Source of the DNA: Eledone cirrhosa | Lineage: Eukaryota | Direction: 5' to 3' | Length of the DNA stretch: 64,000 nucleotides | NCBI GenBank assembly: GCA_964016885.1 | Contig: CAXHJY010001118.1 | Location: 1 to 64,000 of the forward strand | Shown here: positions 1-64,000 of the stretch, one piece after another | How the letters are laid out: every line of letters starts with the position of its first letter | How positions within the stretch are numbered: position 1 is the first letter of the stretch | Notes under the pieces: generated by a model | The model's input: only the letters and a program-made list of their open reading frames with translations | The model's database searches: none | Told to the model about the DNA's origin: nothing | Translations under genes and position numbers: made by a program

Positions 1-102
1 CAGAGCATTTATTCCAATTTCTAATTTCTGCCGGACCGGCAACCGCTCTTTCAAACCAGTTCCTGTACACGGCTAAGTATTCTATAAGTCTCTAGCTGTG
101 TC

Positions 103-191
103 ATTCTCGATAAAAGCACTGGATATGTAGTCCTGATGATTTCTAACAAGAATGAAACGCGTAGATTACTTCCCTTGCTTTTGTCGAGAAT
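103..191 (+). ncRNA. Type I hammerhead ribozyme, array copy 1
   Basis: Stem I GTAGTC(127-132)/GATTAC(164-169); core CTGATGA(133-139); stem II TTCT-aaca-AGAA; GAAA(154-157); palindromic mini stem III ACGCGT; GUA site at 161-163; distal stem I 103-118/176-191. Confidence 0.85.
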
Positions 192-412
192 CTAATTGTA
201 ATACGTGACGTATTCTATTCTATAGCGATTAGGTCTTCAAAATGTTTATTATAAACATACAGAATATTTTCGAATATTCTATGTCTATATTCACATATAT
301 ATCGCTATTTCAGAGCATTTATTCCAATTTCTAATTTCTGCCGGACCGGCAACCGCTCTTTCAAACCAGTTCCTGTACACGGCTAAGTATTCTATAAGTC
401 TCTAGCTGTGTC

Positions 413-501
413 ATTCTCGATAAAAGCACTGGATATGTAGTCCTGATGATTTCTAACAAGAATGAAACGCGTAGATTACTTCCCTTGCTTTTGTCGAGAA
501 T
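413..501 (+). ncRNA. Type I hammerhead ribozyme, array copy 2
   Basis: Same motif offset +310. Confidence 0.85.
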
Positions 502-722
502 CTAATTGTAATACGTGACGTATTCTATTCTATAGCGATTAGGTCTTCAAAATGTTTATTATAAACATACAGAATATTTTCGAATATTCTATGTCTATAT
601 TCACATATATATCGCTATTTCAGAGCATTTATTCCAATTTCTAATTTCTGCCGGACCGGCAACCGCTCTTTCAAACCAGTTCCTGTACACGGCTAAGTAT
701 TCTATAAGTCTCTAGCTGTGTC

Positions 723-811
723 ATTCTCGATAAAAGCACTGGATATGTAGTCCTGATGATTTCTAACAAGAATGAAACGCGTAGATTACTTCCCTTGCTT
801 TTGTCGAGAAT
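723..811 (+). ncRNA. Type I hammerhead ribozyme, array copy 3
   Basis: Same motif offset +620. Confidence 0.85.
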
Positions 812-1032
812 CTAATTGTAATACGTGACGTATTCTATTCTATAGCGATTAGGTCTTCAAAATGTTTATTATAAACATACAGAATATTTTCGAATATTCT
901 ATGTCTATATTCACATATATATCGCTATTTCAGAGCATTTATTCCAATTTCTAATTTCTGCCGGACCGGCAACCGCTCTTTCAAACCAGTTCCTGTACAC
1001 GGCTAAGTATTCTATAAGTCTCTAGCTGTGTC

Positions 1033-1121
1033 ATTCTCGATAAAAGCACTGGATATGTAGTCCTGATGATTTCTAACAAGAATGAAACGCGTAGATTACT
1101 TCCCTTGCTTTTGTCGAGAAT
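1033..1121 (+). ncRNA. Type I hammerhead ribozyme, array copy 4
   Basis: Same motif offset +930. Confidence 0.85.
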
Positions 1122-1290
1122 CTAATTGTAATACGTGACGTATTCTATTCTATAGCGATTAGGTCTTCAAAATGTTTATTATAAACATACAGAATATTTT
1201 CGAATATTCTATGTCTATATTCACATATATATCGCTATTTCAGAGCATTTATTCCAATATATATATATATATATACATATATATATACAT

Positions 1291-1640
1291 ATCATCATCA
1301 TCATCATCATCATCATCATTTTACGTCCACTTTTCCCTGCTCGCAAGGGTGGGACGGGAACTGTTTCTGGCTTGATTTCTACAGCTGGATGCCCTTCCTA
1401 ACACCAACCTCATTTACAGTGAGTGCTGGGTGCTTTTTTTCCGTGGCACCTCCACGACCACTTTGCGGTGGAATGATAGAGACCCCAGACCCTATCATCT
1501 CATTTCTACAGCTGAGTAAACTGGAGCAATGTGAAATAAAGTGTCTTGCTCAAGGAAACAACACATCACCCGGTCTGAGAATTGAACTCACAACCTTTCG
1601 ATTGCAAGCCCAATGCTCTAACCACTAAGCCATGTGCCTC
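1291..1640 (-). mobile_element. tRNA-derived SINE (family A) with RTE-like 3' tail and (GAT)n end
   Basis: Minus strand has A box TGGCTTAGTGG, B box GAGTTCAATTC, body CCTTGAGCAAGACACTT and tail GTGTTAGGAAGGGCATCCAGCTGTAGAAA shared with the RTE 3' UTR; other copies at 13.1, 54.8 and 59.8 kb. Confidence 0.9.
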
Positions 1641-1652
1641 CATGTATATACA

Positions 1653-1684
<32 letters not shown>

Positions 1685-2019
1685 CATATATATATATATA
1701 CATATATATATATACATATATATATATATACATATATATACATATATATATATATACATTATATATATATATACATATATATATATATACATATATATAC
1801 ATATATATATATATACATATATATACATATATATAATATATACATATATATATATACATATATATATACATATATATATATACATATATATATACATATA
1901 TATATATACATATATACATATAAATATATATACATATACATATATATACATATATATATATACATATATATATACATATATATATATACATATATACATA
2001 TAAATATATATACATATAC

Positions 2020-2072
<53 letters not shown>

Positions 2073-2160
2073 CATATATATATACATATATAATATATAT
2101 ATACATATATACATATATATATACATATATATATATATACATATATATACATATATACAT

Positions 2161-2229
<69 letters not shown>

Positions 2230-2388
2230 TACATATATACATATACATATATATATATATACACATATATATATATACATATATATATATATACATATAT
2301 ATATACATATATATATACATATATATATATATACATATATATATACATATATATATATATACATATATATATATACATATATATATAC

Positions 2389-2435
<47 letters not shown>

Positions 2436-2436
2436 C

Positions 2437-2499
<63 letters not shown>

Positions 2500-2614
2500 C
2501 ATATATATATATATACATATATACACATATATATATACACATATATATATACACATATATATATATATACACATATATATATACACATATATATATACAC
2601 ATATATATATACAC

Positions 2615-2673
<59 letters not shown>

Positions 2674-2985
2674 CATATGAATATACATATACATATATGA
2701 ATATATACACATGAATATACTATACATATATACATATACACATATGAATATATTATACATATATATATATACACATATGAATATATTATACATATACATA
2801 TATATATACATATACATATATATATATATATATATATAGATATGAATATACATATACATATATATATACATACGAATATACATATATTTATATATACACA
2901 TATTAACATACATATACATATATATATACACATATGAACATACATATACATATATATATACACATATGAATATACATATATATAC

Positions 2986-3029
<44 letters not shown>

Positions 3030-3092
3030 ATATATATATGTATATATATATGTATGTGTATATATATATGTATGTGTATATATATATATATG
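1641..3092. repeat. ~1.45-kb compound (TA)n/(TACA)n microsatellite
   Basis: Direct inspection; the source of the spurious YI-rich ORFs. Confidence 0.98.
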
Positions 3093-3093
3093 T

Positions 3094-3642
3094 ATCATCA
3101 TCATCATCATCATTTAACGTCCATCCTCCATGGGTTTGGACGCGAATTTTCCCACTTGAGGCAAGATTGGTTGTCTTGCTCATATAGGACTCTCTGGTGG
3201 GTTTTCTACGGCTGGATGCCCTTCCTAACACCAACCACGTTTACAGTGTGGACTGGGAGGTTTTTACCGTGTTACCTACACGGTCACATTACAGCGTGGA
3301 CTGTGTGTTTTTCTTTTGTCGTGACACTTACACGACCTCATTTGTTTCGGACTGGATGTTGTGGTACCAATATAACTTTACATTGGAAGGGGTGGTGTGG
3401 AAGGGGTGGTGTGGAAGGGGTGGGGGTAGTGGGGCCGGGGTGTATTTTTGTTAGAGGTGCCTACTGACTGTAGGTTTCGCTTTGTACTTAGGTAAGGTGG
3501 GTCTTCTGTATTACTGTGTAGCACCAAAGATCTCGGTCCAGTGACATTTTCTTGGAGAGGTGTAAGTGTGTGAGGTCGGAATTTATCAAGTCGTCACAGG
3601 TTTTTCTGGGTCTGCCTACTCCGTGGCTACCGTCTATTTTTA
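3094..3642 (-). mobile_element. 5'-truncated RTE LINE 3' end (same family as 5997-8820)
   Basis: Encodes [39 protein letters not shown], followed by the matching 3' UTR and (GAT)n tail. Confidence 0.92.
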
Positions 3643-3680
3643 TGTATATATATACATATATATATATATACATATATATG

Positions 3681-3729
<49 letters not shown>

Positions 3730-3814
3730 GTATATTCATATGTGTATATATATATATGTATATGTTTATTCATATGTATATATATGTATATGTATATTCA
3801 TATGTATATATATA

Positions 3815-3868
<54 letters not shown>

Positions 3869-3900
3869 CATATGAATATACATATATGTATATATGTATG
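3643..3900. repeat. (TA)n/(TATG)n microsatellite
   Basis: Direct inspection. Confidence 0.95.
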
Positions 3901-3976
3901 AAGGAGTTGGGTCTAACAAGTTTTTACTGCATACATTCTGATTTATATATATGTATATATGTATGTATATATATAT

Positions 3977-4052
3977 ATGTTACCAGTAGCACCAACTGGT
4001 GACCTGACATGAATATATATGTCAGGTCACCAGTTGGTGCTACTGGTAACAT
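3977..4052. repeat. Perfect inverted repeat with 34-bp arms
   Basis: atgttaccagtagcaccaactggtgacctgacat (3977-4010) and its reverse complement (4019-4052); 8-nt spacer. Confidence 0.92.
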
Positions 4053-4742
4053 GTATCCCAGTGCAACCTGGCTCATGGTCGGGTCATTGGCGACTAAACT
4101 GGCAACCCCACCAAGGTTTCTTGGTGAGGAGGGTGACTTTGGACATCCTGCAGGACTAAAAACAAAACCTGTCAAAGGGCAAAGGAGCTCTTAAGAGTCA
4201 ATGGCCATCCAAAATCACTGGGAGAGATGACCCCTTAGCCTTTGTCAAGGCAGAATTCTAGGAGAAGGAAAACTCTGATATAACACTGCAACCCTGATGG
4301 TATCCAATGACGTTGACTTGTTCTTCTTTTTGGTAAATATCATCTTGGTTAAGAGAGTGGGACTGGCTTTGTGCAGTGCCTTTGCGCACTATAAAAGCTT
4401 CACGGCACAGGCATTGCTTTATATCTGGAGGTCTCTCTGCACTTGTCGTCACATGGTACCATGGGCCTGGCACTATGTGTCAATAATTGTCACAAGTGCA
4501 GTGTTTGTACCAGAGTTTTCAAGTCGCTGGCTGGACTAAAATGTCACACTCGTTCAGCGCATCAGTAGGGGTTCTCCTACATGGATATGAAGTAGTGGCC
4601 GTACTCGAAAACGAGTTGGCAGCCACCATATATATATATATATATATTTTGAGTATGTGTTGGTTGTTTACCGACACCTCAGTATGCAGATTGGAGCACT
4701 CGACAAAGTACCCAGGTTGGTTTGTTTACTTCCGAGTAATGT

Positions 4743-5069
4743 AAAATAAGTAAGTCAAACATGTTAAATTTGGCTTCGTTTATTATAAATTCTCTGGTAT
4801 ATATATTTCTGTGACACCTATTATTGGCTGTGACCTCATCAGGCAGTACGAATTAATGTAGAAAAAACAGGTAAACATGTTGAAATGTGTTCCACTCTGT
4901 CAATTCATCGATATGTCCAGCCCCTGGGTGTGTTGTTAGTCCTCCAAGGAACTGGAATCATAATTATATGATTCCAGTTTCTCGGAGGACTACCAACACA
5001 CTGAAATATATATAGCAGAGAATTTATAATAAACGAAGCGAAATCTAACATGTTTGACTTACTTATTTT
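4743..5069. repeat. Inverted repeat (~70-bp arms) overlapping a decayed minus-strand hammerhead core; probable Penelope pLTR relic
   Basis: Arms 4743-4813 and 4999-5069; minus strand 4846-4794 reads CTGC-CTGATGA-GGTCACAGCC...GAAA-TATATA-TA. Confidence 0.65.
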
Positions 5070-5170
5070 ATATATATATATATAATGTAGGAGGTGAGTT
5101 TTATTGTAGTACAATAAAGCAGTGCAGATATCGGATAAGTAGCACTCTACAGTTAGTAGGACTGGAGTAT

Positions 5171-5228
5171 TTGTGAATAGTGCAGTTTTAAATCAACATA
5201 TGTTGATTTAAAACTGCACTATTCACAA
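5171..5228. repeat. Perfect 58-bp palindrome with no spacer
   Basis: ttgtgaatagtgcagttttaaatcaacat|atgttgatttaaaactgcactattcacaa. Confidence 0.95.
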
Positions 5229-5258
5229 GTGTTTTTTAACCTTCATATCACGTCTCCC

Positions 5259-5329
5259 TATTTTATCTGACGAAAACGCAAATGTCATCTCATGATGATA
5301 TTTGTTTTTGAAATGCGCATAATAAAATA
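5259..5329 (+). ncRNA. Type I hammerhead ribozyme (second sequence family)
   Basis: Stem I TATTTTAT/ATAAAATA; core CTGACGA(5267-5273); stem II CAAATGTCATC-tcat-GATGATATTTG; GAAA(5310-5313); palindromic stem III ATGCGCAT; AUA site ending at 5321. Confidence 0.8.
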
Positions 5330-5359
5330 CATGGAACTCTTTTAACCATCTTTTGATCT

Positions 5360-5414
<55 letters not shown>

Positions 5415-5419
<5 letters not shown>

Positions 5420-5822
5420 GTAAGTATGTATGTATGTATACGTACATACATATATGTATACAGAAGTACAGTAGTATGTATATATATACATACATGCACA
5501 CATATGTATATGCACGTATCGGTTTACTGAACATTTATTACAATGCTCGGTTTGTTTGTTTGTAAACAAACAAACTAGTACATCGTTCCTGTGTCAATGT
5601 TGAACAAAAAGGTGACATGGTTGCCTAAACACTGTACGGCGTAATTCGAGCTGTTTGTTTGTTTACAGACAAACAAACCGAACATTATAATAAATGATCG
5701 GTAAACCGATACGTGCATATATATATGTGTGCATGTATGTATATATATACATATTACTGTACGTCTGTATACATATATGTATGTACGTATACATACCCAC
5801 ATACATACATACTTACATTTAA
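5415..5822. mobile_element. Fold-back/MITE-like element with ~165-bp inverted arms
   Basis: Arms ~5415-5577 and ~5653-5822 (gcacgtatcggtttac / gtaaaccgatacgtgc), flanked by TA runs. Confidence 0.7.
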
Positions 5823-5871
5823 GCAAGTGCATACTAAGAGTGAGAAATGAAATTTCGTTTCATTCTATTCC

Positions 5872-5930
<59 letters not shown>

Positions 5931-5959
5931 AGAAAATGACTTTTTTTATATATATATAT

Positions 5960-5996
<37 letters not shown>

Positions 5997-8820
5997 CAAA
6001 AAACGTGACAATCACCTGATCACCTATAGATCCGGGGAACACACAAGCCAGGTAGATTATATCCTTACCAGAAGACGTGACAGAGTGTCTGTTGTAAACA
6101 CTAAATCCCTCCCCCATGAAGAATGCACCTCCCAACATAGACTGATAATTAGCGACCTCATAGTCAGGACGAGACGTACTCGACAGCAGAAGAGGACTAT
6201 CCTCAGGAGGAAAATATGGAAGCTAAAGGACCCCACAGCCAGAAATAAATTTCAAAGCATATTACTTGATGCTTTCGACAGTAAGGAAGAGCATCTAGAG
6301 TCGGACAATATAGAGGGACAGTGGGAATTTCTGAAAGCAAACCTGCTGTTGGCGACAGACGAAGTCTGTGGCTGGAGCAGGCCTGTAGGCAGGAGGAGAG
6401 TAACATGGTGGTGGAACAGTAAGGTGGAGGGGTCAATTAAGGCCAAAAAGCAGGCTTGGAAAGTATGGCGGGATGGGGGAAGTAGAGTAGACTATCAAGT
6501 GGCCAGGAGGGAAGCTAGGAGAGAAGTGTACTTAGCAAGAAGGGAAGCTGAGGAAAGAAAGTTCAAGCATGTTCTACAACGCGATGACCAAAAACGTGAG
6601 GTGTTCAGGATTGCTAGGCAATGCGTCAAGGAAAACCGTGATATTGTCGGAGAGAAGTGTGTACTTAACGATGATGGCATACTTGCCATCACCGACACTG
6701 ATAAGAAGGTAGCTTGGAAGTGTCACTATGAAAGGCTACTAAATGAGGAGAATAAATGGGAGAAAGACAGTCTCCCCCATATCGACCCAATAGAGGGACC
6801 AGCAGTGTTAGTCGAGGGGAGTATAATAAGTAAGGCAATCAAGGATATGAAAACGGGTAAGGCGGCTGGGCCTTCGGAAATAGTTGCTAAGATGCTGAAG
6901 GCATCTGGCACGGTGGGACACACCATGGTCACCCGCATAGTTAACCAAGTCGTACAGAATGGGGTTGTTCCGAAGGACTGGCATAGCAGCATCATCGTTA
7001 ACTGTTATAAGGGTAAAGGAGACGCCCTAGATAGGAGTAACTATAGAGGCATTAAATTAATCGACCAGGTCATGAAGGTCACGGAAAAAGTAATAGCGCA
7101 ACTAATCAGAGAGAGAATTGACCTAGATGAAATGCAGTTCGGGTTTGTGTCAGGAAAAAGCACCACAGACGCTCTTTTCATAGTACGACAACTACAGGAG
7201 AAGTACCTAGCTAAAGGTAAACCCCTCTACTTAGCTTTTGTCGACCTGGAGAAAGCCTTCGACAGAGTCCCCCGCTCCATTATCTGGTGGGCTCTTAGAA
7301 AACTAGGCGTTGACGAATGGCTTGTGAGGGCTATACAAGCCATGTATAAAGAAACAGTCAGCAAGGTTAGAATTAACAACGAATATAGTGAAGAGTTTAG
7401 CGTAAAAGTTGGCGTCCATCAGGGCTCTGTTCTCAGCTCCCTACTATTTATTATTGCCCTTCAGGCTATAACAGAGGAGTTCAAGACAGGCTGCCCATGG
7501 GAACTCCTATACGCAGACGACCTGACACTCATAGCGGAATCAATGGCCGAGCTAGAGAAGAAATTCCAAACATGGAAGCACGGCCTAGAGTCAAAAGGAC
7601 TTAAAATTAACCTGGCTAAGACCAAAGTTCTAGTTTGTAGGAAAGAAAACAAGGCGGCGGTCCCTTCTGGGAAATGGTCGTGCTTGGTGTGTAGGAAAGG
7701 CGTAGGTAGAAACTCCATTTTATGTCCTAAATGCAAAGTATGGGTGCATAAAAGATGTAGTGGGATCACAGGTAAGCTAACTAAGAACATAGATTTTACA
7801 TGTGGCCGGTGTTCTGGTGCAATAAGTAGCAGCAAGTGCCCACAAAATACTAGCTCTTTCAATTGCGCAGAGGGTTCTATAGAAATAGTGGACAGCTTCT
7901 GTTACCTGGGCGATAAAATCAGCAGTGGGGGAGGGTGCTCTGAAAGTACTGTAGCTAGAGTCAGAACTGGTTGGAAAAAGTTCAGAGAGCTTATACCACT
8001 ATTAGCTGCTAAAGAGTTCTCCCTAAAAATGAAAGGCAGGTTGTACGATGCCTGCATACGAACAGCAATGTTGCATGGCAGTGAGACCTGGGCATTGTGT
8101 GCAGAGGATATACGCAGACTAGAGAGGAACGAAGCTTGCATGCTCCGCTGGATGTGTAACAGTAATATACGTGAACGGCAAAGCATAAACGAACTAAGGA
8201 AAAAATTAGAGATAAGAGGGATCAGATGTTGTTTACTCGAGAGAAGGCTACGTTGGTATGGACACGTGATGCGCATGAAAGTCGATAGCTGTATAACAAA
8301 GTGCAGAGCAATAAAGATAGACGGTAGCCACGGAATAGGCAGACCTAGAAAAACCTGGGACGAGCTGATAAACTCCGACCTCACACACTTACACCTCTCC
8401 AAGACAATGTCACTGGACCGAGACCTTTGGCGGTACTCAGTAACAGAGAAGACCCGCCTTGCCAGTAGGCATCTCTAACAAAATATACCCCGTCCCACCA
8501 CCGCCACCCCATCCACACCACCCCGTTCTATGTAAAGTTATGTTGGTGCCGCGCCATCCAGGCCGAAACAAATGAGATCGTGTAGGTGTCACGACAAAAA
8601 AACACACAGTCCACGCTGTAATGTGGCCGTGTAGGCAACACGGTAAAAACCTCCCAGACCCACACTGTAAATGTGGTTGGTGTTAGGAAGGGCATCCAAC
8701 TGTAGAAAACCTGCCAGACAGTCCTATGCGAGCAAGACAATCACTCTTGCCTCAAGTGGGACTACCCCCGTCCAAACCCATGCAAGCGTGGAACACGGAC
8801 GTTAAACGTTGATGATGATG
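5997..8820 (+). mobile_element. Young 5'-truncated RTE-clade LINE
   Basis: Uninterrupted ORF from the C-terminal end of the APE domain through RT; 3' UTR ends in (GAT)n; TA-rich flanks. Confidence 0.96.
6085..8478 (+). CDS. RTE LINE reverse transcriptase ORF (APE C-terminus, RT, PHD-like finger); no true start, frame is open from ~6001
   Basis: Motifs NYRGIKL, QFGF, FVDLEKAFDRV, GVHQGS, LLYADD, FCYLG, GRPRKTW; upstream in-frame HLITY..QVDYIL. Confidence 0.93.
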   Translation: MSVVNTKSLPHEECTSQHRLIISDLIVRTRRTRQQKRTILRRKIWKLKDPTARNKFQSILLDAFDSKEEHLESDNIEGQWEFLKANLLLATDEVCGWSRPVGRRRVTWWWNSKVEGSIKAKKQAWKVWRDGGSRVDYQVARREARREVYLARREAEERKFKHVLQRDDQKREVFRIARQCVKENRDIVGEKCVLNDDGILAITDTDKKVAWKCHYERLLNEENKWEKDSLPHIDPIEGPAVLVEGSIISKAIKDMKTGKAAGPSEIVAKMLKASGTVGHTMVTRIVNQVVQNGVVPKDWHSSIIVNCYKGKGDALDRSNYRGIKLIDQVMKVTEKVIAQLIRERIDLDEMQFGFVSGKSTTDALFIVRQLQEKYLAKGKPLYLAFVDLEKAFDRVPRSIIWWALRKLGVDEWLVRAIQAMYKETVSKVRINNEYSEEFSVKVGVHQGSVLSSLLFIIALQAITEEFKTGCPWELLYADDLTLIAESMAELEKKFQTWKHGLESKGLKINLAKTKVLVCRKENKAAVPSGKWSCLVCRKGVGRNSILCPKCKVWVHKRCSGITGKLTKNIDFTCGRCSGAISSSKCPQNTSSFNCAEGSIEIVDSFCYLGDKISSGGGCSESTVARVRTGWKKFRELIPLLAAKEFSLKMKGRLYDACIRTAMLHGSETWALCAEDIRRLERNEACMLRWMCNSNIRERQSINELRKKLEIRGIRCCLLERRLRWYGHVMRMKVDSCITKCRAIKIDGSHGIGRPRKTWDELINSDLTHLHLSKTMSLDRDLWRYSVTEKTRLASRHL

Positions 8821-8825
8821 ATATA

Positions 8826-9610
8826 TATCATCATCAAAGTTTAATGTCCATTTTCCATGCTAGCATGGACTAGACTAGTTGTCCCATTAGAAGCAAATCA
8901 GGTCAGGTGACTGTGTCTTGCTCATAAAGGACTGTTTCTGACTAGGTTTCTATGGCTGGATGCTCTTCTTAACACTAACCATATTTACAGTGTGTGTTGG
9001 GTGCTTTTTGTCGTGATATCTTCACAAACACTTTACAGTGTGGGCTGGATGCTTTTTGTGATACCAACATAACTTTACAGTGTAAGGGTGGTGTGGACAG
9101 AAATGGGTAGGTGGGTGTTGGGACATGAGAATTGTACAGATGAGGGTATAGTAGTTAAGAGGTGCCTACTAGATGTATGTTTGAATCTGTGTGCATGTGA
9201 AGGTGTGTCTTCTGTATTACTGCATAATGCCAAAGATCTCGATCCTGTGTCATTGTCTTTGAGAGGTGCAATTGTGCAAGGTCAGCTTTTATCACTTGGG
9301 TCTTCCTTCTCCATAGCTTCCATCAACTTTGGCTGCTCTGCACCTTTTTATACAGCTAGTATGAATCGGATGCAGTTCACAGGAAAGGAGACTACGTTGG
9401 TATGGACATGTGATGTGGATGAAGGATAACAGCTGTATAAAAAGGTGCAGAGCACTCAAAGTAAATGGAAGCTGTGGCGTGGGGAGATCCAGGAAGACTT
9501 TGGCTTAGGTGATAAAAGCTGATCTCGCTCAATTTCACCTCTCAAAGACAATAACACAGGAACAGGATCTCTGGTGTTATGCAGTAATACAGAAGACCCG
9601 CCTTCCCATG
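8826..9610. mobile_element. Two older RTE 3' fragments arranged head-to-head (minus ~8826-9357, plus ~9365-9610)
   Basis: ctctgcacctttttatacagct versus agctgtataaaaaggtgcagag; RRLRWYGHV-like coding remnant; 3' UTR with CAT tail at ~8828. Confidence 0.75.
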
Positions 9611-9642
9611 GGCACAGTCTGAAGCTAAAGCATACATATATA

Positions 9643-10453
9643 CAGGGTGCGAACAATATTTGTTTGTAATTTTCAACTGCTAATTTTATGCAATTTTTTT
9701 TTACTTCAGTTGTCACTCTTGTCTTCATAAAAACAGTGACTATATTTCCATTATTTATTTTCAGAATAATTGATTATGAATAATTTTGAACCTCCAAATT
9801 TGTGGAAGAGACACAGAGTTCTTCTTAGAATCCGCGCCGGGAGGACAAATAAGACCAGAAGATCAACTCCCAGAACAACAGGTGGCTTGCTGTCTCATCC
9901 AAAGATGTGCCCAGAGTCATGCAGACAAAGTTTCCAGTGACAACATTGGTCTTAGGTGTCGTCAGCAGTCAAGGTGACGTCATGCTACCTCACTTCTTCC
10001 CTGAGGGCCTCAAGCTGAACACCGATGGCTACATCCGCGTTCTGAGCGAGGTAGTAAAGCCCTGGATTGACCAGGTAGCTGTAGATAGGCTGTACATGTG
10101 GCAGCAAGTCTCAGCTCCCTGCCATACCAGCCGAAAGACCCAAGCCTGGCTGTCAGAGAACTTCATCGACCACACTTCACCTGACATCTGGCCTCCCAGC
10201 TCGCCTGACTGTCCCCTCGACTTCTTTGTGTGGGGCGCAGTGGAACAAGACACCAACAGATCTAGCTGTAGCCGGTTCTGAGGCCGCCTTGAGGCCGTGA
10301 TCAAAGCCAATGGCGGGTTTATCAAGTGAGATTGAAAGAACAAGTCATGAAGACAAACTGACCCAAGTTTGATAAATAAATCTTAAAAAATAAAACTACT
10401 GTGTTATTTTTTCCTAGACAGTAATCTTGCGAACAAATATCGTCCGCACCCTG
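9643..10453 (+). mobile_element. Internally deleted Tc1/mariner transposon, DD37D (maT-like)
   Basis: TIRs CAGGGTGCG..ATATTTGTT with TA flanks; ORF 9907-10281 has WQQ(V)SAPCH and WPPSSPDC-PLDFFVWG; 36 residues between the last two catalytic positions, consistent with 37 after one lost codon. Confidence 0.88.
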
Positions 10454-10469
10454 TATATATATATATATA

Positions 10470-10800
10470 TAGTATGCACCACCCCACCCTCATATGCATC
10501 TCTCGTGAGAACAGGTTGTAGCATACATCCAAGAAAGCCTCCAATCCACACTGCAGAGTGGTCATGATGGCGACAGGACAAAAAGCACCCAGCCCACACT
10601 GTGAAGTGATTGTGATGGAGACACAGCAAAAAAGCACCCAACCCACACTGTAAAGTAGTCGTGTAGGTGTCACAACAAAAAGCACCCAGCCCACACTGTA
10701 AAGTGGTCATGTAGGTGGCATGACAACAAGCACCCAAGACACACTGTAAGGTGGTCATGTAGGTGTCACGAAAAAAGGCGCCCAGCCCATATTGTATAGA
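10470..10800 (+). repeat. RTE/SINE 3' UTR-derived ~50-bp tandem subrepeats
   Basis: cacactgtaaagtggtc...aaaaagcacccagcc repeated about five times. Confidence 0.75.
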
Positions 10801-10859
10801 AAAAGGAATAACATTTTTATAGTTACAATGGAAGCCAGTTCTTTAGAAGGTGCTTCATG

Positions 10860-11330
10860 GTGTGGAGACAGTAAGAGAAGAATTCTAGATGGGTATTTAA
10901 AGTTTTATTGTTGGTGTAAAGTTTAGTAAGTATCAAACACACCTATCATTGCATAATCTGCCAACTTTGAACCCATTTATATAGGTTGAGATTGTTCAAT
11001 TATCTTCCATTTAATAGAGAAGTTTCTGGTCATGTCCTTGAGTTGTCATATTTTGTTTGACAAATTAGTGCTATTTCTTTTATTTGGTTATTTCAAAGTC
11101 GATTCATAATTTAGGAAACCATTTTTACAATGACTTTCTGACATATCCTCATATGTCCAGGTGTCATTTTGATGGTGTTGATTCAATGAAGAGATTTCAG
11201 CTTCATTTATTATCGCTGGGGAGTTGCATTGTTGATCCAATGGGCATAACTTTAGCTTTTTATATGAACATCCTTATGTTTGGGGACTTTGGTTTTTATT
11301 TAAGAGGTGTGATTTCATGTGTATGGACAT
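10860..11330 (-). pseudogene. Penelope-like element GIY-YIG endonuclease remnant
   Basis: Manual translation CPLDQQCNSP...NYESTLK*PNKRNSTNLSNKI*QLKDMTRNFSIKWKIIEQSQP/YINGFKVGRLCN, homologous to 28401-28945. Confidence 0.82.
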
Positions 11331-11374
11331 ATATATATGTGTGTGTTTATGTATGTGTGTATATATATATATAT

Positions 11375-11810
11375 AAATATATGAATGTATATATAGTGTA
11401 TTTGGTAATACACTGTATGTTTAATTAAAAGAATTTTGAAGACCTTACGCTATTGTTTTAAAGTAGTGATTATGTCACTTACTTCTTTTTTCAACAAACA
11501 AAGGGAGATAAGCTGACAGATCTCTGTTTCATACTGTTGGTATTCCTCAGAGCTTAGCACTCCCCTTGTCTGTTGAAAATTATGAATGTTGGATTCTTAT
11601 AGAATTCCAGTAATAATCAGGAACTGATTATACAGAGCGGTTGCCAGTCCAGGAAAAATTGAAAATTAGAATTGGTGCTCTGAAATAGCGATGTATATAT
11701 GAATGTATATATAGTGTCTAAAAATGCTTTTAATTAAGCATACAATGTATTACCAAATACACTATATATACATTCATATATACATCGTTATTTCAGAGCA
11801 CCAATTCTAA
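11375..11810 (-). mobile_element. Diverged homolog of the 310-bp array unit (minus strand), followed by an inverted partial copy (~11725-11810, plus strand)
   Basis: gagcggttgcc, gctctgaaatagcgat and ttttgaagacct..cgctat match the reverse complement of the array unit. Confidence 0.85.
11488..11579 (-). ncRNA. Type I hammerhead ribozyme with full stem III
   Basis: Minus strand: TAAGCT-CTGAGGA-ATAC caaca GTAT-GAAA-CAGA ga TCTG-TC|AGCTTA, plus a ~20-bp distal stem I. Confidence 0.9.
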
Positions 11811-11885
11811 TATATATATGAAGTATTTCCGTAGAAAGGGTAAAGGAAGGGAGAGTGCTCTATGTATGCTACGGAGCTATTTAAT

Positions 11886-12070
11886 TATGTAATAAACAAC
11901 ACAAAACAATTATTCCATTTACCAAAGGTTTCATGAAGACAGGTGAGCTCAACAGAGACGTCTGAAATTGCTCATCAGAACTTTCTGATTTCAGACGTCT
12001 CTGTTGAGCTCACCTGTCTTTGTGAAACTTTTGGTAAATGGAATAATTGTTTTGTGTTGTTTATTACATA
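11886..12070. repeat. Long hairpin (83-bp arms) overlapping a partial hammerhead-like core
   Basis: Arms 11886-11968 and 11988-12070; minus strand CTGATGA-GCAA...GAAAC-CTTTG-GTA with weak stem I. Confidence 0.85.
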
Positions 12071-12202
12071 TTTATATATATATATATATATATGCATGTG
12101 TGTATACATGTATATACATATATATAACCCACGCAAGTGGGGGAAAAAAACGGATGTAAAATCGATGATGATGACACACACACACGCACACACATATATA
12201 TG

Positions 12203-12343
12203 TGAGAAGATTCAGGACCCCGATGGCTGAGCTCCGGCTGTTTTGACAGCTAGATCCTAACAGATCTAGCTGTCAAAACAGATCCTAACAGATCTAGCTG
12301 TCGAACGGCCAGAGGTCAGCCTTCGGGGTCCTGAATCTTTTCT
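12203..12343. mobile_element. MITE with nested inverted repeats
   Basis: gaagattcaggaccccga / tcggggtcctgaatcttttc; a related end lies at ~44120-44170. Confidence 0.75.
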
Positions 12344-13110
12344 TATTACCCACTCTACTACCCCAAGTATCAAGTACTCTGGTGCATTGTGGTCCACCTA
12401 GTATCTTATCACATCCTCTTTGTTTTATATATATATATAGTTGTCATGGTTTAAGTGTTTACTTGATTGTGGGTGTTGCATTTGAACCTTTTCAATCTAT
12501 AAACTTAGGCTGGCATGGCATCATCAAACACTATTTTGCATCTACGTAGAGGTTACACACGAAAACTTAAGTTATTGATATGGTTTAATGAGAAACATCC
12601 ACATATCATCAAATCATGTACAAAGTAAGATTAGGCTATGATTAATTCAATGTAAAGGTGGGTGTTTATTGGTTATCAGCCCACTCCTGTTTATTCATTT
12701 TATTTTCTAGGCTAATACAGAGGAGTTTAAACTGTATATCTGTGGAAACTCCTCCCCATTTGATCAGTACAGGTCTTTCAATTTCTTTTCTCAATCCATT
12801 CACTTTAACTGTCATAATGGGTTATATAAGATTTAAATCGAGTATAATCAGGATTTTTAATACACAAAGTTTTAGTCAACCTTTTTTTATATTTTATAAG
12901 TAAGTATGAAGCCAAAACCAAGTTCTATGCCTTCAACAGTCCTATGCCTTCAACAATATTTTTAACGATTATATATGTATTAAGATATACCTATAATGCA
13001 TTGGTATATGATTATATGATTTGTTTGTTACAGCTCACACCTATGCAGGTTTAGCTGGCCTCCTCCAAGGTATATCTCATTGGAGGTGTCTTGGGTGATT
13101 TAATGATAGG

Positions 13111-13268
13111 GACCCCTGTCCTATCATCTCATTTCTACAGCTGAGTAAACTGGAGCAATGTGAAATAAAGTGTCTTGCTCAAGGAAACAACACATCACCT
13201 GGTCCGAGAATTGAATTCACAACCTTTCGATTGCAAGCCAAATGCTCTAACCACTAAGCTATGCACCT
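13111..13268 (-). mobile_element. SINE family A (head and body only)
   Basis: Near-identical to 1482-1638. Confidence 0.88.
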
Positions 13269-14233
13269 TCACATTATTATATGATTACTCATATATGAAA
13301 GAAAGTCTATTTGTGTACATTTATTGAGTATATTTTCATTTACATCATCTGTTAAAAATAACTTCAGCAAACAAAATGAAGTAGAAGTCACCAAACCTGT
13401 AGCTGCCTTCTTTTACACATACTAAGATTCAAATCACTAGATAAATAAATATTTAATAACAACACATGACAATGAAATAAAAGATACATGGAAATGAAAT
13501 GAAAGAAAAATCAGATTGAGAAGATTCGATAAAAATAATTGATTATTTTCATGTCAGTTGCTATACTTAAAAGAAGTAGATATACCATAGAAATTAATAC
13601 AATAAAAACGTAGTTGGAAAAAATGTAGTTGGAAAAAATGTAGGAGGACTGGAATTAAAATGACTAAAAAATATGCAGATAGGTTGTTATTTTAACTTTG
13701 TTCATTTGATTATCATTACACATAGAAAAACTATTTTTTTAAGAAAGAGAGAGAGAAATAGAGAAAGAAAAGGGGACGAGTGTTATCTGTATCATTTTGA
13801 CAATTTAGCCCAGAATATTACAAATAATATTTTATTAAATAAAATAAAATAAAATAAAAAGCAAAAACAGAGTAAGAAAGTGGAAAATTCATAGCTGTAA
13901 TGGTACCTACTATGCCAAATAAAATTATTCAACTTCACAACTTTTTGGAGATAAAATTTAATCTTTTTAAGTACAGATACTGGGTACTTATTGTACTGAT
14001 GCCAGAAAGTATGTATGATATTCTATATTTAACATTATCTCACTCAGAAAAAAATAATTAAATTTTAATCGATGTAGCTATCATATGGGAAACCATGAAA
14101 ACATTCTTGTGTCAATGAATGGAAAGTACATTTGTCTGTTTCACCGAGATATTTTCCCAATAGTTACCGGACTAGAAATTGTTATATTCAACAAGAAAAT
14201 AAAATTATATTGTTTCTATTTTTACTTATTTAC

Positions 14234-14580
14234 AGCATGGCTAGATGGTTAAGAAGTTTGCTTCGAAATCATAAGATCTTGGATTCTATCCCACTGTGGC
14301 ATTTTGAGCAAGTATCATTTACCATAGCCATGGGTCGACCCAAGCCTTATAAGTGAAACTGGATCAATAGAAATTGTTTGGAAGCCCTTGGGTGGATTGT
14401 ACCTGTAATCTAAAGAGCTCATCTTGTTACACACTGTCACTTTAAATCTCCATTAAGAGTACCCATGTCTGTAGAATGCTCAGACACTTACACATTAATT
14501 TCATAAGCAGGCTGTTTCATTGAACAAACAACTGGAACACTCAATATCAAAACCAAAGGAGTTCTATTCCATTTCGTTCC
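14234..14580 (+). mobile_element. Degenerate tRNA-derived SINE (family C); related copy at ~63718-63845
   Basis: tggctagatggttaagaag head, ttgagcaag body and gccttataagtgaa motif shared with the 63.7-kb copy. Confidence 0.55.
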
Positions 14581-14807
14581 ATTGTAGTTTAGTTATTTTA
14601 CTATCTTCACTGACTGATCAATTAGGTTATGTATGTTTATTTATAAAAACAATATTTCTGATAATCAGTTGATCACTGAGAATGATATTACACTTATTTT
14701 TCATGGCATGATATACTGTTAAATCTATTTTAACCCAGCCTAGATTCTTTGGAGTTTCATTTACTCAACTTTTATTTTACCAGCCACATCTTCAGACACT
14801 ACTTTAA

Positions 14808-15004
14808 CCCTTTAGCATTTGCATTACTCTATATTTACTATTATATTTTCATGGTAAAGGCTTTATCTCACATAATATTGAATCTATGAGATTTTGATAG
14901 TATTTATTTTGAGAAACATACCTTAACATTAGTATGAGCTGCCGGTTAGAATTGGTTTGAACAGAAAGCAGAGAGAGGATATGGCCAGTTTAACTGCTAA
15001 AGCG
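14808..15004 (+). mobile_element. piggyBac-type MITE
   Basis: TTAA|CCCTTTAGCATTT...GCTAAAGCG|TTAA; multi-copy in this window. Confidence 0.85.
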
Positions 15005-16365
15005 TTAATTTAAGTTGATTACTATTTAACGTTCATAAACCATTCTTGAATGAATGGTTTGATAGATATCTGGAGAATTTAAATGGTAATGACAGATTTG
15101 TTTTATATTAAAGAACTAAGGATCAACTTTCTTATTTCACATTACTGAATAGAAATATTGCCCAGCTTTTATACAGTATCTATCTGTGCAGTTGTCTTAA
15201 TCTCAATTGTATCAAATTAAAATAACATCTGAAGAATTGACTGGTAAAATAAACGGAGGAAGTCGAGAGAATCAAGGCTGAGTTAGAATAGATTTTCATA
15301 ATAGATCTTGCTAGTGGGCCTGAAGCAACTTCAATGAAGAACTGTTACATACATATTTTCTAGGAAGCATGAAAAATTATAACTATTAAGTAGACAATGT
15401 TTCAGCTCCTGATAAGTTACCAATTCTTTTACTACCATGCTATTAGATACTGTTTCTCAGAAAAAGACAGAGAACACACATAGTGAAATTAGGTACCAAA
15501 AGAAGAGTACAGTTAAACATTGGTTATCTGAATATCAAATATCAGAATTTTGGATTATCTGAACAAGATCTGTGTGTAATTAAATAAACTTTAGAATAAT
15601 ACTGGCTATCATTTTGTCTTTTGCTTACAGTGATTAGAAATGAATTTGAATTATAGAAAAACATAAAAACGTTACATCAAAGAAATGTTTCAGACACTAT
15701 GATCATGTCTTTTGTTTACAGATTTCAAAAGTATTATGTTGAGCAGTTTGCTAGTTTGATCTTAGTAGGTCACTTTAAACAGTGTTCAAATTATTTTAAC
15801 ATAAAAATAACTGACATACTGAAATATTTAAAGGAATGGCAAAACCAGTATTATTTGTTATAAGTAAATGAGTTTGTTGTTGTTACTATGTCTAAAGGGA
15901 AAGCAAACACTATTGACAATTGGATATAAAAACAAGATTTTATATTTAGATTGCAGTGGAAAGGCATCAAAGATTACATAGGAGTACAATATTGTCTCAT
16001 AAAGCTTCTGTTTGCAAGCTTTTTTTATGTAATTATCTTTTGTATAGCTTCCTTTCAGATCAGTTACCCATCTTGTTTGAATAATTGAGGTTTGTTAGAA
16101 CAGCCTTGTACATGTTAAGTATTGTAAAACTATAGCAGTGAGAGACTTGTACTAAAAGATTTCAAACATTATCTAATGATTGTCTTTATAAGAGCTTTCA
16201 GTAATTATAAGTAATTACATGCACCAATAAATGTTGACATTTCATAAAGAGATGTGTGAAGATATTTTTAAATTGATAAAAACTGTAAGGATACCATTTT
16301 ATATACTGCTGTAACATACAAATGGCTTTAGATATCTAGAAACTAGATTAAAACATCCTACTTAC

Positions 16366-17533
16366 CTGAATTTTCATTTGTCATGGACTTGCTAGCACCT
16401 TCTATCTTTTCTGTTGCTTTGGTATCTTCACCAGTGATGTCATGATTTGTTTCGTCAAAATTTGTTTGTTTAACTATATTTTCTTCTGAAATATTTCCAT
16501 CTGCACTGTCATTAGATTTAACTTCCTGAAGTGTATTGGCACTATTCACTATTTCATTAGTTTCTTGCAAAGAACTAATAATAGTTGATTCACATATAGC
16601 TTCTGGAACAGAGGACTGATTGACTTTTTCAGCATTATTACTTGAACTGGTCTCATAATCGGTTGATGCAGCACAGTATTCTGAAACAGTTTTTGTATCT
16701 GTTTCAACATTTTCTTTTGAAATACTACTAATGCCTTTAGCTTTTGTTTGAATGAGTTGTTCAGATTTTTGTGGAATATTATCAAAATTTGATCCACTGC
16801 TTCGACTTTGGAAAAGGTTTTCCAGCATTTTGGCTCTAGATGACATATCTGATTTACTCATTCTATTTTCTATTACATTATCAGTATCTGCATTCGTTTT
16901 GGGGACAGTGCCTTTCATATTATTTTCCTCAAAATTTCCAGATTCTAACTGTGGATATGAATTTGAATGTTTACTGTCATGGTCTACAACAGATTTTGCC
17001 ATGTCAGTGCTCAAAGTTGAAGAGAAATTATTTTGTTGGTAACTATTTTCAGTAACAGCTTTAGTAATTGTTTCTTCTAGTTTATGTATTTGGCCACTGT
17101 CTGGAGTTTTATGAGCAGTTTTCTTCATTACATTTTTATTACTTGTGTTTTTAACTACTGGATATTCAAAGTCGTTTATTTTATTTTCTATTGGTTTAAT
17201 AATAGATTTAGTTTGACCAGTTGTCTTCAGAAGAAATTTACTCACATTTTCTTTAGCATCTCTGTCAACAGTATTTGCAATTTCTGCTCTAATATCATCA
17301 ACAGTACTTCTGCTTGAAAATTCTTGGATTAGCATATGGCCTTTTGCTTTTCCTGGCATCTTTTTTAAATTTGGTGCTTCACTTTTTACCTTCTTAATGT
17401 CTTCATAACCATTTTGTAATTGAGGATAAGATTCAGTTTCTTTATCCACAACATCTTTGATGTGATTTGAATCGGGTCTTTTATTTTCAGTATTTACCAC
17501 AGCGGATGAAATGGGTTCAGTCTTTTGCTTGTA
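16366..17533 (-). CDS. Large internal exon (1168 nt, phase 0 to 1) of an unidentified host gene; S/T/N/E/K-rich, probably disordered
   Basis: 389 open codons in AT-rich DNA; acceptor ctaacttttcttcag|TAC, donor TCAG|gtaagt. Confidence 0.85.
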
Positions 17534-17894
17534 CTGAAGAAAAGTTAGGATAAGGGTATGTATAAATAAACTCCCAATAGCTTCATAAATATTAAAGGAT
17601 AAAAATGAAATTGCTTCTTTATATAAAAATATACAGTAGAATCTAACTAGATGAGATGTGTTTCATCACACACACACACATACACACACATGTTCTCTGT
17701 ATGTGTGTTTACATTTTATTGAGAAACTACAAAATGTAGACCCACAAAACCACATATATTATCATTTGCTATCCAACAGGAAAGGTTTATATAACAATTA
17801 TTCTGAAATATAAAGTAGCAAGGTTTTTAATTCATTTTTTAGAAATATTCCCATATTCATATTGAAAAATTTGAATGAGAGAGAGAGAGAGAGA

Positions 17895-18982
17895 CTAAGA
17901 TGCAAATTGATCAACTGGGATGAAGTGACCATGAACTACAAATGAGCAGTTGAACCCTTGGTTTGAAAAATGCAGGATCTGAAAGGTAATGCACATATAA
18001 TGAGAAGTTTTCAGGCAAACTTTACCCACAATTCCTCGAGGAACCCAAGCTAATCTGATCAATCCTTGCCTTGAAAGACTTTTATGTCTGGATCCATAAT
18101 CTGCAACCAAATTTTACTACTAATATGCAAGTGCACTTGACTAGTGGTGATGCTGATGCTGTGAAACCAACTTCTTGAAAAGAACTCCAATAAATTCAAT
18201 TGTCATTCAGACATATTATTGAAACAACAGAAACTAATTGTCAGAGTCTTTCCTAACATTCACATCAGACAATATGATCATAAATGGATCTGCAAAAGAG
18301 CAATCAGCACTGAAGAATGTTGCTGTGAGAAAGTTGTTGGTCACACTTGTGGGAGAGAAAATATGCAACAAATTAATAGGCATAGCCACTTTGAAGGATC
18401 AGGTTGTAAATTATTCAATCAAATTCTGATCAACCAGAAACCAGCAGGAATCCCTCCACATTGTCTGATGCTAAAAGCTTGGGACATTGATTGTGTTACT
18501 CTGTGATCTAGATCCTCCAAAGGTTTTCAATGGCACAAAAGTTACCATCAAATATACATATCTTGTTTTGGCGGTCACAATCATGCCAAGAAAATTTGCT
18601 GGTGACAGCTGTTTAATTCTTAGTATACCACTGAAGCCAACTGGTTTACCATATGAATTTCAAAAGATTTAATTTTCTGTCAGACCTATCTGAGAAGAAT
18701 CTGATAGATTTATGTTGCAACTTCACAAATTAAGAACTTTCATGGTCTCTTCATTGTAGCACTACAGAGCAAAACCAAAAATATTTATTCCAAGGTTTTG
18801 GAATGAACAAATAAATAATCAAGGTCCTTTTAAAATAAATATCTAGCTGATGAAACTCATTTATGCCAGGCTGGCTGCCAATCCATATGCAAATGAGTTT
18901 CATCAGCTCATAAACATAAGCAGAATTCTATAAGAATCCAGCTTAATTTAGATTCAGCAAAGCCAGGGAAATATGTACTCGT
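17895..18982 (+). mobile_element. Decayed Helitron 3' part (PIF1-type helicase pseudogene)
   Basis: Fragments CKLINWDEVTM, FRQTLPTIPRGT, VFPNI..HKWICKRAI, PAGIPPHCLMLK, LLCDLDPPKVFNGTK, IPLKPTGLPYEFQK; stops and frameshifts. Confidence 0.85.
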
Positions 18983-19144
18983 GATACCACTAATGAGTCA
19001 GAAACAGTGGCATCGTCGATTACTTCCTCCTGCTTTTGCTGAAGCTAGGTATGTGGCGATCGGCACAACCTTAAAATTCATAACGAAAGGCCTTCCAAAT
19101 GTTTTTCACAAACATCCCATATATTATTAAATAGGCAATACATA

Positions 19145-19221
<77 letters not shown>

Positions 19222-19264
19222 GCTTTGTTTTTAAAAATTTTAAGAAAATTCCATTCTGACTTAC

Positions 19265-19459
19265 CTCTGAAAAGCATTTCATTGACCGATTAATCAATTT
19301 GGCAATTGAAGAATTTAAATTTTTCAACTGAGTTTTTGAAGAAGTATAAGTATCAGAATTGATTTCATTCTCTGCGTCTAAAAGAGCTTGTAGCTGGTAC
19401 ACCTCACCCTGTTCTTTCTTTATTTTATTTTGGATAAAAGATATCGAACTGGAGAGTTC
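19265..19459 (-). CDS. Host gene exon (195 nt, phase 0/0), coiled-coil-like peptide
   Basis: Acceptor tgtttcag|GAA, donor GAG|gtaagt; 65 codons ELSSS...KCFSE; phase matches the 17533 acceptor. Confidence 0.8.
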
Positions 19460-19888
19460 CTGAAACATTCAATTAAAGATAAAAATCAAAGATATTTAGA
19501 GAATGTATATAATTTTTGACTTAAGAAGCTTTGAGAAAATTTGAAATTTGAAATGTGCATGTCCCAATTCCCAATGCAAATGATAATAATAACAGTCATG
19601 ATTATACATAATAGTTGAAAACATAGGTTAAAGTGCCCCTGGAAACAGAAGTGGACAAAGGCACCTGCAAGGGATTGAAACAAACATCTCTCGGATATTA
19701 GGTATGTGTGTTAACCCCTATGTTAAAAAGCCGCTGGCCACCGATTTCATGTTATATTTTTTAGGAAGTTTTAAGTCTGTAGGTAGAAGTGTGAACAAAG
19801 CAGTTAACTTAAGAAGCATGGGGAAAATTTAAAATGTGTGTACCCCAATGCAACTGACCGACCATAATAATAATCAAATTATATATGT

Positions 19889-20197
19889 ACTAGCTGGCCT
19901 CGTGCTGTCAAAAATGATGGCTAATTGTAATATCTATACATAATATAAAAAAAAATATTTGTTTGTTGGTTGGCTGGTTGGTTGGTTCCTTCGCACTCAC
20001 TAACATAAGTGATACAAACATACAAACACACAGCTGTGATGAAACTTAGAAGACTGGTCTACTATAGTTTCTCACCCTCCCCCACCTAGTCGACGTAATC
20101 ACCCCTTCCTTCCTCAATCGACGTAATCACCACTTCCTTCACCAGTCATCTTTAATGTATTATGGACAAATACACAAAGCTATTATATTAATAGATA
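19889..20197. mobile_element. Possible non-autonomous Helitron termini
   Basis: aTCTATACATAATATAAAA followed by (TTGG)n on plus; aTCTATTAATATAA and CTAGT ends on minus. Confidence 0.4.
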
Positions 20198-20705
20198 CAA
20201 CCACATCATTTTGTTTCCATTCTTCCATGTTGGCATGATGTTAATAGGACACATTACTTTGCTACTCATCTCAGCAATAGAGAAAAACTGACCAACTTTG
20301 CTGTCATGGATATCAAGTTATATATTTGGTATGGTTTTGGTTGTTGGAAGCACTCCCTTTCATCAACTACTTTACAGTGTAACCTAGGTGCATTTTATTA
20401 GCCACCAGCACTAGACATATTCTCTGCAATAGAACTGAAAAGACTTTTCTATATTGTGTCAGACTTTATTCAGAGTTACTAGATGATGAGTAGTGCTTAG
20501 CTTCATAATTGAGAGATCATTTATCTCTATGGTCTAGAAGAGTTTACTTAGAAACAGGCAGACATTTGGAGTCTGAGACTGCTGGACAAAATGCTTCTTT
20601 ATGTATTTATACACCCATGCTACCATGGAAGAACGGACGTAAAACAGTGATGATGATGAAACAGAAGTTAGAGTATGTATATACATAATCATCATCATTA
20701 TTTAA

Positions 20706-20863
20706 CCCTTTAGCATTTACATTACTCTATATATACTATTGTAATTTCGTGGTAAAGCCTTTATCTCACATAATTATCTCAAATAATATCGAATCTATGC
20801 GATTTTGATATTTTCTATTTTGAGAACAATAGCTTAACATCTAAATGTTTAAATGCTAAAGGG
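20706..20863 (+). mobile_element. piggyBac-type MITE (internally deleted)
   Basis: TTAA|CCCTTTAGCATTTA...TAAATGCTAAAGGG|TTAA. Confidence 0.88.
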
Positions 20864-21869
20864 TTAACATCTATTTTCTCTGCTTTCATTGGCTAAACAA
20901 GATGACTACATCTTGCTCATAAATTCCATTTTGGGCTTGGAGCCTTTGCTAATACCAACTACTTTTCAGCATGTACAAGGAGCATTTTATTGTGGCACCA
21001 ACACTTCCATCTTGTAGGGTGGCTGGGTGTTTTTTTATTGGGGCACCAGCACTACATATTACAATGCTAGAATATTCATTATGTACTCAGTCAGACTGAG
21101 TGATATGCCTACATATAGAGATAGATAAATATATTAATGAAGCAGAGTTTCAGCTTGTTGTAGCTTCTGTAAGGTTCTCCAGGGTAGTGATTGCTTTTAA
21201 GAGAGAAAAAATAAATCCCTGTTGGATTTGTAGAATTTAGTCACTTTGTCAGGTCATGGGGCCTTGGCTGGTTTTGTGGAAGGAACTATAGAAGTTGGTC
21301 AGTTGATGGCTGTTTAGGTGATGGAATGGTGTTAGTATCAAGCAGATTGGGTGGTGTACTTAGACAAATGATGTCAGATTTAGGCTATTCTTCAACAGAG
21401 AAGGGAGAAGGAGAAAGGGGCAAGTGGTTGGAGGTGGAAGGCATGCACTCATACACCAGTATATGTATATATACACAGATCCCCCCCCCCCCCCCACATA
21501 TATTATACACATACATACACCTATACCTCATTAAAATACCCATTCTGCATGCTCAAGTACTACTCTGATTTGTGGTCTTCTTGGTCATTGGACCATAGAC
21601 ATTCCATATATATATATATGTACACACACTCTGAAAAGTAGTTGGTGTTAAGAAAAGCATCCAGTCATAGAATCTATGCCAAAAGTGGAATGTACGAGCA
21701 TGGTATGGTACCCAAACTTGCTTACGATGGCTGTAACTTTAAACTGGAATTTACTCGGATCTCAACAAACCATCCAACTCATTCCAGCATGCAAATTGGT
21801 CATAAACTGATGAGGATGATGCGTAAATATAGTTACATGCACATATACACACAAATGTAAATGCATCAC

Positions 21870-22130
21870 TGAATTGGAGAAGGCTACTTAGTTCTGGTTG
21901 TAACCTTATGCAGATTACTGATCCTGGGTGCTAGAGAGAAATGCACTTGAAATAAAAGTCTCAGAGGAAACTTTGGTCATGTTTAGAAAATATTTTGTGA
22001 GGTAGTTGTATAATTTCAGACCTTTAAATGTCAAACTGTTGCAACATAAGTTCCTGTGATAGGAGAGTCTGAAGAAAGGGGTGTTGGTATCTGACAGCAT
22101 CTTTCTGTCTTTTGCTTTTGTCTCTTGTAT
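21870..22130 (-). mobile_element. Old CR1/L2-like LINE 3' fragment
   Basis: NSLTFKGLKLYNYL...FLSSTQDQ resembles a CR1-group ORF2 C-terminus. Confidence 0.5.
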
Positions 22131-22775
22131 GCCAAAGTTGTAAAATGATTTCTAACTTGAGCACAAGGTCAGATATTTGGGTCATTGGTATATTGCTTTA
22201 AATTAACCTCTGTACTTATTTTCTTAACTCCAGAAGAATGTAAATTAAAGTTTTTCCTGGTAGGATAAGAAGCATGTTAAGGAGCTTAACTCACTAATCA
22301 AAAGAATTAAATTTGATGTTTGTGTCCAATCATAATTTAGAAATTATTAGGAGTGGAAAACGAAAATTATGAGAACTCGTTTCCTTAAGTAAGATCAAAT
22401 AAAAGAATAAACTCTCTTGAATGTCAAAGTCTCACAATTATGTTAAACAAAACATTGTATAACTTTTTTTTTTTTGGTTAGTTGAAAAAAAAAATTAGAT
22501 CTGTAAACAGAATGTACAATTTTCTTAGTCTTTACAAAATGGTAATGCTGGTTGAGCAGGTTTATAACTTGTAAGACAACATTAACTAAGGGTCATTTGA
22601 GATTAACCCAGATTGGTGTGTTAATAGAAATGAAAGCCTTTCAGCTGATACCCACCTGTTTCAGTTATTCCTAGTAAATTTATCCTCACAAATATTTGAA
22701 AGTGAAAGATATATACATCATCATCATCATCATATATAAATATGTACATATCAAAACACACACACACATATATAT

Positions 22776-24699
22776 CATCATCATCATCATCAACGTTTAA
22801 CGTCCGTGTTCCACGCTTGCATGGGTTTGGACGGGGGTAGTCCCACTTGAGGCAAGAGTGATTGTCTTGCTCGCATAGGACTGTCTGGCAGGTTTTCTAC
22901 AGTTGGATGCCCTTCCTAACACCAACCACATTTACAGTGTGGGTCTGGGAGGTTTTTACCGTGTTGCCTACACGGCCACATTACAGCGTGGACTGTGTGT
23001 TTTTTTGTCGTGACACCTACACAATCTCATTTGTTTCGGCCTGGATGGCGCGGCACCAACATAACTTTACATAGAATGGGGTGGTGTGGATGGGGTGGGG
23101 GTGGTGGTGGTGGGACGGGGTGTATTTTGTTAGAGATGCCTACTGGCTGGAGTAGGTTTTACTATATATTTAGGTAAGGCGGGTCTTCTCTGTTACTGAG
23201 TACCGCCAAAGGTCTCGGTCCAGTGACATTGTCTTGGAGAGGTGTAAGTGTGTGATGTCGGAGTTTATCAGCTCGTCCCAGGTTTTTCTAGGTCTGCCTA
23301 TTCCGTGACTACCGTCTATCTTTATTGCCCTGCACTTTGTTATACAGCTATCGACTTTCATGCGCATCACGTGTCCATACCAACGTAGCTTTCTCTCGAG
23401 TAAACAACATCTGATCCCTCTTATCTCTAATTTTTTCCTTAGTTCGTTTATGCTTTGCCGTTCACGTATATTACTGTTACACATCCAGCGGAGCATGCAA
23501 GCTTCGTTCCTCTCTAGTCTGCGTATATCCTCTGCACACAATGCCCAGGTCTCACTGCCATGCAACATTGCTGTTCGTATGCAGGCATCGTACAACCTGC
23601 CTTTCATTTTTAGGGAGAACTCTTTAGCAGCTAATAGTGGTATAAGCTCTCTGAACTTTTTCCAACCAGTTCTGACTCTAGCTACAGTACTTTCAGAGCA
23701 CCCTCCCCCACTGCTGATTTTATCGCCCAGGTAACGGAAGCTGTCCACTATTTCTATAGAACCCTCTGCGCAATTGAAAGAGCTAGTATTTTGTGGGCAC
23801 TTGCTGCTACTTATTGCACCAGAACACCGGCCACATGTAAAATCTATGTTCTTAGTTAGCTTACCTGTGATCCCACTACATCTTTTATGCACCCATACTT
23901 TGCATTTAGGACATAAAATGGAGTTTCTACCTACGCCTTTCCTACACACCGAGCACGACCATTTCCCAGAAGGGACCGCCGCCTTGTTTTCTTTCCTACA
24001 AACTAGAACTTTGGTCTTAGCCAGGTTAATTTTAAGTCCTTTTGACTCTAGGCCGTGCTTCCATGTTTGGAATTTCTTCTCTAGCTCGGCCATTGATTCC
24101 GCTATGAGTGTCAGGTCGTCTGCGTATAGGAGTTCCCATGGGCAGCCTGTCTTGAACTCCTCTGTTATAGCCTGAAGGGCAATAATAAATAGTAGGGGGC
24201 TGAGAATAGAGCCCTGATGGACGCCAACTTTTACGCTAAACTCTTCACTATATTCGTTGTTAATTCTAACCTTGCTGACTGTTTCTTTATACATGGCTTG
24301 TATACCCCTCACAAGCCATTCGTCAACGCCTAGTTTTCTAAGAGCCCACCAGATAATGGAGCGGGAGACTCTGTCGAAGGCTTTCTCCAAGTCGACAAAA
24401 GCTAAGTAGAGGGGTTTACCTTTAGCTAGGAACTTCTCCTGTAGTTGTCGTACTATGAAAAGAGCGTCTGTGGTACTTTTGCCTGACACAAACCCGAACT
24501 GCATTTCATCTAGGTCAATTCTCTCTCTGATTAGTTGCGCTATTACTTTTTCCGTGACCTTCATGACCTGGTCGATTAATTTAATGCCTCTATAGTTACT
24601 CCTATCTAGGGCGTCTCCTTTACCCTTATAACAGTTAACGATGATGCTGCTATGCCAGTCCTTCGGAACAACCCCATTCTGTACGACTTGGTTAACTAT
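22776..24699 (-). mobile_element. Young 5'-truncated RTE LINE, near-identical to 6937-8820
   Basis: ORF 23170-24699 differs from the first copy by about ten residues; same 3' UTR and (GAT)n tail; 5' junction abuts (TA)n. Confidence 0.96.
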
Positions 24700-24866
24700 A
24701 TATATATATATATACACACACATACCAGTACATTTTGGGGTTAGATAATCATTGTAAATCCACTAAGGATTGTGTACATGTTTTATTAAAAGTCGAATAA
24801 AGAGTATTTTATTGAACTCACTGTTTTGATAAAATAAATATATATTACATACATATATGAAGAAGA

Positions 24867-24908
<42 letters not shown>

Positions 24909-25619
24909 TCTTCACCCACTTATTTCTGAGATGGTCATGGGGGCAGAATCATCAGACATACCCTACCAGTGGGTATATATATATTGGTATACTTTGGGAG
25001 GGTTATGTTGCCAATAAAAACACATGCACACCAATCAAGTTTCATTTCAGTTTATTATTAGTTGAGTAACTAATCCTAATCCATTTGTTAGTTAGTTTAG
25101 TAACCAGATGGTTATTTCATTGTTAATTGTCAAAGCTCTTTCATCACACATACTGTCACCATCTCAATGACTATTATTGCTCATCTTTGCTCTAATCTTG
25201 TTCTATGTACACCATCTTGTATTTTTGAGGTGTGTATGTGGTCTGCATGTGGGTTTGTGTCTATGTGTGTATAACTCTATGCTGCTACTTCTACAAGCCT
25301 TTTAGCAGCCTCTGTCTCACCAAACCATCAATCATTACCTTAAGGAACCAAAACGACACCCCCATTGAAAGATGGTGCAGGTGGACCAGAGTGACACAGA
25401 CCTCTGAAAACCATGCGATGAGAGAGAAGAATAGAGAGAATAAAGAAGAAAGTAGATAAGGTCAATTCGTGGTATGACACCAAAAAAATACCCGAGTGTG
25501 GTGTTAATTGATGCTACACCCAGAGGTGAACTAGGTTATAGATTTAGAAGGTTTTAGATAAATTAGAATTAAAAATTAAGATAGTAGAAATGCCAAGAAT
25601 TCCTATAAATGCCCTGATC

Positions 25620-28130
25620 AGTAGAACTTACCCTTTTAAGAAAATCCTTCATACCAATGCAGTCTTCTCTCGCGTACACCACTTCAGATTACTCATAAAC
25701 CCAGTTTTGCCCTCAGTTCATCCAAGCTCTGCCTTTCTCTCACATTAACATTGCACATCCAACAAAGCCAGGTTACTTCATTTCTCTCCAGCCTACATAT
25801 ATCCTCTGCAGTCACTGCCCATGTTTCAATACCATGCAGCATCATACTTTGCACACAGGCATCATACAACCGTTCTTTTGTAAGTAGGGAGAAAACTTTT
25901 GTTGTCAACAGGGGAAATAGTTCTCTAAACTTCTTCCATCCTATCCTTATTCTAGGTATTATGCTCTCAGAGCAACTTCCTCCATTGCTAATTTGGTCAC
26001 CAGGATAACAGAAGCTATCAACCACTTCTATGGATCCTTCATGTGACTGGAAAAAGTTTATATCACTGAAACTCTTGGCGTCAGTTACCCCTGTGCATTT
26101 TCCACATCCAAAATCTTCCCTTCCTTGTTAGTCTATTATCCCACTACATCTCTTGTGTACCCAAGATTTATATTTTGTATATTGTATAGTGTTTAGGCCT
26201 ACTCCCTTACATATTGAACAGAGCCACTTCCTACTCATTAGCATTTTAATTTTAGCTAAGTTTACTTTCAAACTTTTTGATTCCAAACTATTGGAACTTA
26301 TTCTCTAGTTCTTTTATGGATTCAGTTTTAAGGACCAGATCATATGCATAAAGAAGTTCCAATGGACAGCCAGTCTTAAACTCTTCTTTTATGGCCAGGA
26401 GAACTGTGATGAACAGCAGTGGGTTGAGAACCAAACTCTGATGAACTCCTACATGTACCTTGAATTTCTCACTAGACTCATTTCTTACTCTTACTTTACT
26501 GACAGCTCCTCCGTACATGGCTTGCACTGCTCTCACCAGTCATTCTTCTACACTTAACTTTCTTAAGGACCACCAGATAACAGATCAAGGTACTCTGTGA
26601 AAGGTATTTTCTAGATAAAAAAAAGCTAAATATAGCAGCTTATTCTTGGCTAGGAACTTCTCTTGTAGTTGTCTCACTAAGAAGAGGGCATCTGTATACT
26701 CTCAGATATAAAACCGAAATGCATATAATCTAATTTGTCTGTTTCTCTAATTAGCTGTGCTATAACTCTTTCCATCACTTTCATAACTTGGTCTATTAGT
26801 TTTATTTCTCTATAGTTGCTCCTTTCTAGAGCATCACCTTTACTCTTGCAGAAATTTATGATTGTACTGCTGTGCCAGTCATTGGGTATGACTCTGTCCT
26901 GTATCACCTGATTGACTATGTGGGTTATGATTTTGGCTCCTACTTCCCTTGACAACATTAGCATCTCAGCAACTATCACTGACAGTCCCATGGCTTTACC
27001 ATTCTTCATTTCCTTGATTGCTTCTTTGAACCTATAACTGTCAATTTCAATAGCTGATCCCTAAGTTAGGGGTAGTTTCTCTTCCATCCGTTCATTCTCT
27101 GCATTCATTAACCTCTCATAGTAACATTTCCAGACCTCTCCTGTTTGAGCATCAGTGTCATTTCTAACATATTTTTCCCCAACAACATACCAATTCACAC
27201 TGACACACTGCCTTGCAATGCAGAACACTTCACATCTCTGATCCTTACATCGTAAAATATTGGCAAACTTTCTTTTTTCAGCCTCATTCTGAGTTGTGCA
27301 TACTTGTCATGTAGCTTCTATCTTAGCTATCTGATACTGGTCTCTGCTACCCCAATTTTTCCAGTCTTTCCACACCTGTCTCTTGGTTTTAATGGTTCTA
27401 TCCACTGTGCTGTTTCCCCACCAGCTCACACTCTGTCTGGCTGGTGCTTTACTCCAACCACAAGTATCATCAGTAGTTCATGTTAGGTTGTCACAACAAT
27501 TTCCAATTGTCCACTATGTCATATATATAACTCATCTCCTCTCTCATCAAATGCATCTCATAGGCCTTTCTAAAACTATATTTAACAGAGAGGTCCTGTA
27601 GCTTCCAAACCCACCGTCTCATTTTCCTGCATATCTTGTTCCACCTTGTAATTATTCTGATGTCACTAATAACTAACTTGTGTTTGGTGGTATATTCTTC
27701 TCTGGGTAAGGCCATAACATTTATTACTGTCCATTTATTTCATTGTCTTACAAATAAAGCATTAATTTAGCTTGTGTGTTCACCTGATTGGTATGTGATC
27801 AGATGGCTGGCTGGTTACCTGAAATTTCTGTTGCACATGATTAGTTTGTTTGCATCACAGAATTTCAGGAGCCTCACTCCATTTCTTGAACCATAACCAT
27901 AGCCACCATGAACTCCAGTGAATTCTTCGTAGTACTTTCCAACATGTTCATTGATGTCACCTGTAACTGAAGTTGCCCCAAACAGTTCCTCATAGAACCT
28001 GTCCTTTTTTTGCTTTACTCAGTCCTGCCTGTGGAGCATAGGTAGAAGTAATTGTCACCATTCTATTTCCTACAGCTATTCTAAGCTTGATAATACTGTC
28101 ACTTACTCTAACTACCTCTTTCACCCCCTC
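25620..28130 (-). mobile_element. Old degenerate RTE LINE (APE and RT fragments)
   Basis: ORF fragments 25693-26025, 26288-26536, 26677-27009 and 27491-27715 are homologous to the 6085 ORF. Confidence 0.9.
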
Positions 28131-28146
28131 TATATATATGTATATT

Positions 28147-28181
<35 letters not shown>

Positions 28182-28394
28182 GAATATTAATTAATGGTTA
28201 ATTAGTCTCTAATACTTAAACATCTCAATGAGAGAAATCTCTCAGAGAAACAAGATTATGTATTAAAATCAAGTGACAAAAACTTTAATTATGGGACTAC
28301 TAACAAGATAGAATAGACAAAAAAAAAAATATTCTATATAACCATGCTGCCTTGCTAAAAGAAACAGTATGTATTATATCTTTATATCTAAGTT

Positions 28395-29020
28395 AAAGAT
28401 GTGATATGGTTCACACCATCTTTTGTACTTGATGTGAAAATTAATGTAGGTAGAAAATTCCTATCCCTCCTAAACCTCCACTTCCCTGTTGGCCATAAAT
28501 ACCTACATATATTCAATTGCCATACAGTGAAAATAGGCTACTTGTGTACCAATAACATTAAAACCCATATTACCAGCAAAAGTAAAAGCCCTCCACCATA
28601 TGGATGCCCACTAGACCAACAGTGCAACACTCCAGTGGTGATACATCAAGCAGAAGTTACCTCCATCAACCAGAACCACAAAACTGAAGCCTGACTTATG
28701 TCGGAACGACTGAGAGCTGGTTCAAAAACCAGTACATGAACCATGAAACATCCTTCAGAAAACCTGACCAAAAACATGCCACCCAGCTCACAAACCATAT
28801 ATGGAGCCTTAAAAATAACGGCACACCTTTTTCCATCAAATGGAGTATATTAGAAAAATCTACCCCCTATGTTAATGGAATGAAATTTTGCCGCCTATGT
28901 AACTCAGAAAAATGGAATATACTGTCTCAGCTGGCTTCAGATTAACACTGCTTAAATACAAGCCTTGACTGCTTTAGCCACTGTTCACATGAAATGAAAT
29001 ACATTCTGAGTAAATGATAT
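28395..29020 (+). pseudogene. Penelope-like element C-terminal/GIY-YIG remnant
   Basis: IWFTPSF..NVGRKFL..HFP..IFN..TVKIGY; CPLDQQC; YVGTT; NHETSF; IKWSILE; CRLCNSEK. Confidence 0.85.
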
Positions 29021-29182
29021 AGACCTGACTAACTAATTCCAATGTCAAGGAATATATTTTCTTTGAATTACTAATTTGTATGTCAAAGAATTTGGATTAT
29101 TTGAGTTATTAACTTAGAATAAATTTCCCTACTCTTGATATTGGTTTTGGAACAGTTACCTCCCTTCAACTTATCTCATAAT

Positions 29183-29370
29183 TGTTTCTACTTTTTGGCA
29201 CAAGGCCAATAATTATCCTAGTGCATTACTGGTACTTTATTTTATCGACCCCATAAGGATGAAAGGCAAAGTTAACCTCGGCGGAATTTGAACTCAGACC
29301 TTAAAGGGCCGTAACTATGCTGCAAAGCATGGCGTCCGACCGTCTACCGATACTGCCAATCCACTGCTAA
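29183..29370 (-). mobile_element. tRNA-derived SINE (family B, Meta-domain-like body); copies at 36308-36378, 37976-38145 and 58016-58195
   Basis: GAGTTCAAAT B box, then GCCTTTCATCCTT..GGGGTCGATAAAATAAAGTACCAG. Confidence 0.8.
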
Positions 29371-29474
29371 TAATTTTGGTTATTTACAGCTATTTTCGAA
29401 ATTACCTGCCTTTGAAGAGCTCTTGGATAATATGTGTGTGCGCACATACACACACATCTCTCTACATATATCCC

Positions 29475-32400
29475 ACTCCTGGGTCTGGCCTTGTCGTAGT
29501 GAGTGTCTTTGTGTGTTCCCTAAATCCGAAAGAGTGTTACTGTCTGGAGATTGCTCCTGGTAGGGCCACCCTAGGTGGGCTGGTTACTCAGAGGGGGTTC
29601 CAGACCAACAGTGACCTGCAGTGTGTCGGCTCGCTGCCAGCAGCCCCATCATTTAACTATTCCACGGAGGGCCAACAACCAGCCTAGAACACCAATATGT
29701 TACAAAACCGACCAGAAAAAACCTGACTGCCTAACATCAAAACAAACCCCTGCATGACCCCCACCAAAGAGAAATTGATTTCTGTCATAAAATTAGTGTT
29801 GCCACATGGAGTTTCCTGTTACTCCTTTGCCCTAGAACAGCCATCCTGCTGTCCCAAGAGCTATCACACTACAACATTATATTGAGGGGACTCTGCAAGA
29901 CACACTGGCCTGGCAGTGGGGAATTCAGTGCAGGAGACCACTGCCTCATTTGAAGTGGCCCTGGGGATATGATGGGCCTCTGCAGTGTGGCACTGGTTGG
30001 ACCAAGCAAATTTGTAAGTCACCCATCAACTGGAACCCAGTGAGTGACTGTTAGCTGTCCGCCCATTTTCCACTGGCACTGGAAGGTGACTATCATTGTT
30101 GCCTATATCTCTACAGACATTGCAACCTGCTTCAACAGGTCCTAGGACAAATCCCACCCCGTGACATCATCATCACCCTGATGGACACCAACACTACCAT
30201 CTTTTCTTCCACCAGGCTCCCTCCAACCAATCCATTGCAGACGCAGCTCATTAGCACAACCTTTGCTGATCCATCTACTAATGACAACGGTGATCACCTG
30301 CTGCTCCTCTGCTATTACAACAATCTGTGTATTACTGACACCTGGTTCCCCTGCAAACTCATGCATCACTGGACCTTGTACTGTCTGGATGGTTACACCG
30401 GGAGGGCAATCGACCACATCATCATCTCCCGTCACTTGAGATCGTTTATCACCAACTTCCAGGTTTACAGAGGAGCTCAACTAGGCAATACTGATCATCA
30501 GTTGCTGGTTGTGTCACTGAGGCTGAGGTTGCAAGCGGACCCTGACACCAAGTACCAGTTCCACCCTGACTCATCTTGTCTCCTTGATCCCAACATCACC
30601 TCTACATTTGCATGCTCCATTGCCAATTGCTTCAGCGTCCTGACCAAGGATGAGACTGACAAGTTGGTGATCTTTAAATCAAGTGTCAACCAGTTTGCAA
30701 GCGACGTCCTGGTAAACACAGGACTTCTTACCAAATGGTCGGAGATTTCACTGCGGATGCTGGAGATAACTGTTTCCACAAGGCTCACCTGTGTGGCAGC
30801 ATGAATGAACACTGCTGGCTCAACCAGATATGCAACAAGGCGATCATGGATGATTGAGAGAAGTTTTGAGCAGAAAAAGATGAGCTCCTAGAGACAGCAG
30901 CAAGGAACAACCTCAGCCAGGTATTCAACAGACTCCACAGAGCCTGTCCCAGTCCCTGGATCAAGACAGCCCTGGTGAAGGATACCAATGGCAACGTCAT
31001 CACCACTGAAACCACCTGCCTCAAACTCTGGAGGGAGCATTTCAGCCTTCTACATCACCCACCTGTCCCAATCAATCCCTGCCTAACCCTCACTACAGAC
31101 AACTGCAACCAACGACTCCTGTAGACTCAATCCTGTTACTTACCATGAAGTCAGAACCACTCTGAAGAAGCTCATCCCCTGGAATCTGCAATATCTCTGC
31201 AGAGATGTTGAAAGCAGACGGAGATAACATGATCCAGTGGCTCACCCATATCATCAACCATGTATGGGTGTCAGAGTGGCTCCCAAATGATTGGACTCGA
31301 GGCATTATCCTCCCCTTCTGGAAATGGAAGGGTGACAAACTTGTCTGCAGCAACCACAGGGGCATCACCCGTCTCTCCATCCCAAGCAAGATCTTCACCA
31401 AGATCCTCTTCAGCTGTGCATCTTCACAAAATTAAAGGTGGACGTTGCCCACAATATGCTAGATGCATTCCTAATCAATCCACCACTGACTACATTTCTG
31501 CCCTCTACCTCATTATTGAAAGATCTTGGGAGTTCTGTAGAGATTGCTGCCTTTATGTCACCTTCATCAACCTGAAGGCATTCTACATGGTTAACCATGC
31601 ATCCTTCTGGAAAATTCTCCAGCTTGTTGGCACTATTCTCAAGATCACCACTCTGTTCCAACGATTCTATAGCAGTACTGAGAGCTGTGTGTGGGTGAAC
31701 AGGAAGGATTTTGACTGGTTCCCCATCAACAGTAGGGTCAGACAGGGCTGCATCGCTGCCCCTGACCTCTTCAACTGTGTCATCGACTATCTGATGACCA
31801 AGGTCTGTGAGCGAGTTTCTGGTATTACCTTCGGGAATTATCATCTCACTGACTTGGAGTACACAGATGACAGCACCCTATTCAGCAACTCGATCAATCA
31901 GTTAAGAGATGCACTGATCATATACTGGGAGGGATCAACAAAGCTGGATGAAGACAAAGCTGACGCAAGTCGACAATGGCCTGGATTCTCCTCCATTTCA
32001 TATTGGCCCTGATGCCGTGGCTGCTGGGGTCATGCACTCCCTATGGAAGCCCCTTTGGCACCACTGCTTAATCTCCCAGAAGACAAAGCTCCATTTTTAC
32101 AATGCATCGGTCCTCTCCGTTCTCCTTTATGGAGCAGAAATATGGAGCCTCACAAGGACCCTGGCAGAGAGGATTGACCATCAAAAACACCACCATGTCA
32201 CCAACAAAGTGTTGCGTGCACACACACATCAGCCCACCACTGGCATGGACATGTCTTCTGCTTTCCACCAGATCATCCTACCAGGGCCTTACTATAGTTT
32301 GATGCAGTGGCTGCAGGCTGGAAGAGGCCACATGGCAGGCCCCACACCAGATGGCTGGATGTCATCAGGCTTGCCATCACCTTGGAGGATGCAGAGGAGC

Positions 32401-32520
32401 TGGCACGGGACTGCCAGCGATGGAGGGCACTGGTGGACCTGATCAGGTCTATGCACAATAAGGTTTCTGGTATCACTAGCTTAGGATGACCCCAGCCTCG
32501 TTGAGGAAGAAAAAGAAGAT
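29475..32520 (+). mobile_element. Degenerate near-full-length RTE-clade LINE of a different family
   Basis: APE (IDHII..NTDHQL) and RT (NHRGIT, VRQGC, LEYTDD, LLYGAEIW, GRPHTRW) fragments; (GAA)-type tail. Confidence 0.88.
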
Positions 32521-33199
32521 TATATACATATATTAATTTTTAACAGTGATAGCAGACATAGATACATCACACATCTTTCTAGCTGACACAATGTCCAGTC
32601 CAATTTATATCTGCCGTCACTGTTAGAAATTAATTCACACCACGAGGTATTCACACCACTTGGAACATGACAGATATAAAGGTATTTTGTACTTTATTGA
32701 AACTTGTACCAAAATCGATAGTTGGTAATCGATGATCACTTGCTTACATCAATTTTCAATCTGATTCTAGGGACTAAAATGGCAGTCGTAAGGAATATAA
32801 TAACTTTTCCACATTATAGTATATACGGTTTCCTAAATATTATATGCTTTTTATATAAATGTACAAAATACTATATGTTTCTTTAATGATATATGGTTAT
32901 ATACATACATTTTTAATTTGAATTATTGATCTGGACAAATGTCTATTGAGCTTTCTGCTGAGAAACATATTCATCATACATATATATGTCATGAAAATTT
33001 AGATTAGTATACATCATCAGCGTTTAACATCTATCTTCCACGCAAGCCTGTTACATACATATATGTGTGTGTGTGTGTGTGTGTTTCTGTGAGAGTCCCT
33101 GGTTTGATCGGGGGTAACCACAGTAAGTAAGGTACTCAATACATTAGTAGAGTGTAAACATCAAATTTCTAGTCCTGTAGAAGTCATTTCTATATTAAA

Positions 33200-33230
<31 letters not shown>

Positions 33231-36200
33231 ATAACTAAAGTTTCAGTGTATCAAACAAAAATTCCTTTGGTATTCACTTCCATCGTGGTTACATTCAAGA
33301 AGAATTGCTGGAATAGATATAACCAACAAAACCTTTGAAGATTGTTTCCCAGCATTACTGTAAGCGAATGTCTGAATCTAGTAAAGCAGCAAAAGAATAG
33401 CTTGAAAATTGAAAATTATTTAATGATTTAAAACCAAGCCATTTGGCAAAAAGTTTAGTTTTATCTATCACAAATTCCTTTTCTTCCATCCTTCAATTTT
33501 AGATTCCTTTCCCTGTCAGTTGGAGGGTTTTGCAAATTTGAGCATTTGAAAATCAAGTTGTTTTATGATAAAGGGTACATAACTCCTGATAGCGTTGTAG
33601 GGCGAGGTTCTGAAACACATTGGGCATTTTAAACCTGGTGGAGTCAATCTCTTTTCAGCCAGAATACAGCTGATTTCTTAAAGAGAAAAAGAGAGAGAGA
33701 AAGAATCGACTGCACTATTTATTTATTTACCTCAAAAGGCAAAGTTCATTTTTGTAGGTAACACTGTATATAGAAGCTTAATGAAATAACTATAACTATA
33801 TTTTGAACTTATGGCTATGTAGTCAATAAATTGGGAGAGGAAGAATATTTTTTTATATGTGTGTGTGTGTGTGTGTGTGTAGGTGTGATCCACATAGTTA
33901 ATAGTCCAGTACCTTAGGCCTACAGAAATCTTCCTTAAAGCGTTTACTGCAGCCATTACTATTTGTCATTTTCTTTTTCCACAGAGAGAACATGGGAGAC
34001 AACTCTTATAGGTAGACCTACAGTTAACAGATTAATAGCAACATAATGAAATGTCCAACTTAGATATTCAGAAATTTATCTATTATTTAAGAAACAATTA
34101 TTTAATTTGTCATACCATTTTACACTTCTGTTGATATGGACAAGCTTCATGCATATGAATTATTGTAGACCACATTTTTTTACTCAAGGTCATCCTTCCA
34201 GAGCTAACATTTCAACCAAGCTGCACACCTACACAATTGAGATTACTTATCACAATTTTCTTTCATTTTCATAGCGTGAAACTAATAACATTTTGTACTG
34301 CCTCTTCGCTTCCCCGTTGCTTTTTTGTTTTTTGTTTATTGTCTCAATTATAATATATATATATATATTCTATATAGCTAAGATAGCTTCAGTAGTGGTA
34401 CATTCTTAGCTAAATTCATCAACTAACTTTCTTTCAATGATACTCTATCTTCTGTTTCATACAAGTGATACAGATTCTTTTGTTTTTCTTACTGATTCTA
34501 ACCATATTCCAAACTCGATACTTTACCTTTCTCTATGTCACAGTATGTCTTATGTAATATCACCAGATCTCTACAACAAAGTGTCTCAAGCCAATAAGAG
34601 TGGTTCTACATGGCCACTCAATTTTCTAGAAATAGCAGTCAAATCTCCTTGAAATCACACCTAACCATCTTAAGAATGGACACATTGTGGTCTTGAGTTC
34701 CCTGCACATAGAAACAAAATTAAGATGATCACAGCTGGAATGGCATTGATCATAGGATCAGAGTTGACATGTGATTAAACAATAATTTCAACCAGAGTAT
34801 TTCTTTAATTCTTAACATCCTGTAATGCTTTAAAAGAAAATATCTATTTGTTAATTCAAATAGTATCTTTACTAATGAACAGATCAAAAAAATTTGGAGT
34901 AAACTAATGTAAAGTTTAATGAGACAGTCATAATGGTGTTTTGTACTTTTCAAGGATGTTTTGCTAATGCAATTTCATGTGGCACAACATGCTAAGAGTT
35001 AATAAGCTTGTATTACTTTAACATTCCATTGCTGTTTATATATTACAAGATCTTAGTATTTTGCAGCTTTTTATACAATATTAACGTCTAAACCCATGCT
35101 GGCATGGAAGATAGATGTTAAACGATGATGATGATGATGATTAACTCTAATACATCCTATTCCTATCTACAGTTCATTTATCGTAACCAGACTACGCTTC
35201 ACATTCTAGCTTTGCTCTGAAGGTGTCTGCTTGTAATTCTTATCTTTCATCTGGATTAAGCTACAAGAACATCCAATTACTCTGGCCTAAAATCTTCCTT
35301 CATCTCTCCTGCAAATTCAAATGCTTACTCTACTGTTCTCGCCAAGAACTATTCACCATCCCTTATTCTGTATCAATGGCATAGATCTCACTTTCTGAAT
35401 CATCGAAGACATCCTCCTCAGTGATTTCACCATGTTTGAGAAGTTGTGAGTAAGAGGATTCTGCAAAGTTGGGTTAAGTATGTAGCAAGCAAAAGTGCTA
35501 CTTTATCGCGGCGGAGTAATTTGCTCATGCTTGGTCAGTCGCCAGCCCTTAGGGTTGGTGGCATAGGAATACTATCAGTACATCATCAAATTGCTATTTT
35601 TATGAATTGTACCGTTGTGAATCTCTCTTGAACGCCTTTCTGCTACTATTACAACAAAAGTACTTATTACTAAAAGTATATAGAGGACTGGCTACAATTT
35701 GAAGGATGTGAAGGTTTGCAGGCTGTGCACAGTCAACAATGTTTTTTTGCTTTACAGTATTGCAGTAGTTAGTGGCAGGTTGCTGAAAACTGGTTTTGAA
35801 GATGAGAAAATAATCAAGAATGTTTAGAATGTTTGTACATCGGTCAGGAATACATATGAGGAATGATATTGTTGTAGATAGTTCAGGACTGCAGAAGATT
35901 CTGTTACTGCCACAGTAACATTGGCTCTTTCCCTCAAAGCTAGCAAATAACATATCACATCCAGCTAAGCATTCATCTCACCCCTCTTGTAAACCACACT
36001 GTGTACCCCCTTACTTGTATTTACTTGTACTCATGTCAGCATTCACCCAGGATGGATAAAACCAACTCCAAATGGTGAATTTACAGTATTGTAAAAAGAG
36101 ACTGCTGATGCATGGTGCTGATCATAGACATCTGATTTAGATATTGTTCGCCAGTCACACTTCCAGCAGCAGATACCAATTAATTTTGCAAATCTCTGTT

Positions 36201-37054
36201 GGTGCAGTTGTTCTTGTTTATACATGTTGGTTTGTATGTATATGATTTAATCTTAATTACATTTTGGATTTGTTTATGTATATGATACTTATTTGTATGT
36301 AAATAATTGTTTCTACTTTAGGCACAAGGCCAGCAATTACCCAGTTCATTACTGGTACTTTATTTTATCGACCCCGTAATTTGTATGTAAATAATGACAC
36401 TGAGGTTTATTCCTTTTGCATTGCCTTTTCATGTCGTAGTTTGTATTTTTCATCTTGGATTCATTTTGCTTATTTCTTTAACGGCATGGGTGTTTCCTTG
36501 ATTATTATTTCTTAGGTTTATATGTTGGGTTGTATGAACTAGACTTCCCAATGCATGGCATTATGTCATCTAAGTGGATAGTTTGAGGGTTTAACGTTGA
36601 GAGACAATGGGAGGGGTGGGGCATATTATGTAATGGAGTCATAGTCATTGCAGATGATAATAGCTTTGGTTTTATTATATAGAAACTATGTAATATGACA
36701 GCTGCAGCTTGATAATGTCTGTCTTGCCCATTTGGTGGCTACTGTGGTCCAGTTACATATGCTGATTTTGGGAAGATGGGTGGTCCGTGTTTGATTTGCC
36801 AAATTTGGAAGATGAGTAGTTTGGTTTGGTAAGAGTTCTGTGTGCAGGTTAGCATTTGGTTTAGGGTGTTTGCTGAGTGTTTGCAGACTCATTGGAGCAA
36901 TAACGGTCTTATTTACATATATATGAGGATCAGATATTAGCTCAAGATCTGACTTGATCATGCTAATTCACTTTTACAGTTATCCACCTTGCCATTTATA
37001 CCATCATGGAAAGGGCTCTTGTTTAACTACATCATATATAATAATGATAATAAT

Positions 37055-37258
37055 GAAAATAATTGGGGACAGTGTTCATGTGCACTACAACTCATCAAAG
37101 GTGCATGTTTAGTGCATAGAATAATATACAGATGTCAGGAAAGTGAACAGTGTATGAGTCATGATATACACACAGATACATGTGTACATGTGTATGGAGG
37201 GGGAATATCAGGTGTAGTGTTGGCAAATTTCGGGAAGCATGGAAGTTTTGAAGGATGA
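37055..37258 (-). mobile_element. CR1-like LINE 3' UTR fragment (further pieces at 37460-37545, 37872-37975, 38150-38243 and 41928-42016)
   Basis: gtgcactacaactcatcaa motif shared with 43650-43985. Confidence 0.7.
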
Positions 37259-37649
37259 GTTCAACTCATAGGTGGTAGATAAATGACCAAACTAATGGAA
37301 GTATGTTTTGAGTAGGAGTTGTTGGAAGAAACTGATCCAGCAGCACTGACAAATTTCAGTGTTTGGTACAAAATCCAATGTGTAAACATAGATGATTCAG
37401 CAAAGGCAAAAGAGGTAAAAATATATTAAAAAGTCTCTTAACAGGTATTGCACTAATAATAATAATGAAATATTGTGTACAGTGCTCAGGTGCACTACAA
37501 CTCATCAAAAAGTGTATGTATAGTACAAAGGGTAATGTACAAACATCATGGCCTCTCCTGTATGTCAACATTAATATTCTCTTCCCATCAACATTTCTCA
37601 TGCAGTCATTGAGTAAGAGATGTTTAAATTTAATATCAACTACATTTAA

Positions 37650-37869
37650 CCCTTTAATGTTCAAACCGGCCAAAAGCGGCCAGAATTCTCTACCTCTTTC
37701 TGTTGAAACTGGCAGTAACTGGCCACGCATACTGATGTTAAGGTATTGTTCTCAAAATAAATACTTTCAAAATCTCATAGATTCAATATTATGTGAGATA
37801 ATTATGCGAGGTATAGCCGTTACCATGAAAATATAATAGTATATATAGAGTAATGTGAATACTAAAGGG
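37650..37869 (-). mobile_element. piggyBac-type MITE
   Basis: TTAA-flanked CCCTTT...AAAGGG; same family as 46278. Confidence 0.88.
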
Positions 37870-38974
37870 TTAAAACCTCCATACTTCCTGAAATTCGCCA
37901 ACACTACACCTGATATCCCCCTCCATACACACGCACACATGTATATCATGTTCACTTTCCTGACATTTGCACATTAATCGGTAGAGGGTCGGACGCCATG
38001 TTTTGCAGCATAGAGTTACGGCCCTTTATGATCTGAGTTCAAATCCCGCTGAGGTTAACTTTACCTTTTATCCTTACGGGGCTGATAAAATAAAGTACCA
38101 GTAATACACTGGGATAATTGCTGGCCTTGTGCCAAAAGTAGAAAAATTACTCTATATACTATACATGCACCTTTGATGAGTTGTAGTGCACCTGAGCACT
38201 GTACACAATAATTTCATTATCATTTTATTATTATTATTATTAATCCCGCCAGTCTGAGAAGAAGTTATGGGTGTAGCAACTTTCTCCTGACAAACATCAT
38301 AAAAAGAAAATACTGAAAAAAAAAATACAAGCATCATGCTTTAAAATTCCATATGAAAATGCAATATAAACAAGTGTAACTGTACTATGCAGTTTGTAAA
38401 AGGGATTTGAATCAAATGAAGATGTTATCAGCAGATGATGAGGACAATTGAAGGCTAATTATACCAATTACATGTCGTTTAGCCCCAGTTCAGTTCTTAT
38501 TCAGAAAATCTATGATCACAAGTGTTCAACCTGTGATAATGCAGTCTTTTCTTTGAGATGGTATATCCAGGAGAGTATTAGCCAATGTGCCCATCATTTA
38601 AAATAGTAGGGGTGATCTGAGTGAGATTTGTCTGCTATTTCTAGCAACTTGAGCCACCATATTGAAGCTCCCTTGTTGTAGATAGGTCACATAAGTTAAC
38701 TAGTATTTGAAATAGTTAACAATAGCACATTGTCTAGCATACAGTAGTTGTATATTTATATTAGCAACAAATAGAATATCTCATTGTATGAAATATAGAT
38801 GTGGTGGTTAACTTCATATATTATAAAATCATGTGTGTATTGTATTTTTAGAAAACTGAAAATGAAGGGTGAGAAGAATGAAAAAGAAGAGCAGTTGGTG
38901 AGAAGGAAGATATGGAAATGACAAGATCAGGCGACTACAGAACACACACACACACATACATATATATATATATG

Positions 38975-41425
38975 GAAAGTCTGAACACTCAATGACAATG
39001 TCACAGATAAAGATAAATTCACCTCCCGTTGCAGGATGAGAATGCAAGGACCCCTCTTTATTTCAGACATGGATAACCAACATAATTCCGTCTCCCACAC
39101 CCCTCCCTGCCCCTCCAACCCATCCATTCCACTCTCCCAACTTCAGAGTTGGTACCATGAATGTAGGCACATTGAAAGGTCGCTGAAATGAGGTTGTAGA
39201 GATGCTTGAACGTAAAGAAGTTGGTGTTTGTTGTGTTCAAGAGACTAGGTGGAGAGGTGGGTCTGCTAGATTCATTGTGGGTAAAAAACGATGCTATAAA
39301 CTTTTCTGGGTGGGAAATGACAACGGACTGGGTGGAGTAGGAATTATGTTAGCTGAAAAATGGGTAGATAAGGTAATTGATGTAAATAGAGTTAATGACA
39401 GAATAATTAAAATAGGACTAGTTCTAAATAGAACTACTGTGACAATAATATTCGCTGATGCACCCCAATCTGGTCTACCTGACCTTATAAAGGATAGGTT
39501 CTATGAGTCGCTAATGCACTCTACCTCCCAAATAACCGACAGCGACTACTTAATTATTGCTGGTGACCTAAACAGTCACAAGTTTGACAACATAGTGATG
39601 GTTATGATGGAATCCATCGAGGCTATGGGTTTGGTACTAGAAATGAGGAAAGCTTCAGAATCCTGGAATTCTGTGACACTAATAACCTAACTATCTGTAA
39701 CACAAACTTCAAAAAATGAGAAAATCACTTGATCATCTACAGGGGAAGATGTGACAAAGTTGTAAACACTAAATCCCTCCCCCGTGAAGAATGCACCTCC
39801 CAACATAGCCTAGTAGTTAGTGACCTCATAGTCAGGAATAGATGTACTCGACGGCAGAGGAGGACTACCTTGAGGAGAAGAATATAGAAGTTGAAGGACC
39901 CCACAGCCAGTGACAAATTTAAAAGCTTATTACTTGATGCTTTTGACAGTAAGGAAGAGCAATTAGAGATGTACAATATAGAGGAACAGTGGGAATTCTT
40001 GAAAGTGAACCTGCTGAAGGCGACGAATGAAATCTGTGGCTGGAGCAGACATATTGGCAGGAGGAGAGTAACTAAGTGGTGGAACAGTAAGGTCGAGGAG
40101 ACAATAAAGGCCAAAAAGCAGGCTTGGAAAGTATGTCAGGTTGGGGGAAGTAGAGAACACTATCAAGTGGCCAGGAGAGAAGCTAGGAGACAAGTGTACT
40201 TTGCAAAAAGGGAAGCAGAGGATAGAAAGTTCAAGCATGTTCTACAACATGAGGACCAAAAACATGAGGTGTTCAGGATTACTAGACAAGGTGTCAAGGA
40301 AAACCGTGATATTGTCGGGGAGAAGTGTATCCGTAATGATAATGGTGTACTTGCCCTCACTGATACTGATAAGAAGGTAGTTTGGAAGTGTCACTACGAG
40401 AGACTATTAAATGAGGAGAATAAATGGGAAAAATGTAGTCTGCCCCAAATCGATCCAATAGAAGGACCAGTAGTGCAAGTTAAAGATAGTATAATAAGTA
40501 AGGCAATCAAAGATATGAAGACAGGCAAGGCAGCTGGGCCTTCAGAGATAGTTGCTGAGATGTTGAAAGCATCTGGAATGGTGGGACATACTATCGTCCC
40601 CGGATAGTAAACCAAGTAATACAGAATGGGGTCATACTAAAAGACTGGCATAGCAGCAGCATCATCATTAACTGCTACAATGGTAAAGGGGATGCTCTAG
40701 ATAGGGGAAACTATAGCGGCATTAAGTTAGTTGACCAGGTCATGAAGGTTACAGAAAGAGTTATAGCGCAACTAATCAGAGAGCGAATTGATCTAGATGA
40801 AATGCAGTTTGGGTTTGTGTCAGGTAAAAGTACCACAGCTGCTCTTTTCCTTGTACAACAACTACAGGAGAAGTACCTAGCTAAAAGTAAACCCCTCTAC
40901 TTAGCTTTTGTAGACCTGGAGAAATCCTTTGACAGAGTCCCCCGCTCCATTATCTGGTGGGCTCTTAGAAATCTAGGTGTAGATGAATGGCTTGTGAGAG
41001 CTATATAAGCCATGTATAAAGAAACAGTCAGTAAGGTTAGTTAACAATGAATATAGTGAAGAATTTAGTGTAAAAGTTGGTGTTCATCAAGATTCTGTCC
41101 TTAGCCCCCTCCTATTTATTATTGCCCTTCAGGCTATAACAGAGGAGTTTAAGATCGGCTGCCCATGGGAACTTCTATACGCAGATGATCTAACTCTCAT
41201 AGCTGAATCTATGGCTGAACTAGAGAAGAAATTCCAAACATGGAAGCATGGCCTAGAATCAAAAGGCCTTAAAGTTAACTTGTCTAAGACTAAAGTTCTA
41301 GTATGTAGAAAGGAAAATAGGGCACAGGTGCCCTCTGGGAAATGGCCATGCTCAGTGTGTAGGAAAGGAGTAGGTAGAAATTCCATTTTATGTCCCAAAT
41401 GCAAACTATGGGTTCATAAAAGATG
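38975..41425 (+). mobile_element. Degenerate RTE LINE with APE N-terminus, 3'-truncated inside the PHD finger (same family as 5997-8820)
   Basis: RVGTMNVGTL, CCVQETRW and IIAGDLN, then RT fragments with stops and frameshifts. Confidence 0.93.
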
Positions 41426-42284
41426 GGATATCTTGGCTAGGGCCCAACAGTTCAATGGATGAAGAAAATCTTGTGCCCTCTGTCTTACCGAAGCATATTA
41501 CATAACTCTATCACGACCTCTACCGATTAACGATAGAACGGAGGTAACTATTAGCTGTCAACATTGAAGGGCTAATTCCTTCGCCAACAGAATATTTGAC
41601 CCAACATAGTCATCTAGCCCCATTTTTACTTGTAGCTAATAAGTTAAATAGCTCTAACTAACTCAGATAATTATAAGTTACCTCCCTTACCTTGTCTCTC
41701 AATTAAAAAATTGGCACTTAACTATATACCCACAATTTCTAATCTCTCGGGGAGTTACTTCCCCTGAAACCACCCTTTAATTAGTAAGGTAAATATGTCC
41801 ATTGGCGGCCATCTTGTTACCCATAGGCAGATCTCACACAATGCAGCCTCGACAGAAGAATACTGCTCAACTATGACAGACAATCGATATACCCAGGACA
41901 CCACATATATGGAACATTACATTTAAATAATAATAATAATAATGAAATTATTGTGTAAAGTGCTCAGGTGCACTACAACTCGTCAATATAGTACATAGAA
42001 CAATACACAAATGTCACATTCTTTCCTTATTTTAATTTATATTCCTTTTGAAGTTTCGATGAGCTGCTCTATCTTTACCTATGTTAATTATTTTCAACTG
42101 AACCAGATCAATAATGATATATAATCATTTGATCCAGAAATATTATATGGAGTAGTGAAACAATTGTAAACGGACATTATTATTATTAATATTCTCTACA
42201 TTCCTTACTTCAAACTAAAATATGTTGACAATCTTTTAATAATGTCTTCCTTGTGAAATTTGTGGTCTTGTTTTGCTTAACTAA

Positions 42285-42317
<33 letters not shown>

Positions 42318-42320
<3 letters not shown>

Positions 42321-43630
42321 AAAAGGGAGATCTCTCTAACACCAACAACTACAGGGGGATCTCACTGACGTCACTTGTAGCAAAGATCCTCAACAGGATG
42401 ATTCTTAACAGGATCCAGCCTGAGATGGAAAAGAAGCTCAGAGACAACCAGAATGGCTTCAGAGAGGGAAGATCAACCACCAGTCACATCCTGATGCTGA
42501 GGAGGATATTAGAGGGAGCTAGAGCAAAGAGCCTTCCTGTGGTCATGGTTTTCATTGACTTTAGGAAGGCCTTTGATTCTGTTGACCGTCACTGCCTGAT
42601 GAAGATCTTACAGGCTTATGGAATCCCCAAGAAGATAGTGGACCTGATATCACTGCTCTACACCAACACCCAAGTCATTACACCTGATGGGATGACAGAG
42701 TTCTTTGAGATACTGGCTGGAGTGCTCCAGGGAGATACATTGGCTCCCTACCTTTTCATTATCGTAGTGGACTATTGTATGCGCCTTGCACTGAAGAAAC
42801 ACCAGGACTCTGGCTTTACTGTAGCACCGGCTCAGAGCAGGAGAGTTAAGGCGAAAAAGGTATCGGATGCTGAATTTGCCGATGACATAGTTTTGGTGAC
42901 AAATACAGTGAAGGAGGCAGAGGATTTGGTGCGGGAGGTTGAGACTGTGTCGATGAGTGTGGGGCTGAGAATGAATGAGACTAAAACAAAATATCTGGTA
43001 GAGAATGTTGAGAAGCCAGAGGGGATCACTAATGTAGGCGGGAAGCCGCTAGAATTGGTTGAGGGCTTCCTGTATTTGGGAGCAAAGATTGGGAATACGG
43101 AAGATGATGTGGTTGAGAGGAGGAGCAAAGCCTGGGTGGCATGTCACAGCTTGAGATTGGTGTGGAAGTCGGACCTTCATAAAGACCTGAAAATCCGCCT
43201 CTTCATTGCTGTAGTGGAGTCTGTGCTGCTGTACGGGTTTGAGACTTGGATACTGACCAAGAAACTCACTCAGATGGTGGATGGGTGCTACACGAGAATG
43301 CTGAGGATGGTTCTGAACATTAATCAGTATACACTGAGGATGAAAAACTCAGAGCTGTATGGGAGCATCCCAAAAGTCAGCTCAAAAGTGACACAGAGGT
43401 TAGCTGCACATGCTCACCGACATCCAGAGTTGACATTGCACTCAGTGCTCTTGTGGGAGCCCCTACATGGACACACTAGAAGAGGAAGACCAAGGTTAAC
43501 GTATGTTGATGCCCTAAGGACAGACACTGGTCTGTTGGAGACGCAGGACATGGCAGCAATAATGACGGACAGAGACCGCTGGAGAGAACTCGTCCATGGA
43601 TCTCGGGAATTTTACCCGCCTTAGATAGAT
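42318..43630 (+). mobile_element. 5'-truncated RTE/RTEX-like LINE (third family) with open RT ORF 42398-43624
   Basis: KGDLSNTNNYRGISL, QNGFR, FIDFRKAFDSV, GVLQGD, FADD, FLYLG, GRPR; (TA)n on both sides. Confidence 0.93.
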
Positions 43631-43649
43631 ATATATATATATATATATA

Positions 43650-43985
43650 GCACCTTTTTGATTCCCACGTGTCTAACACATGTGGGCATGCTTACACAGT
43701 CAGAAAACAGCACAGTTCCCATGACTTTTTGAAACATTTTTTCACTCTCAGAGTTGCTGAAGCATGGAACAAACTACTGCATCCTTTAAAACCTCCATAC
43801 TTCCTGAAATTCGCCAACACTACATCTGATATTCACCCTCTATACACATGCACACATGTATTTTATGACTCATACACTGTTCATTTTCCTGACATTTGAA
43901 CATTACTCTATGTGCTTTACATGCACCCTTGATGAGTTGTAGTGCACCTGAGCACTGTACATAATAATTTCATTATTATTATTAT
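43650..43985 (+). mobile_element. CR1-like LINE 3' end
   Basis: GHAYTVRKQ..HFFTLRVAEAWNKL C-terminal motif; (ATT)n tail. Confidence 0.82.
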
Positions 43986-44005
43986 AATATATATATATAT
44001 ATATA

Positions 44006-44111
44006 CGGGATGTCCCCCTAAAAAATTGTATACACACTTCAACAGCATTCTAATAAATATTGCCTGTACAGGTAATCAAAGTGTGTATACTTTTTGGGGG
44101 GAGACACCCTG
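44006..44111. mobile_element. Tc1/mariner-type MITE
   Basis: TA|CGGGATGTCC...GACACCCTG|TA; related to 60278-60350. Confidence 0.75.
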
Positions 44112-44259
44112 TACATATAACTGTTGAAACGGCTGGAGCTCAGCTGTTGGGGTCCTGACTCTTTTCTTATATATATATATAAAAAATATTTATTGAGTTA
44201 AAAACTCACAATAGTCCCTTATAATCAAATTCACTCAAGGAAAATAATTTTCCGGGCCT

Positions 44260-44478
44260 TATAACACAGTAAAGAGAGATGAACACAGATATATAACTAT
44301 ATGTGTTCAAATCATAAGGGATAGTTATCATAGTGGGTCTGTATGTCTCTATTTATCCTTTTAATTGAGTTCTGTGAACTGTACAATTTTAGTCAGTATT
44401 TTCTTCACTCTGGCGGTTTCTGTCCCTTATGATTTGAATGCATATAGTTATACATCTGTGTTCATCTCACTTTTTCTG

Positions 44479-44482
<4 letters not shown>
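44260..44482. repeat. Imperfect inverted repeat (~63-bp arms)
   Basis: gagatgaacacagat..tcaaatcataaggga / tcccttatgatttga..atctgtgttcatctc. Confidence 0.75.
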
Positions 44483-44536
<54 letters not shown>

Positions 44537-45567
44537 ATATATATCAACTAGAAATTGATTGACATATATATTTATCTAAAATAAACATATGAAACAATCA
44601 CAGGGAATAATTTGTAAAAGTGTGTAAGCACACATAGCCAGGTAGGTAACTAATTAAAGTTTAACTAGAACTTTAAAAATAGATACCTTATAAATTGATT
44701 AATCTTCCTTGTATATATTTCATTAAAAAAATATATTTCACCATTAATCGATCAGTAAACCACAGTAGCCAAATCCCGGATTTTCAACAAGGGAGAAGAT
44801 CTAACTATCTGTGTTTACACAGCAAATTCAAATCTGCGAATGACTAGCAGCACGTGTTGCATTTTTCAAAAATACATACATCGTACCAGCTTCATCCCAT
44901 TGGCGTGAATAGGGTTTTCGACAACTAGAAATAGCAGCCGAGTCCTTGGAATCTTGGAGCATATTCTATAGTGGATATGGCGCATGTCTCTTTGACATGA
45001 CACCCTTAATTTAATTTTGGATATATATGTATATATATATAACCTCCATGCTTCCTGAGATTTGCCATCACTGATAGCCCTTTTTAAAAAAGGCCTTTCC
45101 TGTTCACAGTGTTGAATGAATGCTTTGGTAAATTCAACAATTATATTGTACAATCCCTTGTTCTTTTCCCGACATATTGCTTTGGACAAATACCATGTGG
45201 GTAATGCTTCTGTTGGCTCTGAATTTACACAGCCTCCATGAGGATGGGTGGATGGGGGCCTTTCTATAATGATGAGCTCCAATCTTTTAGGAGTACTCTT
45301 GTGGGTATTATTTTTCCTAATATGGAGAGCTCAGTTATCCTCCAGTAGCTAGAGGTCTTATGGTAGTTTCCCATGTTCTCAACTGCAGACAAAGAATCAT
45401 GGAGTTTGCTGTGCAACATCAATCCTTCATTCTTTCAAGCCCCAATTTCATAAAAACAGAATATTTATAAGAAATTAAGAAAATTTATTCTTTGTAAATA
45501 TGTTGGTATTTCTTTACTTACATTTATAGAACAAAGAAAATTATATTAAAATTTTAAGGATTCTTAC

Positions 45568-45665
45568 CTCAGCATTCTGTGAAACAATAATATTTTCAAA
45601 TTCAGCTTCTGGACATTGTACAAGATACATAGACGCAGCAGTATCATCTTCCATTTTTGGATTAA
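45568..45665 (-). CDS. Probable upstream host exon, possibly carrying the start codon (ATG at 45654; MEDDTAASMYLVQCPEAEFENIIVSQNAE)
   Basis: Acceptor tttttttaag|, donor GAG|gtaaga (phase 0), open frame, non-repetitive sequence. Confidence 0.55.
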
Positions 45666-46277
45666 CTTAAAAAAAATGTAAATATTGACTAAGTTTAACA
45701 AATTGTATTGGCTTAACAACATTAAACAGAAATATAATTTTATTTACACATTTCTGACATGAGACGAGATGTTTATCAAACAGTTATTCGGTGTAAGACT
45801 GAAAATATATCTCAAAAGTACTAAAATTTAAATATTCTTTGTCGAATTTGTGTCGAATCTGACTGACTGCTTCCTCTTCATGCTAGTATCCATTTAGACC
45901 TCAGGTGGCTTTGGTCCCTGATCTACTATTTTCCTCCACAAAATTGGGAGGTGCACATTCTGCCTAATGAAGGAGTTCTATGAGGTGGAATGGCTAATGC
46001 AGCAGGTGTTGCTGGTTATTCTCTGCAGCAATGACTTTGCCATTTTAACCATAGGTCATAGCTGAGATATACAACCTTGATTGGGGTGTAGAGTCTGCCA
46101 TTCCCTCCCACTTTTCCCTAACTTGCATTATTTAATTTTTTCACTTTCTTTTATAGCAAACATCATATAATCCAACTGAAATTTGTTGATTGTGGAGAAA
46201 GAGAAGTGTGTAGATGTTGATTGTCAAACAAATAATCATCAAAGCTAAATTTATATATCATGCTGTTTAAATTTTAA

Positions 46278-46498
46278 CCCTTTAGCATTTAAACCAGCCT
46301 TATCTAGCCAGAATTCTCTCACCTCTTCCTGTTCAAACTGACTGTAACCGGCTGCTCATACTGATGTTAAGGTATTGTTCTCAAAATAAATAATATCAAA
46401 ATCTCATAGATTCGATTTTATGTGAGATAATTATGTGAGGTAAAGCCTTTACAATGAAAATATAATAGTATATATAGAGTAATGTAAATGCTAAAGGG
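46278..46498 (-). mobile_element. piggyBac-type MITE (most complete copy)
   Basis: TTAA target site; 14-bp TIR CCCTTTAGCATTTA. Confidence 0.92.
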
Positions 46499-46659
46499 TT
46501 AAGTTGATTTTATTTTCCATGGCAGCATACTAGAATGGAAATTTAAAGAAATCTAAGCTTTAGTTTAGCTTATTATTATGTTGTTTTTTTTTTACTGGTA
46601 ATTTACTCCTAGTGTTGTTCTGCTTGCAATGCAGATTTTATAGACTGATAATTCCAACC

Positions 46660-47045
46660 AATCTGGTCATCTTTCCAACAACAACCTTGAGCACCTTTTT
46701 GAATTCCATGTGTCTCACACCCATGGACATGCTTACAAAATCAGAAAACAACACAGCTCCCATGACTTTTGGAAATGTTTTTCCATGATCAGAGTTGTTG
46801 AAGCATGGAACAAACTACTTGCATCAGCTGTTAGCTGCTGGGACACTGCATCCTTCAAAACTTCAATGCTTCCCGAAATTCACCAACACTATATCAGATA
46901 TATTCCCCTTCCATACACACACACACATGCATCTGTGTGTATATCATGACTCATACACTGTTCACTTTTCCGACATTTGTACATTATTCTATGTACTATA
47001 CATGCACCTTTGATGAGTTGTAGTGCACCCGAGTACTATACACAA
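46660..47045 (+). mobile_element. CR1-like LINE 3' end
   Basis: HGHAYKIRKQ..RVVEAWNKL..ASFKT. Confidence 0.82.
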
Positions 47046-47413
47046 TCTATTCTGGAATACGTGAATAATCATCTGTATTGAGATATATAGGAGTCGTATA
47101 GTTCTTTGAAAATATCTTAGTAAGTAGACTAACATCTATCACATTTACCTAATCTGAAGCATCATTCCAAGAAATCAAGACCAACATGCCAAGTTAGCCT
47201 CTGTACACAAAAATGTGAGCAAAATGAGTGGCATTACAATTATACAACAAACTACTAAATGTCAGAAAGGCTGGATTAAGTCCTTTTGAGGACCTTAAAA
47301 GATTATAATGCTCCCAAATATAAAGTCAGCAAAAAAGGTTTTATTGGAATGATAAATGCAATTAATTTGAATACAATGTTGTCATGTTCTAAACATGAAC
47401 TTATTTTTATTAA

Positions 47414-47739
47414 CCCTTTAGTATTTACATTACTCTATATTTACTATTATATTTTCATGGTAAAGGCTTTATCTCATATAGTATCGTATCTATGAGATTT
47501 TGATATATTTTATTTTGAGATCAATACCTCAGCATCAGTATGAGTGGCCGGTTTAACTCTTTAGCGTTTAAACTGGCAATATCCGGCCAGAATTCTCTCA
47601 CCTCTTTCTGTTCAAACCAGCTGTAACCGGCTACTGATGTTAAGGTATTGTTCTCAAAGTAAATAATATCAAAATCTCATAGATTCAGTATTATGTGAAA
47701 ATATAATAGTAAATATAGAGTAATGTAAATGCTAAAGGG
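47414..47739. mobile_element. Composite of two oppositely oriented piggyBac-type MITE copies
   Basis: Partial plus copy 47414-47552 and minus copy 47557-47739, each with TTAA ends. Confidence 0.8.
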
Positions 47740-48044
47740 TTAATGGTTAATCCAATTCTACAGCTATGATTGATCTAAGATATATTCAGTGTGATAGAAC
47801 TTTGTTACACTTCCATAGATTAAATCAACTATTTCCAGACCACAATTCTAAGAAAGGATGACTTGTTAGTAACAACTTGACACAGCTCTGGAATACCGAA
47901 TACCCTATTCCATAAGAGACTTCTGTTCACTTAACCCTTTTCTTACCATATTTCCAATTACTGACACTACTTATGATTTTCAATTAATCTTGAAAATAAT
48001 TAACAATTTGAAGAAATTTAGTAATTTTCTTATTATTAAATTAA

Positions 48045-48233
48045 CTCTTTAGCATTTACATTACTTTATATTTACTGTATTTTTGTGGTAAAGTCCTTAT
48101 TTCAAATAATATTAAATCTATGAGATTTTGATATTTATTTTGAGAACAATACCTTAACATCAGTATGAGTCAGTTTGAACAGAAAAAGGTGAGAGAATTC
48201 TGGCCAGATATAGCCGGTTTAAATACTAAAGGG
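48045..48233 (+). mobile_element. piggyBac-type MITE
   Basis: TTAA|CTCTTTAGCATTTA...AAAGGG|TTAA. Confidence 0.85.
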
Positions 48234-48538
48234 TTAATAATTTAAACATGTTTAATCTCATGTTTACAAGATGAACAACTTTAATATTAAAATATATACA
48301 TTGTTTTTAGTCGTTTTATCTCTGTGTCTGATTCCTACATCTTACATAGTATCAGACTGAATTGAAACTACAAAATGATTTTAAAGAAATGTGGGAGACC
48401 CACACATTCAATCACATACGACAACAAAATGTACTGGAGTTTCCCTTAAATAATTTTTATGGCATGCCAACACACACCTGCAGTGATTTAAACAAGACAA
48501 GTAACTTTTGTTTTGAAGACAACGAGCGAAGTTGGAAA

Positions 48539-48937
48539 TTTAGTAGAAATAGAAGCTTTCGCTGTATTTTGACTATAGAAATTAGCCTGATAGTGGGATT
48601 TAGAACCCTCTAAATGGAAAAGGATGAGAGGGTTTTAAACCCCACTATCAGGTTAATTTCTTTAGTCAAAATACAGTGAAAGCTATTTCTGCTAAAGTAA
48701 CCTTTAATTTATAGGTGCAGTTTGAGTGTATTAACCACTCTTAGATGCCGTACATTGTAGATTCTATGAAAACCCTCTCATCCTTTTCCATTTAGAGGGT
48801 TTTAAACCCCACTATCAGGTTAATTTCTTTAGTCAAAATACAGTGAAAGCTATTTCTGCTAAAGTAACCTTTAACTTATAGGTGCAGTTTGAGTGTACTA
48901 ACCACTCTTAAACGCTGTATACTGTTGATTCTATGAA
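48539..48937. repeat. Combined inverted and direct duplication
   Basis: 48539-48612 is inverted relative to 48627-48696; direct repeat with 167-bp period (48627, 48794). Confidence 0.85.
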
Positions 48938-49719
48938 TTTTTCTCAGACTCTTACAATAGTGGGGATTGTTTTAATTTCTACTTTCTACAAGGGAATGTT
49001 TGTAGGTATTGATTCTTTCTTTTTTTTTTTTTTTTTTTTTACTTGTTTGAGGAATTAGACTGCAACCATGCCAGGGCACTGCTCTGTAAGTCTGGTATTT
49101 ATTTTATCTATCTCTTTTTTATTGAGCCACTAAGTTACAGGACATAAACACACACCCACACACACACGAATATAATATATATTCAGGAATATATTTTTCA
49201 AGTGACCCATTTCTTGCATATAATCTGATTCATTGGTGCAGATAGTTATGCTCAATGCTATAGATATTTGACAATCCCTTTTGAATAGAATCATGTGGTT
49301 GTCAGTTTTTGAACCACTACATCAAAGTATAACACTTGTTTGTTGTTTTCCTTCTTAACTCTTTCATTACCATATTTCTAATTAAACATTCAATATTTTA
49401 ATTAATTAATTGATAATTTAGAGGGATTTACTAAAATTATTCTTTCATTAAGATGTAACATAAAAAAATGTTCTTAGATGAAATTATGTTGGAAACTTTT
49501 AATTAAAATAGGAAACTTTTAAAATGGGCAGCTTTATTTCATAGAGACAGGTTTTGGGTGGGTTAAAGGTGAACTGGATAGATTTATAGCAAGCTTGTAT
49601 CTGCAAGATTGGCAACACCAAAAGGGTGTGCACAGAGTTCAGAAAGTAATACAGATAAGTAGTACAGGTACAAGCCAAAGCTAAAGCATATAGACAGTAT
49701 CCCCCCCCCCCCACACACA

Positions 49720-49990
49720 CACTCCCACTGTAAAGTGGTCGTGCATGTGTCACAACAAAAAAGCACCCAGTCCACACTGTAAAGTGGTCGTGTAGGCGCC
49801 ACAGAAAAAAATCCCCAAGTACTCACTGTAAATGAGGCTGGTGTTAAGAAGGGCATCCAGCTGTAGAAATCAAGCCCAAATCAGTTCTGTATGAGCAAGA
49901 CATGGTCACCTGACCTGACATTGCCCACAACAGGACAACCCGTCTAACTCATGCTAGCGTGGAAGAATGGATATATGATGATGATGATGA
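49720..49990 (+). mobile_element. SINE/RTE 3' tail fragment
   Basis: cactgtaaagtggtcg subrepeats, gaagggcatccagctgtagaaa, (GAT)n. Confidence 0.75.
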
Positions 49991-50444
49991 ATCTTAATCA
50001 AGCTGACAGATTCAGTATTGTAATCCCAAGAGATAAATCTTTAAAGCAATCAATGTAGATGTTAGCCATTACTTACTTGTCATAATGGTGAACTTATAGC
50101 TATCCATTCCAATTATTGGGAAAATTCCATAATAAATAGAATCAAATAGACTTATAAATAGGGGACTCTTATAAATGAGGATCACTTCAAAAAGTTTTTT
50201 TTTAAAGACCCTCAATGTACCAACAATGATAGTCTTAAAGAAGGGGGGAGGGAGGCAGAGAAGAAGAAGAAGCAAAAAGGAAGAAAGAAAAAGAAGAAAG
50301 AAAGAAAAAGAAGTGAAAAAGAAGAAGGAAAAAGAAGCAAAAGAAGAAAGAAGAGGATATTTCTGACTCAATATCGGCAGTTTATGTAACACAATAGGAA
50401 GCTATTATATATCTTCTCAAAGTAAATAAACTTGGAGTTCCTCT

Positions 50445-53377
50445 AATTCTTACTGTCAACTAGAGTAACAACCTATCTGTTGAACAATTCTTACTGTCAA
50501 TTATAGTAATATAGCCTATCTGTTGAACAATTCTTACTGTCAATTATAGTAACACAGCCTATCTGTTGAACAATTCTTACTGTCAACTATAGTAACAGCC
50601 TATCTGTTGAACAATTCTTACTGTCAATTATAGTAACACAGTCTATCTGTTGAACAATTCTTACTGTCAATTATAGTAACACAGCCTATCTGTTGAACAA
50701 TTCTTACTGTCAATTATAGTAACACAGCCTATCTGTTGAACAATTCTTACTGTCAATTATAGTAATATAGCCTATCTGTTGAACAATTCTTACTGTCAAT
50801 TATAGTAACACAGTCTATCTGTTGAACAATTCTTACTGTCAATTATAGTAACACAGCCTATCTGTTGAACAATTCTTACTGTCAACTATAGTATAGCCTA
50901 TCTGTTGAACAATTCTTACTGTCAACTATAGTAACAGCCTATCGAACAATTCTTACTGTCAATTATAGTAATATAGCCTATCTGTTGAACAATTCTTACT
51001 GTCAATTATAGTAACACAGTCTATCTGTTGAACAATTCTTACTGTCAATTATAGCAACACAGCCTATCTGTTGAACAATTCTTACTGTCAATTATAATAA
51101 TATAGCCTATCTGTTGAACAATTCTTACTGTCAATTATAGTAACATAGTCTATCTGTTGAACAATTCTTACTGTCAATTATAGTAACACAGCCTATCTGT
51201 TGAACAATTCTTACTGTCAACTATAATATAGCCTATCTGTTGAACAATTCTTACTGTCAATTATAGTAATATAGCCTATCTGTTGAACAATTCTTACTGT
51301 CAATTATAGTAACACAGCCTATCTGTTGAACAATTCTTACTGTCAATTATAATAATATAGCCTATCTGTTGAACAATTCTTACTGTCAATTATAGTAACA
51401 TAGTCTATCTGTTGAACAATTCTTACTGTCAATTATAGTAACACAGCCTATCTGTTGAACAATTCTTACTGTCAATTATAGTAACACAGTCTATCTGTTG
51501 AACAATTCTTACTGTCAATTATAGTAACACAGCCTATCTGTTGAACAATTCTTACTGTCAACTATAGTAACAGCCTATCTGTTGAACAATTCTTACTGTC
51601 AATTATAGTAACACAGCCTATCTGTTGAACAATTCTTACTGTCAACTATAATATAGCCTATCTGTTGAACAATTCTTACTGTCAATTATAGTAACACAGC
51701 CTATCTGTTGAACAATTCTTACTGTCAATTATAGTATTATAGCCTATCTGTTGAACAATTCTTACTGTCAATTATAGTAATATAGCCTATCTGTTGAACA
51801 ATTCTTACTGTCAATTATAGTAACACAGCCTATCTGTTGAACAATTCTTACTGTCAACTAGAGTAACACAGCCTATCTGTTGAACAATTCTTACTGTCAA
51901 TTATAGTAACATAGTCTATCTGTTGAACAATTCTTACTGTCAATTATAGTAACATAGCCTATCTGTTGAACAATTCTTACTGTCAATTATAGTAACACAG
52001 TCTATCTGTTGAACAATTCTTACTGTCAATTATAGTAATATAGCCTATCTGTTGAACAATTCTTACTGTCAATTATAGTAACACAGCCTATCTGTTGAAC
52101 AATTCTTACTGTCAACTATAGTAACAGCCTATCTGTTGAACAATTCTTACTGTCAATTATAGTAACACAGCCTATCTGTTGAACAATTCTTACTGTCAAC
52201 TATAATATAGCCTATCTGTTGAACAATTCTTACTGTCAATTATAGTAACACAGCCTATCTGTTGAACAATTCTTACTGTCAATTATAGTAATATAGCATA
52301 TCTGTTGAACAATTCTTACTGTCAATTATAGCAACACAGCCTATCTGTTGAACAATTCTTACTGTCAATTATAGGAATATAGCCTATCTGTTGAACAATT
52401 CTTACTGTCAATTATAGGAATATAGCCTATCTGTTGAACAATTCTTACTATCAATTATAGTAATATAGCCTATCTGTTGAACAATTCTTACTGTCAATTA
52501 TAGTAACACAGCCTATCTGTTGAACAATTCTTACTGTCAACTATAATATAGCCTATCTGTTGAACAATTCTTACTGTCAATTATAGTAACACAGCCTATC
52601 TGTTGAACAATTCTTACTGTCAATTATAGTAATATAGCATATCTGTTGAACAATTCTTACTGTCAATTATAGCAACACAGCCTATCTGTTGAACAATTCT
52701 TACTGTCAATTATAGGAATATAGCCTATCTGTTGAACAATTCTTACTGTCAATTATAGGAATATAGCCTATCTGTTGAACAATTCTTACTATCAATTATA
52801 GTAATATAGCCTATCTGTTGAACAATTCTTACTGTCAATTATAGTAATATAGCCTATCTGTTGAACAATTCTTACTGTCAATTATAGTAATATAGCCTAT
52901 CTGTTGAACAATTCTTACTGTCAACTAGAGTAACACAGCCTATCTGTTGAACAATTCTTACTGTCAATTATAGTAACACAACCTATCTGTTGAACAATTC
53001 TTACTGTCAATTATAGTAACATAGTCTATCTGTTGAACAATTCTTACTGTCAATTATAATATAGCCTATCTGTTGAACAATTCTTACTGTCAATTATAGT
53101 AATATAGCCTATCTGTTGAACAATTCTTACTGTCAATTATAATAATATAGCCTATCTGTTGAACAATTCTTACTGTCAATTATAGTAACACAGCCTATCT
53201 GTTGAACAATTCTTACTGTCAATTATAGTAACACAGCCTATCTGTTGAACAATTCTTACTGTCAACTATAGTAACAGCCTATCTGTTGAACAATTCTTAC
53301 TGTCAATTATAGTAACAGCCTATCTGTTGAACAATTCTTACTGTCAACTATAGTAACAGCCTATCTGTTGAACAATT
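50445..53377. repeat. 43-bp minisatellite, ~69 units with 40/41-bp variants
   Basis: Consensus aacaattcttactgtcaattatagtaacacagcctatctgttg. Confidence 0.98.
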
Positions 53378-54820
53378 TCTTTAATTAACACCCCTTTGTC
53401 CTTCATGGGCAGAATTTTTTCATATGTGAAAAGTACAGCACATTTCATAAAACTGGTCTAGTACATGCCAATCATGTCTTGCCAAATTATCAGCCATAAT
53501 GTGTTTACAGTTGTTATGTTCTATAATTTTAGGTATTAAAAAATGAAAAAAGAAAAAAAATACATAAGCAGGTAAAACACACATCTAGAAACACAACAAA
53601 AGGAAGGCAGGTGAAAGAGGTGAACAAATGAACTGCTACCAGAACAAAAGATTATGATATCACAAAGAGTACTGGAAAACCTCTTTAATAATTTTTTAGA
53701 CAAGCCAGCATGTTTGTAGTATTACCTTGGGTGATGGCGGGGCTGATGCACTGGGACAGCTAAGCACCTTCATGAGCGTCACCAGTTACCTCAGTTAGGT
53801 GACCCGCCAGTGAAGACAAGAAAATACTTTGAAATTTGTCTCCTTTTTTGTTTGAGTCTTAGAAAACTAGAAATTGTGCCATGGTATAGAAATAATAGTC
53901 TAAATTTATGTAAAATGTTATGTCCTTGAAAATGGCTTAGTCTACATGACTGGTAGCAACATCATTTCCTAATAGTTGATAGCAGGGAATGGTTGAGTTG
54001 GAAAGATAAATACTATCTAAACTCTGACTATACAAATCCATTCAACCAATGTAGTAATGAATATAAAATAGAGGAAACAAGTGTTGTTATTTATAAGATA
54101 AAAGTATAAGTGCTGTTTTCTTACTTCCCTAAATTCTTTCAGTTACAGAAGATGAATAGATAAATAAGCAGTTGGTGATTTGTCATTGTGACCAAGACGC
54201 AGAATGTTTTGTTACTGACCTTTCGAAAATGAAATAATAACTAGGTTAAGTGACAGTAATTATTTAAATAAAATTTCCATATACTTTTCTTTTTTTTTTT
54301 GAAAAGACTTAAAACATACAGTAACATCTGTTAACTTGGAAAATATTTCTTATATTCACATCTACCTGTATTTTTTATCCTGGTGATCTCATTTTTACAC
54401 TGACTTATTTATAAATTGATTCCTCTGAAGGGTCTTTGGAGTAACATTACTCAATAGAGATCAGAGAGACACTCCAGATAGAGCTGCTACTTCTCTGAAT
54501 TGAGAGATCACAGCTCTGATACAATAGGCATGTGGTTAGAATGTCTCAGGAAAGAATCGCTGGACTGATTTTATGGGCAAAACCAACCGGCAAGAGACCC
54601 AGAGGCCTGAGCATGATGGTTGAATAACATCCATGAGCTTGGGGATGTAGCTAGATCAGTTGGAGACGGTTGCTTCTGACAGGACCTGCTGGAAGGGGTG
54701 TTTGAGGACTCTACTCCCACAACCCTCTCAGGAATAAGTGGGTGAAGAAGAAGAGGAAGATATGATTTTATTTATATACCCACCATCTGTATTATAAGCT
54801 TTGCAGTGAATTTTCTCAAT

Positions 54821-55202
54821 CATCATCATCATCATTTTATGTCCACTTTTCCCTGCTTGCAAGGGTGGGGCGGGAACTGATTCTGGCTTGATTTCTACAG
54901 CTGGATGCCCTTCCTAACACCAACCTCATTTACAGTGAGTACTGGGTGCCTTTTTGCCGTGGCACCTCCACGACCACTTTACAGTGTGTGTTGGGTGCTT
55001 TTTTGCCGTGGCACCTCCACGACCACTTTACAGTGGAATGATATGGACCCCAGTCCCTATCATCTCATTTCTACAGCTGAGTAAACTGGAGCAATGTGAA
55101 ATAAAGTATCTTGCTCAAGGAAACAACACATCACCCGGTCTGAGGATTGAACTCACAACCTTTCGATTGCAAGGCCAATGCTCTAACCACTAAGCCATGT
55201 GT
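54821..55202 (-). mobile_element. Full-length SINE family A with a 96-bp flanking direct repeat
   Basis: Flanks 54725-54820 and 55203-55298 match except for one base. Confidence 0.92.
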
Positions 55203-58195
55203 CTCTCAGGAATAAGTGGGTGAAGAAGAAGAGGAAGATGTGATTTTATTTATATACCCACCATCTGTATTATAAGCTTTGCAGTGAATTTTCTCAATGT
55301 ATCCAATATTTTAAATGACAGGTTCATCACACAATATTTTTACATGTAATGTTTCTCATGTTTCTTAGTTAAATATGTTTGATTTGCTAAAAACCACATC
55401 ATGTATCATGAGAACAAGTAGATCAACCACATGTTAGTATTTCAGTGAAAGGAAAGGAGATGGGAGGTGCATATTCTACACCACTGCCTAGGCAGTATAT
55501 CTCAGCTGCACCTTGCAGATAAGATAGCTAAACCATTGCCATGGAGAACAGCGAATGATAACTAGTGCATCAGCCACTCACCTCACAGGGCTGCTTTCTC
55601 TGGTGGGATACACTTCTCTCAATTTTGCAGAGGAAAATGGCAGTCCTGGGACTGAGGACATTGGAAGTCTTGATGACAACTGGCATGAAGTATAGTCTAC
55701 TCCTCCCTTTGTCCTTTTTTTCATTATTTTATATACATTTTTCTTTCTTCATGTCTATTATGTAAAATATTTATGTCAGTAAAATTCAGATTTGTTTAGA
55801 ATATAAAACACATTTAATGTCTATCATAGTTGAGAATATCCAACTAACACATTCCAACAGTATAAAAATAGAATATAAAACAATTGCGGAATACATATAT
55901 ATATATTTAAAACTCTCAAGAATATCTCTTATCTGTAATTAAAATAGAAATGTACTTTTACAGATGTAAAATATAATATACAACTAAATATTTTGTTGAT
56001 GCTATTTGATAATGAGTTATTTATTCATTATATATTATACTTTGTGAACAATAGCACCATTGGTTACAGGTTATTATGGGCTAATCAATAGTTTGCTGTA
56101 TAAATGATGGTGAAAGTGACAAAGGAGTGTCTGTTCAACTTGAGCAGAACAAATACTGAATTATCAGTTTTCTCAATAGTATACATTGGCAAAAGATACA
56201 TACATATGATGGGCCTCCACATAGCAAAACCAATTGGAGATGTCCTTTATTGTAGGTTGTATTTTTTGTATTTGTTTAGTACAGTACAACTATCATAAAG
56301 TAGAAAATGGTAAAAGCCTGAATCTAAAGGATCTGATAGTGAGTTGCATCAACAAAAATTAATCTCTACTGTGCATTTATTTGCAGTGAAGTGTGAAAAA
56401 TCTTGTTTCAGAAAGTTATCTTTCTATGGAGAGAAGGTTAAGTGCTTGAAACATTGAATTTTTTACTTCATACTTCAAATCAACTTAATAATATATATTT
56501 TTTTTTATCAGGAACTTTTCTAGTATAGGATTGGCAGATTTTAATATTCAGCTGAATTTAAAGAACAAATGGTGCATAGAATTATTTCTGAGATGTAGCA
56601 TATTAAACCTTTTGATACCAAACTGCCTGAAACTGTCCATGGTTCTATGATAGAAAACTTTGTTTTAAACTTATATTTATCTAAAAACCTTCCATCATGA
56701 TTTTATGTAAGATCCTTTATGTTCCAAACTTCAGCTCAATATTGAGAAAGTGGGCTATATTATTAAATCGCTCCAAATTGCTATCACACCGTATTTCCAT
56801 TGGCTGGAGCAAAAAGGTTGTGTTTTTAGGGACAGCAGCAACCTGGTGTAGTCTTTGACTAACCCAGGCTCTGCTGCACTTCAAGCTGAGGAGGGTAAAC
56901 TCTCCAAATATTGGTTGTTCTGAGACAGGTTTGCAGTCGAGCCCGTAGCAGTGGAGACTTCTGGTGTCTTGGCCCTAGAGCCACCTCTCTTTTCACCACC
57001 ATCGACACGGAGTTGGCTACCTGCAGGTGTGAGCCTTGCAAGCTGGAATGGCTCTTCCAGCACATCTCCCTCACTATCCTCCGAGGAAATGCCTTCTCTA
57101 TTCTGTTTGCCGGAGTGGCCAGCCTGTGGCCCCCATTTGCTCATAATAGTGAGAGATGGAGAGAGCAGGAGAGACAGAGGCAGTGACAGTGGGTATTTGG
57201 TTCCATTGTGTTTGGACCTGGTGTATATGTATATACTTATTTATCACACCACGTTAATACTTCTATTCTCTTATCATCATAAAAATAATTTAAGTTCCCT
57301 GGGTGACTTAGTGCATTGTGTAAAAGGAGCTTTGTTAGAAATATACCAGGCACTATACTTTTCTACAGAAGGGCATACTAAAATATTTCCTTAAGAATGA
57401 AATTCTGTAATCTGAGATTCTGTCATGCAGAGGACACCTGTAGTTTAACGCTTAATATCCTGGAATGTTTTTAGCAGAAATATTTTAAAATATCTTATTG
57501 ATTCAAATGCTTATATTATCTATACTAGATGATAGTTCATTGTGAAAATTTGCTGTATCACAATAAAGACTTTAATCTTTAATGTGATGCAGTCATAATG
57601 CAGTTTTGTACTTTTTAGGAATGACTTGCTAATGTAGCTTCATATGGTACAAGGTATTATGAGTTAATAAAGAGTAACTTTAGCATGAGTAACTTGGTAT
57701 GTAGCAATACTCCAAAAGTTCTATTTTTATTTTTGTTCTGCTTTAAAATATTTGTAATAAAACTTCAAATATATCCCATCAGAAAAATTAACACATAACC
57801 AATTAGAGAAAACAAAGGAGATTCAGTTGTTTGACCTGCTACAAATAATGAAAAATCTCACACAAATCACACAATATCATTGTAAAACAAAAACAGACAT
57901 TCAACAATGTAGTCCTTGATACATGTAAAAAGACAGGGTAATTACATTGGAATGCCTTTGGTCACAAGCCTGCTGGATCAAGGTTACTTTGAGGCTAAAC
58001 AATAACATTTGATAATTGTTTCTCCTTTAGGCACAAGGCCAGCAATTACCCAGTGCATTACTGGTACTTTATTTTATCGACTCTGTAAGGATGAAAGGCA
58101 AAGATAACCAAGATTTGAACTCAGAATGTAAAGGGTCATAACTATATCCTGCAAAGAATGTTGTCCGACATTTTATCGATACTGTCAATCCACCA

Positions 58196-58586
58196 TAGTA
58201 CATACAATAATGTACAACTCATCAAGGGTGGATGTATAGTACATACAATAATGTACAACTCATCAAGGGTGGATGTATAGTACATACAATAATGTACAAC
58301 TCATCAAGGGTAGATGTATAGTACATACAATAATGTACAACTCATCAAGGGTGGATGTATAGTACATACAATAATGTACAACTCATCAAGGGTGGATGTA
58401 TAGTACATACAATAATGTACAACTCATCAAGGGTGGATGTATAGTACATACAATAATGTACAACTCATCAAGGGTAGATGTATAGTACATACAATAATGT
58501 ACAACTCATCAAGGGTGGATGTATAGTATATACAATAATGTACAACTCATCAAGGGTGGATGTATAGTACATACAATAATGTACAA
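58196..58586. repeat. 41-bp tandem repeat (~9.5 units) derived from a CR1 3' UTR
   Basis: Unit tagtacatacaataatgtacaactcatcaagggtggatgta; contiguous with the CR1 fragment. Confidence 0.95.
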
Positions 58587-58915
58587 ATGTCAGGAAAGTG
58601 AACAGTATATGAGTCATGATGTACACACAGACACACAGACACACTTGTGCATGTGTAGGGAGGTGGAATATCAGGTGTAGTGTTGCCGAATTTCAAATTT
58701 CGGCAAGCATGGAAGTTTTGAAGGATGCAGTGTCCCGATAGCTAACAACCATTGCAGGTAGTTTGTTCCATGCTTCACCACCTCCGAGCATGGAAAAATG
58801 TTTCCGAAAGTCATGGGAGCTGTACTGTTTTCTGATTTTGTAAGCATGTCCATGGGTGTTAGACACATGGAATTCAAAAAGGTGCTCTGGGTTGATGGAA
58901 AGATGTCCACAGGTG
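58587..58915 (-). mobile_element. CR1-like LINE 3' end
   Basis: HGHAYKIRKQYSSHDFRKHF..EAWNKLP..ASFKT. Confidence 0.82.
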
Positions 58916-59807
58916 TTAAAGATAAACAAGAACAATAATGCTTCTATTTCAGTGATTGCATATTATGAAATGGTAATAGCAATCTAATCCAGGTAGGTGA
59001 GTAAAAAATCGGAAAGTATGAAAGAAGTGACTTTCAAGGGGATTTTTTATGAATGAATCTAACTTATTTAGGGAGCCACAAAATATTGTTATAACACATA
59101 AATATCAGCTGTTAAACAATTAGTCATTTTCAAAACAAATTCATAGAATTCTTTTATGAAGTTTGATAATCTTTCTCAGTTCTTTATATAGAGCTGTTTT
59201 ATGTTAGTTTTTGTAATTGTCAGTTGCATTATTAGTCATTCTGTTCAAATAGCTGAACAGGTTTAGACCTTTGTTGAAAATATAGCAATGTCAATTCAGA
59301 CCCATTACCCACCCACACACCCACACACACAACAACAACACACTATCTTCTGTATATCACAAAGATGTGAAATATGTTTTCATGATTAGCAGATTAACAT
59401 AATCAGTGATGTAACTAACACTAATCAATAATAATATTGGCTTCTTTAATTTCCATCATCTCTTGAAAAATATAGTTAACTCACTAACCAGTTGTAAGTT
59501 AAGTAGTTGACACATTTATGATGTATAAAAAAAAATGTTTCTGTGTTATTTAAAAACACTACTAAACCTTTCCCAGTCAACAAATAAGGTCATGATTTTC
59601 TTTCCTTTCTTTTCTTTTTCTTTGTTAATCATAAATGAAATTAAGATTTTTACATAAAAGAAACAAATATATATTATTTCCCCCTTTGAAATTATATGTA
59701 ATTATATAATTATTTAATTTTCTTTTGTCTTCTTTATACATGCTTTCTAATTATTCAAATGTACTTTTTCTATCAAATACATAATGTGAACACACAGACA
59801 TATATGT

Positions 59808-60240
59808 AGGCGCATGGCTTAGTGGTTAGAGCATTGGGCTTGCAATCAAAAGGTTGTGAGTTCAATTCTCGGACTGGGTGATGTGTTGTTTCCTTGAGCA
59901 AGACACTTTATTTCACATTGCTCCAGTTTACTCAGCTGGAGAAATGAGATGATAGGACTGGAGTCCCTATCATTCCACTGCAAAGTGGTCGTGGAGGTGC
60001 CACGGCAAAAAAAGCACCCAGCCCACACTGTAAAGTGGACGTGTAGGTGCCACGGAAAAAAAGCACCCATTACTCCCTGTAAATGAGGTTGGTGTTAGGA
60101 AGGGTATCCAGCTGTAGAAATCAAACCAGAATCAGTTCCCGTATGAGCAAGACAAGGTCAGCCAACTGGACACTACCCACAACAGGACAACCCGTGCTAG
60201 CGTGGAAGAACGGACATAAAACGGTGATGATGATGATGAT
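59808..60240 (+). mobile_element. Full-length SINE family A
   Basis: ggcgcatggcttagtggttagagc..gagttcaattc head; RTE-like tail; (GAT)n end. Confidence 0.9.
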
Positions 60241-60277
60241 ATATATATCTATAAATATATATATACACACACACACA

Positions 60278-60347
60278 CAGGGTGTCCCAAAAATGTATAC
60301 ACATTTATTAGAATGCTATTAAAGTATGTATACATGTTTGGGACACC

Positions 60348-60350
<3 letters not shown>
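60278..60350. mobile_element. Tc1/mariner-type MITE
   Basis: CAGGGTGTCCCAAA..ATGTATAC / GTATACAT..TTTGGGACACCCTG. Confidence 0.8.
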
Positions 60351-60381
<31 letters not shown>

Positions 60382-62444
60382 CTAGCGTGGAAGATAGCCG
60401 TTAAACGATGATGATGATAATGGTGGCTGTCAACTTGCTACTAAGTATGACCACATTTTACAATCCCTTCCTCTTTCCTATTGAAGATGTAGCAGCAGCT
60501 CATTGTCATGAGCTCTAAGGTAACTTTTAAGGCCTGTTGGCTGGCCTGTAGGTACTATTGCAGATCCCACAGGTGTATGGCACCACTATATGTTTTGTTT
60601 AATTATCATAAGTATGTGACATACTAATGTGCCTTGTTAAACCTGATTTTAACTGACAAATTTGATTAGAAGTCAGACCCTAGAAGATGTTTGTTTGCCT
60701 CTCATGTGACTTCAAGTAATTAATCAAACCAGCTTTAGACAAGCATAATTTGACAGCAGTGGGCGCATGTTAACATCTCCTTTGTTCCTTGTCCTAATGG
60801 AAGTTCAATTTTTTCCCTTTTGTGACCTGCAACAAAGCAACTGTACACAGAAGATGCTTTCAGCCTCCATTTTTTTATTATTCCTGCTACTAATTGTATT
60901 CATTTCTCTAGGGTCAGATTTCAAACAATCTTTAAATCACTTTAGAGTCTTGTGCTGATGGTTTTTATGATCCATTAGCTCCCCATGCCAGAGGAATTGA
61001 TGATCATTTTCCTGTGAAACATGACCAACCTATCTCAATCTAGTTTATATTAGATGTGTTGTGATGCTCAGACTCCTAGACTGCCCAAGTACATCTATAC
61101 TGGGAGTATATACTCTTCCTAATTATACCCAATAAAAGTCTCAGATATTTTTCATGAAAATGTTCAAGTAGTCTCACATGCTTTTGAAGGGCAGTACATG
61201 TTTCACATGCATAATGAAGTGTTGTAATGATAAACCTTAAAAGTACTCAACTTAGCACTTATATCTATATCCTTCTGTGATCACACTCAAGCCTCCAGCC
61301 TATCAAAAGGTACAATATTCCCTTCACTCTTATCCAAAAATAGCAAAATGTGATATTTAACTGTCTAAATAAGGCAGTTTCATGTCGCATATAAATATGG
61401 ATGTTTAATAGTTAAGATTTCCAAGAAGAGGAGTGAAAATCACCCTTGTTTTAGATAAATGTATTGTGACATTGGAAGCACTTGAAAATTTATCCATACT
61501 TGCCTGCAGGTCATTTTCAAGTGCAACCAGATCAAATTCATCAGTATAGTTTTACACACATCCATGGGTGCAAAACCTTGATCATGACATCAGTGTTGTA
61601 TCTTGGAGTCACTAGGTATTTTGTGTCTTACAACATAAACCCTCATCTTGATGACCCAACCAAGGTTGATCAAGCATCGGCCTTTGTCCAAGTGGCATTC
61701 ATACTACTCATATCTAACTATTATAGCAAATGTTTTAGACCGACTTGAAGTGCAGTAAGTAAAAAAAAACATATGTCAGTATCACAGTACTGGAAAGCAA
61801 TGATGGGAATTAGAGCAAAATAGATTGAAAATAGATGTGGATCATGGATGTTTCTTTGTTTTACCATATTTCCTACAGCAAACATCACGTTATCTTAAAA
61901 AAGCAGAGACAGCATAGAGTGGATTCTTTAGTCTTGCAGAGAATAAGATAACCCCTCTAGTGGTGGTGCCACAATAAAACACACAGAGTTCAATTGGTAA
62001 GAATGGAAACAATGTAGGGTAGATAGAAGCAGTGATGGAAATTGGTTTTAGGCTGAGGCTGGAAAGGCAGGCAGCAGATGCTATAAGACCCACCACCATA
62101 AGAACTGAAGAGTAGGGAAATACTGTCCTCTTACACACCTTTCCATTTCTATCACTACAAAGGAATCTTTAATTTAGCCAAGGACATGACAACATCTCTA
62201 GTACAACAACTTCACTCTGTAAAGTGGTTGGTATTAGGAACAAAATCATGCAAAAATAAAAAGCTGCAAGCAGGCTGTAGTTCCCGGCTTATTAAGGAAT
62301 ACGGTAACTCTGAATAAGAACTGATTGAGACCGTGATGAACTATCCAGCTCATGCCAGCATGAAAAGCAAACATAAAATTATGATATATATACTTATCTC
62401 CCTCCCCAGAGCAGAGAGGGGTCTACAGTTGGATCTATGACTAA

Positions 62445-62870
62445 CAACCTCTCTAATGATGGTGCCACAAAAATGCATCAAGTATACTCCGTAAGGGTGG
62501 TTATCAACAGGAAGGGCACCCTGCTGTAGGAACCATGCCTAAAAAGGTTGAGAGAACCCTTTAGTTGTGTTAAAGACACAACAACTTATCTAATGTTGGT
62601 GATCTACATGAGAAACGAACCCAGTACACACTGTAAAGTGGTTGGTGTAAGGAAGAGCATCCAGCCATAGAAAGCTTGCCAAACAAAGGGTTAGGAGGCC
62701 CCTTCAGTTGTATCAAGGACATGACAACCTCCCTAGTATTAGTGATCTACATGATAAACTCATCCAGTAAATGCTGTAAAGTGGTTGATTTTAGGAAGAG
62801 AATCCAACTATAGAAAGCTTACTAAACAAGGGGTTGGGAGGACCCTTTAATTTCTGTCAAAAGACACAAC
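62445..62870 (+). repeat. About three diverged ~140-bp tandem copies of an RTE/SINE tail segment
   Basis: gtaaagtggttg..aggaagagcatccagc..tagaaagctt recurs. Confidence 0.7.
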
Positions 62871-63005
62871 TTCTCCTCTGCACTCAATACAATGTATGAC
62901 CCTATGTAAACAGGATGCAGACCTCTCGAATACCATGTGAGTGTTATTTAGAAGAAAGAAACTGTGCAGCTGCCTGTCATGTATTGTGTGACTGTGCTTA
63001 TACAA

Positions 63006-63049
<44 letters not shown>

Positions 63050-64000
63050 CTGTTTTTGTGTGTTTACTAGTATTACATCACTTTATGTCAAAATGTATAT
63101 TATCAATTTGATAAATATTGATAAAAGAAGTGTCAGACTGAAAGAGTTAATATGATCAACTAAAACTCTTCATGGTGGTGCTTAACTGCAGTCCAGTGAC
63201 TGAAACCAGGAAAAGAATATTTATATTTTGCTCTGGAACTATGTCAGTGACCAGGTTGCAAACGGGGTGACAAAAATTTTGACACTGGGAAATAAATAAC
63301 TGTAAAGTGAATTTAACAGTCTTTATGTGCTTTTGAATGGCTAATATTACTCTTTCATGATATAATATATATGTGTGTATATACATCCTGTAAGGTGGTA
63401 AAGTGATTGGAGTTAGAAAGGGCATCCAGCCATAGAAACTTACAAAATAAAAGCATTGAAAGGCTTCTTCAGTTGTGTTGCAAAGCAAACTTCTTAACCA
63501 AACTGTTATACCAATAACTTCTGAATGTGTCGTTTCTTTAAGGCTTTTAGTGGCTTATAATATGTCATATTTTTTAATCCCTCTATTCTGTGCACTCATA
63601 GTTGGAATTCTTTTTATTGTTGGAGTTATTGGTTTCAAAGTTGTAAGAACTTCCGACAGTTAATCCAATTTTGTTGTAGGAATGGAATCTAGGTAAACTC
63701 AAATATGTGAAGGGAATCATGGCTGTATGGTTAAGAAGTGTGAGTTCAATCTTACTGTTCAATACCTTGGGAAAGAGTTTTCTATCATAGCCTTGGATAC
63801 ATCAAAGCTTTGTAAGTGAAATTTGGAAGATTGCAACTGTGAAAGCACTTCAGACTACTTCTGTTTTTGAAGAGTTGACTTAATCTGTGCTCAGTTTATG
63901 AGCCCAGCCCAGAGTTTATTCTGTTGCATGCATTCATGTCAGGTCTTTCGATAACTTCTTCATTTCCTCTCACCAGTCTTAGAAACTCTGAAAGTGGTCA

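Follow-up and report, generated by a model that had tools for sequence, protein, structure and literature searches.

The window analysed here, a stretch of 64,000 nt from Eledone cirrhosa, contains at 11377-11720 a short unit with a hammerhead ribozyme motif and, next to it, the remains of a GIY-YIG endonuclease of a Penelope-like element (PLE). The locus raises the question of what kind of element the unit is and what machinery copied it to its present place.

A type I hammerhead motif in a retrozyme-like unit

1 to 1258, plus strand: tandem array of a sister subfamily with 310-bp units, 4.1 copies, cut by the window start and ending at site b (see below) in (TA)n
11377 to 11720, minus strand: the main copy, one retrozyme-like unit of about 318 nt with a 21-nt terminal redundancy (11715-11695 equals 11397-11377)
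11488 to 11579, minus strand: type I hammerhead motif, predicted cut at 11515/11514
80 to 88, 11596 to 11604 (minus strand) and 18926 to 18934: TTCTATAAG box (TATAAG), present in each of the three family loci, where it precedes the core by 50-52 nt

A strict type I scan of the whole window on both strands gave five matches: the four array units, which are 100% identical and carry the hammerhead in every unit (4/4) on the plus strand, and the motif at 11488-11579 on the minus strand. The latter reads, along the minus strand, as a stem I arm UAAGCU (11556-11551), the core CUGAGGA (11550-11544), a stem II of 4 bp (AUAC/GUAU) with the loop CAACA, GAAA (11530-11527), the helix III region CAGAGAUCUG (11526-11517), UC at 11516-11515 in the GUC site, and the second stem I arm AGCUUA (11514-11509). 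Stem I is interrupted by a 3x1 internal loop, UGC/U in the unit and UAU/U in the array, beyond which it is extended by a further 20 bp in the 11377-11720 hammerhead. The stems, core, site and cut (11515/11514) named in the first-pass annotation all lie at the minus-strand places it gave, and the small internal loop that it considered similar in the two versions is 3x1 in both.

The motif has a CUGANGA core, GAAA, an NUH site and three helices with helix I open, as expected of type I, and its helix I of 6 bp with an internal loop and helix II of 4 bp have the canonical sizes (PMC4209133). The region folds with a z-score of -6.1, equalled by none of 200 shuffles. Counting against activity, the active fold is predicted at only about 4% of the monomer ensemble. 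Pair 10.1-11.1 is A-U, a state found in only 2 of 46 ribozymes of Hydra-type loci; these loci, the 80 best among 252 related ones from metagenomes, were selected for an intact ORF and scored for plus-strand ribozymes, and many of them are close kin and not independent. An Rfam search returned no hammerhead match for the motif; on the array it gave a match to HH9 below threshold (E 0.024; 18.3 bits, where the gathering score is 52). Matches of miRNA type in Rfam, all below threshold, were rejected as long hairpins and TA repeats.

The unit as a whole has the attributes of a retrozyme: a length within 150-450 bp, GC below 50%, no ORF and a single type I hammerhead. All six occurrences of the TTCTATAAG box in the window fall inside family copies. 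By analogy with newt satellite 2, the box is possibly a TATA-like internal promoter element; Hydra-type loci have no peak of TATA boxes at the family spacing (2 at 51-52 nt among 52 ribozymes, with a small peak at 41-42).

Compensatory changes between the two versions

The main copy aligns to the array unit with a score of 216, the maximum in 500 shuffles being 80.5, and with identities of 99/137 in the 5' flank, 47/86 in the ribozyme and 67/109 in the 3' flank, which bears out the earlier statement that its flanks are homologous to the 310-bp unit. Conservation is thus lowest in the ribozyme itself (about 55%), yet the core is intact. Among 31 aligned stem pairs, 12 are identical (including C15.2-G16.2 of helix III), 12 have changed on both sides and still pair, four have changed on one side, all of them pairing via G-U, and three are broken, all in the array version. 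The claim that every helix differs in sequence and still pairs therefore holds for the double changes, 12 of 13 of which pair, but not for the 12 of 31 pairs that are identical. Under a composition null (0.47 for each change) the 12/13 corresponds to P~8e-4, a count that compares two sequences in a register anchored on structure (core and cut site); MAFFT gives the identical ungapped register for the stem I arms. The compensatory changes that had been read from the sequence are accordingly real and go beyond a simple chance model; seven of the 12 sit in the 20-bp extension of stem I, which the earlier description did not contain.

Paired changes could also arise at the DNA level, if one arm of a long quasi-palindrome served as template for repair of the other or for a template switch, in which case the family would be a recombining satellite and its ribozyme a dead passenger. 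At 26 bp, the inverted repeat has the length that such arm-to-arm correction requires, the complete identity of the array copies is what DNA-level homogenisation would leave behind, and a third copy of the family has a dead core. However, correction at the DNA level would tend to erase G-U, yet four of the six singly changed positions retain it, and the core, GAAA, NUH site, 6-bp and 4-bp helices and 3x1 loop all survive at 55% identity. Nor would unequal crossover be expected to yield dispersed monomers with defined 3' ends. We regard this explanation as very improbable.

The hammerhead motif at 11488-11579 is thus confirmed as real and covarying, and it is predicted to cut itself. We infer that the selection implied by the compensated stems acts on the element and not on the host: selection on the element's own copying would let stems drift between subfamilies while the fold and the core stay. 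Compensatory variation among hammerhead families of one genome has been described before (PMC4209133).

Helix III in monomers and dimers

A hairpin loop needs at least 3 nt. The stem III of the first reading, CAGA/UCUG, would leave a loop of 2 nt, and helix III of the monomer must therefore be CAG/CUG with an AGAU loop. The same reading had taken the unit for a version better able to cleave as a monomer. The CAG/CUG hairpin is feasible, but the intermolecular duplex is far more stable: helix III of the unit is near-palindromic, with -12.2 kcal/mol for the self-duplex versus -1.8 kcal/mol for the hairpin, so that this version suits dimers too. In the array, helix III is minimal and palindromic (ACGCGU, next to a GUA cleavage site), with -7.5 versus 0 kcal/mol. 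One contig of run X4 lacks two letters at 11524, and a perfect palindrome would result. Self-complementarity of helix III down to a centre of 0-1 nt is found in 42 of 46 distinct Hydra-type ribozymes, CAGATCTG included, and the U.U at the base of stem II in the array is the commonest state among them (24/46). Judging from these predicted energies, the ribozyme of 11377-11720 is plausibly able to work alone while retaining a dimer signature. With its short helix III in the array and its long one in the unit, the family offers two naturally matched ribozymes on which monomer and dimer cleavage could be compared.

Two 3' ends, a tail and TA tracts

11665 to 11694, minus strand: sequence of the 30-nt tail inside the unit, directly after the homologue of site a; holds CGCT..GAGCAC
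11721 to 11811, plus strand: inverted 5'-truncated copy, the last 61 nt (3 mismatches) plus the 30-nt tail, to site b, then (TA)n
18859 to 19154, plus strand: a diverged third member of the family, in which the core is broken (GUGAUAC), ending at site a in (TA)n

The main copy is a monomer, one unit plus the 21-nt redundancy, and its 3' end lies at site a, running into (TA)n. The inverted copy terminates at the base homologous to the array end at 1258. The family therefore has two 3' ends, 28-30 nt apart: site a, used by the main and the third copy, and site b, used by the array and the inverted copy, the tail between them being 30 nt long in the inverted copy and 28 in the array. All four visible 3' ends abut TA tracts. 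A profile built from the three copies has nine matches in the window, all of which belong to the family (array, main copy, inverted piece and third copy). An octamer, ATGCAAAT, stands at 18887 upstream of the TATAAG box in the third copy, and likewise in the loose end of 16 contigs of run X1.

An inverted 5' copy and a tail of 30-40 bp at one end only are hallmarks of PLE insertion, and Hydra elements target (TA)n (PMC8557442); the family shows the inverted 5'-truncated copy, the tail at one end only and the insertion into (TA)n. In an Anolis element, the PLE tail is the stretch between two start sites of reverse transcription, and ends of this kind, two-site and tailed, are described as a feature of PLEs alone (PMC11167929). 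The inverted partial copy reported earlier is indeed present at 11721-11811, but it sits at the 5' side of the unit. Mobilisation by a PLE is the best supported explanation because the unit has the two-site 3' ends, the tail and the inverted copy; the endonuclease relic next door is not needed for this argument.

Copies in other contigs

In run X1, 6,669 contigs match 10780-11900 at 80% likeness, with a summed depth of 13,281-384,159 in bins across 11388-11805 (lowest over the ribozyme) versus 5-174 over the relic; contig depth is no measure of copy number and is taken solely as a sign of many copies. Beyond 11715, 39 X1 contigs continue with letters that resemble the 3' part of the unit itself, which is what tandem or permuted units would give, and nine of the 15 X1 joints listed (out of 37) connect opposite strands. 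Contigs of runs X4, X5 and X7, which carry three other organism codes, cross the ribozyme version of 11377-11720 with two to three other letters and one gap, and 340-nt contigs in X5 and X7 have loose ends that read as the array unit. The family pattern has no match in metagenome contigs. On sequence grounds, then, the repeat is multi-copy, and 11377-11720 represents a second subfamily of it in dispersed form.

One X1 contig equals the relic with 0 differences at a depth of 4.98. A link between relic and unit is absent among the joints listed (15 of 37), the between-letter rows listed (12 of 13) and the pieces listed (32 of 6,854), a weak negative; the lack of relic coverage in X4, X5 and X7 carries no evidential weight.

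The endonuclease relic next door

10832 to 11330, minus strand: GIY-YIG endonuclease relic of a Hydra-clade PLE, C-terminal part, 5'-truncated, decayed, in three frames
11329 to 11376: TA/CA microsatellite, 48 nt, between unit and relic
28200 to 29014, plus strand: second Hydra endonuclease relic, 322/515 identical to the first, starting at a CA/TA tract
41421 to 41591, plus strand: third Hydra endonuclease relic, following a broken-off LINE ORF

Hydra-clade elements combine a C-terminal GIY-YIG endonuclease containing CxCX5C, CxxC and CxH with RWK and DKT in the reverse transcriptase (RT), and Hydra-1_Obim from Octopus bimaculoides prefers (TA)n (PMC8557442 and its supplement). The relic at 10832-11330 bears the C-terminal endonuclease motifs (CxCX5C linker, CxxC, CxH) in decayed form, with three stops in the 116 codons of its main frame, two frameshifts and no adjoining RT. 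A HMMER search with it found 272 homologues at E<=0.001, and the CxCX5C linker is present in 101 of 148 examined, a count that excludes the top match P0004 and P0022, which have the look of repeat artefacts, and three translations from the window; a word-index protein search with the relic gave no match. One homologue of 720 aa (P0040) contains RWK, DKT, an RT-like core and a C-terminal endonuclease. The Pfam GIY-YIG model matches weakly in 3 of 15 homologues and does not match the relic. The window contains no piece of a Hydra RT, the relic being 5'-truncated. By eye, a 48-bp repeat at 10546-10796 cuts off the 3' flank of the relic, and 9640-10455 is a Tc1/mariner-like transposase relic with inverted ends.

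The first-pass annotation had placed the unit on the same strand directly upstream of a Penelope-like endonuclease fragment. The GIY-YIG relic is indeed on the same strand, but the 48-nt microsatellite, which is likely an insertion target, intervenes, and the ribozyme at 11488-11579 lies about 720 nt upstream of the relic's end. The ribozymes of the Hydra-type loci occupy two zones relative to the endonuclease end: 52 are found 75-519 nt downstream and 11 are found 2017-2512 nt upstream, with none at -300 to -1500 among the 66 loci with at least 900 nt upstream. A profile search found no family unit beside the relic at 28200-29014 or that at 41421-41591. The chance that a unit and a relic lie within 100 nt of each other is about 3% under uniform placement; if both kinds target TA tracts, the chance of sharing one of the 40 tracts is about 19%. 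The adjacency is weak evidence because the position at -720 is out of place, two relics lack a unit, and a shared TA tract is not improbable. Of the earlier proposal that a Penelope element is the partner, a PLE thus stands as the best explanation, but the argument from adjacency is weak, given the two relics in the window without a unit.

It might be argued that the unit is itself the pseudo-LTR (pLTR) of an autonomous Hydra element, unit and relic being one rearranged, internally deleted insertion. They lie on the same strand 48 nt apart, which under uniform placement has the low probability just given, the length of the unit is near that of Hydra-type terminal repeats (217-327 nt in L015, L023 and L028), and for 24 of 57 Xenopus retrozyme families a match to PLE pLTRs has been reported (bioRxiv 10.64898/2026.07.22.740005). 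Yet a ribozyme at -720 fits neither of the two pLTR places in the 63 plus-strand matches of the 80 loci, and the relic starts only after the unit has reached a 3' end of its own in (TA)n. Decay also separates the two: the relic differs from other X1 copies at 27/150, 39/275 and 23/143 letters (about 14-18%), far more than the unit differs from its inverted copy (3/61 and 1/51, i.e. 4/112). Moreover, the 3' flank of the relic at 28.2-29.0 kb has no family match, and a better Hydra signature is carried by another element at 11820-12068. A pLTR origin is therefore unlikely. Probably the relic entered the TA tract that it shares with the unit earlier, in an insertion event of its own, and is not the unit's ORF.

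An end hairpin of Hydra elements

11820 to 12068: a second element, an inverted pair arranged head to head and bounded by TA tracts; its minus strand holds the 3' half of a Hydra-type hammerhead, with GAAA at 11932

A GCTC..GAGCAC hairpin is found 36-54 nt after the cut in 31 of 50 distinct Hydra-type ribozymes, namely those with 100 nt downstream; 13 of the 50 enter TA repeats in the hairpin zone and six do neither. Loci with the hairpin include L002, L005, L011, L015, L026 and L040, and in several loci it recurs about 60-80 nt further on. The hairpin is a candidate for a protein-recognition or RT-start signal. Its four stem pairs are invariant in 26 sequences that were themselves picked by motif; since the stem never varies, covariation lends no support and the pairing is unproven. 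The hairpin is visible in a published Hydra consensus (PMC8557442 supplement), while 'hairpin' and 'stem-loop' do not occur in the main text of that paper, and we found no paper on the subject in a literature that was incompletely covered.

The element at 11820-12068 has this hairpin from 11877, 42 nt after the predicted cut, with a tail of about 67 nt, and gives the best match of the window to a covariance model of the hairpin (11844-11889, E 0.0085). A full hammerhead could not be assembled in it. As a possible Hydra-derived end it is more convincing than the 11377-11720 unit. The X1 depth over 11806-11900 is 46,369-82,119. Further matches of the model near TA tracts lie at 33121-33165 (minus strand, E 0.013) and 12340-12388 (plus strand, E 0.24), in both of which A-U replaces the first G-C pair, and a small inverted-repeat element is visible by eye at 12205-12345.

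In the family tail there is a loose look-alike, CGCT..GAGCAC, 140 nt from the cut as against 36-54 nt in Hydra elements. It is absent from the 14 matches of the hairpin model at E<=10, and the relaxed pattern that catches it was written after the tail had been seen. The link to the Hydra hairpin is therefore suggestive only.

This failure of the tail in the Hydra model would also suit a retrozyme moved by a Neptune or Naiad PLE, or by a LINE. Neptune and Naiad PLEs likewise favour (TA)n (PMC8557442), Naiad families with this preference are known from Octopus (its supplement), and young RT-bearing LINE ORFs of the window start beside TA tracts. On the other hand, unit and LINE copies have no sequence in common, all nine profile matches being family; canonical hammerheads are missing in Naiads (PMC8557442); and two-site ends with a tail, described as confined to PLEs, argue against a LINE, though not against another PLE clade. 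Such a mover is improbable to much the same degree as a pLTR origin.

TA tracts, LINE ORFs and tandem arrays are numerous in the window, which is AT-rich. Its LINE RT ORFs, which we take to be RTE-like, lie at 5932-8478 (plus), 23170-24762 (minus), 39187-41462 (plus) and 42320-43624 (plus); three of the four have a PHD finger after the RT domain, and several start at TA tracts. A host ORF at 16361-17530 has four matches, the named ones in Octopus sinensis (55%), O. bimaculoides (54%) and Argonauta (35%), which makes an octopod host likely. Tandem arrays occur at 50445-53377 (43-bp units, x69) and 58195-58586 (41-bp units, x9.6), in neither of which the type I scan found a hammerhead. Weak matches to a tRNA model (E 0.01-0.48) at 1575-1632, 13200-13267, 55140-55197 and 59813-59876 are likely copies of tRNA-derived SINEs.

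Probable mobilisation in trans

Taken together, we consider it probable that 11377-11720 is a non-LTR retrozyme copied in trans by a TA-targeting PLE, most likely of the Hydra clade, with the relic as a separate insertion; that a PLE of whatever clade mobilised it in trans is very probable. A multimeric transcript would be cut at each hammerhead, either by the monomer with its CAG/CUG helix or by dimers joined through the palindromic helix III, and the products would be unit-length RNAs, which a host ligase could close into circles. The RT/GIY-YIG protein of the PLE would then nick AT-rich DNA and start reverse transcription at one of two internal sites, the choice between which would produce copies with or without the tail. 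In an nhmmer comparison with the 80 Hydra-type loci the unit showed no sequence homology (best E 4.6).

A more far-reaching version, towards which we are rather doubtful, is that a retrozyme superfamily of roughly 10^3-10^5 copies, as contig depth might suggest, parasitises Hydra PLEs, with the hairpin as a clade signal that has shrunken in the family tail, and with two coexisting strategies, obligate dimers of the array type and monomers or dimers of the dispersed type. If this were true, it would name the cis signal that lets a retrozyme use the machinery of one particular PLE, and the partner would be testable in vitro.

Comparison with known systems

The class of element is known, likely a non-LTR retrozyme, and nothing indicates a host function. 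Nor is the idea of a PLE partner new, since retrozymes as passengers of PLEs have been proposed (PMC7229834) and the partnership is the title claim of bioRxiv 10.64898/2026.07.22.740005. So far, however, the partner of animal retrozymes has been proposed on co-occurrence and pLTR similarity, and how they move is the question to which this locus speaks. Its footprint of two 3' ends with a PLE tail, common to two subfamilies about 55% alike in the ribozyme, is undescribed for retrozymes in the literature examined, and the comparison of loci supplies a candidate recognition hairpin for Hydra PLEs.

The non-LTR retrozymes of mussel, coral and axolotl (Cervera and de la Pena 2020, PMC7229834) resemble the family in their AT-rich units of about 310-320 nt without ORF and with one type I hammerhead, in the occurrence of tandem arrays beside dispersed monomers, and in having more than one subfamily per genome. 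The mussel has two ribozyme families; in the axolotl, helix III is of unequal length in the two retrozyme families, the same contrast as between unit and array, and one of the two has a U.U at the stem II base (PMC7229834). The present family adds an octopod host, the in-register 20-bp extension of stem I, the two-site 3' ends and the inverted 5' copy, all of them here read from sequence alone. We found no report of cephalopod retrozymes in a literature that was incomplete and with some supplements outside the search; neither 'ribozyme' nor 'retrozyme' occurs in the available text of a paper on O. vulgaris repeats (PMC13282606).

Hydra PLEs, including Hydra-1_Obim (Craig et al. 2021, PMC8557442), are alike in (TA)n targeting, the inverted 5' copy, the tail and the palindromic helix III, and the family of the relic agrees with their endonuclease description. 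In contrast to them, the unit has no ORF and an end hairpin that is at best degenerate, and its stem I duplex is more stable, with -35.8 and -31.1 kcal/mol in the two versions versus -19.1 to -2.4 in 52 Hydra ribozymes. By eye, the ribozyme stems of Hydra-1_Obim in the supplement row differ from those of the unit; two of three family motifs are absent from the available supplement and the third gave one unrelated match, in a text where line breaks could mask others.

Xenopus retrozymes derived from PLE pLTRs (bioRxiv 10.64898/2026.07.22.740005) share the proposed partnership and the presence of monomers, dimers and multimers per family. That study concerns mainly vertebrates, and 'tail', 'mollus' and 'octopus' do not occur in its available text; in vitro, one of nine Xenopus dimers cleaved. 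The satellites of newt (satellite 2) and Schistosoma (Sm-alpha) likewise contain extended type I hammerheads and have internal promoters (PMC6155905, PMC2220036), whereas for the present family a promoter is suggested by the fixed position of the TATAAG box. The ends have a parallel in PAc, a Poseidon element of Anolis (Frangieh et al. 2024, PMC11167929), which has two RT starts downstream of its hammerhead, ends with and without a tail, and AT-rich targets. The PAc ribozyme required protein, and insertion in vitro could proceed without the ribozyme. The element differs from the octopod unit in being autonomous, in belonging to the Poseidon clade and in an AC-rich stem-loop inside its ORF.
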